Assembly (NCBI GenBank): GCA_036630325.1
Contig: CP142733.1
Span: 186,001-250,000, forward strand
Direction of reading: 5' to 3'
Origin: Vairimorpha necatrix
Taxonomy: Eukaryota
DNA length: 64,000 nucleotides
Shown: in pieces, positions 1-64,000 of the stretch
Layout: the number at the start of each line of letters is the position of its first letter
Numbering within the stretch: position 1 is the first letter of the stretch
The notes under the pieces: generated by a model
Seen by the model: only the letters and a program-made list of their open reading frames with translations
Told to the model about the DNA's origin: nothing
Databases searched by the model: none
Position numbers and translations under genes: made by a program

Positions 1-569
1 AAAAACTTGCATTTTCAATTGAGAAAAATTAAAATGAAATGTTGTGTACTAAAATTGTTTAATATGATCAATTACAAGAAGTTATCAAGATACATGAGCT
101 AGATAGTTGCATGTTAAAACATCTGATCAGGTTTATTTTATTTTTTAAAAAATATATTTTATTCAGTATTTTTTGTATTAATAATTACAATGTTTAAAAA
201 TCTATAAAACAAAATGAAGAAAACAGTATTATCAATAATCATCAAGCCTAGTATCATCAAAACTCATACAATAAATATAGACTTGAGTATAAACATTCTT
301 ATCAAGATTAAATATGTTATAAAAATATACAGATGCTTAAACATAACGATTAAAAAAGACCACAAGAAAAAAATATTGTAAACAAAAAAAAATATTTTAT
401 GAAATGTTTATAATGTGATTATATATCGATTTATATACTTCTTTTGTATCATTTCTTTTTTTCCCTCCAAAAAACACCCTTTTAGAAAACAAATTAAAAA
501 AGTTTATTGGTAAAAAAACAAAATAAAACAAAAAAATGCATATATTTAAAAAAATCAACATTACCCCCA

Positions 570-1244
570 ATGTTGCAATCAAGCTATGTGTTTTCTGATG
601 TTTTAAACTTCTGGAGAAACAAAGAAGCACTACAGTGTAACAAGACGAATTATATTATCGACAATTATTCAGATGACGTGAGGGCGTCGTCTGATGATAA
701 AATTGTCGATTTGCCTACAGAAAAGGTTGTATTCAGCCATTCTTCAGTTGACGTGGGGGCGTCGACTGAAGAAGAAAGTGTTGAAGAGAATCAAGAAGAC
801 TTGGTGGAAAATGTAGATATGAAGAATGATGAGGCGAAGGAGAATAGTGAAAGCATGGAAGATTTGGCCGAGGAGGGCCATATAGAAGAAGAGGGGAAAA
901 TGGGGGAGGACCCTATAAGTTTAGGAGAAGGATCAGAGGGGTTTGAGGGGAGTGATGGCATTTTTATGCCAAAAATCTTCTTCAAAGAGAGAGATGTCGA
1001 GGGGAACGAGAAAATAATTAAAAGCGAAGAACTTACAGAAGAAGATCTGAAGAGAATAGGCGATCAAATTTCCGATCTCTATTCTCTCCATCTTCTGGAA
1101 GTGGGTTTTAAAAGGATGAGGGAGGCGGAAGAGAACTATAATAAGTCATGGAGAGGGAGAATATATAATGCAATAGGAAGACATTTCTGTTGTTTTGTGG
1201 AGAATGACGAAGATTCCGAAGACATGGAGGACGAGTTCGATTAA
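570..1244 (+). CDS. Acidic orphan protein, array copy 1 (224 aa)
   Basis: Intact ORF. The true ATG at 570 follows TTACCCCCA (microsporidian-type CCC motif) and matches the starts at 13730 and 49971. Glu/Asp-rich centre, conserved C-terminal block ending HFCCF plus acidic tail, downstream AATAAA near 1400. Confidence 0.85.
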   Translation: MLQSSYVFSDVLNFWRNKEALQCNKTNYIIDNYSDDVRASSDDKIVDLPTEKVVFSHSSVDVGASTEEESVEENQEDLVENVDMKNDEAKENSESMEDLAEEGHIEEEGKMGEDPISLGEGSEGFEGSDGIFMPKIFFKERDVEGNEKIIKSEELTEEDLKRIGDQISDLYSLHLLEVGFKRMREAEENYNKSWRGRIYNAIGRHFCCFVENDEDSEDMEDEFD

Positions 1245-1464
1245 AAAAATTAATATTTAAACTTCTTTTCTTTGTTTTTATTTTTATTATCTGCATAATT
1301 ATTTTTTTTTATAATGTCAAAAACGAGAATTCTTTTATATAATTTTATTACAACATGCTTTTTAACGCAATGCCTCCCTGTTTTATATATTTGTTACAAA
1401 ATAAAATATTAATTGTGATCTAATAGCAGCCACACATAGCGTCCAATAAATAGCAAACGAAAGA

Positions 1465-1686
1465 TGTCAGGCGACAGATCTCCATTGGTACTAAGATTAC
1501 CCTGGAGATCTGAGAACACCATTCTGTGAGCATTCTCCCTCTTCCCAAATATAATTTTTGGAGGGGAAATCGGGATATTTCCCTCCTAAAATTATAAAGA
1601 AAACCATGCCCAGAAGGGTATGAAGAATAACAAAAATAATAGTTTAAAACATTCTTCTCGGGCTGATGGGAAACCATCAGTCAACA
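1465..1686. mobile_element. Solo LTR family A (222 bp), unit 1
   Basis: TG...CA ends with 5-bp direct repeat AAAGA on both sides. Absent from the corresponding position of unit 2 (~14605). Confidence 0.75.
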
Positions 1687-1891
1687 AAAGACATTCAGAA
1701 ATTCCTGTATAGATCATTTCTATACTTCTATAATAAACACTCATTAGACAAATTTTTACAGCATACAAAGGATTTTGGGAATATCCCTAATGATTTTAAA
1801 CGCTAGAGAACTAAAAATGAACTGTAGATTTTATAAGAAATGTCCCATATACAGAAAGTTAAAAATTACAATCACTTTATCCAAAGAAAAT

Positions 1892-2979
1892 CCCGCTTTG
1901 AAAAAATCAAGAAAAGGGAAAAATTTAAAAAATTATAAAAAAAGAGACTTGACGATTTATTTTGAATCCAGAAAGAAGTCGATTAATCCTTTGATTTTTT
2001 GGTATTTGAAAAGACCATAGAAACTGTAAAAAAATACTCATAGTGCTCGTTCTGGTTTATTCCATGTATAGACAGAATATCTCCCTTCGAAAGAGACCAA
2101 AATCCTTCAATTTGTTGAGTTATGTCTCGGGATCGTTAGGATCTACGAAATTAGGAGAGTGATTTACAGTCCTGTGCTCCATCCCTGTGATTTGTCTAAA
2201 TACAGCACCATATGCTCTCCATTGATCAGTGATCACAATAGAACCAGGCAATACATTATCTTGTATTACCTTAAGAAGAGTAGCAGTATTTCTACTAGCT
2301 ACAGGGACGATAAAGGCCTTTTTAGAACCTATTTAAACTCCTCCTACATACCACTGACCTGTGGTATGATTACCACGATTATATTTAGCACGGAAGAATA
2401 GACTCTCGTCGATCTCCAGTACTTTGGGGATGCCGAACTCATCACGACCTCCTAACCTCTGACTATTATTGGTCACTTCCTCGATTATGCGATCTCTGCA
2501 GAGCAAACCATATGTAATTACGGGGTTTCTGTCTAGATCGAGATCATTTGCTATATAGAGGAAGAAAACTTTTTTGATGTACTTATATATCATTCTTATA
2601 ATTTTATAAAAACTTAATTTGGTATTTTCAAAAATAGAGTCCTTCACACAGATTTAGAAGCCGTACAAGGTTTTGTACAATTTTAAACATATTTGTCTAA
2701 TAGTCTTTTTCTTCTAATCAATTTCATTGGCCTTTCAGAGTTGCATACAGTACAAAAAAAGTTGTTTTTTATTAATGAACTGCATGCCAGAAAGATACTC
2801 GCTGTATCAGCATCATAAAATTTTCAATTATTGCCATGTTCAAAAACATGTCTTCACAAAATAGCTCATCTCCTTCAACAAAATTTGTTTTTGTCAATCT
2901 TTCCATTTTTTGAAAGGGGTCCTTTGAATTTTCAAAGCGGATTCATTTTCCCAAAGCGGGTTCCAAACGGTCATGTACC
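1892..2979 (-). mobile_element. Merlin-A DNA transposon (ISXO2/IS1595-like DDE), disrupted, left TIR partly deleted
   Basis: Fragments encode LGG...VLEIDESLFFRAKYNRG...WYVGG. Right TIR ...GTTCCAAACGGTCATGTACC. About 35 bp lost on the left between CCGCTT microhomologies relative to units 3 and 4. Confidence 0.88.
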
Positions 2980-3671
2980 GAAAAAACATTTTTTATTTCA
3001 TAAAATTTATATATTATGGTCAATTATGAGTAAAAAACTTTTAAAGATAAAAAATAAAAAAATATGTTTTAGAAAAATGTGATGTAAATTTATTGAGAAA
3101 TCAATTCGGAATAGTTTTTTGTTGCTATCAAATAAAATTTTAATGCTAGCAAAGGAATTCGGGCATATTGAAAATTAAGCTGGTTTTAAGTTTAAAAAAA
3201 CAATACACACACGAACATGACATTTGTATTCCAATAACACATAAACAACGAAACATAATCTATGAAGTAAATAAACTGTTCTTCATTTGGGATTTGTAGA
3301 CAAGAACTTAAGTTCAGCTTAAACGTTTTTACAAACATAGACTTAGCAATAGATTCTGGCAATAGATTAAATGCAAATTGAAATGCTACCGAGATCCCTC
3401 AAATGAATATTGAAAAGTCTCAATATTTAAGTTTCGGTTTTTTTAGAATACATTAAAACTGGATTTATTTTACATATTTTTATCAAAACAAATGGACTTT
3501 TCCTAATATTTACATATATATCCAGATATGTAAAAAAAAATTTCCCGTCACTATCTCGTATTATGATCAAGAATAAAGATTAAAAACATTCTTTCGCAAG
3601 ATTTTATAAAACATTTTGCTGGAATAAAAATAATAATACGATATAAAGTACATATACTTTATAGAGATATT

Positions 3672-4735
3672 GGTGCTTCTTTGGAATTCGATCGGGATTT
3701 TTAAAAATCTGCTCCTAAAAATGAAAAAAATTGGATATTAAAATTTCTGATCGAATACCGAAGAAAAGCACGAAAGTAAAAATTAAGCCAAAACAGAGGC
3801 TTTTTACAGTATTTACGTTTGTTTAAACTCTCTAATCGGTTAGACGTGTTGATTGAACAAAAAATATCTTTCAAATGCCGTGAAGTTATTAATATTTAAT
3901 GAGATGGGAATAAAAGAGTAGTATCTAGGTGTACAAACTATATGTGCAGTGTTAAAGTATCAGTAAATAGTGGAAGCAGTTGGCTTTGAACAACTACTGC
4001 GAATTAATATTTTTGATTCTAAGTAGAAGCAGTTATTTTACAATAGAGGACAAAATTCGAAGTTTACATCGAAAGTTGCTAATTCAAAAAAAAACGACTT
4101 AAAAAATAGTAAAAATAGAATGTCTAAAAATCTAATTATTGGTGATCCACGTAAAATTGTTAAAATATGAGTCTGTTATTTACAGAAGATGTAAAATAAG
4201 ATACCCAATAAATTCTGACGATTCAATTCCTGGACTGGTTGGAAATTAGGCATAGTAGAAGTTAATACCCCATCAAGTTTTTCATTACAATAGTGGAGAA
4301 TAGGACTGTCAGTGCCTAAAAGCAAATTTGAAATATAAAATAGATAGAATTTTAATTTTACATTTTGATGCTCATCTGAGTTATCCAAGTGTGGCACTAA
4401 ATCTTTATCTCGAGCATAAATTCTAAACACTCTATTGGGTTCAAATTTCCAGATGGAACTTATAATAACAATATCGAGAACATATGCTTGCAAGTAAAAT
4501 CTGAAATGACCAAAATACATGGAGGTAAGCGTTAGGAAATAAATACTTGGGTTATTATATTTATGTTATGCCAAAGTTTTTGTATGGGAACCGATTTAAA
4601 TGAGTTTTATGTTTGTTATCTTAATTTACTATCTAATTTATTCAAATACATTATATTCCTAGTTTTTTCACATTTTTCATTTGTTTTCATTACAAGGGAA
4701 ACTCTTGGAGTCTGATCAAATACCAAAGAAGCACC
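3672..4735 (+). mobile_element. Merlin-C DNA transposon relic, unit 1
   Basis: Imperfect ~25-bp TIRs (GGTGCTTCTTTGGAATTCGATC / GATCAAATACCAAAGAAGCACC) and near-perfect 8-bp TSD gagatatt/aagatatt. Plus-strand remnants IGDPRKIVKI, SYPSVALNLYLEH and NNNIEN resemble ISXO2 motifs. Confidence 0.75.
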
Positions 4736-5635
4736 AAGATATTTGCGTATACTTTCTTTTTTTTAAGTATTAATTAATTTTCATAATTTTAAAAAAATTT
4801 AAGGCAGACTAACGAACAAAATTAGAACTAAAAAAGTCTATGTTTTTGAGTTAAAATTTCTTTGTAAGGTTGTTTTTTTAAATTTCATGTCGTAAAATTA
4901 GCCTTTTAATTGTTTCCTTGCTGATCAGACAATAATAGTTTAAAAATGACGGACACGGCCATTTCATACAATAAAAATAAGATGTACTTTTATTCACTAA
5001 ACCCCATTTCTTATTAAAAAAAATATCGCATTCTGATATATCCACGATCTTACTTCTTTCGGACGTTAAAACACAATAGCATCACAAAAATAATTTGACA
5101 ATATGATATCTAACAATCATGAATTTTAGAATTTAAATCATCTTTTTTTATGGTTTATGTGTTATCAATAAAGCTATTTGTTACTTGAAGTTCTTATAAC
5201 CAAATAGGATTATATTTTGTATTTTTAATGAAAATCATTATATTTCAAAAACGAACTCCATCGCAATACTCTTTGGATTTTATGAATATACTTGATACAA
5301 GATAAGGTTTCATTGGGATGTAATTCAAGTATTTATTCTGTATTTCTCTTTATATAAAATTAATACTTTTCCTTCCAAGGCCGAAAAAATATCCATGATA
5401 CACAATAAACCAAAATTTTCGTATATGTATTTAGTACAAAAATAAAAATTTTATAATAAATCCAAATTTTTTACCTACTGATTTTTCTCAACTTTATGTT
5501 CATACCATATAGACATGATTGTATTACGAAAATTATTACACGTCAAATTTTTTTTTAAATACGTTTCTTCTAGCATTTCCGTCTTTTTATACAAAAATTA
5601 TCTCGTGCTTTCTCTTTTTTGTTTCTTATTGTATA

Positions 5636-8367
5636 TGTTGCAGTCAAAGTGTACATTCCAGTCAATGTATACATTTACTAGTCAATGCATAAATTCGCTA
5701 AAATTCGTAGTTAAAGTATTCATTGTAACTGAAATGAACACATTACCTGTGGATGTATACATTTACGGGCTGATTCTAGTCAAAGTGTGTTGTGTGTTAA
5801 ATCCGTTGGTTAAATCGTTAAATTTGCCGGGAAACCTTAAATCTAACCTCTTTATTCGTGATGCACTGTGTGCTGTTGGCTGTTGCTCAATCTGTGCTGT
5901 TTGAGAGAGTACACACTGGACTATTTGTTGGATGGTAAGCGAGTTTTTTTATTTTTTTTGTCCATAGAAATTTATAATTTTTAATTATTTTTAGCCATAA
6001 ATATAAAATGGATAAACAAGCAATGAAAGATAAATTCTACCAGTATATTAAGAATACTCCGCAAAAAACTAACGGCTTTCGTATGAGTACGGAAAGATAT
6101 ACTCAACTAATAAGTGATGTTAAATCCGCTAAATCTGTTCAGAAAAAAGAAAACCGCCACTTCTGGTTGCTGAAACATTATGATACAGTATATGTGGGTA
6201 ATGTGGATAAACTAATTGCACCAATAGCAAATGAAAAAGTGCTGTATTATGTTACTGTTGAAGAATTGTTTGAAGTTTTATGTATAACTCATTTATCAAT
6301 TGGACATGGAGGACGAGACAGAATGAAAAAGGAGCTTAACCTTTGCTTTAAAAATATAACAGCACAAGATATTCAAACCTTTTTAAATAATTGTGAAGTG
6401 TGCCTTAAAAAGGGGCGAATGAAAGAAAGGCTTGGTGTATAATCCAATGGTGTTTTCTCATTTTAATTCAAGATGTCAAGTAGATTTAATTGACTTAAAA
6501 TCACAGCTAATTGATAATTATAAATTTATATTGGTATACCGGGACCACTTAACAAAGTTTATCAAATTAGAGCCCTTAAAAATAAGACAGCATATGAAGT
6601 TGCTGATCAACTCCTTCAAATTTTTTTTACTATTTGGGGCACATCTATTTTGCAATCGGACAATTTCCAAGAATTTGTTAACCACGTCATTGATGATTTT
6701 AAAGGTTTGTTGCCTGAATTAAAAATTGTGCATGGGAAGCCACGCCACGGCCAGTCTCAAGGCAGTGTGGAGCGTGCGAATCAAGATATAAAAAATTTTA
6801 ACCTCATGAATGCAAGATAATCAAACTAGTAATTTGAGTAGAGGACTGAGTTATGTGCAGTTTATGAAAAATCGAGCCCTTCACGCTGGTATAAAGCGAA
6901 GTCCTTACGAGGCAATGTTTGGACAGACCGCCAAGGTCGGCCTCGCCTCTTCTTGGCTACCACACGAGGTATTAAGCAGTATAAACAGTGAAGAAGATTT
7001 GGAAAATATTCTTAAAAATATCAACTGTAATGAAGAAAGTGTCCAGGAGATTCCACAAGTTGAAGTTATTGAGGAAGAGGATCTAGAATCAGATAATCTT
7101 CGGCGAAGGCGTCAAGGAATTGCTACTGGATGACACGGAACATTGTAGTATGCCGCCTGCCTCCGAGACCCGAAAATGTGATGGATGTGACATTTTACTC
7201 AATTCGGAATCCATTAAATTATGCGATATTTGTACGGCGCAATCACGCATCAATTATGCCCGAGCAGAAGCAAAAGAAAACTTGAACAAGCAAGCTAAGC
7301 GCATGAAACTAATTTCTGAAGCTTCGCATCCCTCGGCGGAGGTGGGAATGACAGTTAGAATTAATGTACCGGAAGTTGATAGAGGACGGAGAGATTCACA
7401 TGCAGTACAAGTATGTTTATTAACTAAAACTGATGATGATTACTTTCAAATTGGAACACGTAATGGGATTTTAAAAGGATTATATTCCAGATCTTTATTT
7501 AGCGTGTCTCCCATAAGTATATTAACGCTAAATGATATTGAAATCAATGCAATTGAATTGAAATTACGTACTATAGCTACCAAACAGTCAAGAGGTAGCG
7601 GACGGGGATTCTTCAAATGCCAGTGCAAAACAAAATGCGCAACAAAAAGATGTGCCTGCCTCAAAGAAAGCAAATCGTGCAACTCCAAATGTCATGGAAG
7701 TTTAAATTGTGCTAACAAATAACGTTTTATTCTAATTTTACTAAATTTTATGTTATAAATTATTCTTTCTATTATATTGTATTTTTTGCTTTATATTTAT
7801 ATCTTTTCTAATAAATATTTTAATTAGCTTTAGTGGAATCATCATCGAGTCAATTATAAATCATTTTTTTTATATTTTATATTATAACCTATTTATGTTG
7901 TTCAAACTTTTGTTCTAAATTATTATGTGTTTCAATTTAAACTAAAATTTTTATTTAATATAACCTAGTTTTACTGTTTAAACTTAATCATTGTGTGTGT
8001 TCTAATTTCAATTTCTCGATTCAACATTTATCTTTTAACCTGAATATAGAACGGCGATCATGGTTTTGTGCCTGTAAAAAACTTGTTCAAACTATTTTTT
8101 ATTCTAAAATTTATTAATTAACAAATTTACTGCAGCTGGTTAGTAACTCTGCATACATTTACTAGATAATGCATGCATTCACTAGTTAAAATGTTCATTT
8201 TAATAGTGAGTGAACACTTTGACTAGTAACAGCCCGAGAATGCATACATCCATTAGGTAATGTGTTCATTTCAGTTACAATGAATACTTTAACAACGAAT
8301 TTTAGCGAATATATGCATTGACTAGTAAATGTATACATTGCCTGGAATGTACACTTTGACTACAACA
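5636..8367 (+). mobile_element. Ginger-type (Gypsy-integrase-related, KRBA2/SCAND3-like) DNA transposon
   Basis: ~150-bp TIRs starting TGTTG and ending CAACA, with 4-bp TSD TATA. Empty sites TTGTATACAC in units 3 and 4. Confidence 0.9.
6008..7722 (+). pseudogene. Frameshifted integrase-type transposase of the Ginger element
   Basis: Consecutive ORFs give an HHCC zinc finger (HLSIGHGGRD...CEVC), SRCQVDLID, the HGQSQGSVERAN region, RSPYEAMFG and a Cys-rich C-terminus (CQCKTKCATKRCAC...CNSKCH). Several frameshifts and stops. Confidence 0.88.
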
Positions 8368-9311
8368 TATACACAAAACGAAATTTTACAGCTAGCACTA
8401 AATCTAAGCCTATTAAATTGGAACATAATATGCTTAATATTATATCTTTTATGTTAAAAATTTCTGAATATGTTTCTTGCCAAAAAATTTTATAATTTAC
8501 AGTTTATTTCTCTACATAACCCCGTAGAATATTTGATTGATTCATAAAATCGGTGTTGTGGTTAAAACACGTTTTTTCTATAAAAAGTGAAATTTGAATA
8601 TAATTAATTCTTTTATAACTGGAAGCACAAAAGCTATGCATATAATCTAACTAATTCTGTCAAATATTACAAGTAAAAAAATCTTGAATACACTCCAAAA
8701 ATTTGCATGTGAAATTAAATAAAAGACATTGTTTTTCAACTTTTAATAATAATTCATTAATTGGTTATTAATGAAATCCTAGCTAATATAACACCCTATT
8801 ATAAATTAAAAATTTTCAATATAAAATTATTTTTATCCGTAATTGTCGATTTAAAGATAAAAAGTATTCATTATGGTATAAAAGAGTTTTTTAAATATTT
8901 AGAATCAAATATAACTTTATTTTTAATTTAGATACTAGAGTGTAAGAAAACTTTTTTTACAAGTACTTTATTTATATGTGTATTCTTTATTTTTTGTTCT
9001 AGTCAATAAATAACAGTGTATTTCAATCCTTCATAACATTCTTTTATAAACCCTTCTATTAACTTATTTGTTTGATTTATAGTCCAATTCAATATGGAGA
9101 AAAAGATAGGCGGATTTAACACTATGAAATCTATTCAATTTTCATAAATTACGTAGAGAAAAAAAATGAAAAATCATTTTCAACGCTGGATAATAAGAAT
9201 GTCTGGTTAGATTATAAAGTTCAATTGAGGGAAACGAAATTCACGTTTTTTTACTTTTTGTGAAGAGCAGCTTATAAAACAACAGAGAATGATTTACATG
9301 ATGCAAGAGAA

Positions 9312-10180
9312 GATATTGAGAAGGAGAAGACGTAAATCAACGATAAGGTTTGAGGGGAACCAGATCGAAGAATTATAGAGTTTGTAGTGGCGAATATAAT
9401 GGGATTAAGGCAAGAAAAGGTATTGAGAATGGGAAGACTTAATTCGCGATAAGGTTTTAGGGGGAACCAAGTTCGACAATTATAGATTTTTCAGTGGCGA
9501 GTATAGTGGACTTGAGGCAAGGGAAGAAATTGGGAAGGAGAGTGCTTAAATAGACGATAAGGTTTGAGGGGACCATATCGAAGAAATTAAGACTTGTTAT
9601 TAGCAAGCTTATTAGAGACGACGATAAGAGAATATATTGAGAAGGAGAGTTCTTAAATCGACGATAAGGCTTGAGGGGGAAACCAAATCGAAGAAATTAA
9701 GACTTAATATCAGCAAGCTTATTAGAGACGACGAGAAAGATTAAGTATTGGGAAGGAGAAGACATAAATCGACGATAGGGTTTGAGGGGAACCAAATCGA
9801 AGAAATATGACTTGTTAGTGGCGAGTTTTATAAACATTAAGAGAAAGAGATGATATTGAGAAGGAGAAGACTTAAATCGACTATAAGGTTCTGGGAAGAA
9901 ATCAGATCAAAAGAATATGACTTGTTAGTGGCGAGTATAGCGGACTTAAGGTAGAAAAGATATTTGAATGAAAAGACTTAATTCGATAATATTGTTTGAG
10001 GGGGAACCATGTCGAAGAATTATAAAATTGTATGTGGCGAGCTTATTGAACATTGGGAGAAAGAGAAGGTATTGAGAAGGAGAAGACTTAATTCGATAAT
10101 AACGTTTGAGGGGGAACCATGTCGAAGAATTATCAAATTGTATATGGCGAGCTTATTGAACATTGAGAGAAAGAGAAATT
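9312..10180. repeat. ~108-bp tandem repeat block, about 8 copies (unit 1)
   Basis: Recurring core TTAAATCGACGATAAGGTTTGAGGGGAACC at ~107-110 bp spacing. Confidence 0.92.
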
Positions 10181-11165
10181 GTTCTTGCTTAAGATCGAAG
10201 TTTCTACTTAAGAGAAGAATGGTGTTTAGTCTAAGAATGAAAGCTCATTTGTAGTATCCTTATCGAAACCAAAGCAAGATAAACTTTCTGCACACAGAAA
10301 AGAAAGAATGAGGTTATTTGTTCGAACTTCAAGAAAAAAATCAAAGATATGGCAGCTTCTTAAAGAAATGCCTATCTGCGATGTAAAGATTTTGTCTGAA
10401 GAGATAATACACATAATGTGCAGAGAAGGCCTTTAGAGAATAAGAGTCGAGAGGTAAGTAACTATTAAAGCTGACGATGCTTAGAAGAAAATCCTGTGTG
10501 ACTTGGCGCGATACGACTTAATTTGTTGTGTTCACTATAAAGTAAAAATTTCTGAAGAGTTAACGATTTATATAATTGTTTTGACACTCTAAATGAGCTT
10601 TAATATCTAAAAATATAAATTGACTAAAAACTTAAAGAAAAATACCAAGTATACCTAAAAAATGTCTCTTTAACTAGTCAGTTATTATACTAAACTTGCT
10701 GTTATTTGTTCGGAGGATCGTGTAAACATATAATATGTTTTTTCATTTTGCTTTGTATTGAAAATCTTTCATCTGATAAGGTAAACATAAGTAATAAAGT
10801 TCTTGTACAATAAATCCGACAATCACAAACTTCACTTTTAATTGGATAGTAGTACGAAAGGAACACCATATTGTTGATTTGTATATTTTTTATTGTGTGT
10901 TTTAAAATAAATTTTTTTATATCTAACCATAAAAAAATAATAACCCAGACCCAACCCATATTTATGCATTATTTTTTTTCTATTTATAGTTTTAAAAATC
11001 ATGGAACGTTTTAAAACCAACAAACTTGTTTTTGACGTAAAAAATAAACATAAACATTTTTGCTAATAAATGTTAATACATATTTTGATCGTATATAAAG
11101 TAAAATGTCTGTACATACTTTACAAGACAACAACACAAATAAACAATGCATTGTTTACAGAAAGA

Positions 11166-12135
11166 GGCTAAAGTGCACAATAGAAATATTTTTTTGAATT
11201 GAAGTTTTTTAATTGTTTTTGACCTTTTTTTAAAAAAATGGAGGAAGAAAGATGGAAAGAAAAAAAGAAAAATAACATGTAGAATAAAGAATTAATAAAG
11301 CAGCAAAGACTGAAGTAGAAGAATTTCTTTGGACCATATACCTAAACAGATATAGTTTTGCATTTTGGCTCATCTGTTTCTATTAGGTATAGAATTTTTT
11401 AGAGAACGCCAATTACCTTCTATGGTATTGGTATGAACTTCCGTGATTGGGTCTCTAAAGTGTAATGTATGGCTAATAATATGGTGTTGGCCAAATAAAG
11501 TACCTAAAGAATGTTGCTCTTCACACATCACTGTGTATGATACCTTTTCTATTTACATGTTTTTATAAAAGTTCTATTAGAGTTTTTTATCTATTTTTTG
11601 ATGTGTACTTGTATTATTTTACGTTTCATTGTACTTTCGGTCATTCCAAAACACCAAAATCCTTTGACTAGCTTGCCTCGGTAGTTTTTATTTTTTCCGA
11701 TCTTTGTCTCATAAATTTCTACTATTATGTTCTCTCCGCCAACAATAATCATTATGACAAATACTTATCGTAAATTCATTTTTTTGAGTTTTTTAAAACG
11801 TAGGTATTGTTTTTTTGAACAAGGTAAAATTTGACAAATATACTTACTGGGTTACCCAAGAATCCACAGATTAAGTATTTGTAATGTTAGTAAATGACAA
11901 AGTTTAGAATCACTAAAGAAAGTGTCATGCCAAATAGAAATTGTCCGTCGACATCTCTTCCAAGTACAAGTCAGTAAATACTCCTTTTTACTTACTTTAC
12001 GTATTTTACCTCACATTGATCACAAATATTAATTGGTTTTTATCTTATCAGTTCATTATATATGTTTCTAATTCTTCTCTTGTTTTGATTCCTTCCTCTA
12101 TTTTTCAAAAAATACTCCTATAGTGCACTTTAGCC
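11166..12135 (-). mobile_element. Merlin-B DNA transposon relic at unit 1/2 junction
   Basis: TIRs GGCTAAAGTGCAC / GTGCACTTTAGCC. Sister copies encode VGGENIIVEIDETKIGKNKNYRG...WCFGM. No clear TSD. Confidence 0.85.
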
Positions 12136-13729
12136 AAAAAATAAGTTGAATTGAGACACGAATATGTGCTAACTATCTTTGATTTGTTGTATTAGTCCAT
12201 TTAAAATGTACTAGATAACACTTTGACAACTGTAAATAAAATAGGTGAAAGGGTCTTTTTGATATAATTGATATTAAACGTAATTTATAAAAAATTTGAT
12301 ACAAAATATTGTCAAACCTATTAAAGAAAAAAAAGACATAGAAACACATCTACAAAAAAATGGATATTGTTTGTAAAAATGTTAGAATTTGATTTTAAAT
12401 TGGATAAATACAAGACCAATATAGTTATGATATTGTGAAAAATTTATGAAACTAGAAACTAATTTAATATTTACATTTCTCTTTGTTATGTGTATCAAAA
12501 AAATAAATTAACAATTAGAATCGCATTCAAATTACGACATACATTAAAATAACAGACTTGAAGTAACATCACAAGTGAATTTTTCAAAATGTCCTAGACA
12601 TGATAAGACGATTTGAGAAACGGACAAGATAAAAAACAAGACTAAGTATCGGAGTAAATTTTTTAATTCAAATTTTTGACCGTATCAAAAGGTAAAATTT
12701 AATTTGTTCGTTTAGAAAAAAAACAAATTCAAACAAACACGAATTATCAAACAAAAAAATTTTAAACAATTTTGAAAAATTCGAAAATTTAAATATGTTT
12801 TTTTTATTACTAGTAAAAATCATAGAATAAATTATACTCATAGTATTATTATAATCAATAAAGATTTTACATGTTCAGTATCGTAATAAATTAAATCTTT
12901 GTGACTTGAGATGATTTATATGCTAAATGACATTCGTTAAATTGGGTTAAAGCGCTGTATTAAAATTATTAATAATATAGTAAGAATTAGATTACACTTA
13001 TCATTATTTTTTAGTTGAAGAAATATTATCAACATTTATACCTCATAATTAAATAATTGTGTATCATAAAAAATATTTTATTATCATTTTCTCTTTTTAT
13101 ATAACATTATAAATAAAATATTTCAGATTATTCTTGATGAAAGTACGAATATTAATCATAAGTAATGATTTAAAAAACTTGCATTTTCAATTGAGAAAAA
13201 TTAAAATGAAATGTTGTATATTAGAATTAAAATTGTTTAATATGATCAATTACAAGAAGTTATCTAGATACATGTGCTAGATAGTTGCCTGTTTAAAACA
13301 TCTGATCATGTTTATTTTATTTTTATAAAAATAAATTTTATTCAGTATTTTTTGTATTAATAATTACAATGTTTAAGAAATCTATAAAACAAAATGAAGA
13401 AAACAGTATTATATAAATCATCTTTACACATACAATAATTATAAATATGAGTATAGACATTCTTATCAAGATTAAATATGTTATAAAAATAACAGATGCT
13501 TCTACATAATGAAAAAAAAGACCACAAGAAAAAAATATTGTAAACAAAAAAAAATATTTTATAAAATGTTTATAATGCGATTATCTATTGATTTATATAC
13601 TTCTTTTGCATCGTTTCTTTTTTCCCCTCCAAAAACACCCTTTTAGAAAACAAATTAAAAAAGTTTATTGGTAAAAAACAAAATAAAACAAAAAAATGCA
13701 TATATTCAAAAAAATCAACATTACCCCCA

Positions 13730-14402
13730 ATGTTGCAATCAATCTATGTGTTTTCTGATGTTTTAAACTTCTGGAGAAACAAAGAAGCACTACAGTGTAA
13801 CAAGACGAATCTAATTATAGACAATTATTCAGATGACGTGAGGGCGTCGTCTGATGATAAAATTGTCGATTTGCCTACAGAAAAGGTTGTATTCAGCCAT
13901 TCTTCAGTTGACGTGGGGGCGTCGACTGAAGAAGAAAGTGTTGAAGAGGATCAAGAAGACTTGGTGGAAAATGTAGATATGGAGAATGAGGAGGCGAAGG
14001 AGAATAGTGAAAGCACAGAAGATTTGGCCGAGGAGAGCCATATTGAAGAAGGGAAAATGGGGGAGGATCCTAATAGTTTAGGAGAGGGACTAGAGGAGTT
14101 TGGGGGGGAGTGATGGCATATTAATGCCAAAAATCTTCTTCAAAGAGAAAGATGTCGGGGGGAACGAAAAAATAATAAAAAGCGAAGAACTTACAGAAGA
14201 AGATTTGAAGAGAATAGGTGATCAAATTTCCGATCTCTATTCTCTCCATCTTCTGGAAGTGGGTTTTAAAAGGATGAGGGAGGCGGAGGAGAACTATAAT
14301 AAGTCATGGAGAGGGAGAATATATAATGCAATAGGAAGACATTTCTGTTGTTTTGTGGAAAATGACGAAGATTCGGAGGATATTGAGGACGAATATGATT
14401 AA
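13730..14402 (+). pseudogene. Acidic orphan protein, array copy 2, frameshifted
   Basis: One extra G at ~14102-14108 (TTTGGGGGGGAGT versus TTTGAGGGGAGT in the other copies). Could be a real lesion or a homopolymer sequencing error. Confidence 0.7.
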
Positions 14403-15493
14403 ATAAATAATATTAACAACTTCTTTTCTTTGTTTTTATTTTTATTATCTGCATAATTATTTTATCTGAAGTCATAAAAATGATATTCTATTTTATATTT
14501 AAACATACTTTCTAACGTAATATCGTCTGTTCTATAAATTTGTTACAAAATAAAATATTAATTGTGATCTATTAACTGCCCACACAGCGTCCAATAAATA
14601 GGAAACGAACGACAATAAGAAATTTCTGTACTTCTATATTAAACACTCATTCGACAGCATTGTTGCATCATATAAAGGATTTTGAGAACAGTTCTAATGA
14701 ATTATAACGCCAGAGAACTTCAATAAACGAATATATTTATAGATTGTTTTCTATACTGATAGTTAAAAATCAAGATAATGATTACCCAATGAAAATTTCG
14801 CTTAGAAAAAACGATTTCATTTTTTATAATTTATATATTATGGTCTTTTATGAGTAAAAAAATTTTAAAGATAAAAAATAAAGAAAAGTTGTTCTTTGGA
14901 AATGTGATGTAATCATTTGTGGAATAATTTTGAAAGATCTGCATTGATACTTAATAAAACTCGATGCGAGCTAATAGTTGTTCATAAATTCTTTGGATCA
15001 AGTTAGTTGTAAGTTTATAAAACAATGCACATACATTACATTACATTTGTCAAACCAAAGAGACATAAACAACGAAACATAATCTATGAAGTAAATAAAT
15101 TGTTCTATCATTTTTTTGTAGACAAGAACTTAAGTTCAGTTTAAATGTTTTCACAAACATACACTCAGCAATAGATTCTGGCAATAGATTAAATGCAAAT
15201 TGCAATGCTACCGAGATCCCTCAAATGAATATTGAAAAGTCTCAATATTTAAGTTTCGGTTTTTTTAGAATACATTAAAACTGGATTTATTTTACATATT
15301 TTTATCGAAACAAATAAACTTTTCCTAATATTTACATATATATCCAGATATGTAAAAAAAAATAATTCCCGTCTATCTCGTATTATGATCAAGAATAAAG
15401 ATTAAAAACATTCTTTGGCAAGATTTTATAAAACATTTTGCTGGAATAAATCGGATAATACGGTATAAAGTACTTATACTCTTTGGAGATATT

Positions 15494-16557
15494 GGTACTT
15501 CTTTGGTATTTGATCGGGATTTAAAAAAATCCGCTCCTAAAAATGAAAAAAATTGGATATTAAAATTTCTGATCGAATACCGAAGAAAAGCACGAAAGTA
15601 AAAATTAAGCCAAAAAAGAGGCTTTTTACAGTATTTACGTTTGTTTAAACTCTCTAATCGGTTAGACGTGTTGATTGAAAAAAAATATTTTCCAAATGCC
15701 GTGAAGTTATTAATATTTAATGAGATGGGGATTAAAAGTTAGTATCTAGGTGTGCAAACTATATGTGCAGTGTATAAGTATCAGTAAATAGTGAAAGCAG
15801 TTGGCTTTGAACAACTACTGCGAATTAATATTTTTGATTCTACGTAGAAGCAGTTATTTTACAATAGAGGCAAAATTAGAAGTTAATCATCGAAAGTTGC
15901 TAATTCAAAAAAAAAACGACTAAAAAAATAGTATAAATAGAATGTCTAAAAATTTAATTATTGGTGAACCACGTAAAATTGTTAAAAATATGAGTCTGTT
16001 ATTTGCAGAAGATGTAAAATAAGATACCCAATAATTCTGAAGATTCAATTTCTGTACGGTTTGGAAATTAGGCATAGTAGAAGTTAATACCCCATTAAGT
16101 TTTTCATTAAAATAGTGGAGAATAGGACTGTCAGTGCCTAAAAGCAAATTTGAAATATAAAATAGATAAAATTTTAATTTTACATTTTGATGCTCATCTG
16201 AGTTATCCAAGTGTGGCACTAAATCTCTGTATCGAGCATAAATTCTAAACACTCTATTGGGTTCAAATCTTTAGATAGAACTTATATCAACAATATCGAG
16301 AACATTTGCTTGCAAGTAAAATTCGAAATGACCAAAATACATGGAGTTAAGCGTTAGGAAATAAATACTTGGGTTATTATATTTATGTTATGCCAAAGTT
16401 TTTGTATGGGAACCGATTTAAATGAGTTTTATGTTTGTTGTCTCAATTTATCATCTAATTTATTCAAATATATTATATTCCAAGTTTTTTTACATTTTTT
16501 CATTTGTTTTCATTACAAGGGGACTCTTGGAGTCTGATTGAATACCAAAGAAGCACC
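15494..16557 (+). mobile_element. Merlin-C relic, unit 2
   Basis: Same TIRs, flanks and internal sequence as 3672-4735. Confidence 0.75.
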
Positions 16558-18395
16558 AAGATATTTGTTGTACACTTTCTTCTATTTAGTGATTAATTAA
16601 TTTTCATGATTTTAATAAAAATTTAAGACATACTAACGGACAATATTAGCACTAAAATAGTCTATGTTTTTAAGTTAAAATTTCTTTGTAAGTGTGTTTT
16701 CTTAAATTTCATGTCGTAAAATTAGCCTTTTAATTGTTTCCTTGTGATCAGACAATAATAGTTTAAAAATGACGGACACGCCCATTGCATACAATAAAAA
16801 TAAGATGTACTTTTATTCACTAAACCCCATTTCTTATTAAAAAAAATATCACATTCTGATATATCCACGATCTTACTTCTTTCGGCCGTTAAAACACAAT
16901 AGCATCACAAAAATAATTTGACAATATGATATCTAACAATCATGAATTTTAGAATTTAAATCATCTTTTTTTATGGTTTATTTGTTATCAATAAAGCTAT
17001 TTATTACTCGAAGTTCTTATAACCAAATAAGATTTATTTTTTTATTTATAATGAAAATCATTATATCTCAAAAACGAACTCCATCCCAATACTCTTAATT
17101 TTTTATGAATATGCTTGATACAAGATAGGGTTTCATTGGGATGTAATTCAAGTATTTATTCTGTATTTCTCTTTATATAAAATTAATACTTTTCCTTCCA
17201 AGGCCGAAAAAATATCCATGATACACAATAAACCAAAATTTTCGTATATGTATTTAGTACAAAAATAAAAATTTTAAAATAAATCCAAATTTTTTTACCT
17301 ACTAATTTTTCTCTACTTTATGTTCATACCATATAGACATAATTGTATTACGTAAATTATTCCACGTCATAAATTTTTTTGTATTACATTTTTTTCTAGC
17401 ATTTCCGTCTTTTTATACAAAAATTATCTCGTGCTTTCTCTTTTTTGTTTCTTGGATTATACACAAAACGAAATTTTACAGCTAGCACTAAATCTAAGCC
17501 TATTAAATTGGAACATAATATGCTTAATATTATATCTTTTATGTTAAATATTTCTGAATATGTTTTTTGCCAAAAAAAATTTATAATTTACAGTTTATTT
17601 CTCTACATAAACCCGTAGAATATTTGATTGATTCATAAAATCGGTGTTGTGCTTAAAACACATTTTTTCTATAAAAAGTGAAATTTGAATATAATTATTT
17701 ATTTTATAACTGGAAGCACAAAAGCTATGCATATAATTTAACTAATTCGGTCAAATATAACAAGAAAAAAAATTATTAATACACTTCAAACATTTGCATG
17801 TGAAATGAAATAAAAGACATTGTTTTTCAACTTTAAAATAATAATTCATTAATTTGTTTTTAATGAAATCCTAGCTAATATAACATCCTATTAAAAATTT
17901 TCAATATAAAATTATTTTTATCTGTGTTTGTCAATTTAAAGATAAAAAGTATTCATTATGGTATAAAAGAGTTTTTTATATATTTAGAATTAAATATAAC
18001 TTTATTTTTAATTTAGATACTAGAGTGCAAGAAAATTTTTTTTACAAGTACTTTTATTTATATGTGTATTCTTTATTTTTAGTTCTCGTCAATAAATAAC
18101 AGTGTATTTCAATCTTTCATAATATTCTTTTATAAACCCTACTATTAACTTATTTGTTTAATTTATAGTTTAATTCAATATGGAGAAAAGATAGGCGGAT
18201 TTAACACTATGAAATCTATTCAATTTTCATAAATTACGTAGAGAAAAAAATTGAAAAATCATTTTTAACGTGGGATAATAAGAAGCTCTTGTTAGATTAT
18301 AAAGTTCGATTGAGGGAAGCGAAATTCGGGTTTTTTTACTTTCTGTGAAGAGCAGCTTATAAAACAACAGAGAATGATTTACATGATGCAAGAGA

Positions 18396-19480
18396 AGATA
18401 TTGAGAAGGAGAAGACGTAAATCAACGATAAGGTTTGAGGGGAGCCAGATCGAAGAATTATAGAGTTTGTAGTGGCGAATATAATGGGATTAAGGCAAGA
18501 AAAGGTATTGAGAATGAGAGTGCTTAAATAGACGATAAGGTTTGAGGGGGACCAGATCGAAGAAATTAAGACTTGTTAGTAGCAAGCTTATTAGAGACGA
18601 CGAGAAAGAGAAGGTAATCTGAAGGAGAAGACTTTAATCGACGATAAGGTTTGAGGGGAACCAGATCGGCGAAATATGACTTGTTAGTAGTGAGTTTTAT
18701 GAACATTAAGAGACAGAGAAGGTATTGAGAAGGAGAGTGCTTAAATAGACGATAAGGTTTGAGGGGAACCAAATCGGCGAAATATGACTTGTTAGTAGCG
18801 AGTTTTATGAACATTAAGAGACAGAGAAGGTATTGAGAATGAGAAGACATAAATCGACGATAAGGCTTGAGGGGGAAACCAAATCGAAGAAATTAATACT
18901 TGTTATCAGCAAGCTTATTAGAGACGACGAGAAAGAGAAAGTATTGGGAAGGAGAAGACATAAATCGACGATAGGGTTTGAGGGGAACCAAATCGAAGAA
19001 ACATGACTAGTTAGTGGCGAGTTTTATGAACATTAAGAGAAAGAGAAGATATTTGAATGAGAAGACTTAAATCGACGATAAGGTTTGAGGGGGGGAACAA
19101 ATCGAAGAAAACAAGACTTGTTAGTAGCAAGCTTATTAGAGACGACGAGAAAGTGAAGATAGTAATAATGAGAAGACTTAAATCGACGATAAGGTTCTGA
19201 GAAAAAACCAGATCAAAAGAATATGGCTTGTTAGTGGCGAGTACAGTGAACTTAAGGTAGAGAAGATATTTGAATGAAGAGACTTAATTCGATAATATTG
19301 TTTGAGGGGGAATCATGTTGAAGAATTATCAAATTGTATGTGGCGAGCTTATTGAACATTGAAAGAAAGAGAAGGTATTGAGAAGGAGAAGACTTAATTC
19401 GATAATAACGTTTGAGGGGGAACCATGTCGAAGAATTATAAACTTGTTAGTAGCGAGCTTATTAGAGACGACGAATGAGA
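18396..19480. repeat. ~108-bp tandem repeat block, about 10 copies (unit 2)
   Basis: Same core motif. A 36-codon periodicity is visible in the translation of 18566-18850. Confidence 0.92.
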
Positions 19481-20481
19481 GCAAATTGTTCTTGCTTAAG
19501 ATCGAAGTTTCTACTTAAGAACTGAATGCTATTTAGTCTAAGAATGAAAACTCATTTGTAGTATCCTTATCGAAACCAAAACAAGAGAAATTTTCTGCAC
19601 ACAGAAAAAAAAGAATGAGGTTATTTGTTCGAACTTCAAGAAAAAATTAAAGATATGGCAGCTTCTTAAAGAAACTCCTATCTGCGATGTAGTGATTTGA
19701 TCTGAAGAGATAATACACATAATGTGCAGAGAAGGCCTTTTGAGAATAAGAGTCGAGAGGTAAGTAACTATTAAAGCTGACGATGCTTAGAAGAAAATCC
19801 TGTGTGACTTGGCGCGATACGACTTAAATTTTTGAATTCACTTTAAAGTAAAATTTTTGTGAAGAGTTAACGATCTATATAATTGTCTTGAGACTCTAAA
19901 CGAGCATTGATACCTAAAAATATAAATTGACTAGAAATCCTGGGAAAATATTTAGATTATACCTTAAAAAATGTCTTTTTAACTAGTCAGTTATTGAATA
20001 AACACTGCTGTTATTTTGTTTGTTCGGCGGATCGTGTAAACATATAATATGTTTTTTCATCTTGCTTTGTATTAAAAATATTTCATCTGATAAGGTAAAC
20101 ATAAATAATAAAGTTCTTGTAAAATAAATCTGACGATCACAAACTTCACTTTTAATTGAATAGTAGTACGAAAGGAACATCATATTGTTGATTTGTATAT
20201 TTTTTATGGTGTGTTTTGTAATAAATTTTTTTATATCTAACCATAAAAAAATAATAACCCAGACCCAACCCATATTTATGCATTATTTTTTTTTCTATTT
20301 ATAGTTTTAAAATTCATGGAACGTTCTAAAACCAACAAAATTCTTTTTGACGTAAAAAATAAACATAAACAATTTTTGCTAATAAATGTTAATACATATT
20401 TTGATCGTATATAAAGTAAAATTTCTGTACACATTTTACAAGACAACAACACAAATAAACAATGCATTGTTTACAGAAAGA

Positions 20482-21453
20482 GGCTAAAGTGCACAATAGA
20501 AATATTTTTTTGAATTGAAATTTTTTAATTGTTTTTGACCTTTTTTTAAAAAATGGAGGAAGAAAGATGGAAAGGAAAAAAGAAAATTAACAAGTAGAAT
20601 AAAAGAATTAATAAAGCAGCAACGACTGAAGTAGAAGAATAATTTGGAGCATATACCTAAACAAATATGTTTTGCACATTGGCTCATCTGTTTCTATTAG
20701 GTATAAAATTTTATAGAGAACGCCAATTACCTTCTATGGTATTGGTATGAACTTCCGTGATTGAGTCTCTAAAGTGTAATGTATGGTTAACCATATGGTG
20801 TTGGCCAAATAAAGTACCTAAAGAATGTTGCTCTTCACATATCACTGTGTATGATACCTTTTCTATTTACATGTTTTAATAAAAGTTCTATTAGAGTTTC
20901 TTTATCTATTTTTTGATGTGTACTTGTATTATTTTACGTTCCATTGTACTTTCGGTCATTCCAAAACACCAAAATCCTTTGACTAGCTTGCCTCGGTAGT
21001 TTTTATTTTTTCCGATCTTTGTCTCATCAATTTCTACTATTATGTTCTCTCCGCCTACAATAATCATTATTAACAAATACTTATCGTAAATGTTCATTTT
21101 TTTTAGTTTTTTAAAACGTAGGTATTGTTTTTTTTGAACAAGGTAAAATTTGACAAATATACTTACTGGGTTACCCAAGAATCCACAGATTAAGTATTTG
21201 CAATGTTAGTAAATGACAAAGTTTAGAATCACTAAAGAAAGTGTCATGCCAAATAGAAATTGTCCGTCGACATCTCTTCCAAGTACAAGTCAGTAAATAC
21301 TCCTTTTTACTTACTTTACGTATTTTACCTCACATTGATCACAAATATTAATTGTTTTTTATCTTTTCAGTTCATTATATATGTTTCTAATTCTCCTCTT
21401 GTTTTGATCCTTCCTCTATTTTTCAAAAAATATTCCTATATTGCACTTTAGCC
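20482..21453 (-). mobile_element. Merlin-B relic at unit 2/3 junction
   Basis: TIRs as at 11166. ORF 20906-21178 has the ISXO2-like VEIDETK...YRG motif. Confidence 0.85.
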
Positions 21454-23042
21454 AAAAAACAAGTTGAATTGAGACACAAATATGTGCCATCTATCTTTCA
21501 TTTGTTGTATTAGTCCAATTAAAATGTACTATATAACACTTTGACAACTGTAAATAAAATAGGTGAAAGGGTCTTTTTGATTTAATTGATGCAAACGTAA
21601 TTTATGAAAAAAATTTGATACAAAATATTGTCAAATCTATTGAAGAAAAAAAAGACATAGGAACACATGCACTAAAAAATGATATTGTTTGTAAAAATGT
21701 TAGAATTTGATTTTAAATTGGATAAATACAAGACCAATATAGTTATGATATTGTCAAAAATTTATGAAACTAGAAACTAATTTATAGTTTACATTTCTAT
21801 TTTGTTATGTGTATCAAAAAAATAAATTAACAATTAGAATAGCATTCAAATTACGACATAAATTAAAATAACAGTCTTGAAGTAACATCACAAGTGAATT
21901 TTTCAAAATATCCTAGACATGATAAGACGATTTGAGAAACGGACAAGATAAAAAACATGACTAAGTATAATAGTAAATTTTTTAATTCAAATTTTTGACC
22001 GTATCAAAAGGTAAAATTTAATTTGTTCGTTTAGAAAAAAAACAAATTCAAACAAACACGAATTATCAAACAAAAAATAAGAAAAATTTTGAAAATTTAA
22101 ATATGTTTTTTTCAGTACTAGTAAAAATCATAGAATAAATTATAATCAATAAAATACAGTTTCTGTGTATAATTTTTAAATTAATTCTTTGTGAAATTAG
22201 ATGATTTTATATGCTAAATGACATTCGTTAAATTGTTAATAAGCGCTGTATTAAAATTATAAATAATATAGTTAGTATTAGATTACACTTATCATTATTT
22301 ATACTCGATAAAATATTATCAACATTTGAACCTTATAATTAAATAATTGTGTATCATAATAAATATTTAATTATCATTTTCATTTTTTATATAACATTAT
22401 AAATTTATTGTAAAATATATCGAATTATTTTTTAGAAATATATATGTTAATCACAAGTAATGATTTAAAAACTTGAATTTTTAATTGAGAAAAATATAAA
22501 TGAAATGTTGTATATTAGAATTAAAATTGTTTAATATGATCAATTACAAGAAGTTATCAAGATACATGAGCTAGATAGTTGCCTGTTAAAACACCTGATC
22601 ATGTTTATTTTATTTTTTAAAAAATTAATTTTATTCAGTATTTATTGTATTAATAATTACAATGTTTAAGAAATCTATAAAACAAAATGAAGAAAACAGT
22701 ATTATCAATAATCATCAAGCCTATCATCATCAAAACCTATACAATAATTATAAATATGAGTATAGACATTCTTATTGAGATAAATAAAATTATTAAAATA
22801 TACATATGCTTGTACATAATGATTAAAAAAGACCACAAGAAAAAAATATTGTAAACAAAAAAAAATATTTTATGAAATGTTTATAATATGATTATATATC
22901 GATTTATATACTTCTTTAGTATCGTTTCTTTTTTCCCCTCCAAAAAACACCCTTTTAGAAAACAAATTAAAAAAGTTTATTGGTAAAAAAACAAAATAAA
23001 ACAAAAAAATGCATATATTTAAAAAAATCAACATTACCCCCA

Positions 23043-23711
23043 ATGTTGCAATCAAGCTATGTGTTTTCTGATGTTTTAAACTTCTGGAGAAACAAAGAAG
23101 CACTACAGTGTAACAAGACGAATCTAATTATAGACAATTATTCAGATGACGTGAGGGCGTCGTCTGATGATAAAATTGTCGATTTGCCTACAGAAAAGGT
23201 TGTATTCAGCCATTCTTCAGTTGACGTGGGGGCGTCGACTGAAGAAGAAAGTGTTGAAGAGGATCAAGAAGACTTGGTGGAAAATGTAGATATGGAGAAT
23301 GAGGAGGCGAATAAGAATAGTGAAAGCACAGAAGATTTGGCCGAGGAGGGTAATATTGAAGAAGGGGAAATGGGGGAGGACCCTATAAGTTTAGGAGGGG
23401 GACTAGAGGAGTTTGAGGGGAGTGATGGCATATTAATGCCAAAAATCTTCTTCAAAGAGAAAGATATCGAGGGGAACGAGAAAATAATTAAAAGCGAAGA
23501 ACTGACAGAAGAAGATTTGAAGAGAATAGGTGATCAAATTTCCGATCTCTATTCTCTCCATCTTCTGGAAGTGGGCTTTAAAAGGATGAGGGAGGCGGAA
23601 GAGAACTATAATAAGTCATGGAGAGGGAGAATATATAATGCAATAGGAAGACATTTCTGTTGTTTTGTGGAAAATGACGAAGATTCCGAAGACATGGAGG
23701 ACGAATATTAA
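23043..23711 (+). CDS. Acidic orphan protein, array copy 3 (222 aa)
   Basis: Intact ORF, ATG after CCCCCA, near-identical to copy 1. Confidence 0.85.
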   Translation: MLQSSYVFSDVLNFWRNKEALQCNKTNLIIDNYSDDVRASSDDKIVDLPTEKVVFSHSSVDVGASTEEESVEEDQEDLVENVDMENEEANKNSESTEDLAEEGNIEEGEMGEDPISLGGGLEEFEGSDGILMPKIFFKEKDIEGNEKIIKSEELTEEDLKRIGDQISDLYSLHLLEVGFKRMREAEENYNKSWRGRIYNAIGRHFCCFVENDEDSEDMEDEY

Positions 23712-23930
23712 ATAAATATATATTTAAACTTCTTTTCTCTGTCTTTATATTTATTATCTGCATAATTATTTTTTTTATAATGTCATAAACGAGAATTCTT
23801 TTATATAATTTTATTACAACATGCTTTTTAACGCAATGCCGCCTTTTTCTATATATTTGTTACAAAATAAAATATTAATTGTGATCTAATAGCAGCCACA
23901 CATAGCGTCCAATAAATAGCAAACGAAAGA

Positions 23931-24152
23931 TGTCAGGCGACAGATCTCCATTGGTACTAAGATTATCCTGGAGATCTGAGAACACCATTCTGTGAGCATT
24001 CTCCCTCTTCCCAAATATAATTTTTGGAGGGGAAATCGGGATATTTCCCTCCTAAAATTATAAAGAAAACCATGCCCAGAAGGGTATGAAGAATAACAAA
24101 AATAATAGTTTAAAACATTCTTCTCGGGCTGATGGGAAACCATCAGTCAACA
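23931..24152. mobile_element. Solo LTR family A, unit 3
   Basis: Same as 1465-1686, TSD AAAGA. Confidence 0.75.
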
Positions 24153-24373
24153 AAAGACATTCAGAAATTCCTGTATAGATCATTTCTATACTTCTATAAT
24201 AAACACTCATTAGACAAATTTTTACAGCATACAAAGGATTTTGGGAATATCCCTAATGATTTTAAACGCTAGAGAACTAAAAATGAACTGTAGATTTTAT
24301 AAGAAATGTCCCATATACAGAAAGTTAAAAATTACAATCACTTTATCCAAAGAAAATTCCGCTTAGAAAAAAC

Positions 24374-25479
24374 GGTACATGACCGTTTGGAACCCGCTTT
24401 GAAAAATTCAAGAAAAGGGAAAAATTTAAAAATTATAAAAAAAAGAGACTTGACGATTTATTTTGAATCCAGAAAGAAGTCGATTAATCCTTTGGTTTTT
24501 TGGTATTTGATAAGACCATAGAAACTTGTAAAAATACTCATAGTCCTCGTTCTGGTTTATTCCATGTATAAACAGAATTTCTCCCTTCGAAAGAGACCAA
24601 AATCCTTCAATTTGTTGAGTATGTGTCTCGGGATCGTTAGGATTTACGAAATTGATAGAGCGATTCACAGTCCTATGCTCAATCCCTGTGATTTGTCTAA
24701 ATGCACACCATATGCTCTCCATTGATTAGTGATCACAATAGAACCAGGCAATACATTATCTTGTATTACCTTGAGAAGAGTAGCAGTATTTCTACTAGCT
24801 ACAGGGACGAGAAAGGCCTTTTTAGAACCTATTTAAACACCTCCTACATACCACTGACCTGTGGTATGATTACCACGATTATATTTAGCACGGAAGAATA
24901 GACTCTCGTCGATCTCCAGTACTTTAGGGATGCCGAACTCATCACGACCTCCTAACCTCTGACTATTATTGGTCACTTCCTCGATTATGCGATCTCTGCA
25001 GAGCAAACCATATGTAATTACGGGTTTTCTGTCTAGATCGAGATCATTTTCTATATAGAGGAAGGAAACTCTTTTGATGTACTTATATATCATTCTTATA
25101 ATTTTATAAAAACTTAATTTGGTATTTTCAAAAATAGAGTCCTTTCACACAGATTTAGAAGCCGTACAAGGTTTTGTACAATTCCAAACATATTTTCTAA
25201 TAGTCTTATTCTTCTAATCAATTTCATTGGCCTTTCAGAGTTGCATACAGTACAAAAAAAGTTGTTTTTTATTAATGAACTGCGTGCCAGAAAGATACAC
25301 GCTGTATAAGCATCATAAAATTTTCATTTATTTCCATGTTCAAAAACATGTCATCACAAAAGAGCTCATCTCCTTCAACAAAATTTGTTTTTGTCAATCT
25401 TTCCATTTTTTGAAAGGGGTCCTTTGAATTTTCAAAGCGGATTCATTTTCCCAAAGCGGGTTCCAAACGGTCATGTACC
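24374..25479 (-). mobile_element. Merlin-A DNA transposon, full length, disrupted transposase
   Basis: TIRs GGTACATGACCGTTTGGAACCCGCTTTG and perfect 8-bp TSD GAAAAAAC. Motifs EIDESLF and EHRTVNRS...THTQQIEGFWS. Empty site with a single GAAAAAAC at ~14805 in unit 2. Confidence 0.93.
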
Positions 25480-26171
25480 GAAAAAACATTTTTTATTTCA
25501 TAAAATTTATATATTATGGTCAATTATGAGTAAAAAACTTTTAAAGATAAAAAATAAAAAAATATGTTTTAGAAAAATGTGATGTAAATTTATTGAGAAA
25601 TCAATTCGGAATAGTTTTTTGTTGCTATCAAATAAAATTTTAATGCTAGCAAAGGAATTCGGGCATATTGAAAATTAAGCTGGTTTTAAGTTTAAAAAAA
25701 CAATACACACACGAACATGACATTTGTATTCCAATAACACATAAACAACGAAACATAATCTATGAAGTAAATAAACTGTTCTTCATTTGGGATTTGTAGA
25801 CAAGAACTTAAGTTCAGCTTAAACGTTTTTACAAACATAGACTTAGCAATAGATTCTGGCAATAGATTAAATGCAAATTGAAATGCTACCGAGATCCCTC
25901 AAATGAATATTGAAAAGTCTCAATATTTAAGTTTCGGTTTTTTTAGAATACATTAAAACTGGATTTATTTTACATATTTTTATCAAAACAAATGGACTTT
26001 TCCTAATATTTACATATATATCCAGATATGTAAAAAAAAATTTCCCGTCACTATCTCGTATTATGATCAAGAATAAAGATTAAAAACATTCTTTCGCAAG
26101 ATTTTATAAAACATTTTGCTGGAATAAAAATAATAATACGATATAAAGTACATATACTTTATAGAGATATT

Positions 26172-27235
26172 GGTGCTTCTTTGGAATTCGATCGGGATTT
26201 TTAAAAATCTGCTCCTAAAAATGAAAAAAATTGGATATTAAAATTTCTGATCGAATACCGAAGAAAAGCACGAAAGTAAAAATTAAGCCAAAACAGAGGC
26301 TTTTTACAGTATTTACGTTTGTTTAAACTCTCTAATCGGTTAGACGTGTTGATTGAACAAAAAATATCTTTCAAATGCCGTGAAGTTATTAATATTTAAT
26401 GAGATGGGGAATAAAAGAGTAGTATCTAGGTGTGCAAACTATATGTGCAGTGTTAAAGTATCAGTAAATAGTGGAAGCAGTTGGCTTTGAACAACTACTG
26501 CGAATTAATATTTTTGATTCTAAGTAGAAGCAGTTATTTTACAATAGAGGACAAAATTCGAAGTTTACATCGAAAGTTGCTAATTCAAAAAAAAACGACT
26601 TAAAAAATAGTAAAAATAGAATGTCTAAAAATCTAATTATTGGTGAACCACGTAAAATTGTTAAAATATGAGTCTGTTATTTACAGAAGATGTAAAATAA
26701 GATACCCAATAAATTCTGACGTTTCAATTTTTGTACGGTTTGGAAATTAGGCATAGTAGAAGTTAATACCCCATCAAGTTTTTCATTACAATAGTGGAGA
26801 ATAAGACTGTCAGTGCCTAAAAGCAAATTTGAAATATAAAATAGATAAAATTTTAATTTTACATTTTGATGCTCATCCGAGTTATCCAAGTGTGGCACTA
26901 AATCTCTGTATCGAGCATAAAATCTAAACACTCTATTGGGTTCAAATCTTTAGATGGAACTTATATCAACAATATCGAGGACATTTGCTTGCAGGTAAAA
27001 TCTGAAATGACCAAAAACCATGGAGTTAAGTTTTAGGAAATAAATACTTGGGTGATATATTTATGTTATGCCAAAGTTTTTGTATGGGAACCGATTTAAA
27101 TGAGTTTTATGTTTGTTATCTTGATTTATTATCTAATTTATTCAAATACATTATATTCCTAGTTTTTTCACATTTTTCATTTGTTTTCATTACAAAGGGA
27201 ACTCTTGGAGTCTGATCGAATACCAAAGAAGAACC
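26172..27235 (+). mobile_element. Merlin-C relic, unit 3
   Basis: Homologous to 3672-4735. Confidence 0.72.
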
Positions 27236-29071
27236 GTGATATTTGTCGTAAACTTTCTTTTTTTAAGGATTAATAAATTTTCATGATTTTAAAAAAAAAT
27301 TTAAGGCAGACTAACGGACAATATTAGCACCGAAAAAGTTTATGTTTTTAAGTTAAAATCTCTTTGTAAGTGTGTTTTCTTAAATTCCATATCGTAAATT
27401 TAGCCTTTAAATTGTTTCCTTGCTGATCAGACAATAATAGTTTAAAAATGACGGACACGGCCGTTGCATACAATAAAAATAAGATAAACTTTTATTCACT
27501 AAACCCTTTTCTTTCTAATAAAATTATCGCATTCTGATATATCCACGATCTTACTTCTTTTGGACGTTAAAACACAATAGCATCACAAAAAAATCGACAA
27601 TATTGTATCTAACAATCATGAATTTATGAATTGAATCATCTTTTTTTTTATGGTTTATGTGTTATCAATAAAGCTATTTGTTACTTGAAGTTCTTTAACC
27701 AAATAGGATTTATTTTTTTATTTATAATGAAAATTATTATATCTCAAAAACGAACTCCATTCCAATACTCTTAATTTTTTATGAATATGCTTGATACAAG
27801 ATAAGCTTTCATTGGGATGTAATTCAATTATTTATTCTGTATTTCTCTTTATATAAAATTAATACTTTTTCTTTCAAGGCCGAAAAAATATCCATGATAC
27901 ACAATAAACCAAAATTTTCGTATATGTATTTAGTACAAAAATAAAAGTTTTATAATAAATCCAAATTTTTTTACCTACTAATTTTTCTCTACTTTATGTT
28001 CATACCATATAGACATAATTGTATTACGTAAATTATTTCACGTCATAAATTTTTTTGTATTACGTTTTTTTTTTAGCATTTCCGTCTTTTTATACAAAAA
28101 TTATCTCGTGCTTTCTCTTTTTTGTTTCTTATTGTATACACAAAACAAAATTTTACAGCTAGAACTAAATCTAAACCTATTAAATTGGAACATAATATGC
28201 TTAATATTATATCTTTTATGTTAAAAATTTCTAAATATGTTTTTTGCCAAAAAAAATTTATAATTTACAGTTTATTTCTCTCATAACCCCGTAGAATATT
28301 TGATTGATTCATAAAATCGGTGTTGTGCTTAAAACACATTTTTTCTATAAAAAGTGAAATTTGAATATAATTATTTATTTTATAACTGGAAGCACAAAAG
28401 CTATGCATATAATTTAACTAATTCGGTCAAATATAACAAGAAAAAAAATTATTAATACACTTCAAACATTTGCATGTGAAATGAAATAAAAGACATTGTT
28501 TTTCAACTTTAAAATAATAATTCATTAATTTGTTTTTAATGAAATCCTAGCTAATATAACATCCTATTAAAAATTTTCAATATAAAATTATTTTTATCTG
28601 TGTTTGTCAATTTAAAGATAAAAAGTATTCATTATGGTATAAAAGAGTTTTTTATATATTTAGAATTAAATATAACTTTATTTTTAATTTAGATACTAGA
28701 GTGCAAGAAAATTTTTTTTACAAGTACTTTTATTTATATGTGTATTCTTTATTTTTAGTTCTCGTCAATAAATAACAGTGTATTTCAATCTTTCATAATA
28801 TTCTTTTATAAACCCTACTATTAACTTATTTGTTTAATTTATAGTTTAATTCAATATGGAGAAAAGATAGGCGGATTTAACACTATGAAATCTATTCAAT
28901 TTTCATAAATTACGTAGAGAAAAAAATTGAAAAATCATTTTTAACGTGGGATAATAAGAAGCTCTTGTTAGATTATAAAGTTCGATTGAGGGAAGCGAAA
29001 TTCGGGTTTTTTTACTTTCTGTGAAGAGCAGCTTATAAAACAACAGAGAATGATTTACATGATGCAAGAGA

Positions 29072-30156
29072 AGATATTGAGAAGGAGAAGACGTAAATCA
29101 ACGATAAGGTTTGAGGGGAGCCAGATCGAAGAATTATAGAGTTTGTAGTGGCGAATATAATGGGATTAAGGCAAGAAAAGGTATTGAGAATGAGAGTGCT
29201 TAAATAGACGATAAGGTTTGAGGGGGACCAGATCGAAGAAATTAAGACTTGTTAGTAGCAAGCTTATTAGAGACGACGAGAAAGAGAAGGTAATCTGAAG
29301 GAGAAGACTTTAATCGACGATAAGGTTTGAGGGGAACCAGATCGGCGAAATATGACTTGTTAGTAGCGAGTTTTATGAACATTAAGAGACAGAGAAGGTA
29401 TTGAGAAGGAGAGTGCTTAAATAGACGATAAGGTTTGAGGGGAACCAAATCGGCGAAATATGACTTGTTAGTAGCGAGTTTTATGAACATTAAGAGACAG
29501 AGAAGGTATTGAGAATGAGAAGACATAAATCGACGATAAGGCTTGAGGGGGAAACCAAATCGAAGAAATTAATACTTGTTATCAGCAAGCTTATTAGAGA
29601 CGACGAGAAAGAGAAAGTATTGGGAAGGAGAAGACATAAATCGACGATAGGGTTTGAGGGGAACCAAATCGAAGAAACATGACTAGTTAGTGGCGAGTTT
29701 TATGAACATTAAGAGAAAGAGAAGATATTTGAATGAGAAGACTTAAATCGACGATAAGGTTTGAGGGGGGGAACAAATCGAAGAAAACAAGACTTGTTAG
29801 TAGCAAGCTTATTAGAGACGACGAGAAAGAGAAGATAGTAATAATGAGAAGACTTAAATCGACGATAAGGTTCTGAGAAAAAACCAGATCAAAAGAATAT
29901 GGCTTGTTAGTGGCGAGTACAGTGAACTTAAGGTAGAGAAGATATTTGAATGAAGAGACTTAATTCGATAATATTGTTTGAGGGGGAATCATGTTGAAGA
30001 ATTATCAAATTGTATGTGGCGAGCTTATTGAACATTGAAAGAAAGAGAAGGTATTGAGAAGGAGAAGACTTAATTCGATAATAACGTTTGAGGGGGAACC
30101 ATGTCGAAGAATTATAAACTTGTTAGTAGCGAGCTTATTAGAGACGACGAATGAGA
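29072..30156. repeat. ~108-bp tandem repeat block, about 10 copies (unit 3)
   Basis: Almost identical to the unit 2 block. Confidence 0.92.
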
Positions 30157-30703
30157 GCAAATTGTTCTTGCTTAAGATCGAAGTTTCTACTTAAGAACTG
30201 AATGCTATTTAGTCTAAGAATGAAAACTCATTTGTAGTATCCTTATCGAAACCAAAACAAGAGAAATTTTCTGCACACAGAAAAAAAAGAATGAGGTTAT
30301 TTGTTCGAACTTCAAGAAAAAATTAAAGATATGGCAGCTTCTTAAAGAAACTCCTATCTGCGATGTAGTGATTTGATCTGAAGAGATAATACACATAATG
30401 TGCAGAGAAGGCCTTTTGAGAATAAGAGTCGAGAGGTAAGTAACTATTAAAGCTGACGATGCTTAGAAGAAAATCCTGTGTGACTTGGCGCGATACGACT
30501 TAAATTTTTGAATTCACTTTTGTCGTACCTCCTGCGGAAGTACAACTCCAATAAAGATAAGTTTTGAGTAAATAGTTTATTTCTCTTATCTTCCATACCC
30601 CTAAGTATGGAATTTTCTTTTATAGTTTTTTTTTGTTTGTTTACAGGGTAAACAAATCAAGAAATGTCAAAAATGATATGTTTGACATGTGGGATACCAC
30701 ATC

Positions 30704-31501
30704 CTACCCTCTTCTTTTAATGTCCTTTATGTGGATCCAAATGCCTCCTTCTTCTACTTTAACCCAGTTTCCTTTCTTCCCAACCTCTTTGATCGTACAG
30801 GGTCCTTTATATTGTTCATCCATTTTCCCAGCTTTGAAATCTCTTACAAATACTTTATCATTTATTTTTAATTTTTTATCGTTATTCTGGTTCAGTGTGG
30901 CTGGAACTGATTTGTATTTTGGTTCCTTTAGGTTGCTTTGTCGTCTGAATGGGTCAAAAAAGCTGTATTGTTTCTCTAATTCGAATGGAGAGCATCCAAT
31001 AGTTCTTTTGTAATTTACGTTAAGTTTAATGTTAATTTTATTTGTTATGTCGTTGATGTTATTTAGCTTGTTTATCCTTAGACATTCAGCTATTATACTG
31101 TTTTGCCTTTCTGCCATTCCGTTGCTTTGCGGATGGTATATTGGAGTGTTAACGAGTTTAATTCCTCTACTTTTCTCATATTTTTCTCTGAGTTTTTCTC
31201 CGGTAAATTGTGTGCCATTGTCCATGATAATTTTTTCTGGCTGTTGAAATTCTTGTATCCATTTATCTATACATTTTATTATTGTATCTTCCGTTATGTT
31301 ATATAGAAGGTATACCCTTGAAATTCTTGAGTAAACGTCTGTTATGCAAAGGTAATAAGCCTTATAATGGATTGTATCATGTTCAAAATTTTCAAGTTCA
31401 AATGGTCCAAATATGTCCATGGCTATTGTTCCGTAAATTTTATCAGATTCGATCTGTAATTTCTGAGTTTTGACTTTCTCTTTCTTATTTAAGTTACACA
31501 T
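30704..31501 (-). CDS. Integrase core, out of frame with the upstream polyprotein
   Basis: MDIFGPF, MDNGTQF, HPQSNGMAERQN and YKGPC motifs. Confidence 0.9.
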   Translation of the reverse strand: MCNLNKKEKVKTQKLQIESDKIYGTIAMDIFGPFELENFEHDTIHYKAYYLCITDVYSRISRVYLLYNITEDTIIKCIDKWIQEFQQPEKIIMDNGTQFTGEKLREKYEKSRGIKLVNTPIYHPQSNGMAERQNSIIAECLRINKLNNINDITNKINIKLNVNYKRTIGCSPFELEKQYSFFDPFRRQSNLKEPKYKSVPATLNQNNDKKLKINDKVFVRDFKAGKMDEQYKGPCTIKEVGKKGNWVKVEEGGIWIHIKDIKRRG

Positions 31502-34500
31502 TCTGCAATTTTTGTTATTGCTATTATTTTGTTCTTTAATCCAATTATGTTGTAGAAAGGAGAGAGATTCTTGTTTAATACTACGATTCCTGGGTGGCCG
31601 GCTAGTTCATGTATTTTTGTTAGAAAATTTTCTGCTTCGGTGTTTTTGATCATTATTTTGTCATCTTTATTTCTTTCCCAGTTTTCCTTTCCGGATTTAT
31701 CGTCTGATATTTTTTCTACATATTGTTCTATTATATTCGTAAGGTTATTTCCATGTCTGACATTTTCTATTTTAAAACATCTTGATAGGTAGTCAGCTAC
31801 TGAGTTATTCTCTCCTGCGATTTGTTTTATGCAGTAATTGTGCTCTATCATCATCGCGTCCCATCTTTCTATTCTTCTGCTTATTTTGCTTTTAAATAGA
31901 CAATTCCTGTTATCTGTATAGATTTCGACGTAATTTCCGAGTACTATGTTTCTGCACTTATCCATCGCGTATACTATTGCAAAGTATTCTTTTTCCACTA
32001 TTGTATAATTTCTTTCAGTTTTATTAAATTTCATGCTTATATTTAAAATTATTCCGTGTTCTTGTGATAGTACTGCGCCCATTCCTAGTTCAGAGGCGTC
32101 GCAATGTAGTGTAAATTTTTTACTGTAGTCTGGCAGTACTAGATGGCTATTGTTCTTTAGTGTACTTACTAATTTGTTTATTATTAGATTGTCTTCTTTT
32201 GTTAGCTTGACTTTTTTTTCGTTTCCTTTTAGCTTTTCAGTTAAGCTTAGAATTTCTAGACTTAAGTTTGGAATGTATTTTCTGTACCAATTAAATATGC
32301 CAATTATTTTTTGCAGGTCTTTTTTAGTGTGGCATTTCATGTTTTCTGTTAGTTTACAGTCTTTCGTGAGAGGGTACATTTTTCCGTTAAAAATTCTTGT
32401 TCCTAGGATTTCGGTGTCCTTTGTGCAAAACTCTGATTTTGCGAAATTTACATTTACATTGTAATGTTTCAATCTTGTGAACAGTTCTTTAAGCGTATTG
32501 AGGTGTGATTCGTAGTCCTTTGTGGCAATTATTATGTCGTCTATATATACTGAAATGTTATTTATCCCGAAAAGTATTTTGTTCATGATTTTCTGAAAAG
32601 CTTTTGGTCCATTTTTTAATCCAAAAGGAAGTCTTTTGTACCTGAATGTTTTACCAAATATCGAAAATGCTGTCCATTTTCTGCTATCTTTTGCTAGGAG
32701 TAATTGATTAAACCCGTTTGTCAAGTCTAATTTGCTTATTACTTCGCTTTTACCAAGTTGATAAATAATATCGTCCATTTTGGGTATTATTTCCACTTCA
32801 TCTTCAACAAAGTTATTTATTTCTCTATAGTCTACTATTAATCTCATTTTCCCATTTTTCTTTTTCTTAAAAAATGCGGGACTTGTGTATCTTTCATTAC
32901 ATTCTTCTATTATGTCAGCGGTTATAGGTCGTTGTATTTCGGCTATTGCATCTTCTTTAAAGTTTGATGGTACGGCATAGTTAATTTTCTTACATTTTAT
33001 GTCGTTGTTTGAAACTTGTAATTTAACGTGATCTGTGTTTATAGGACAATTTTCTTTGATTTCTCTTTTATAATTATCTATAATTTCCCTAAGTCTTTCT
33101 TCTTCCTTAGTGATAAGTATTTTTCCTGGGGGTTTTTCGAATTCTGTTTCTTCTGCATTTGTTTTCATATTTACGGTTGCGTTGTTCCAGATTATTTTCT
33201 TTCTTGTAAAATCTAATATAATATCGTTTCTCGATATGAAATCTCTACCAAGTATAATATTGACTGGTAGGTTTTTTAATAAGTAAAATTCAATCTTGCA
33301 TGTCTCGTTTTGATCCTTTAATTTTAAGTCGAGTTCTATTGTAGTGTTAGTTTTTTCACTAGATTTATTACCGAACATTACCTGGATCTCTTTGTTTTCT
33401 CTAGTGGTGATGTTCCATTGTTCTACGAGGTCTGCTTTTATAAAGTTTAATCCTGCTCCGCAGTCTATAGTTCCTGTTGACTCATGTTTTGTGTTGATTA
33501 TGAGTGGGATATCGAGTTGTTCGACAATGTTAGGATTTTCTAAAATAACATAGTTTAAAGAGTTTTTATTTTCCCTGGGCTCTGAAGTCTTTCTCGTTGT
33601 ATTTTTTAAATTTTGATTGGTATCGGGAACTACTGTCTTTTTGTAGTTGTTGAATTTTTCGTGTTTTACTTTGCTCATATTCGATCGATTTGTTTCATTG
33701 CTTTGCCCGCAGTCTCTCGTTGTATGTCCCAAAGTTTTGTGGACTTTACACCATTTTTTCATGAATCTTATACCTGAGGTGTTATTTAGCTTTCTCGGTA
33801 TGTTAAATCTTGTTATTATGTTTTCTTCAATTCTTTTTAGGGCTGGTATGATTTCGGGTAGTGTTTCGAAGTTTTGTTCCTCGAGATATCTTACTGTTTC
33901 TAAGCCTAGTCCTCTGTATAGAGATTCCTTTGATCTTCGTTCGTATTCTTTCATGCTACAGTTGGATACTTTACTGTAAATAGTTAATCGATTCATGATT
34001 TCGTTTACATAGTCGTCGAAGAAGATGTGGTCAGTCTGTTTGAGATTACTCAGTTCTGCTATTAAGTTCTCGACCCTTTTCTGTGAAAATACTTTGGACA
34101 TGATGTATTTTTTGTTCTCTTCATAATCATCTTTCAATTTGGTTTTATCTATAATCTGATCTTCTATAAGATCGTATAAAAAGAGCCTTTTAGTTTCTTC
34201 ATTCCATTGGTTCCTTTGGAAAATTTCTTCGATCTTTTTGAACCATCCTAGTAGATCGATTTCGAATATGTCGTTGATCAGTTCTACATTCTTAGTGATT
34301 CCTAGATCCACTTCACCTGTCTTAATTCTTATGGTGACTACTTTTGTTTCTTGAATTTTGGAGTTGTGCCCTGCGATTTCTCTTCCTCGCGTGGGTGGGA
34401 GTTCATTATATTTGTACTCTCTTATTGAATTCAATATGTCGTACCTCCTGCGGAAGTACAACTCCAATAAAGATAAGTTTTGAGTAAATAGTTTATTTCT

Positions 34501-34512
34501 CTTATCTTCCAT
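31489..34512 (-). CDS. Gag-protease-RT-RNase H polyprotein (ends inside the integrase zinc finger)
   Basis: WCKVHKTLGHTTRDC knuckle, IDCGA protease, LPFGL and YIDD RT motifs, CDAS...VADYLSR RNase H, HELAGH. Confidence 0.93.
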   Translation of the reverse strand: MEDKRNKLFTQNLSLLELYFRRRYDILNSIREYKYNELPPTRGREIAGHNSKIQETKVVTIRIKTGEVDLGITKNVELINDIFEIDLLGWFKKIEEIFQRNQWNEETKRLFLYDLIEDQIIDKTKLKDDYEENKKYIMSKVFSQKRVENLIAELSNLKQTDHIFFDDYVNEIMNRLTIYSKVSNCSMKEYERRSKESLYRGLGLETVRYLEEQNFETLPEIIPALKRIEENIITRFNIPRKLNNTSGIRFMKKWCKVHKTLGHTTRDCGQSNETNRSNMSKVKHEKFNNYKKTVVPDTNQNLKNTTRKTSEPRENKNSLNYVILENPNIVEQLDIPLIINTKHESTGTIDCGAGLNFIKADLVEQWNITTRENKEIQVMFGNKSSEKTNTTIELDLKLKDQNETCKIEFYLLKNLPVNIILGRDFISRNDIILDFTRKKIIWNNATVNMKTNAEETEFEKPPGKILITKEEERLREIIDNYKREIKENCPINTDHVKLQVSNNDIKCKKINYAVPSNFKEDAIAEIQRPITADIIEECNERYTSPAFFKKKKNGKMRLIVDYREINNFVEDEVEIIPKMDDIIYQLGKSEVISKLDLTNGFNQLLLAKDSRKWTAFSIFGKTFRYKRLPFGLKNGPKAFQKIMNKILFGINNISVYIDDIIIATKDYESHLNTLKELFTRLKHYNVNVNFAKSEFCTKDTEILGTRIFNGKMYPLTKDCKLTENMKCHTKKDLQKIIGIFNWYRKYIPNLSLEILSLTEKLKGNEKKVKLTKEDNLIINKLVSTLKNNSHLVLPDYSKKFTLHCDASELGMGAVLSQEHGIILNISMKFNKTERNYTIVEKEYFAIVYAMDKCRNIVLGNYVEIYTDNRNCLFKSKISRRIERWDAMMIEHNYCIKQIAGENNSVADYLSRCFKIENVRHGNNLTNIIEQYVEKISDDKSGKENWERNKDDKIMIKNTEAENFLTKIHELAGHPGIVVLNKNLSPFYNIIGLKNKIIAITKIAECVT

Positions 34513-35259
34513 ACCCCTAAGTATGGAATTTTCTTTTATAGTTTTTTTTTGTTTGTTTACAGGGTAAACAAATCAAGAAATGTCAAAAATGATATGTTTG
34601 ACATGTGGGATACCACAACTTTAAAGTAAAATTTTTGTGAAGAGTTAACGATCTATATAATTGTCTTGAGACTCTAAACGAGCATTGATACCTAAAAATA
34701 TAAATTGACTAGAAATCCTGGGAAAATATTTAGATTATACCTTAAAAAATGTCTTTTTAACTAGTCAGTTATTGAATAAACACTGCTGTTATTTTGTTTG
34801 TTCGGCGGATCGTGTAAACATATAATATGTTTTTTCATCTTGCTTTGTATTAAAAATATTTCATCTGATAAGGTAAACATAAATAATAAAGTTCTTGTAA
34901 AATAAATCTGACGATCACAAACTTCACTTTTAATTGAATAGTAGTACGAAAGGAACATCATATTGTTGATTTGTATATTTTTTATGGTGTGTTTTGTAAT
35001 AAATTTTTTTATATCTAACCATAAAAAAATAATAACCCAGACCCAACCCATATTTATGCATTATTTTTTTTTCTATTTATAGTTTTAAAATTCATGGAAC
35101 GTTCTAAAACCAACAAAATTCTTTTTGACGTAAAAAATAAACATAAACAATTTTTGCTAATAAATGTTAATACATATTTTGATCGTATATAAAGTAAAAT
35201 TTCTGTACACATTTTACAAGACAACAACACAAATAAACAATGCATTGTTTACAGAAAGA

Positions 35260-36231
35260 GGCTAAAGTGCACAATAGAAATATTTTTTTGAATTGAAATT
35301 TTTTAATTGTTTTTGACCTTTTTTTAAAAAATGGAGGAAGAAAGATGGAAAGGAAAAAAGAAAATTAACAAGTAGAATAAAAGAATTAATAAAGCAGCAA
35401 CGACTGAAGTAGAAGAATAATTTGGAGCATATACCTAAACAAATATGTTTTGCACATTGGCTCATCTGTTTCTATTAGGTATAAAATTTTATAGAGAACG
35501 CCAATTACCTTCTATGGTATTGGTATGAACTTCCGTGATTGAGTCTCTAAAGTGTAATGTATGGTTAACCATATGGTGTTGGCCAAATAAAGTACCTAAA
35601 GAATGTTGCTCTTCACATATCACTGTGTATGATACCTTTTCTATTTACATGTTTTAATAAAAGTTCTATTAGAGTTTCTTTATCTATTTTTTGATGTGTA
35701 CTTGTATTATTTTACGTTCCATTGTACTTTCGGTCATTCCAAAACACCAAAATCCTTTGACTAGCTTGCCTCGGTAGTTTTTATTTTTTCCGATCTTTGT
35801 CTCATCAATTTCTACTATTATGTTCTCTCCGCCTACAATAATCATTATTAACAAATACTTATCGTAAATGTTCATTTTTTTTAGTTTTTTAAAACGTAGG
35901 TATTGTTTTTTTGAACAAGGTAAAATTTGACAAATAAACTTACTGGGTTACCCAAGAATCCACAGATTAAGTATTTGCAATGTTAGTAAATGACAAAGTT
36001 TAGAATCACTAAAGAAAGTGTCATGCCAAATAGAAATTGTCCGTCGACATCTCTTCCAAGTACAAGTCAGTAAATACTCCTTTTTACTTACTTTACGTAT
36101 TTTACCTCACATTGATCACAAATATTAATTGGTTTTTATCTTATCAGTTCATTATATATGTTTCTAATTCTTCTCTTGTTTTGATTCCTTCCTCTATTTT
36201 TCAAAAAATACTCCTATAGTGCACTTTAGCC
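35260..36231 (-). mobile_element. Merlin-B relic at unit 3/4 junction
   Basis: TIRs as at 11166. ORF 35684-35875. Confidence 0.85.
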
Positions 36232-37829
36232 AAAAAATAAGTTGAATTGAGACACGAATATGTGCTAACTATCTTTGATTTGTTGTATTAGTCCATTTAA
36301 AATGTACTAGATAACACTTTGACAACTGTAAATAAAATAGGTGAAAGGGTCTTTTTGATATAATTGATATTAAACGTAATTTATAAAAAATTTGATACAA
36401 AATATTGTCAAACCTATTAAAGAAAAAAAAGACATAGAAACACATCTACAAAAAAATGGATATTGTTTGTAAAAATGTTAGAATTTGATTTTAAATTGGA
36501 TAAATACAAGACCAATATAGTTATGATATTGTGAAAAATTTATGAAACTAGAAACTAATTTATAGTTTACATTTCTATTTTGTTATGTGTATCAAAAAAA
36601 TAAATTAACAATTAGAATAGCATTCAAATTACGACATAAATTAAAATAACAGTCTTGAAGTAACATCACAAGTGAATTTTTCAAAATATCCTAGACATGA
36701 TAAGACGATTTGAGAAACGGGTTAGATAAAAAACATGACTAAGTATCGAAGTAAATTTTTAATTCAAATTTTTGACCGTATCAAAAGGTAAAATTTAATT
36801 TGTTCGTTTAGAAAAAAACAAATTCAAACAAACACGAATTATCAAACAAAAAAATTTTAAACAATTTTGAAAAATTCGAAAATTTAAATATGTTTTTTTC
36901 AGTACTAGTAAAAATCATAGAATAAATTATAATCAATAAAATACAGTTTCTGTGTATAATTTTTAAATTAATTCTTTGTGAAATTAGATGATTTTATATG
37001 CTAAATGACATTCGTTAAATTGTTAATAAGCGCTGTATTAAAATTATAAATAATATAGTTAGTATTAGATTACACTTATCATTATTTATACTCGATAAAA
37101 TATTATCAACATTTGAACCTTATAATTAAATAATTGTGTATCATAATAAATATTTAATTATCATTTTCATTTTTTATATAACATTATAAATTTATTGTAA
37201 AATATATCGAATTATTTTTTAGAAATATATATGTTAATCACAAGTAATGATTTAAAAACTTGAATTTTTAATTGAGAAAAATATAAATGAAATGTTGTAT
37301 ATTAGAATTAAAATTGTTTAATATGATCAATTACAAGAAGTTATCAAGATACATGAGCTAGATAGTTGCCTGTTAAAACACCTGATCATGTTTATTTTAT
37401 TTTTTAAAAAATTAATTTTATTCAGTATTTATTGTATTAATAATTACAATGTTTAAGAAATCTTTAAAACAAAATGAAGAAAACAGTATTATCAATAATC
37501 ATCAAGCCTATCATCATCAAAACCTATACAATAATTATAAATATGAGTATAAACATTCTTATCAAGATTAAATATGTTATAAAAATAAACAGATGCTTGT
37601 ACATAATGATTAAAAAAGACCACAAGAAAAAAATATTGTAAACAAAAAAAAATATTTTATGAAATGTTTATTTTTTGATTATATATCGATTTATATACTT
37701 CTTTCGTATCGTTTCTTTTTTCCCCTCCAAAAAACACCCTTTTAGAAAACAAATTAAAAAAGTTTATTGGTAAAAAAACAAAATAAAACAAAAAAATGCA
37801 TATATTCAAAAAAATCAACATTACCCCCA

Positions 37830-38501
37830 ATGTTGCAATCAAGCTATGTGTTTTCTGATGTTTTAAACTTCTGGAGAAACAAAGAAGCACTACAGTGTAA
37901 CAAGACAAATCTAATTATAGACAATTATTCAGATGACGTGAGGGCGTCGTCTGATGATAAAATTGTCGATTTGCCTACAGAAAAGGTTGTATTCAGCCAT
38001 TCTTCAGTTGACGTGGGGGCGTCGACTGAAGAAGAAAGTGTTGAAGAGAATCAAGAAGACTTGGTGGAAAATGTAGATATTAAGAATGAGGAGGCGAAGG
38101 AGAATAGTGAAAGCACAGAAGATTTGGGGGAGGAGGGCCATATTGAAGAAGGGGAAATGGGGGAGGACCCTATAAGTTTAGGAGAGGGTCTAGAGGAGTT
38201 TGAGGGGAGTGATGGCATATTTATGCCAAAAATCTTCTTCAAAGAGAGAGATGTCGAGGGGAACGAGAAAATAATTAAAAGCGAAGAACTGACAGAAGAA
38301 GATTTGAAGAGAATAGGTGATCAAATTTCCGATCTCTATTCTCTCCATCTTCTGGAAGTGGGCTTTAAAAGGATGAGGGAGGCGGAGGAGAACTATAATA
38401 AGTCATGGAGAGGGAGAATATATAATGCAATAGGAAGACATTTCTGTTGTTTTGTGGAAAATGACGAAGATTCCGAAGACATGGAGGACGAGTTCGATTA
38501 A
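37830..38501 (+). CDS. Acidic orphan protein, array copy 4 (223 aa)
   Basis: Intact ORF, ATG after CCCCCA. Confidence 0.85.
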   Translation: MLQSSYVFSDVLNFWRNKEALQCNKTNLIIDNYSDDVRASSDDKIVDLPTEKVVFSHSSVDVGASTEEESVEENQEDLVENVDIKNEEAKENSESTEDLGEEGHIEEGEMGEDPISLGEGLEEFEGSDGIFMPKIFFKERDVEGNEKIIKSEELTEEDLKRIGDQISDLYSLHLLEVGFKRMREAEENYNKSWRGRIYNAIGRHFCCFVENDEDSEDMEDEFD

Positions 38502-38720
38502 AAAAATTAATATTTAAACTTCTTTTCTTTGTTTTTATTTTTATTATCTGCATAATTATTTTTTTTATAATGTCAAAAACGAGAATTCTTTTATATAATT
38601 TTATTACAACATGCTTTTTAACGCAATGCCTCCCTGTTTTATATATTTGTTACAAAATAAAATATTAATTGTGATCTAATAGCAGCCACATACAGCGTCC
38701 AACAAATAGCAAACGAAAGA

Positions 38721-38944
38721 TGTCAGGCGACAGATCTCCATTGGTACTAAGATTACCCTGGAGATCTGAGAACACCATTTTGTGAATATTCTCTCTCTTT
38801 CCAAACATAATTTTTGGAGAAGAAATCGGGATATTCCCCCTCCTAAAATTATTTAAGAAATTTATGCCCAGAAGGGTATGAAGAATGATAAAAACATTAG
38901 TTTAAAACATTCTTCTCGGGCTGATGGGAAACCATCAGTCCATA
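38721..38944. mobile_element. Solo LTR family A, unit 4 (diverged)
   Basis: Homologous to 1465-1686, right end mutated. Confidence 0.7.
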
Positions 38945-38948
38945 AAAG

Positions 38949-39189
38949 TGTGGTATCCCGGTGAGTAAATACCACTCTACAATATTCTTAATATAAATGT
39001 TTTTATTATAATTTGTATAAGCTTCTTTAGCTTCTCTAAATTCCGACCCTCTCATCTATCTCCTTTTTTGTCCGTCGTACCCTTCCTTTTTATAATTTTA
39101 TTTATAATAAATAAAATTCTAGAAAATTCTTTGATTGTTTTGACAGGGAGGGAAATAAATTAAATGTTGTAGAATAACAGTCTACAACA
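38949..39189. mobile_element. Solo LTR family B (241 bp), unit 4 only
   Basis: TGTGGTATCCC...CTACAACA with TSD AAAAG. Absent from units 1 and 3. Shares its first 11 nt with the sense strand of the 181-bp LTR. Confidence 0.82.
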
Positions 39190-39411
39190 AAAAGACATTC
39201 AGAAATTCCTGTATAGATCATTTCTATACTTCTATAATAAACACTCATTAGACAAATTTTTACAGCATACAAATGATTTTGGGAATATCCCTAATGATTT
39301 TAAACGCTAGAGAACTAAAAATGAACTGTAGATTTTATAAGAAATGTCCCATATACAGAAAGTTAAAAATTACAATCACTTTATCCAAAGAAAATTCCGC
39401 TTAGAAAAAAC

Positions 39412-40500
39412 GGTACATGACCGTTTGGAGCCCGCTTTGAAAAATTCAAGAAAAGGGAAAAATTTAAAAAATTATAGAAAAAGAGACTTGACGATTTATT
39501 TTGAATCCAGAAAGAAGTTGATTAATCCTTTGATTTTTTGATATTTGATAAGACCATAGAAACTGTAAAAAATACTCATAGTGCTCGTTCTGGTTACTTC
39601 CATGTATAGACAGAATATCTCCCTTCGAAAGAGACCAAAATCCTTCAATTCGTTGAGTATGTGTCTCGGGATCGTTAGGATTTACGAAATCGATAGAGTG
39701 ATTTACAGTCCTGTGCTCCATCCCTGTGATTTGTCTAAATACAGCACCATATGCTCTCCATCGATCAGTGATCACAATAGAACCAGGCAATACATTATCT
39801 TGTATTACCTTGAGAAGAGTAGCAGTATTTCTACTAGCTACAGGGACGAGAAAGGCCTTTTTAGAACCTATTTAAACTCCTCCTACATACCACCGACCTG
39901 TGGTATGATTACCACGATTATATTTAGCACGGAAGAATAGACTCTCGTCGATCTCCACTACTTTGGGGATGCCGAACTCATCACGACCTCCTAACCTCTG
40001 ACTATTATTGGTCACTTCCTCGATTATGCGATCTCTGCAGAGCAAACCATATGTAATTACGGGTTTTCTGTCTAGATCGAGATCATTTTCTATATAGAGG
40101 AAGGAAACTCTTTTGATGTACTTATATATCATTCTTATAATTTTATAAAAACTTAATTTGGTATTTTCAAAAATAGAGTCCTTTCACACAGATTTAGAAG
40201 CCGTACAAGGTTTTGTACAATTTTAAACATATTTGTCTAATAGTCTTTTTCTTCTAATCAATTTCATTGGCCTTTCAGAGTTGCATACAGTACAAAAAAA
40301 GTTGTTTTTTATTAATGAACTGCGTGCCAGAAAGATACACGCTGTATCAGCATCATAAAATTTTCAATTATTGCCATGTTCAAAAACATGTCATCACAAA
40401 AGAGCTCATCTCCTTCAACAAAATTAGTTTTTGTCAATCTTTCCATTTTTTGAAAGGGGTCCTTTAAATTTTCAAAGCGGGTTCCAAACGGTCATGTACC
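39412..40500 (-). mobile_element. Merlin-A DNA transposon, unit 4
   Basis: Both TIRs and TSD GAAAAAAC present. ORF 39464-39790 has PGSIVITDRWRAY...EHRTVNHS...THTQRIEGFWS. Confidence 0.93.
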
Positions 40501-41196
40501 GAAAAAACACTTTTTATTTCATAAAATTTATATATTATGGTCAATTATGAGTAAAAAAAACTTTTAAAGATAAAAAATAAAAAAATATGTTTTAGAAAAA
40601 TGTGATGTAAATTTATTGAGAAATCAATTTAGAGTAGTTTTTTGTTGCTATCAAATAAAATTTTAATGCTAGCAAAGGAATTCGGGCATATTGAAAATCA
40701 AGTTGGTTGCAAGTTTAAAAAACAATACACACACGAACATGACATTTGTCAATCCAATAAGACATAAACAACGAAACATAATCTATAATTATAATAAGCT
40801 GCCATATAATTTTCTTTACTTGTAGACAAGAACTTAAGTTCAGTTTAAATGTTTTCACAAACATACATTCAGCAATAGATTCTGGCAATAGATTAAATGC
40901 AAATTGCAATGCTACCGAGATCCCTCAAATGAATATTGAAAGTCTCAATATTTAAGTTACGGTTTTTTTTAGAATACATTAAAACTGGATTTATTTTATA
41001 TATTTTTATCGAAACAAATGGTTTTTTACTAATATTTACATATATATCCAGATATGTAAAAAAAATAATTCCCGTCTATCTCGTATTATGATCAAGAATA
41101 AATATTAAAAACATTCTTTGGCAAGATTTTATAAAACATTTTGCTGGAATAAATCGGATAATACGGTATAAAGTACTTATACTCTTTGGAGATATT

Positions 41197-42258
41197 GGTA
41201 CTTCTTTGGTATTTGATCGGGATTTAAAAAAATCCGCTCCTTAAAATGAAAAAAATTGGATATTAAAATTTCTGATCGAATACCGAAGAAAAGCACGAAA
41301 GTAAAAATTAAGCCAAAACAGAGGCTTTTTACAGTATTTACGTTTGTTTAAACTTTCTAATCGGTTAGACGTGTTGATTGAACAAAAAATATCTTTCAAA
41401 TGCCGTGAAGTTATTTATATTCAATGAGATGGGGATTAAAAGAGTAGTATATAGGTGTACAAACTATATGTGCAGTGCAAAACTATCAGTAAATAAAGGA
41501 AGAAGTTGGCTTTGAACAACTACCGCAAATTAAAATTTCTAATTCTATGTAGAAACAGTTATTTTACAATAGAAGCAAAATTGAAAGTTTCATCATCGAA
41601 AGTTGCTAATTCAAAAAACGACTTAAAAAATAGTAAAAATAGAATGTCTAAAAAATTAAATATTGGGGAACCACGTAAAATTGTTAAAATATGAGTCTGT
41701 TATTTACAGAAGATGTAAAATAAGATACCCAACAAATTCCGACGATTCAATTCCTGAACGGTTTGGAAATTAGGCATAGTAGAAGTTAATACCCCATCAA
41801 GTTTTTTATTACAATAGTGGAGAATAGTGACTTTAGTGCCTAAAAGCAAATTTGAAATATAAAATAGATAAAATTTTAATTTTACATTTTGATGGTCATG
41901 CGAGTTATCCAAGTGTGGCACTAAATCTTTGTCTCGAGCATAAATTCTAAACACTCTATTGGGTTCAAATCTTTAGATAAAACTTATATCAACAATATCG
42001 AGGACATTTGCTTGCAGGTAAAATCTGAAATGACCAAAAACCATGGAGTTAAGTTTTAGGAAAGAAATACTTGGGTGATATATTTATGTTATGCCAAAGT
42101 TTTTGTATGGGAACCGATTTAAATGAGTTTTATGTTTGTTATCTTGATTTATTATCTAATTTATTCAAATATATTATATTCCAAGTTTTTTTACATTTTT
42201 TCATTTGTTTTTATTACAGGGGGACTCTTGGAGTCTGATTGAATACCGAAGAAGCACC
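41197..42258 (+). mobile_element. Merlin-C relic, unit 4
   Basis: Homologous to 3672-4735. ORF 41506-41694 ends IGEPRKIVKI. Confidence 0.72.
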
Positions 42259-44096
42259 AAGATATTTGTCGTACACTTTCTTTTTTTTAAGGATTAATTA
42301 ATTTTAATGATTTTAAAAAAATTTAAGGCAGACTAACGAACAAAATTAGAACTAAAAAAGTCTATGTTTTTAAGTTAAAATCTCTTTGTAAGTGTGTTTT
42401 CTTAAATTTCATATCGTAAATTTAGCCTTTTAGTTGTTTCCTTGCTGATCAGACAATAATAGTTCGAAAATGACGGACACGGCCGTCGCATACAATAAAA
42501 ATAAGATAAACTTTTATTCACTAAACCCTTTTCTTTCTAATAAAATTATCGCATTCTGATATATCCACGATCTTACTTCTTTTGGACGTTAAAACACAAT
42601 AGCATCACAAAAAAATCGACAATATTGTATCTAACAATCATGGATTTATGAATTGAATCATCTTTTTTTTTATGGTTTATGTGTTATCAATAAAGCTATT
42701 TGTTACTTGAAGTTCTTTAACCAAATAGGATTTATTTTTTTATTTATAATGAAAATTATTATATCTCAAAAACGAACTCCATTCCAATACTCTTAATTTT
42801 TTATGAATATGCTTGATACAAGATAAGCTTTCATTGGGATGTAATTCAATTATTTATTCTGTATTTCTCTTTATATAAAATTAATACTTTTTCTTTCAAG
42901 GCCGAAAAAATATCCATGATACACAATAAACCAAAATTTTCGTATATGTATTTAGTACAAAAATAAAAGTTTTATAATAAATCCAAATTTTTTTACCTAC
43001 TAATTTTTCTCTACTTTATGTTCATACCATATAGACATAATTGTATTACGTAAATTATTTCACGTCATATATTTTTTTGTATTACGTTTTTTTTAGCATT
43101 TCCGTCTTTTTATACAAAAATTATCTCGTGCTTTCTCTTTTTTGTTTCTTATTGTATACACAAAACAAAATTTTACAGCTAGAACTAAATCTAAGCCTAT
43201 TAAATTGGAACATAATATGCTTAATATTAAATCTTTTATGTTAAAAATTTCAGAATATGTTTTTTGCCAAAAAAAATTTATAATTTACAGTTTATTTCTC
43301 TCATAACCCCGTAGAATATTTGATTGATTCATAAAATCGGTGTTGTGCTTAAAACACATTTTTTCTATAAAAAGTGAGATTTGAATATAATTATTTCTTT
43401 TATAACTGGAAGCACAAAAGCTATGCATATAATTTAACTAATTCTGTCAAATATTACAAGTAAAAAAATTATTAATACACTTCAAACATTTGCATGTGAA
43501 ATGAAATAAAAGACATTGTTTTTGGTATTTAAAATAATAATTCATTAATTGGTTTTTAATGAAATTTTTCTAATATGACATCCTTTATAAATAAAAAAAT
43601 TTCAATATAAAATTATTTTTATCTGTGTTTGTCAATTTAAAGATAAAAAGTATTCATTATGGTATAAAAGAGTTTTTTAAATATTTAGAATCAAATATAA
43701 CTTTATTTTTAATTTAGATACTAGAGTGTAAGAAAACTTTTATACAAGTACTTTTATTTATATGTGTATTCTTTATTTTTTGTTTTCGTCAATAAATAAC
43801 AGTGTATTTCGAGCTTTCATAATATTCTTTTATAAACCCTTCTATTAACTTGTTTGTTTAATTTATAGTCCAATTCAATATGGAGAAAAAGATAGGCGGA
43901 TTTGACATCGAAAAAATCAATTCAATTTGCATTAATTACGTAGAGAAATAAAAATTGAATAATATCTATAACGCGGCATAATAATAAGGTCTTATTTTAT
44001 TTAAGTTCGATTGAGGGAAACGAAATTCGGGTTTTTTTACTTTTTGTGAAGAGCAGCTTATAAAACAACAGAGAATGATTTACATGATGCAAGAGA

Positions 44097-44960
44097 AGAT
44101 ATTGAGAAGGAGAAGACGTAAATCAACGATAAGGTTTGAGGGGAACCAGATCGAAGAATTATAGAGTTTGTAGTGGCGAATATAATGGGAATAAGGCAAG
44201 AAAAGGTATTGAGAATGAGAAGACTTAATTCGCGATAAGGTTTGAGGGGGACCAGATCGAAGAAATTAAGACTTGTTAGTAGCAAGCTTATTAGAGACGA
44301 CGAGAAAGAGAAGGTACTGAGAAAGAGAAGACATAAATCGACGATAGGGTTTGAGGGGAACCAAATCGAAGAAATATGACTTGTTAGTGGCGAGTTATAT
44401 GAACATTAAGAGAAAGAGAAGGTATTGAGAAGGAGAAGACTTAAATCGATAATAACGTTTGATGGGGAGCCATGTCGAAGAATTATAAACTTGTTAGTAG
44501 CGAGTATAGTGGACTTAAGGTAAGAGAAGATATTTGAATGAGAAGACTTAAATCGACGATAAGGTTTGAGGGGGACCAGATCGAAGAAATTAAGACTTGT
44601 TAGTAGCAAGCTTATTAGAGACGACGAGAAAGAGAAGGTACTGAGAAAGAGAAGACATAAATCGACGATAGGGTTTGAGGGGAACCAAATCGAAGAAATA
44701 TGACTTGTTAGTGGCGAGTTATATGAACATTAAGAGAAAGAGAAGGTATTGAGAAGGAGAAGACTTAAATCGATAATAACGTTTGAGGGGGAGCCATGTC
44801 GAAGAATTATAAACTTGTTAGTAGCGAGTATAGTGGACTTAAGGTAAGAGAAGATATTTGAATGAGAAGACTTAAATCGACGATAAGGTTTGAGGGGAAC
44901 CAGATCGAAGAAATATGACTTGTTAGTAGCGAGCTTATTAGAGACGACGAGAAAGAGAAA
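44097..44960. repeat. ~108-bp tandem repeat block, about 8 copies with a 324-bp higher-order duplication (unit 4)
   Basis: ORFs ending at 44406 and 44730 repeat at exactly 324 bp (3 x 108). Confidence 0.92.
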
Positions 44961-47900
44961 TTGTTCTTGCTTAAGATCGAAGTTTCTACTCAAGAGAAGA
45001 ATGCTGTTTAGTCTAAGAATGAAAACTCATTTATAGTATCCTTATCGAAACCAAAACAAGAGAAATTTTTTGCATACAGAAAAGAAAGAATGAGGTTATT
45101 TGTTCGAACTTTAAGAAAAAAATTAAAGACATGGCAGCTTCTTAAATAAATGCCTATCTGCGATGTAGCGATTTGATCTGAAGAGAGAATGCATATAATG
45201 TGCAGAGAAGGCCTTGTAAGAAGTAAGTTCGAGTGCAGTTAACTTTCAAGCTGACGATGCTTAGAAGAAAATCCTGTGTGACTTGGCGCGATACGACTTA
45301 AATTTTTGAATTCACTATAAAGTAAAAATTTCTGAAGAGTTAACGATCTATATAATTGTTTTGACACTCTAAATGAGCTTTGATATCTAAAAATATAAAT
45401 TGACTAGAAACTTAAAGAAAAATACCAAGTATACCTAAAAAAATGTCTTTTTAACTTGTAGGTTATTGAACGAAACAATGCTTTCATTTGTTCGGAGGAT
45501 CGTGTAAACATGAAATACGTTTTTTTCATCTTGCTTTGTATTGAAAATCTTTCATCTGAGAAGGTAAACATAAGTGATAAAGTTCTTGTACAATAAATCC
45601 GACAATCACAAACTTCACTTTTAATTGAATAGTAGTACGAAAGGAACATCATATTGTTGATTTGTATAATTTTTATTGTGTGTTTTAAAATAAATTTTTT
45701 TATATCTAACCATATTAAAATAATAACCCAGACCCAACCCATATTTATGCATTATTTTTTTTCTATTTATAGTTTTAAAATTCATGGAACGTTCTAAAAC
45801 CAACAAAATTCTTTTTGACGTAAAAATAAACATAAACAATTCTTGCTAATATATGTTAATGCATATTTTTAATATATATATAAAGTAAAATGTCTGTACA
45901 CATTTTACAAGACAACAACACAAATAAACAATGCATTGTTTACAGAAAGAAATTATATAAACAAAAAAATTTATTGCTCAGTAATAAACAATTTAAGTTA
46001 TTAATATAATTTAATTACATTTAGTATTTTGTAGTTTTTATTTTCAAAATAAAATATCTGTATCATCCTAATACCAATTTTAATATCTAAAATGTATTTT
46101 AAGTAAAAATCATAAATAAAACAAAATTTATCTTTATTTAGAACATTTAAAAAAAAATTGATTTTATTAATAAAGTTTAATTGTTTTTATACTAAATAGA
46201 AATAGATAATGTTAATAATGTGTTCTTATTTTTTAAATTGGAAGGGCTTTATTTTTAATCATAAAATGTCTGTAAAATACTATACATTAATTCCATATCT
46301 TTATAAAGAAATGTCTAGACTGAAACATTACAATAAAATTTATAGGTTTTTCTCATACATGCCGAAAAAAGAGAATTTGATCTAGTAAAAAAAACCATTC
46401 TTTAAGGGTTAACTATGCAAAATCGCCGGAAGTTGGACACAAAGTAGATGATAAACAAGTATTTTAATTTTTATAAAATTACCAGAGAGCAATGTTGGCC
46501 AATTCTATATTTACTTATGAATATACTAAGTCAAAATACGCCATATGCAAATTAAACCTATTGTTTTAGTTTCAATATTATATAGAGCATTTTTTAAATT
46601 TAAAAGTTAAATTCTCTTTTCAAAAAAAAAGAACAATAAAATATTAGCTTGCCACGAGAGGTACAAAAAAAAATAATTTAATAAGTTTTCTCAATTAAAT
46701 TAATCAACACATCTTAAGACATGTCTAATAATATCGTATTTTGGTGTTACTTGGGACTAGTAATTAGTTAATAAATAGAAAAATGTTATCTAGTCTAATA
46801 TGCTGAGGTATAATAGTTCTTATATAAAAGACATCATATTAGAGACGCAACAACACAGGATTCCTATTAATAGTCTAAAAATCTTTCTGTTTTTCAAGAA
46901 AATAGCTTATAAGTATAGGTCTAATAAGTTTAAAAATTCTCTAAAGAAGAACATTTTCAATAATATAATATCTGAAATCAAATTAAAAACTGATTGCTAA
47001 CATTTACTTATCGACATTTTTTATATTTTGACATTAGACGTAAAATTAAAGTTTCTTAATCAATATTGAATAAACTTATTTAGTCAAATACAAAAGCAAA
47101 CATTGACCAAAAACAATTAAATCGATAAATATCATCTACAAGAACTATTTATGACTAGATTAAGACAACAAAGTCATTATCAGAATTGAACTCAAGCAAA
47201 AGTCATATATGAATTCATAATCTTTATAATCATATGTAATATATGAAGAAAACAAAGTATCCATAAAATACGTTATTAAAATGATATTTGGCATTGTCTG
47301 TTAATTACTTAACATATACTCGAAGATTGGGTACTATTTTTTTGTAAGCTTTTTTTTAATTCAAAGTAAATCATTTAAAAAAAAATTCCTAATTTGCGTA
47401 TGTATATGAATATACATTAATGAGGTGGTTTTCTCCATGTTTATGCCACACTTTTTTTTTAATATTAATATAAATTTAGTTGTTTTTATAAATTCTCATA
47501 AAAATAATTAATATTAAGGTAACTGACATATTGTATTAACAGAATGAATCGTCGTTATTTATCTTAAATCTCGACTATTCTTTTGAATGTATTGTATATC
47601 TCTTTCCTTCAAAAAAAATCTCATTCACAGCTTTAATATTCGAACATTGTAAACCAACACAAACTGTCTGGTTATTAATAATTTTTTCAAATTGGATCCG
47701 ATCGATTAATTATTTACAGATCTATAACTGGTGTTATTCTATTTGATCAATTATACTGAAGTTGTGTTTCAGTGAAATGCCCACATCGAAATTTGAAAAT
47801 ATGTAAAATGTTAGATTGTGGTAAAGAAGCTACATCTCATAGCTAGGTCTGTAGAAGTGATTTCTTGCTATAAGTTTCAAACGTTATATATTGATAATGT

Positions 47901-49970
47901 CAATTTATATTGGATTGTCGTAATGACCACAATTGTCATGCTCTTAGCAAATCGATGGTAATTACAGTACGATTGTGTCGTGTACACTTGCAATTGAAAC
48001 ATTCGTTATAGAGGTTTAATTGAGAGATGTGTAAATTATAATAGGTTTTTTGTAAAAAGAACTGTATTGATAACGATAACTTGTGCATTATGCAAAATTT
48101 CTTTCCTTTGTTCTACTAGTATCCTAAAAATTAATTAGACAGATGTTGAGATTATTTAATTAACTAAAAGAAGTTATAAAAGTAGATTTTAGTTAAAAGG
48201 GGTTTTATGTCGTATTAAAATATAAACTAAGCAAAAAGGGAGGTTGTTCGAGATATTACAAAAAATTTTTGTTAAACTATTTGACCAAAAAACACAGATT
48301 ATAATTGCACTATACTTTAATTATCTTTTTTGTATTTTTTTAGAACAATATGATCAAATTTAATATTTCTCTAGGGTGGGCATTTATATTATTACTGCCT
48401 ACCCTTAAAATATGATTATTTGTTGTTAAATAAAAATAAGTGTTGAATGTTATTTATAATACATATAACTTAAAAAGTAAACAAATCACAAAAATTGGAT
48501 AAAAAAATAGATAGGATAATTTTCGTACGCGTAATGAAATCCAAAATGTAATATAACTGACATTTTTTTGTTTACTGTACACGAGAATCAAAAGGTATAT
48601 TGATATCTTCTTATATTAAACGTATATCGAACAAATAGTCTCGAAGAAAATATCCGAGAAGATTTCTTAAGAATACCGGAACTTTTAAGAGTATGAGAAA
48701 TAGAACCAAAGAAAAGATATAAGGTATAGTAAAAGAGTTTTAAGATCTGCTATTAAAACTTAACAGTATCATAATACATTAATAGCCTACACAAAATAAA
48801 TCTTGTTAGTAAGATTATATTATTTAGTTAAAAGATTTTTACTGATCGAATTTAAAAATAAAATTTTCTGTTTTTAAAAAACAAACAAAGAAAACCTATT
48901 GTAAGTATAAAAAAATATATTGTAAAAAGTTTCAAGCACTAATAAAAAATCCAAAAAAACTAAAAGCATAATTGTAATGTTGGGAATACATATTTTCATG
49001 TTTCGTCCGGTGATATAACGCTAAGAAAAAACTAGATAGAATATAAAAATTTCCCCATTTTACATCTAAAATATAATATGCAAGAAATTTATAGCTATTA
49101 AGATCTAATATAACTATTTTAATTTGCAATATGCCCATGAGAAAGCAACACAATATTTTTGTATTGAATTTTAGGTCTCAACATGCTGTAGGTAAATAAA
49201 TTAACAAATTCCATTAATTTCTTCACATAAACTCAGACAGAAATTTTTAACTCTAGACATTTGAAAAGTCACTATATTACACTCAAATATTATTTTTTAG
49301 TTTTTTGATTGATCATTAATGTCAATGTTCTTATCAAATATTTATAAGAGGGATTGTCATTAAAAAACGATAACTAATATGCAATTATCATTCATAGAAT
49401 TATATTTGCATAAAAAATAATATAAATGTTCCTATGACTTTAGAAGTTAAAGTTTTAATAAACTTTACACAGTTTAAAAAATTATCGAAACACATGAATT
49501 AAAAAGTGACCTGTTAGATAAAATGATTATATTTCATAAGTTTACAACAGAAATTCGCAAAAAAAATAAATCCAATAAATAAGAAAAAATAACTACATCA
49601 TTTATTGTACTCTAGACAAACGTGGGGATATTCGATATTTTTATTCATAAAGCTAAAACAATATGAAAACAAGACTAGAAACATAACGCTGAGCATAATC
49701 ATTCCAAAAAGAAAAAAGAATGTTAATAAAAATACATGTGTTTTTAAATATGTACATAATTAAATAAGACTACAACATGAAAATTTTGTAGACAAAAAAA
49801 TATATTTTAAAATGTGTATATTGTAAATAATCATCGATTTATCGCTTTTTTTATCATTTAATTTTTACCTCCCAAAACACGCTTTTAGAGATTAAATTAA
49901 AAAAGTTTGTTGGTAAGAAAACAAAATAAAAACAAAAAATATATAAATTGAGAGCATCAACAATACCCCA

Positions 49971-50588
49971 ATGTTGCAAAGAAGTTATGTATTTTCTGAT
50001 ATTCTAGACTTCTGGAAAAACAAAGAAGCACATACATGCAGCAAAACAAATACTAGTATCGGCGATTACTCAGATAACGTGAGGGCGTCATCTGATATTA
50101 AGAGTATAGATTACCAAAAAGAAAATATCATCATCAACAATTATTCATGTGACGTGAGGGCGTTGCCTGGTAACTATGTTGAGAATGATATGGAAGCATT
50201 TAAAGAATATGCTGTGATAGAGAAAGAAGGAGGGAAAGATTTGAGGGGGAACTTAGAAGATGGGGCAAAAGGGGAAATAATTTTAACGGAGATAGAATTA
50301 TTTGAGGAAAAAGCCATAGGCACAGGAAAATGTAGTGAGGAAGAGAGTAAAACTACAACAAGTTTTAACATACAAGAAATATCTGAAGAGGAATGGGAAA
50401 AAATAGGGGTTAAAATATGTAAACTCTATGCATTCCATCGTCTAGAAATAAGCTTTGAAAGGACGAGGGAAGCAGAAGAAAAATATAGACGGTCGTGGAG
50501 GGGGATGTTTTACAATTTTTATGGAAAGCATTTCTGTTGCTCTTCAGAGGACTATGAGGATTCTGAAGAAGAATATGAATATCAATAA
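49971..50588 (+). CDS. Diverged paralogue of the acidic orphan protein (205 aa)
   Basis: Shares MLQxSYVFSDxLxFWxNKEA, YSDxVRASSD and REAEExYxxSWRG...HFCC. ATG after CCCCA. Upstream ~250 bp and the 3' flank are also alignable. Confidence 0.88.
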   Translation: MLQRSYVFSDILDFWKNKEAHTCSKTNTSIGDYSDNVRASSDIKSIDYQKENIIINNYSCDVRALPGNYVENDMEAFKEYAVIEKEGGKDLRGNLEDGAKGEIILTEIELFEEKAIGTGKCSEEESKTTTSFNIQEISEEEWEKIGVKICKLYAFHRLEISFERTREAEEKYRRSWRGMFYNFYGKHFCCSSEDYEDSEEEYEYQ

Positions 50589-51190
50589 AGAAAAATAGTA
50601 TAATTTTAACTTAAGATATTTTTTTTATTAACCCTATCATTGTTTTTTTATTAGGAGTCAAAAAGCAGAGATTTTTTTTTTGTAAGTGTTATATTAACAT
50701 GTTTTCTAACGCAACTAAGCCTTTTTATGTTGTTTGTTGTTTACTTCAAATAAAACTATATTTGTGATCGAAGTACTTTTCACTTATAGTAAATAATTAT
50801 ATTAGAAATGAGAAATAACGAACCAAAATAGTAAAAGTCATTATTGAAAATCAACAAATACACAATAAATTTCATTGAATATGTAAACATTTTGGAAAAC
50901 AAACGCATTACGTCGACCATCTAATGTTTTGGTACGTTGAAGAACAAAACAACAATTAGTCTAATTTTTAGAGAATTCTCTATATACTTATTGTCGTTAT
51001 AAAATAGTTTATTAGTTTTTTTTTATCTCTTCCTTACATCTTGCTTAGGGGAAAATATAAAAGTTAAAATATTGAGAAATGTAAAACTTATTAAACATGT
51101 AGCAGCCCATGGGCTCCTACGACTTCTCCTTCCCAAAAGAAAAGTCTTGCTTAATATGAGCCTTATTAACTCTGATTTAACTTTTGTTAT

Positions 51191-51885
51191 TGTTGATATT
51201 TTTATATTTTTATTACCCCAATTTTTAAGATGAGTAAGGAAGTGGAGGAGAAGAATCTCATAAATAAAATGGTGGAGAATATGGGGATCGAACCCATGGC
51301 CTCTTACTTGCCAAGCAAATAAAATAGAATTACATTATACCACACCTTTCCATCACCAGTCAAATGGGCGTGTAGAAAGGTTTAATCGTACTTTACAAGA
51401 TTTAATTTATAAAAATAAAAAGGAAAAATTACTTACTGAAAAGGTTAACAGAGGAATAGAGATATACAATAATAGCTATCATTCGGCTACGAGGATGACG
51501 CCAAATGAAGCTTTCTCGTTAGAAAATACGGATGAATTAAAAAATGCACAAATTAAGAATATTGTTGCATATAATACAGCCCAAATGAGGAAACCAAAAG
51601 AAATTAAATTAAATATGGGCGATATAGTAATTATCAAAGAAGAAGGAATAATAAAGAAGGGACAACCTAGATTTAAATTAAGGGGTAAAATTCATGAATG
51701 TTTAGAGGGTAATACGTACATGATAGACACCGGTAAAAGAAAGTTTAAAAGGCATATATCTCAACTCAAACTTGTCATTGATGACCCCATCCTTTAAGCG
51801 GAGGGATGTTGATATTTTTATATTTTTATTACCCCAATTTTTAAGATGAGTAAGGAAGTGGAGGAGAAGAATCTCATAAATAAAA
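51191..51885 (+). mobile_element. TRIM-like internally deleted LTR element (695 bp)
   Basis: Identical 79-bp LTRs (51191-51269 and 51807-51885), TSD GTTAT, PPT AAGCGGAGGGA. Interior is a tRNA-complementary tract plus an integrase C-terminus (TPFHHQSNGRVERFNRTL). Confidence 0.92.
51270..51318 (-). other. 3' two-thirds of a tRNA-Ala (positions ~28-76, including CCA) forming an extended PBS
   Basis: Minus strand reads TTGC-TTGGCAA-GTAAG-AGGCC-ATGGG-TTCGATC-CCCAT-ATTCTCC-ACCA: anticodon arm, T arm, U70, A73 and CCA. Confidence 0.9.
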
Positions 51886-52390
51886 GTTATTTTAAATTAT
51901 AGACCCATCCGGCAGTATTCTGTCGTTATTTCATAATCTGGAAACCAATCAGCTTTCATACTATTTTTTTTGCTTTCTCTGCATATAAGAACTTTATCAC
52001 AATTACGAAATTTTACGGGGCCGTTATCGTACCCTTTTCTATGCTTTTTCATATTTGGCAAAATTTTCATTTCTCTTCTTGGTCAGAGACATTTTTAGAA
52101 TTAATAGGCTTTCTATCAACTTTCTTGTCAATCTCAAATTCGGGTGATCTTGCGTAATTAAAAATGAATGGGAAGTTTTTATGGCTCTATTAATAAAACA
52201 TTCACGACGTGTGTTGCATTTTCTAATGCACTTCTCCATGAGGACTCTCCGTAATTGGTAAGTTTTTTTAAATTTATACAAAGTGTTTGGTTCACTCACT
52301 CAACACATCCCACTGTATTATATTGTTCTGGCGAGGAGTATTTCCATTCAAACCCATATTTTGCTTTTAGATCCGTTATTCGTTTGTTTC

Positions 52391-52571
52391 TGTGGTATCC
52401 CACATGTCAAACATATCATTTTTGACATTTCTTGATTTGTTTACCCCGTAAACAAACAATAAAAAATTATAAAAGAAAATTCCATACTTCGGGGTATGGA
52501 AGGTATAAGAAGTAAACATTATAGGTTTAACTTATCTTTATTGGAGTTGTACTTCCGCAGGAGGTACGACA
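52391..52571 (+). mobile_element. Solo LTR of the 30521-34617 Gypsy family
   Basis: 181 bp, reverse-complement homologue of 30521-30701, TSD GTTTC. Confidence 0.93.
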
Positions 52572-52708
52572 GTTTCTAAACTCGAGTCCGCAATCCGACA
52601 AAATTATTTTTGGAGTACCATGTTTATTAATTATTAGTTTTTTCAATAGTATTTTTATGGGTTCCTGCTTCCTTGTTTTTCAAATGTTTTATATCTATCC
52701 ATTTACTG

Positions 52709-55431
52709 CAGAGGTGGGCAAATACTTTAAGGCTGTGGGCCAAAATGAATTTTTTAAAATGTCTCCCGGGCCGGAGTACTATTTCGGCTTTGCTTTACAC
52801 AAGCAAAAATTTTGGATGAAGTTTTTTTCCCTGCCCATTTTTTACAAAAATATTAAGTATCATTTCAATTAGAATAAAATATGTCAAGTACATTTTAAGG
52901 AAATATTATTATAAATAAATGGCTATTAGATAAACCACACAATAAAAGGTTTTATTTTGTTACTTAATTATGTCTTAACGATATTAATTATTTTATTTTA
53001 CACAAGTTATTACAATTTAACATTTATATTGCATCTCTAAATATAATAGTAAAAAAATTCAAAAAAGAAAAAAAAACATCAAACGTTAAAATAAATATTT
53101 AATGTTAATGCGAAACGTGAAATGTCGAATATTCATCCGACATTATTTCTTTAAAATTAGGTTCTAAATCACTTGTGGCAATCCTTAATACCGAGCGTAG
53201 ATTTTCGTCAGTAATTTGTAATCGATAGTTATTTTTCGTGTAAACCATTAAAGAAAAGGTTCTTTCACAAATATAAGTCGAACCAAATAAAACAAGATAT
53301 TTCTGAGCATAGTTCAAAAAATGTTTGAAATGTTCATTATTTAACGCGCCATAGAAAGCACTCAATTCGTTTGAGTGAAAATTTTCTTTTAGTAAATTAT
53401 TTGATTGTAAGTCAATTAGTTCTAGTTGAATTTCAACAGGAGCTTCTTGCACGTGAAATTGAAAGGATGGCTAATTAATGATAAAGGGTTTTCAATATCT
53501 TTGAAATCTTGAAATTTTCTTTGGAATTCAGCATGCAGGTCTTGTGTTATTGCACTATATTTAAAAAAATCTGTATTTTTTAATGATTCTCGCCTTGCTT
53601 GCAATAAGGGGAAATGATTTATTAATTTATTATTACAGTTTTCAGCAAATAAATTGAGTTTTGTCATATATGCTTTGACGTTTGAGTGCATATTGAAGGC
53701 GAATTGGTTTTTACCTTGTATATTTATATTTAGTTCATTCAAATATTTTACTATATCTACTAAAAACGAGAAATCGTTTAGCCAAGCCTCATTTTGCAAT
53801 ATAGGAAAATCTTGTAGTTTTTCTTTTATCGACAAGAATGATACTATTTCATCAAGCAAATATTGGAATCTATGTAAAACTTTACCAATGCTAAGCCATC
53901 TCACTTCAGTGTAATAGGGAATTTCGTAGTAGTCACTTTCAATTTCTTATAAAAATTCAAGAAACTGTCGATGATTTAAGGCACGTCCTCGGATAAAATT
54001 TACAACTTTGGTCACAACAGTAACGACGTGATTCAATTTCAAACTTTTCTGCATAGCATTTCTTGGTGAATAATGCAGTGCAAAAATAATATATAGTGTT
54101 CTGGTTGTAACTTTTTTACTTTGTCGCGTATTCGTTTAAGTAAGCCTATATTTTTCCCTGTTAAACTAGGACAGCCATCCGTAGTGACGCTTACTATTTT
54201 ATTCCAAGTTAAACTAACTTTAACTAAACACTCTTCAACAGCGAGAAAAAAGTCTTTACCAGTAGTTGTATTTTTCATTGGATGCACACTAAGAAGTTCC
54301 TCGCTAATTTCACATTTCCTATTAATGCCGCGAATAAATATTTATAATTGACTTGTATCAGTAATATCGCAGGGCTCATCTAAAGCCAGAGAACAATAGG
54401 TAAAATCAGCAATTTTTCTGCTTAGCTGGTCAAGTAAGTTTCCTGAAATATTTTCAATCCGACGTACTATCCTTCTTCAAGAAAGGCTTAGATTTTCAAA
54501 AATATGTTTCTTTTCAGGACAACATATCTCCGACACTTGTACCATGCATTGTTTAACAAATTCTGCTTCTTAAAACGGTTTAAGAACTTAGCAATTTTGT
54601 GTGCGACAGCATAACTTGCTTTTGTAGTAGATTTTACAATATTAATTCGTTTGGAAAAAAAAATTTGTTGCTGATTCAAGTTTTTTGTTAAGTTTTCAGT
54701 TATGTTTTGAAGTTCTTGTAAAGAAAGTGATGCATATTTTGGATGTTTTGTTGTAAAATGCCTGCTTAAATTGTATTCTTTGAAAACAGCAATTGTTTCC
54801 TGACAAACTAAACAAATTGCTTTCTTATTAATGTTTGTAAAAAGATATTTTACCGTCCAAGCTTCATTGAAGTTTCTGCATTCCAAATCAACTTTTCTTT
54901 TTTTAGTTTCTCTCATTTTAAAAGGGCTACAAAAAAAATAAATAAGTAAAAACAATAAAAAAAACGCCAAAGTTTTAAAAATTTACTTACAAAAAGTCCA
55001 CTTTTTCAATTTTATATATGCAAACCAATGGTAGATTCGAACTAAAAAAGAGTATGCGATCAGAATAAAATAATAATTAACAATACCTGGGCTGCGATCT
55101 GTCGTCCCCCAAATATTGAGAGGCTGAGAGGAGTGCAGCATATGTCGTCCACACATGCATTTTAAACCTAGCGCGATCTACTTTGTGTTCGATGAAACCC
55201 CCGCCATGAGAGCGATTGTCGAGAGTGACCCGCATCGTTCACACTAGTGTAATAAGCCAAACGCTTATTTTATTTCCCCTATTATATATACAGTCCGCAT
55301 ACTAATAATGTTTATGTCAACAAAATCTCATAAAGAGTTTTAAAAAAATTGCGTTAGAATTTTTCAGCGGGCCGGATAAAATTAGCAAAAGGGCCGGATC
55401 CGGCCCGCGGGCCGGCTTTTGCCCACCTCTG
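52709..55431 (-). mobile_element. hAT DNA transposon (SPIN/Charlie/GTF2IRD2-like)
   Basis: 14-bp TIR CAGAGGTGGGCAAA and perfect 8-bp TSD ATTTACTG. Inserted in the AIDYYSKW integrase motif of the old Gypsy. Confidence 0.95.
53105..54916 (-). pseudogene. Frameshifted hAT transposase
   Basis: KKRKVD...AICLVC...YNLSRHF (BED-like), VTTDGCPS, HCIIHQE, RWLS and FGSTYICERTFS motifs spread over four ORFs. Confidence 0.92.
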
Positions 55432-58400
55432 ATTTACTGTAATAGTCGATTGCTACTAAAATGAAATGATTAGTGCCATTATATGGGATTCGTTTTATCG
55501 AATCAACTTCCCAAAGTTTATTATGATTACTAGCTTCAATTGTCCTGTGTTTTGTATTTCTAAATTTATTTCCGTAATTTCAACAATTAATGCATTCGGA
55601 AACCAACTTTTCATAGTCTTTATATATGTCTTCTCAGAATTATTTTCCTCCGTTTGCGTTTTCATGTTGTTAATAGATCCATCCCAGTTTCTATATGATA
55701 GGCTTTAATATCTTCTCTTTTTCTTCTTTTATAAAGTCTTTAATGATACTTTAAATTCTTATTTCCTTGCTAAATATTCAACTATAGCCGTCCGCAATGG
55801 TATCTTCACCCTTTATGCATTCAACGTCAAATTTATATTCTTGTAACATCATTGACCATATTAGAATCTGACTTGTGGGGGGGGGGTTTGATTCCCATAA
55901 GTACGTTGGTGCTTTATGGTCAGTTTTTAACGTAAATTCATTCCCCAAAAGATAATGCCTATAGTCATTTATACCTTTAATAACAGCCATAAGTTCTTTA
56001 TCTGTAACTGAGTAATTTATTTGACAATCGTCGAATCTTTTACTACATAAAGAGATGGCTTCTTCTACAAATTATCGTCAGCTTGTGCAAGAACTGCACC
56101 TATTCCAATTTCAGACGCGCCTGTGATTAAGATAAATTTTTTCTAAAAGTCTGGTTGTTTTAATTCATCTCGCCGCTAAGAGCTTGCTTTAACTTGGAAA
56201 GCTTAATCTGTAAATCTTCTGACCAGTGTACTCTTTTTAGCAATTTTTCGTTTATCCCTTAAAAAGACTGAAGAATGGTCCTGTTAACTTGGCATAAGAT
56301 TCTACGTATTCGGGCAGTAATTCATTAACCCCAAGAATAACCGTAAGGTTTTGGGGCTCTATGGAAAGGGGTATTTTTGAAACGTATCAATCTTAGTGAG
56401 ATCGGTTTTTAAGTATCTCCTTGAAACAAATTCACTCGTATTTTAATTTCGTCTCTAAAAAATGTGAAATTTGATTTTTAGTACTATTCCTGTTTCTTTT
56501 AATTCCTTTAACACAATGAAAAGATGTTTCCCATGTTCTTTTTCGTTTTTTGAGAAGATGATTAAATCGTGAGATCGAAATAACAAAATCATTACATGAA
56601 TTTCCGATAAGTCTATCCATAGCTCTTTGAAAAGTAGCGGGAGCATTACATAATCCAAGAGGCATTCTGTAATATTCATATAGCCCGCTCTTTCGTAAAA
56701 ACGTTGTTTTCTTATTATCTGATTCATTCAAGCCTATCTGTTAGTATCCAGATGTTGCATCTAAGGTCGAAAATGTTCATGGCCCAGTTAGACTGTTTAG
56801 TATTTCATCAATTCGGGGTAACGGGTATTTATCTCTTATTGTTATTTTATCAGAGTTCGGAAGTCAATGCATAATCTTAACGATTTATCAGGCTTTTGAA
56901 CCGGGATGAATCTTGAACACTATAGGATATTAGATTTATTAAAACATCCAATTGTTGGTTCTTTCGAATGTCTTCAGTAATTTCTTGTTCATCATGTATC
57001 GGGATTCGATAGTTTTCCTAGTTTATAGGAGGATGGTCTCCTGTGTCAATAAAATGCGATGTTGCACCATAATCGGATTAGGTGCGATGGTTTCTCCAAA
57101 GCATCCGGAAAATTTAGTATTTATTTCGTTCTCTTTGGGACATATTTGTAAAGTGATTGGTTGGTTTATATTCTCGCTTTTACAAATAGTATCAGACCTA
57201 AATTATTTTTCTGTAAGGTCTGTTTCGATTTTCGTTTTAATCTTCTGCGTTGATGGAATATAATTTATTTTTGTTGGGGGAAGTTTCGGATAATTTTTTG
57301 TACCAAGCGTATGTATTTATTATTAACATCAGTTCCGAGAATAGAATAGTCAGGTAGCATTTTACATACAAACGGGTAGAATATAATTTCTTTATCGCAT
57401 ACTCTTAATCTGAGGTCCTTGATTTTACACATGATATTGATAAAAGAGCCCGAAGCCGATCTAATTTTAACGCTTGTTGTTGTTATTTTATTTTTATCAA
57501 ATATCTGGTTTATGTTTATCAAAGAGATGTCTGCACCTGTATCAAGTAGTGTCAAGTGAGGAGCTGCCTTTGAAAGGGTGGAATATATAAAGAAAGGGTT
57601 TCTTTTATAAGCGGATTAGAAATGTAAACGTTGAAGTCTTTGTTTTCTTGGTCAATGTTGCTATCGACTTTATTTATTTCTTCTGCCGCATTTGCCGACT
57701 TTCTTTCTTCCATCTTTTTTCTTCCAATTGCTTAACTATGCAGCAATCATCTGTTATGTGGATCCCATGCTTGAATAATGCAGAACAATTTTTTCCTGCG
57801 GGAACTCCGAGGCACTCTTTCTCTTTTCTGATATAATGTCTTAGTTCCAGTAGAGGATAACCTATTATTGATTCTTTCGGGAAATCCACCCAGGCCACCT
57901 CCTCCGCTTGTTGGACAAAGTTATTCCAGTTTGAAGCGATGCATGAATATTGATACGGCAATGTGTTAAGTTCTCGCGGGGACTTAGAAATAGTCATCCT
58001 TATTAGTAATTTAAGTGCAATGCAGTCTCTTTCAAATAAATCGGCGACATCTTCTAGTAGTTCTGAATAGTTTCATATTTATTCACCGATTTAATTGCTA
58101 AAAATGACCAAAAATCTCATCTGTATTCGTTTGGTTGCCGAACCGTTTTTTCAAACTTATTATTAAACTTCCTAAGGTAATATTAGCAATGTTCCCATTG
58201 GCCAACGATATCAAATACGCCTGGGCAATTCCTGTCAGTTTATTCATGATTAACCCTAAAATATTGTTCTCTAAAAATCCTGCAGTTTGGGCCAAGATTT
58301 TCACCTTTTTTAACCACATCTCAATGTCTTCGTCTCTATCTCCATTATATTCACAATTGCTTTCGTCACTGTCGTTATGTCAATATAAAAAAAATATTAG

Positions 58401-59440
58401 TTTTTCATCTCTTCCTTCCATCTTGCTTGGGGGTAAAATTCAAAAGTTTAAAATATTAAGAAGTGTCAAACTTATAAAACATGTAGCACCCCCTAGGCCC
58501 ATACGACACTTAGTAATTATAAAACAAGTTCGAAAACCATACAAAGAATTTTGTTTTTTTAGAAAATGTCTTTACTTTCAAAATATATCGTTTATGGGCG
58601 CGAAAATAAATTCGGTTAAAAATAGGGCGTGGGGAACTCCAGGCTGGAACCGATTCGGGGGGGGGGGGTGTTACTTTGAGTTTTAATAAAAAATGCCCTA
58701 CAATTTTTTTCCTTTTATACACAATTAAAGAGTTAGACCATTTGGTAAAAAAATTATGCAAGCGCAACCGATATCTGCCTGTTTTATAAGTCATCGTTAA
58801 AAGAATAAAAGACGTATTGAGGTGTTATGCAAATCTGATAGAAATGTAAGAAGTAGATATTTGATATGAATTGGATGTTTAAAAGAATACAAGATTCTTT
58901 GCGAGTATTTACGAAATATTTGGTAGCCAGTATTGCAGTTATTTTTGTTGATACAAACACAATTGAAAGATTATTGATCAGCAGTAAAACGACAAACACA
59001 GCAAAAATATATCGAACCCCAAAGTTCGGCTGTTAATAGTACGCTAATTATTGTTAAATAAGACATCTGACTAACTACTTAAGATGTTATATAACATTTT
59101 ACCTTGCATTTTTCTTGTTGGTCGGATTTCTAAAAAATATTTTTTTAAAAATTAAATTTACTCCCAAAAATACTTCCAACGAGGATTTTAACTGACAGAA
59201 CAAACCATAAAATATATTGTTGAGCCATAAGATATATAAATTTCTTACGATTGTTTAGAGTGGGAGTATTAATGTAAGAATATAAATATAATGCGAGTAA
59301 TTGTATTCTTGGATATTTTTCGAATATGGTTAGGTTTTATCGATATAAAATGATACATAGACCAACTGAAAAACTTGTCATAAAATGAAGAAGAAACTAA
59401 AAAATAATTTTTAAATAAAATATAACTTCGGTAATATCTT

Positions 59441-62400
59441 TGTCGAATGTTCCTTTATTTACGAATTGCATGGGGGTGAAAATATATAATATTTATAGAA
59501 GGATACGACACCTCTCCCCCCTAAATTGAAGTATCTGCTTTAACTCGTGTTTTGTTAAGCCTGTATACTTTTCCATTCTTTTTTACCACATAGGCATCGG
59601 GTAAAATTATTTCTGTGATCACGTATCCATCTTCCCAATTGCACTTGAACTTCCCGCTTTTGGTCTCACGATATATTAAAACTTTATCGCCCACGTTTAG
59701 CTTTTTCGCCACCTCTACTTTCCCTTTCACGATTGCTTTTTTGTACTTTTCGAAGTTTTCATCGCGCTTACTCTTCGTTTCCTCCGCTGAGAATGTCACT
59801 TCTTCCTTGTCTAGCGCTTTGTCTACAGACAGCATCGGCAATTTATTCTCCCTTAACATGAACGGCGATGTTCCTATGCTCCGATTATAAGACAGGTTGA
59901 GGCATCTCGTGGCTTCTGGGAGCTTGTTCTTCCAGCTTACCCTTCCGAAATCTGTAATTTTATTTAGTATCTTCATTAACGTCTGATTCGCTCTTTCTAC
60001 TGCGCCTACAGTTTCGTGATGTTCTGGTGAACTGTATTGCCAGTCAATACCGTTCTTTTCGGCCAGGTCTTTGATGTCAGAATTTATAAATTCTAGCCCG
60101 TTGTCAGTCAAGATTCTTTCTGGAATGCCGTGTTTCTCGATAATCAATTGCTGGATTAATCCCATTATTTTCGACCCTGTTTTATAGTTAATAACAGCCG
60201 TCTCGACCCATTTAGAGTAGTGGTCAATAGCAATGAATATGAAGCTGTTTTGACTCGAAGTGTCGCATATGCGTCCTATGAGATCTATAACCCATATTTG
60301 GTTCGGCCTCTCTGATCGTATAACTTTGTTTTTTGTGTTTCGTAATGGGTATCCCGATTTCAAGCACGTTTTACACTTTTCTACGTGTTCCTTGATGTCC
60401 TTATGCATTCCTGCCCATTTGTACCTTTGTGAAATCATGAAGCTCATCGTACTAGCGCTAGCATGTCCAACGTCTAGATGGTAGGATTCTAAGATCTTCT
60501 GTCTGTCTTCATCGCTTGGTCCTGTAGCTTCGATGATATTTATATCTTTCTCTGTCGGGTTTTGTCTGCTTAACCCGTCTGCTCCATTAACCTCTCCTTT
60601 TATGTAGGTTGATTGAAATGCATACTCCTGCAACTTCATTGCCCACCTCAGCAATCTACTGGTAGGGTTCTTAGCTTCCCATAGATAAGTCAGCGCTTTG
60701 TGGTCCGTCTTCAATATGAACTCTCTACCCAGGAGGTAGTGTCTATAGTTCTCGATGCCTTTTACAACGGCCAAGAGTTCTTTGTCTGTTGTAGAGTAGT
60801 TCTTATGGGCTTTCTCTAAACTTTTGCTGAATGCACTTACGAAGTGCTCCTTCCCATCATCTCCAATCTGTGAGAGGATCGCGCCTATTCCCTGCTCTGA
60901 CGCATCCGTAGTCAGTATAAACGGTTTCCTGAGATTAATCTTGTATCTTATTGTCTCTTCTGTGAGAAGTCTCTTTAGATCTTCGAATGCCCGTTTCTCC
61001 TTTTTGCTGAGAGAAATACTCTTAACACTTCGCTTTGACTCTCCTTTAAACAGTTCGTAGAGAGGGGCTGCTATCGCTGATAAGTTACGGATGAACTCCC
61101 TACAGTAATTTATGAGCCCAAGAAACGACCGTAGTTGAGCAATATTAGTCGGCTCCTTATACTCGTTTATGGCTTTGACCTTCTCTGGGTCCGGTTTGGT
61201 CGTCTTGTTTGTTACTATATTCCCTAGAATTTTAATTTCTTCTTTGAAGAAGTGGCACTTCTTCCTGTTAAGTGCGATTCCTGCTGCCTTAAGCTTACCC
61301 AATACGATTTCCAAGTGTTCATGGTGTTCCTGGTGATTTTTAGAATAGATAATAATGTCATCCAAGTATGGTATGACGAATTTTCTGTTTTCTTTCACAA
61401 AAATCTTATCCATAGTTCTCTGAAAAGTAGCAGGGGCATTACATAGCCCAAACGGCATCCTGTTAAATTCATAATGTCCTCCTCTCCAGCTGAATGCTGT
61501 CTTCTCCTTGTCTACTTCTTCAAGGGCTATCTGATAATATCCCGACGTAGCATCTAATGTCGAAAAGATAGTAGCGTCAGCTAGATCGTCGAGAATTTCA
61601 TCAATTCGTGGGAGGGGGTATTTATCTTTGACTGTTATCTTGTTGAGCTCTCTGTAATCTATACAGAGCCTGATCGACCCATCAGGTTTCGTTACCGGAA
61701 CAACTCTACTGTTCCAGGGGCTCCTACTATTTCTTATTACGCCCAACTGCAAGTTCTTCTTGATCTGTTGTGTGATTTCCTCTTCAAAGTGCAGAGGGAT
61801 CTTTCCATTTTTCTGGTAAATTGCCTTCGCTACTGTTGTCTCGATTTGATGTTTCCCCATGTTACAAAGTGTAAGCTCTGAAATTTCAGTTTTGAACATT
61901 TCATGGTATTTCTCTTCGATTGAGATGTAATTGACTTTGTTAATCAGTGAGCCTTTCTTGACTGTATTGGCGAATTTTCTGATCAGTTGTTCCAGTAATA
62001 TGGGGTTCGTTCGTATAGCGTCAACACCTAAGATTATGTAGTCCGGTGTCCGTTCTGTGACGTAAGGGCTGAAAGTAATTGAAGTGTTTTCCGTCCTAAA
62101 ATTGATATTTAGACATCTTCCTGTAATCTCCAATGGTGTCCCTGATGCTGCTCGTATGATCGTTGAAGATCTGGTAAATCTGATATTTGTCCCTTCGAGG
62201 ACTCTTGCGGGTATCAGGGAGACATCAGCTCCGGTATCAATTAATGCTCGATGTCGTTTACAATTGAATTCTACGTTTATGTAGCAAGGGTTAGTGAAAC
62301 AGCTGTTGATCTTGTAGTTTTCTATGGTGTAGGGTATATTTCCCTTCTTCGATGGTGCGACCTTCAAAGTCCTGTTATCTAGTGTCTCGTCCGTATTAGT

Positions 62401-62985
62401 CGTGTTACTTTTCATAGGGAATGCTATCCAAGAAACTTCCTCTGTGCGCCTCAGGAATTCACTCCAATCTTGGCATTGTCTAGCAAAATCATAAAGAATT
62501 GATTTGAGGACTGAAGGAGACTTCTTGATTACTATGAGGCTGACTGCTTTGTACTCCATTGTTTGTTGCTCTATAAGTGAGTTTCCTTTCCTGCAGAAGT
62601 CTATGAAAGCCTCTAGGATGCCAAATTGTTGCGGTTTAACAAACTCGTCTAGAGTGGCCAGAGTTTTCTGTGAACTGTAAAATCTCAATTTTAGACTCTT
62701 AGTAACCTCTGCCAGATCAAGTTCTGACACCCGTTCAAATCCCATTGCTATCCATGAGAGAGCTGGCCCCCGTAGACCCAGGCAGATAAGTCTGGCGGTC
62801 TGATCTTCTGTCAGTCCCATAACCCTCGCCGTGAACGTTGTGTCACGCAACCATGTATTTATATCCTCTTCCTTCTTTCCACTGAAGCAGCCAACAGTTT
62901 TTATCGCTGTCGCCATGTCGAATGTTCCTTTATTTACGAATTGCATGGGGGTGAAAATATATAATATTTATAGAAGGATACGACA
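59441..62985 (-). mobile_element. Intact minimal Ty3/Gypsy LTR retrotransposon, 3545 bp, 70-bp LTRs
   Basis: Identical LTRs 59441-59510 and 62916-62985 (TGTCG...CGACA), TSD ATCTT. PBS TGGCGACAGCG follows the 5' LTR directly and PPT AGGGGGGAGAGG precedes the 3' LTR. Confidence 0.97.
59521..62946 (-). CDS. Single Gag-Pol polyprotein (Gag, protease, RT, RNase H, integrase), 1141 aa
   Basis: IDTGAD protease, MPFGLCNAPATFQ and YLDD RT, TDAS...ADGLSR RNase H, HLDVGH...CKTC and D,D(35)E (IDL, TDNG, VERAN) integrase. Uninterrupted. Confidence 0.96.
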   Translation of the reverse strand: MQFVNKGTFDMATAIKTVGCFSGKKEEDINTWLRDTTFTARVMGLTEDQTARLICLGLRGPALSWIAMGFERVSELDLAEVTKSLKLRFYSSQKTLATLDEFVKPQQFGILEAFIDFCRKGNSLIEQQTMEYKAVSLIVIKKSPSVLKSILYDFARQCQDWSEFLRRTEEVSWIAFPMKSNTTNTDETLDNRTLKVAPSKKGNIPYTIENYKINSCFTNPCYINVEFNCKRHRALIDTGADVSLIPARVLEGTNIRFTRSSTIIRAASGTPLEITGRCLNINFRTENTSITFSPYVTERTPDYIILGVDAIRTNPILLEQLIRKFANTVKKGSLINKVNYISIEEKYHEMFKTEISELTLCNMGKHQIETTVAKAIYQKNGKIPLHFEEEITQQIKKNLQLGVIRNSRSPWNSRVVPVTKPDGSIRLCIDYRELNKITVKDKYPLPRIDEILDDLADATIFSTLDATSGYYQIALEEVDKEKTAFSWRGGHYEFNRMPFGLCNAPATFQRTMDKIFVKENRKFVIPYLDDIIIYSKNHQEHHEHLEIVLGKLKAAGIALNRKKCHFFKEEIKILGNIVTNKTTKPDPEKVKAINEYKEPTNIAQLRSFLGLINYCREFIRNLSAIAAPLYELFKGESKRSVKSISLSKKEKRAFEDLKRLLTEETIRYKINLRKPFILTTDASEQGIGAILSQIGDDGKEHFVSAFSKSLEKAHKNYSTTDKELLAVVKGIENYRHYLLGREFILKTDHKALTYLWEAKNPTSRLLRWAMKLQEYAFQSTYIKGEVNGADGLSRQNPTEKDINIIEATGPSDEDRQKILESYHLDVGHASASTMSFMISQRYKWAGMHKDIKEHVEKCKTCLKSGYPLRNTKNKVIRSERPNQIWVIDLIGRICDTSSQNSFIFIAIDHYSKWVETAVINYKTGSKIMGLIQQLIIEKHGIPERILTDNGLEFINSDIKDLAEKNGIDWQYSSPEHHETVGAVERANQTLMKILNKITDFGRVSWKNKLPEATRCLNLSYNRSIGTSPFMLRENKLPMLSVDKALDKEEVTFSAEETKSKRDENFEKYKKAIVKGKVEVAKKLNVGDKVLIYRETKSGKFKCNWEDGYVITEIILPDAYVVKKNGKVYRLNKTRVKADTSI

Positions 62986-63764
62986 ATCTTATTCATTGTT
63001 GTTGGGAATATATATTTGGGATAATTGCCCCCGGCTTATAATTATCTTTAAAATGGTTAAGAATAAAATATTATTGACCTTAGACAAAAAAGACGAATGT
63101 TGTTAGTTCAGTCAAGCCATATGACGTAAAAATTACAGTATATGTTAGAATGAGGATGGCTGCTTGTCTTATTCAGAGAGGAGAAGGCTTCCATCAGTCG
63201 AGGGACCATATAGGTGAAGACGTATAGAAGCTGCAAAGAGCTGCAAAGAAACAGTATTGAACGTAATAAGTTCTGGTATAAGACATGTACAGATGTAGTG
63301 TAGTGGTACATTCCACAATTCACATTTAAGTTATCTTGGTAAGATAGCTGAATTTCCAGTGTTAAAAATCCCGAGAGACTTAAGAAGAGAGTAAAATAAA
63401 AAAAAACTGTGTTATAGTTGAAGAATAAGAAAAGCGGATAAAATCCGGCTCCGTTGTTGGGAAGACATGTATAAAGAAAAATCCTATGCCCAAAGACTTT
63501 ATGTATTAAAATAGGGGAATAAAATACCGTAAAGACAACTACAAGAAAACATAGTAGGACGCGAAAGAGTAGAGCGCAGCCCATGGTCAGTTAACATAAT
63601 AATGCACTAAGTTTCGAGAAGCAGGTAGTAGGCGTAGGAAGTTGTAAAGATAATTACATCATTTAGTTCTAAATTTAGCGCGGGATGTTCAGAATATATA
63701 TTTAATAAATTTACCCTTAACTTACAATTATCTTAAACAGTACTAAAAAAATAAAATTTTTATA

Positions 63765-64000
63765 AAAAAAATGTTAGACTTTAATTTCTACTAGAAAAAT
63801 AAAAGGTTATATAGTTATGATCTTAAAAAATTAAAAAAACCAGAAACTAATCTTTAAGTTGCATTTTTATTTTGTTATATGTATAATATAATAAAAAACA
63901 AAAGAATCGTATTCAGATTACAACATACATCAAATCAACAGTCTTGAAGTAATATCACGAGTGGATTTTTTAAAGTGTCAAAGACATTATAAGACGTTTT
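63765..64000 (+). repeat. Diverged copy of the array's upstream non-coding segment
   Basis: Aligns by eye with ~12375-12610 (AAAATGTTAGA...TATAGTTATGAT...AGAAACTAAT...AACAGTCTTGAAGTAA...ATAAGACG). Confidence 0.7.

Follow-up and report, generated by a model that had tools for sequence, protein, structure and literature searches.

A mini LTR element with primer-tRNA sequence at its deletion junction: a probable reverse-transcription accident in a microsporidian-type retrotransposon

We analyzed a 64-kb stretch of DNA (here called the window) and found on its + strand a complete LTR element of 695 bp (51191-51885), in which the 5' LTR runs directly into sequence complementary to the 3' part of a tRNA and from there into the last part of an integrase gene. 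The reading that we prefer, with a probability of about 0.75, is that this non-autonomous mini element arose by deletion from a very compact LTR retrotransposon, of a Ty3/gypsy type known from Nosema/Vairimorpha microsporidia, and that it was made when plus-strand strong-stop synthesis read through into the primer tRNA, past A58, and was then transferred to a downstream site. A reverse-transcription accident of this type would be of a kind already known from HIV-1, and what would be new is the example from a microsporidian-type retrotransposon.

Anatomy and relatives of the mini element

The structure of the mini element can be read directly from its letters (Table 1). It has the parts expected of an LTR retrotransposon, namely direct LTRs, a target duplication (TSD), a PBS at the 5' LTR and a polypurine tract (PPT) at the 3' LTR, and the two LTRs are separated by 616 nt. 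The window's two other elements likewise carry TSDs of 5 bp. One contig of public run X1 (record 1) is 79 nt long and corresponds exactly to 51191-51269, from which it follows that the sequence graph branches at both LTR ends. Within the 64-kb window, the LTR, the tract and the integrase are each single-copy, and no parent was found there. The two other gypsy elements of the window were considered as parents and rejected as members of different families, with 27-36% identity over short integrase stretches.

Table 1. Features of the mini element, with positions in the window
Feature	Position	Strand	Basis
Left TSD, GTTAT	51186..51190	.	Read from sequence; repeated after 3' LTR
5' LTR, 79 nt	51191..51269	+	100% identical to 51807-51885
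PBS common to the full-length parent, 14 nt, complementary to tRNA 76-63	51270..51283	+	X2 record 9
Putative extra primer-tRNA copy, 24 nt, complementary to 62-39 (remaining T arm, variable loop and anticodon-stem 3' strand)	51284..51307	+	tRNA complementarity; absent from parent on both sides
Overlap zone, parental integrase codons (F)-C-Q-A-N; 51308-51319 also formally complementary to tRNA 38-27	51308..51320	+	X2 record 12
Integrase C-terminus remnant, 162 codons and stop (51795-51797)	51309..51797	+	ORF 51264-51797; rve_3; relatives
Polypurine tract, AAGCGGAGGGA	51796..51806	+	Directly 5' of 3' LTR
3' LTR, 79 nt	51807..51885	+	100% identical to 5' LTR
Right TSD, GTTAT	51886..51890	.	Read from sequence

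The initial annotation of this DNA had described the tRNA-like tract as joining the middle of an integrase with no gag or RT in between, and this was borne out. The tract passes directly into the frame with the integrase-core match (rve_3, E=4e-6), relatives align with this frame C-terminally, and gag, protease and RT are all missing between the tract and the integrase. The same frame stays open back to 51264, through the tract, as an ORF of 177 codons (51264-51797). The absence of RT makes the element non-autonomous.

Of a gypsy-type pol, the mini element keeps the integrase C-terminus alone. Its relatives are RT-RNaseH-integrase polyproteins, and the remnant aligns with the last ~160 residues of such gag-pol proteins (~1100 aa). 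The best of the longer relatives are P0001, a metagenome protein of 1111 aa (51% identity), and a Vairimorpha necatrix protein (50%), and the best near-length relatives are found on a Logan contig (56%) and in a Nosema granulosis protein (55%). The parent itself was not present in the protein database, where the longer relatives reached at best 51% (6 proteins among 246 candidates) and the near-length ones at most 56% (5 among 30 candidates). A metagenome scan with the pol alignment yielded 66 loci, with a best identity of 38% apart from short segments, and the contig of P0001 was not among them. In view of its relatives, which include Nosema and Vairimorpha proteins, we regard the mini element as one of microsporidian type. 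P0001 ends in ..KKEGC, which is equivalent to the A-E-G-C with which the mini element reads through into its LTR.

At the other end of P0001, the gag start (residues 10-18) resembles the tRNA-encoded MVENMGIEP of the mini element, and the P0001 element may have a longer tRNA complementarity than the direct parent of the mini element described below. Two further X1 contigs (records 7 and 8, matching window 51318-51386) represent two other integrase families, with 12 and 7 differences over ~60 nt, and their depth is much higher. In one of them the match is preceded by letters that translate to SSKVKNWAIE, ten residues that also occur in the Vairimorpha necatrix protein P0003.

The tRNA-complementary tract and the full-length parent

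At 51270, the first base after the 5' LTR, the + strand begins to show complementarity to the 3' part of a tRNA. The tract opens with the CCA (51270-51272) and A73, continues through the acceptor strand 72-66 (U70 included), a perfect T arm (65-49) and the variable loop, and closes at 51307 with the 3' strand of the anticodon stem (43-39). The secure complementarity amounts to 38 nt (51270-51307), made up of the 14 nt of an ordinary parental PBS and 24 nt extra. The Rfam tRNA model matches the minus strand at this place with 23.3 bits (E=0.014 in a search of 401 nt), its 3' half alone fitting and the gathering score of 29 not being reached. At gathering score Rfam returned no match in the window, and ARAGORN found no tRNA gene in it. 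The first 26 nt of the tract (51270-51295) are unique in the window, with a chance expectation of 0.

The 22-mer for positions 72-51 occurs exactly in seven bacterial genome contigs, and in each of the seven there is a tRNA-Ala gene (four with CGC, three with GGC) whose positions 49-73 equal the tract and whose variable loop and anticodon arm differ from it. Given that all 7 of these bacterial genes agree with the tract over the 22-nt 3' stretch, the primer was likely an alanine-type tRNA, as judged by resemblance only. U70 and A73 are present, the 5' strand (with G3) is absent and the anticodon bases coincide with parental integrase, so that the identity of the primer rests on the 3' 38 nt. 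In two contigs of X1 the match begins at 51273 (A73), with a run of A before it on the + strand. Read on the tRNA strand, the discriminator is followed by a run of T, so that these contigs look like genomic tRNA genes in which no CCA is encoded. An exact 29-mer of the tract had no match in genome contigs and none in viral contigs, no more than 17 letters of the tract matched in any of the 66 metagenome pol loci, and ARAGORN found no tRNA-Ala on the 60 of these 66 loci to which it was applied.

The full-length parent is known from short contigs of public runs, other than the window's own genome, with its 5' end and its integrase on separate contigs whose translations were read by hand. Public contigs (Logan) were compared with the region at 80% likeness, which gave 17, 11, 1 and 0 records for runs X1 to X4, respectively. 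Two public runs carry about half of the region's sampled words, and no RNA run is listed among the sequencing runs carrying these words. The comparison takes in 17 of 31 contig pieces and 14 of 21 loose ends. The insertion flanks 51150-51171 were without cover in four of four runs and X2 had no contig over 51284-51307; such blanks were not counted as evidence.

Two contigs of X2 contain the parental counterparts of the two junctions. Record 9 (577 nt) matches 51191-51283 over 93 letters with 0 differences and continues with 484 unlike letters, which begin as an open gag start, reading MVENM and then KTKPVETTIK and resembling the ..MVENIKIEP.. of P0001. The parent thus shares the LTR, but its tRNA complementarity ends after 14 nt and gag follows. 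The possibility, raised at the outset, of a parent carrying the tract as ordinary gag sequence was looked for and did not hold, as the parental order is the same LTR, a 14-nt PBS and then gag. The parental gag frame starts with the ATG at 51269-51271, which spans the boundary between LTR and PBS; in the mini element the same ATG opens MVENMGIEPMASYLPSK and then a stop. On the other side, record 12 (368 nt) has 203 unlike letters and then matches 51308-51472 (165 nt) with 0 differences. The last 30 letters before the match read ENLSSKVKMF and the match goes on with CQANKIELHY, collinear with KENLSKKVKKY-AEENKIVLHY in relatives, which means that the parental integrase already contains 51308-51320.

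The junction between tract and integrase is present on two contigs of X1, in two sequence variants. Record 4 (74 nt, 51273-51346, 0 differences) bridges it with 35 and 39 letters on either side, and record 5 covers 51282-51346 with two differences, one of which, 51316 C>A, exchanges Ala for Glu, the residue of the relatives at that place. The presence of two variants in a public run indicates that the product may have been inherited or multiplied. X1 contig depths (LTR 759, LTR-to-tract 214, junction 399 and 231, integrase 486) were considered as copy numbers and rejected, since the depth of a contig does not measure copy number.

The identity of 51308 onward with the parental integrase, a direct observation, bears on most of what had been claimed for the tract. 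The codons of the overlap zone are TGC-CAA-GCA-AAT, with an apparent anticodon GGC at 51310-51312 and 'G34' at 51312, and the strand transfer fell within 51308-51320 or at the left edge of this zone. Of the ~49 nt of tRNA complementarity in the initial annotation, 38 nt (51270-51307) stand, and the last 12-13 nt (51308-51320) are parental integrase, lying within the 165 nt that X2 record 12 shares with 0 differences. The element therefore says nothing on I34, A37 or m2,2G26. The GGC that had been taken as a read-out of inosine (I34) is made of parental integrase codons (X2 record 12), the A37 supposedly read as A belongs to the same parental stretch, and the end of the supposed tRNA copy, earlier ascribed to a stop at m2,2G26, falls in parental integrase bases and so is not readable from the element. 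Nor does the CCA add anything as a mark of a mature tRNA, since the TGG is already part of the parental PBS. The idea that the mini element would be a record of tRNA editing is not supported by its sequence. As the apparent anticodon is integrase, junctions of this kind could serve as records of tRNA modification only after both the parent and the tRNA gene have been aligned. The core of the earlier proposal, plus-strand synthesis past A58 followed by a switch into integrase, gains support from the PBS being continued in register beyond position 58.

Proposed origin of the junction and its alternatives

During reverse transcription of the full-length parent, plus-strand strong-stop DNA would have passed the end of the 14-nt PBS and, on the primer tRNA that the minus strand still carried, also position 58, copying this alanine-type tRNA at least to position 39. 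The extended 3' end would no longer have been able to pair with the normal PBS copy, and would have paired instead with a short similar stretch ~2.8 kb downstream, in the integrase gene of the minus-strand DNA, and been extended there. Integration and replication of the mismatched cDNA would then have produced the order LTR - PBS - tRNA copy of 24 or more nt - last ~160 integrase codons - PPT - LTR. We infer the order of these events from the anatomy of the element, as we do a cDNA intermediate and a heteroduplex that replication would have resolved. The available text of one report states that, when the m1A58 stop fails, RT keeps copying the tRNA and the extra letters are unable to pair with the minus strand (PMC8599865). 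The identical LTRs, the TSD, the PPT and a tRNA complementarity in register with the PBS favor this origin, as do the agreement with bacterial tRNA-Ala genes, the two parental contigs of X2, the junction contigs of X1 and the X1 contigs resembling genomic tRNA genes; against it, a random landing site would make the likeness to an anticodon arm a coincidence of 0.2-2%, a point that bears on how far the copy ran.

For the true extent of the tRNA copy, two end points can be considered. The copy may have run to about position 27-28, with a landing site chosen by its likeness to the anticodon arm, and we slightly favor such a copy into the arm because random 12-mers rarely fit: among the 127,976 12-mers of the window, 1.8% complete a 5-bp stem with GTAAG, and 0.21% complete the stem and also place a pyrimidine at 32, U at 33 and a purine at 37. 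Alternatively, the copy may have halted beside position 37/38, the site of m1I37 in eukaryotic tRNA-Ala. In zebrafish, according to the part of the source available, Ala-TGC/CGC carry m1I37, and m1A58 is high in one Ala isodecoder and low in another (PMC11417395). Under both alternatives, what the element carries today at positions 38-27 is integrase sequence.

A fuller scenario, which we consider unlikely, has the copy running through the anticodon loop to ~27-28 of a mature, I34-bearing tRNA-Ala(AGC), the inosine being read as G and so giving the 11-12-nt match to integrase that guided the landing; the mini element would since have multiplied with a PBS of at least 38 nt, re-copying the tRNA tract in each cycle. 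If true, the tract would record heritably how the host's mature tRNA (A58, 46-48, 39) is read by a retroelement RT.

Somewhat more doubtful still is the original proposal that all ~49 nt (76 to ~27) were copied from a mature I34-bearing tRNA-Ala(AGC), with GGC standing for inosine, A37 read as A and a stop at m2,2G26. In its favor, the 12 nt supply the missing side of a 5-bp stem, in which two pairs are G-U, and a 7-nt loop that has U33 and a purine at 37, a combination offered by just 0.21% of the 127,976 12-mers, and a perfect match of 11-12 nt would explain the landing site. However, 51308-51320 are parental integrase and encode the expected protein, so these bases need no tRNA origin and cannot discriminate between A, I and G at 34. 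Given X2 record 12, the proposal now requires the complement of tRNA 38-27 to equal a parental integrase 12-mer by chance, and for a perfect 12-mer match in a parent of ~3.3 kb our own estimate of the a priori chance is ~2 in 10,000. The junction variant with 51316 C>A moreover breaks the supposed stem pair 30-40 and gives the Glu of the relatives, and two G-U pairs are unusual for an anticodon stem.

We also have little confidence in an origin by two steps, in which read-through first gave a full-length element with an in-frame insert of 24 nt (8 codons) and a later, unrelated deletion removed the part from gag to mid-integrase. The length of the insert is a multiple of 3 and the gag frame is kept open over those codons, and LTR elements often suffer internal deletions. 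The left edge of the deletion would nevertheless have to coincide exactly with the end of the tRNA copy. In addition, the X1 contig over the tract runs unbranched into integrase (record 4), and no contig from the tract to gag occurs among the 17 of 31 pieces compared, contigs being prone to drop rare variants. By sequence alone, a one-step and a two-step origin would look the same.

An event at the DNA level, in which ectopic recombination or repair would have joined a genomic tRNA-Ala gene to the PBS of an integrated element and end joining would have produced the deletion, appears very improbable. X1 does have genomic tRNA genes with at least 30 nt in common with the tract (the loose ends before 51273), but because a genomic tRNA gene lacks the CCA the homology would be only 11 nt (positions 73-63), two independent breakpoints would be needed, and the identical LTRs and clean TSD fit a fresh cDNA insertion. 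Hardest of all to credit is that the long complementarity is a normal, selected trait of the family, an extended PBS inside the gag start, for although the gag ATG straddles the LTR/PBS border, so that the PBS is coding, and P0001 (51% identical) starts ..MVENIKIEP.. like the mini element's MVENMGIEP, including the IEP encoded by the T loop, the direct parent with its identical LTR leaves the tRNA complementarity after 14 nt (X2 record 9) and its next 18 letters match the tRNA complement at only 6 by hand count.

Extended contacts with the primer are known from yeast Ty1 and Ty3, which have, besides the PBS, separate conserved functional boxes complementary to the T and D arms of the primer. 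The mini element resembles them in being complementary to the primer tRNA beyond its 3' terminal nucleotides. The Ty1/Ty3 boxes belong to autonomous elements, whereas the extra complementarity of the mini element is contiguous and absent from the parent.

Known systems and neighboring elements

The closest counterpart of the proposed accident is in HIV-1. Hardy et al. 2025 describe defective HIV-1 proviruses from deferred (aberrant) second/plus-strand transfer that carry tRNA(Lys3) inserts; in the available text of the report, these are one case of their own and 43 defective proviruses from GenBank, in which the deletion junction is set by an insert of 7-54 nt (PMC12657518). As far as that text describes them, both they and the mini element have an intact LTR and PBS, a PBS continued in register (by 7-54 nt there versus 24 to ~36 nt here), an insert that forms the left edge of a large internal deletion with the downstream sequence in the same orientation, and an implied read-through of position 58 (PMC12657518). 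In the mini element the continuation runs through 51284-51307, to position 39. The insert is absent from the parent, since X2 record 9 diverges after 51283 and X2 record 12 joins from 51308, and it coincides with the deletion junction, integrase following directly with strand and frame as in relatives. Unlike the HIV-1 class as covered in the same text, the mini element derives from a gypsy-type retrotransposon whose LTRs measure 79 nt, whose PBS has 14 nt and whose primer tRNA is of alanine type, and it is fixed in a genome assembly, whereas the HIV-1 copies are found in somatic reservoir cells (PMC12657518).

In the literature searched, judged from titles and the starts of abstracts, we found no report of a primer-tRNA insert at the deletion junction of an LTR retrotransposon. 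With its identical LTRs and intact TSD, the mini element would provide a clean and dated case of a reverse-transcription accident that had been known from defective HIV-1 proviruses, and this case lies in a retrotransposon copy within a genome of germline type. It would also provide a concrete route by which a miniature non-autonomous LTR element could be born in a single replication cycle. For this element and its tRNA, neither the 14-nt PBS nor position 58 would be a reliable stop.

By size and parts, 695 bp with LTRs, PBS and PPT, the mini element compares with TRIM and other non-autonomous LTR retrotransposons, which, in the available part of a report, share with it a length below 1 kb, two short LTRs, a PBS, a PPT, a 5-bp TSD and the lack of an RT of their own (PMC10886601). 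It differs from TRIM as described in that part by keeping a 162-codon integrase remnant in open frame and by its visible origin from a given parent by one deletion (PMC10886601). The open frame that remains has 177 codons, the window holds one copy, and the junction occurs on two X1 contigs, whose depth is not a copy number. Helenus elements, in the same available part, are likewise miniature LTR elements with tRNA-related sequence, but their tRNA-like sequence lies in the LTRs, whereas the tract of the mini element is antisense, internal, continues the PBS and covers the 3' part only (PMC10886601). No sense tRNA-like sequence was found in the LTRs of the mini element: there was no Rfam match at gathering score, and the sole tRNA match is antisense and internal.

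Two other gypsy elements in the window, both on the minus strand, share the very short LTRs. The more compact one, an intact element of 3,545 bp (59441-62985), has identical LTRs of 70 nt (TGTCG...CGACA), the TSD AAGAT and a single gag-pol ORF of 1,141 codons. Its ATG straddles the LTR/PBS border, so that its PBS (TGGCGACAGCG...) is coding sequence, as is the parental PBS of the mini element. The second, of 4,097 bp (30521-34617), has identical LTRs of 181 nt, the TSD AAAGT and a pol split into two overlapping frames (31489-34572 and 30704-31606). No TGG-type PBS follows its 5' LTR, the downstream sequence starting with TATTGAATTC.

Ordinary host genes are nearly absent among the window's ORFs of at least 110 aa. 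At 54488-54916 (minus strand) and 6008-6442 (+ strand) lie an ORF for a zinc finger of Spin-doc type (PF18658, E=6e-13) and a separate fragment with a match to an integrase H2C2 zinc-binding domain, and together with the scarcity of host genes these give the window a transposon-rich look. A tandem array with a period of ~108-110 nt (29064-30139; 7-8 copies, 60-88% alike) adjoins the 3' LTR of the 4.1-kb element. The 181-nt LTR family is also present as a solo LTR (52391-52571, + strand, 91% identical), with GTTTC on both sides, 500 bp downstream of the mini element.

Follow-up and report, generated by a model that had tools for sequence, protein, structure and literature searches.

A compact single-ORF Ty3/Gypsy retrotransposon with 70-bp LTRs in the microsporidian Vairimorpha necatrix

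In a stretch of 64,000 nt of Vairimorpha necatrix DNA (hereafter the window), we identified a 3545-bp element that is probably an intact, structurally autonomous, multi-copy Ty3/Gypsy retrotransposon, belonging to a microsporidia-specific lineage with fused Gag and Pol and compacted almost to the limit. Comparably small microsporidian elements form a group with it that has received little description.

Boundaries and coding capacity

The element occupies 59441–62985 on the minus strand and is bounded by two 70-nt direct repeats with TG...CA ends (TGTCG...CGACA), which are identical at 70 of 70 positions. The following features delimit it:

59436–59440, no strand: left copy of the target-site duplication ATCTT, the same five bases as 62986–62990
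59441–59510, minus strand: 3′ LTR, 70 bp, sense TGTCGTATCC...TTCGACA, identical to 62916–62985 and adjoined by the polypurine tract
62916–62985, minus strand: 5′ LTR, 70 bp, with TATAAA at 62967–62972, CCCCC at 62947–62951, ATG at 62944–62946 and AATAAA at 62929–62934 (plus-strand coordinates)
62986–62990, no strand: right copy of the target-site duplication ATCTT, read from the sequence

Shuffling the sequence never produced two matches to the 70-nt repeat (0 of 100 shuffles), and no third copy was present within the window at ≤3 mismatches. A comparison of the flanks revealed no similarity past the repeat ends on either side. The 5-bp duplication, which a preliminary description of this DNA had not recorded, and the identity of the repeats bear out its claim of a compact 3545-bp Gypsy element with 70-bp LTRs. 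No Rfam match was obtained for positions 57000–64000.

A single ORF was said to run from the 5′ LTR to the polypurine tract and to leave almost no internal non-coding DNA, and this was indeed the case. Its ATG corresponds to sense positions 40–42 of the 5′ LTR and is followed by 1141 codons without an internal stop, and its stop codon TAG (59521–59523) overlaps the purine run adjoining the 3′ LTR. Of the internal DNA, 3395 of 3405 bases are coding, and the ORF spans 96.6% of the element. The features within it are, in sense order:

59521–62946, minus strand: single Gag-Pol ORF, 1141 aa (ORF list and Pfam domains)
62413–62916, minus strand: capsid (CA) part of Gag, aa 11–178, two predicted helical lobes (AF2 model, profile and structure comparisons)
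62899–62915, minus strand: candidate primer-binding site TGGCGACAGCG(ATAAAA), starting at the first base past the LTR and lying within the ORF, translated (M)ATAIK
62008–62280, minus strand: aspartic protease, aa 223–313, DTGAD (Pfam gag-asp_proteas, E = 6.3e-7; RVP, E = 1.1e-5)
61219–61692, minus strand: reverse transcriptase (RT), aa 419–576, YLDD (Pfam RVT_1, E = 3.4e-38)
60622–61008, minus strand: RNase H, aa 647–775 (Pfam RT_RNaseH, E = 3.9e-36; RT_RNaseH_2, E = 9e-30)
60022–60513, minus strand: integrase, with an H2C2 zinc domain (aa 812–864) and a DDE core (aa 879–975) (Pfam Integrase_H2C2, E = 5.5e-13; rve, E = 1.5e-13)
59511–59522, minus strand: polypurine tract AGGGGGGAGAGG, whose last base adjoins the 3′ LTR and which overlaps the stop codon

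The Pfam order of protease, RT, RNase H and integrase is the Ty3/Gypsy (Metaviridae) arrangement. In an alignment of 20 relatives, the catalytic residues D237, D529/D530, D681, H823, H828, C858, C861, D888, D948 and E984 were invariant. Judged from its sequence, the element carries a complete enzyme set, from which we infer self-sufficiency for mobility.

Related elements

A sister element from another organism, L001, is 3590 bp long, with identical 75-bp LTRs and an intact 1153-aa ORF that is 64% identical to that of the window element at the amino acid level. This ORF, too, begins at an ATG within the LTR and has its stop codon inside the polypurine tract, which is arranged as in the window element (TAGGAGGAGAGG followed by TGTCG). 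A further element, L169, represents a second microsporidian lineage, with 35% identity across Pol; it measures 3364 bp with 58-bp LTRs, and its ORF runs from the junction of LTR and primer site into the 3′ LTR. Both are found on contigs that carry no annotation and are part of a public bacterial MAG. Their target duplications are unmatched (gactt/agatt for L001, aatac/gtttg for L169), which we assume to be due to chimeric metagenome assembly. A further candidate, L003, was set aside as a comparison element; it is without terminal repeats and begins inside the integrase. Scans of metagenomes and viruses returned mostly non-microsporidian Gypsy elements of 29–44% identity, which we did not use.

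The named relatives among the best 120 matches came from V. necatrix, Nosema granulosis, Pancytospora, Enteropsectra, Pseudoloma and Nematocida. A Pol tree, a phylogeny of the kind that the preliminary description had called for, placed the window element among microsporidian relatives, nested with L001 as a pair (node value 100) inside a larger clade (node value 97). Compactness is a general trait of microsporidian Gypsy elements, and L169 shows that the window element is not the smallest of them.

LTR signals, primer site and polypurine tract

The TATAAA, CCC motif, start codon and AATAAA that had been described within the 70-bp LTR were all found in that order. In the sense direction, TATAAA (part of an A/T-rich, TATA-like stretch) is followed by CCCCC, the ATG and AATAAA, which stays in frame and is read as Asn-Lys. 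The succession of a TATA-like stretch, CCC, ATGCAA, in-frame AATAAA and an LTR end ...ACA directly followed by TGGCGAC was common to the window element, L001 and L002.

The 17-nt candidate primer-binding site was identical in L002, despite a protein identity of only 50%; the corresponding site is TGGCGACGGCG in L001, and L169 has a different one, TGGTGGAGAAC. Met11 and Ala12 of Gag, at the start of the translated site, were invariant in 17 Gag sequences, and an open leader of 7–17 aa preceded the conserved MA(T/S) in 11 of the 18 relatives with complete N-termini. The primer-site sequence occurs once in the window and may resemble the 3′ end of yeast tRNA-Ser. ARAGORN found no tRNA genes in the window, and searches with two patterns gave no tRNA gene matching the primer site in G001 and G002, genomes that contain relatives.

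Signals of this kind have been published for microsporidian genes. Of the V. necatrix genes whose products have a characterized function, 77% have a CCC/GGG motif ≤30 bp upstream (PMC10759460), and for Encephalitozoon cuniculi, AAUAAA signals and 5′ UTRs of <7 nt have been described (PMC2803860). The suggestion that the LTR signals match the compact transcription signals of the host agrees with both papers.

We propose that the 70-bp LTR acts like the control region of a microsporidian gene. The TATA-like stretch and the CCC motif would direct transcription to begin slightly upstream of the ATG, around LTR position 33–39, and U3 would thus be shorter than ∼40 nt. AATAAA (LTR position 52–57) would be held in the Asn-Lys frame so that no stop arises, and in the 3′ LTR it would direct cleavage at or just beyond the LTR end; R and U5 would then total ∼30–35 nt. 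All of these positions, from the start of transcription to the poly(A) site and the borders of U3, R and U5, are conjectures drawn from the sequence. A host tRNA ending in ...CGCUGUCGCCA at its 3′ end would prime the minus strand on TGGCGACAGCG, a site that would double as codons 11–14 (Met-Ala-Thr-Ala), and the purine run containing the stop codon would prime the plus strand.

A capsid without a zinc knuckle

Gag had been described as only ∼200 aa long with no visible zinc knuckle. The second part of this description held in a motif search, whereas the capsid itself does not appear to be reduced, as both of its lobes are predicted. The structure prediction that had been proposed yielded an AF2 model of a two-lobed capsid (pLDDT 80) with helices within residues 11–174, followed by a disordered linker (aa 179–222) that contains no zinc knuckle. 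A profile search with Gag matched the dArc1 capsid (E = 9.4e-7) and PNMA2 (E = 3.7e-4). Among 17 Gag members, Pfam recognised Retrotrans_gag in 11 and PNMA in nine; for the Gag of the window element, PNMA was the sole match (E = 0.043). With the model as query, the best Foldseek match was PNMA2 (E = 9.8e-3), and a VIA structure comparison gave Z = 9.9 over 158 aa for dArc1 and Z = 7.9 over 148 aa for the Ty3 capsid (6r24_B). Since helical folds often yield middling Z scores, the assignment as a capsid leans on the sequence-profile match. Taken together, profiles and model point to a full two-lobed capsid without a nucleocapsid domain, not to a stunted capsid.

The motif C-x2-[CH]-x3-5-H-x4-C was absent before the protease in both the window element and L001, and the segment that joins capsid and protease in the window element lacks a basic tract. 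A CHHC zinc knuckle is carried by 16 of 20 relatives, and the seven other members of the Pol clade that includes the window element and L001 all have CxxHx4-5Hx4C. The Pol tree therefore suggests that the absence of the knuckle is a derived loss, which may have occurred in the common ancestor of the window element and L001; RNA packaging would then rely on something else. A knuckle-bearing Gypsy element with identical LTRs, element B, is located at 30521–34617 of the window.

Without a nucleocapsid or a basic tract, the element may need a helper. It could be semi-autonomous, supplying its own capsid and enzymes while chaperone or packaging functions come in trans from Gypsy families elsewhere in its genome that bear a knuckle, such as element B, whose presence in the same window fits this idea, as does the retention of the knuckle in most relatives. 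We nevertheless consider semi-autonomy unlikely. L001 also lacks a knuckle at 64% amino acid identity and both ORFs are intact, which argues that the design has long persisted. Furthermore, reading the translation of the L169 Gag, from another lineage, revealed no zinc-knuckle match, and the Ty1 and Tf1 retrotransposons work without a zinc knuckle.

Copies in Vairimorpha necatrix

The element belongs to a V. necatrix protein cluster of 10 members on six contigs. Three members share a length of 1141 aa and an identity of 99%; the rest are 1104–1123 aa long or fragments of 360–413 aa. Six other long members of the cluster were 97–99% identical to the window copy, and three proteins from two neighbouring V. 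necatrix clusters were 94% identical. The LTR-encoded N-terminus MQFVNKG(T/A)FDMATAIK was present in nine of 10 aligned V. necatrix proteins, the tenth being without an N-terminus. At the other end, the frame-shifted copy P0124 reads on as ...FRGERCRILL, a stretch encoded by the polypurine tract and the beginning of the LTR, as they occur in the window copy. The ORFs of the cluster are annotated as host genes (‘endonuclease’).

Run X1 covered the element at a depth of 10.7–15.5, compared with 3–3.7 for the flank, and one of its contigs continued into a second, different flank past the LTR end at 62985. In run X2, a variant at 62925 (T>C) equals the T8A change of copy P0129. The full 70-nt LTR was directly seen in the window copy and in contigs of these two runs only. 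Run X1 also contained a joint from 62915 to 59441. Its source could be a 1-LTR circle or a tandem pair, or else an artefact that multi-copy elements produce in a de Bruijn graph, and it was not used as evidence. No empty-site joint across the element was reported in the contigs of four runs, which is uninformative either way.

Of 38 differences between copies shown for the ORF, 14 were synonymous and 24 were not, against a random expectation of 21% synonymous; this count covers mixed copies and leaves out 61 other differences. The synonymous excess may be a mild sign of selection. The preliminary description took the identical LTRs and the intact ORF to imply recent activity. LTR identity alone proved to be weak evidence for this, because about half of such 70-nt pairs would by simple arithmetic still be identical at 1% divergence; better evidence, which points to recent amplification, comes from the three 1141-aa copies with their identity of 99%.

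Could the copies instead have been amplified recently and be dead by now, or have arisen by deletion from a longer element, and owe their spread to segmental duplication in place of retrotransposition? The shortened gene models and fragments in the cluster indicate that decay is under way. We judge this explanation to be quite improbable, given the perfect 5-bp target duplication at the window copy, the presence of copies on six contigs with a different flank after the LTR in run X1, and the three 1141-aa ORFs that are intact in a genome of ∼28–30% G+C. The sister element L001 is in the same size class; with its 75-bp LTRs, knuckle-less Gag and intact ORF at 64% identity, it indicates that the small form has been maintained and is not a recent deletion. 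A larger real element, in which the 70-nt repeats would be what remains recognisable of longer LTRs that have diverged, has almost no likelihood, as nothing was found for it and it is opposed by the TG...CA ends, the adjoining primer site and polypurine tract, the flanking 5-bp duplication, the lack of shared similarity in the flanks and the same boundaries, with 75 nt, in L001.

The reading as a miniaturised retrotransposon was thus supported. No copy had a longer Gag, nine of 10 sharing the LTR-encoded start and three of 10 being exactly 1141 aa long; the copies on six contigs and the different flank in run X1 contradict a lack of independent insertions; and L001 has the same layout.

Comparison with known elements

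Ty3 of Saccharomyces cerevisiae has a length of ∼5.4 kb, 340-bp LTRs, two reading frames with frameshifting and a CCHC nucleocapsid. The window element resembles it in domain order, 5-bp duplication, LTR-adjacent tRNA primer site and capsid fold, but it measures 3.5 kb, its LTRs are 70 bp long, it uses a single frame and it lacks a nucleocapsid. Its repeats, duplication, Pol order, capsid, primer site and purine tract all fit Ty3/Gypsy (Metaviridae) membership; the zinc knuckle is missing.

Closer to the host, the Ty3/gypsy elements Nbr1–Nbr8 come from Nosema bombycis, like V. necatrix a microsporidian of the Nosema/Vairimorpha group. As described in papers that cite the original work of Xu et al. 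2006 (PMC2474625, PMC3614468, PMC2685015), these elements encode a single polyprotein, in which Gag is followed by protease, RT, RNase H and integrase (PMC2474625); the comparison with the window element covers this order. The name N. bombycis did not occur among the best 120 matches listed. In the portion of Parisot et al. (2014) that was available, microsporidian Ty3/gypsy groups encode a single polyprotein and are restricted to Microsporidia, and the LTR of at least one Anncaliia algerae consensus begins with TGTCGTA (PMC4202319). As in the window element, gag and pol are fused, not separate; that portion was not found to mention element or LTR sizes, a start codon in the LTR, a translated primer site or nucleocapsid loss. 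Likewise, the accessible sections of the literature on microsporidian elements, including PMC3614468, were not found to describe LTR lengths or a start codon in the LTR. The one ORF and the microsporidian origin of its nearest relatives place the window element in the single-polyprotein (Nbr-like) microsporidian Gypsy lineage.

Similarly short LTRs occur in TRIM/SMART elements (85 bp in FRetro129). They share the TG..CA ends and the 5-bp duplication but are non-coding and non-autonomous (292 bp), and their candidate autonomous partners measure 4871–5785 bp with LTRs of 105–117 bp (PMC3281118). In contrast, the window element codes for all functions within 3545 bp.

Implications

More broadly, and only tentatively, the self-sufficient LTR retrotransposons of microsporidia may be the smallest seen so far (3.36–3.59 kb, LTRs of 58–75 bp), and they may be currently mobile. 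In the lineage of the window element, the LTR would have shrunk to little more than a core promoter of the host type, together with the start codon and a poly(A) signal kept in frame, with an R + U5 of ∼30 nt, the primer site would be translated as Met-Ala-Thr-Ala, the stop would lie in the polypurine tract, and the nucleocapsid would have been discarded. Such elements would have been overlooked by standard LTR finders and have gone unrecognised as 3.4–3.8-kb contigs in metagenomes and bacterial MAGs.

The window element puts a practical lower bound on LTR and Gag content: 70 nt (58 nt in L169) suffice for the start codon with a putative promoter and poly(A) signal, the strand-transfer repeat would be at most ∼30 nt, and the capsid comes without a nucleocapsid. 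The element also illustrates clearly how mobile DNA can take on the unusual gene signals of its host, and how coding and replication signals overlap, the primer site serving as codons, the poly(A) signal lying in frame and the stop codon falling within the purine tract. LTR finders default to a 100-bp minimum LTR, a setting that would miss the class with 70-bp LTRs, and tiny Gypsy elements contaminate bacterial MAGs. Finally, a self-contained 3.5-kb retroelement is a possible base for genetic tools in microsporidia, which are difficult to transform.

Structure of the compact Gypsy element

Two identical direct repeats of 70 nt, with the termini TGTCG...CGACA, bound the Ty3/Gypsy element on the minus strand of the window; no third copy of the repeat is present in the window, and none is expected by chance. 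The repeats and the five-base target-site duplication directly outside each of them therefore give an element length of 3545 bp, as the preliminary description had it.

Features of the element (window coordinates)
59436-59440 and 62986-62990: target-site duplication ATCTT
59441-59510 and 62916-62985: LTRs, 70 nt each
62946 to 59521, minus strand: single ORF, 1141 aa

The start codon of the ORF occupies positions 40-42 of the 5' LTR. Directly 3' of this LTR and within the ORF lies TGGCGACAGCG, by its form a putative tRNA primer-binding site, and a second in-frame ATG (codon 11) is composed of the last LTR base, A, and the first TG of the primer site. At the other end, the purine run AGGGGGGAGAGG, next to the 3' LTR, shares bases with the TAG stop codon of the ORF. 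Of the 3405 internal bases, all but 10 are coding, and 96.6% of the element is ORF, so that the start within the LTR, the stop overlapping the polypurine tract and the near-absence of internal non-coding DNA, all proposed from the first inspection, are borne out. The G+C content of the element is 41%, compared with 30% for the window. The identity of the LTRs had also been taken as a sign of recent activity; over 70 nt, however, identity says little about age.

Copies in Vairimorpha necatrix

The window protein represents a 90%-identity cluster of 10 proteins spread over 6 contigs, the other nine all named Vairimorpha necatrix; three members have 1141 aa, four have 1104-1123 aa and three are fragments. 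We aligned 10 V. necatrix proteins, comprising the long members of this cluster and three proteins from two neighbouring clusters, which showed 94-99% identity to the window copy. The LTR-encoded N-terminus MQFVNKG(T/A)FDMATAIK was present in nine of them, the tenth being without its N-terminus. In a frame-shifted copy, P0124, the C-terminal end ...FRGERCRILL corresponds to a translation of the purine tract together with the LTR's first 18 nt.

In the public sequencing run X1, contig depth was 10.7-15.5 over the element versus 3-3.7 over its flanks, and one contig continues past the LTR end at 62985 with a flank other than that of the window. A variant in a second run, X2 (62925 T>C), equals the T8A change of another V. 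necatrix copy, P0129. Entries for ORFs of this family in the public V. necatrix proteome bear the name 'endonuclease' or 'RNA-directed DNA polymerase'.

Run X1 also contains a 1320-nt contig that joins 62915 to 59441 and comprises a single LTR with the 5' and 3' internal parts; it could represent a 1-LTR circle, two tandem elements with a common LTR or a multi-copy assembly artefact. In run X2, depth at window 63058-63500 reaches thousands, compared with 0-180 in neighbouring stretches. No Rfam family matched this segment, which may be repeated at high copy number in the organism of that run.

Related elements of similar or smaller size

Full-length relatives on other contigs
L001, sister element (64% aa identity), on a 4011-bp contig: 3590 bp, identical 75-bp LTRs
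L002 (50% protein identity): ~3974 bp, LTRs ~190 bp
L169:229-3592 (G001:C261), further lineage: 3364 bp, identical 58-bp LTRs

The compact form could have arisen as a deletion derivative of a larger element, a reading that is ruled out by the like size and layout of L001. Its intact ORF of 1153 aa starts at an ATG within the LTR, preceded by CCC; the putative primer site TGGCGACGGCG adjoins the LTR, and the stop codon lies inside TAGGAGGAGAGG, beside the 3' LTR. The ORF of L002 ends at a TAG inside the 3' LTR. L169 encodes 1088 aa with Pfam matches to RT, RNase H and integrase; its ORF opens at a junction ATG, made up of the last LTR base and the primer-site TG, and terminates within the 3' LTR. 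The relatives of L169, with 1071-1112 aa, lie on contigs of 3408-3471 bp; those that carry a name are microsporidian. Many relatives of the window element, with 1130-1230 aa, are found on contigs of ~3.6-3.9 kb, sizes that would leave little room for long LTRs. The proposal of a miniaturised Gypsy element is supported, but the window element belongs to a wider group of miniature Gypsy elements in microsporidia and is not the smallest. Overall, the element is confirmed as described and the miniaturised-element reading holds with corrections on the capsid, the age of the LTRs and the size rank.

Public MAGs assigned to bacteria (Clostridium, Aeromonas, Leadbetterella, Bacteroidales) include Gypsy contigs of microsporidian type (L001, L002 and L161-L187), whose ORFs carry names of bacterial reverse transcriptases; G001, the MAG containing L169, has 37 matches to the window polyprotein. 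The presence of these contigs in bacterial bins looks like eukaryotic contamination.

A complete capsid and the absence of a nucleocapsid

Pfam domains of the polyprotein
aa 223-313: protease
aa 419-576: RT
aa 647-775: RNase H
aa 812-864: integrase zinc domain
aa 879-975: integrase core

In an alignment of the window element with 19 relatives, the columns that hold the catalytic residues are invariant. The first 222 aa of the window protein alone gave no significant Pfam match (best PNMA, E 0.043). A profile of 17 Gag regions searched against solved structures matched the Drosophila Arc1 capsid (E 9.4e-7) and PNMA2 (E 3.7e-4), and the individual members matched Retrotrans_gag (11/17), PNMA (9/17) and Ty3_capsid (4/17) in Pfam. 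An AlphaFold model built on the 17-Gag alignment (mean pLDDT 80) contains ten helices in residues 11-174, with residues 182-219 disordered. Its best Foldseek matches were retroelement capsids, albeit weak (PNMA2, E 9.8e-3). VIA-align gave Z 9.9 over 158 residues for dArc1 and Z 7.9 over 148 residues for the Ty3 capsid; by the tool's own warning, values of this size are middling for helical proteins, and we therefore rested Gag homology on the profile match.

The window Gag is a complete two-lobed capsid of normal size, and the nucleocapsid is absent. The earlier observation of a small Gag (~200 aa) without a zinc knuckle is accordingly right in part: the knuckle is lacking, and the 222 aa up to the protease are the shortest among 18 elements with complete N-termini (229-297 aa in the others), but only the nucleocapsid is missing. 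A CxxHx4-5Hx4C knuckle between capsid and protease was found in 16 of the 20 relatives compared, and not in the window element, L001 and two divergent members. In a quick IQ-TREE phylogeny of the Pol region (LG+G4), the window element and L001 paired with 100% SH-aLRT support, nested in a 97% clade whose other members (7/7) all have the knuckle. Its loss in this pair thus looks derived, a direction resting on nesting among microsporidian rows, as Gag is cut or missing in four of the five outgroup proteins.

Putative control signals within the LTR

The LTRs of the window element, L001 and L002 have a common motif order: an A/T-rich TATA-like stretch, CCC, ATGCAA, AATAAA and ...ACA, followed by TGGCGAC. 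One L002 LTR has GGG in place of CCC. In all four LTRs examined, AATAAA is read in frame as Asn-Lys, so that a TAA stop is avoided. Published work describes, for microsporidia, 5' UTRs of <7 nt, an A/T-rich stretch followed by a CCC-like, rarely GGG-like, motif just 5' of the ATG, and AAUAAA as a loosely recognised poly(A) signal (PMC2803860); in V. necatrix, CCC or GGG occurs ≤30 bp upstream in 77% of genes with functionally characterized products (PMC10759460). The suggested fit of the LTR to the compact transcription signals of its host is supported by this match. From motif order and published signals, we infer that transcription would start a few bases 5' of the LTR's ATG, with a U3 of less than about 40 nt; AATAAA at LTR position 52-57 would place cleavage at the LTR end or just past it, and R plus U5 would comprise only about 30-35 nt.

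Ahead of the conserved Met-Ala-Thr/Ser, 11 of 18 relatives have an open leader, which varies in sequence, and M11 and A12 are invariant in 17/17 Gag sequences. The 17 nt of the putative primer site are identical between the window element and L002, third codon positions included, which points to constraint at the nucleotide level, that is, on primer binding. A tRNA scan of the window and pattern searches in two genomes with relatives found no matching primer tRNA.

Comparison with known elements

Ty3 and Tf1 are about 5 kb each, and the Bombyx mag element has a 77-bp LTR. The smallest LTR retrotransposon reported in PMC3281118 is non-coding, with 292 bp and 85-bp LTRs, unlike the coding window element; its candidate autonomous relatives have 4871-5785 bp and 105-117-bp LTRs. 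That microsporidian Ty3/gypsy elements can encode one Gag-protease-RT-RNase H-integrase polyprotein is known from the Nosema bombycis Nbr elements onwards (PMC2474625), a picture generalised by Parisot et al. 2014 (PMC4202319). In the passages of the microsporidian Gypsy literature searched, LTR lengths were absent, and there was no mention of a start codon placed within the LTR, of translation through the primer site, of a stop codon inside the purine tract or of nucleocapsid loss; these last four features may be new.

A second Gypsy element and other repeats in the window

Element B and neighbouring array
30521-34617, minus strand: Gypsy element B, 4097 bp, identical 181-bp LTRs
31489-34512 and 30704-31501: the two ORFs of its Pol
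29064-30139: repeat array beside element B, about ten units of roughly 108 nt each

Element B has the target duplication AAAGT, an ORF that starts at an ATG within the 5' LTR, an in-frame AATAAA, a TAG stop in the purine tract and the CHHC knuckle CKVHKTLGHTTRDC. No TGG primer site follows its 5' LTR, where the palindromic TATTGAATTCAA is found instead; TTGAATTCAA, also located there, recurs after the probable LTR end in an Anncaliia algerae consensus from Parisot File S1.

A gene family has five dispersed copies (window 570-1244, 13730-14113, 23043-23711, 37830-38501 and 49971-50588) encoding an acidic protein of about 205-224 aa with the N-terminus MLQSSYVFSDVLNFWRNKEALQC; one copy is cut to 127 aa and one has diverged. 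On the minus strand at 57674-57997, an ORF fragment similar to a Gypsy capsid end (…QQAEEVAWVDFPKES…) is followed by a degenerate knuckle-like stretch and looks like a relic of a different Gypsy family; the fragment lies 1.4 kb from the window element. ORFs at 6008-7722 and 54488-54916 resemble transposon remnants of integrase-derived and zinc-finger type. The window has few genes and abundant mobile-element debris.
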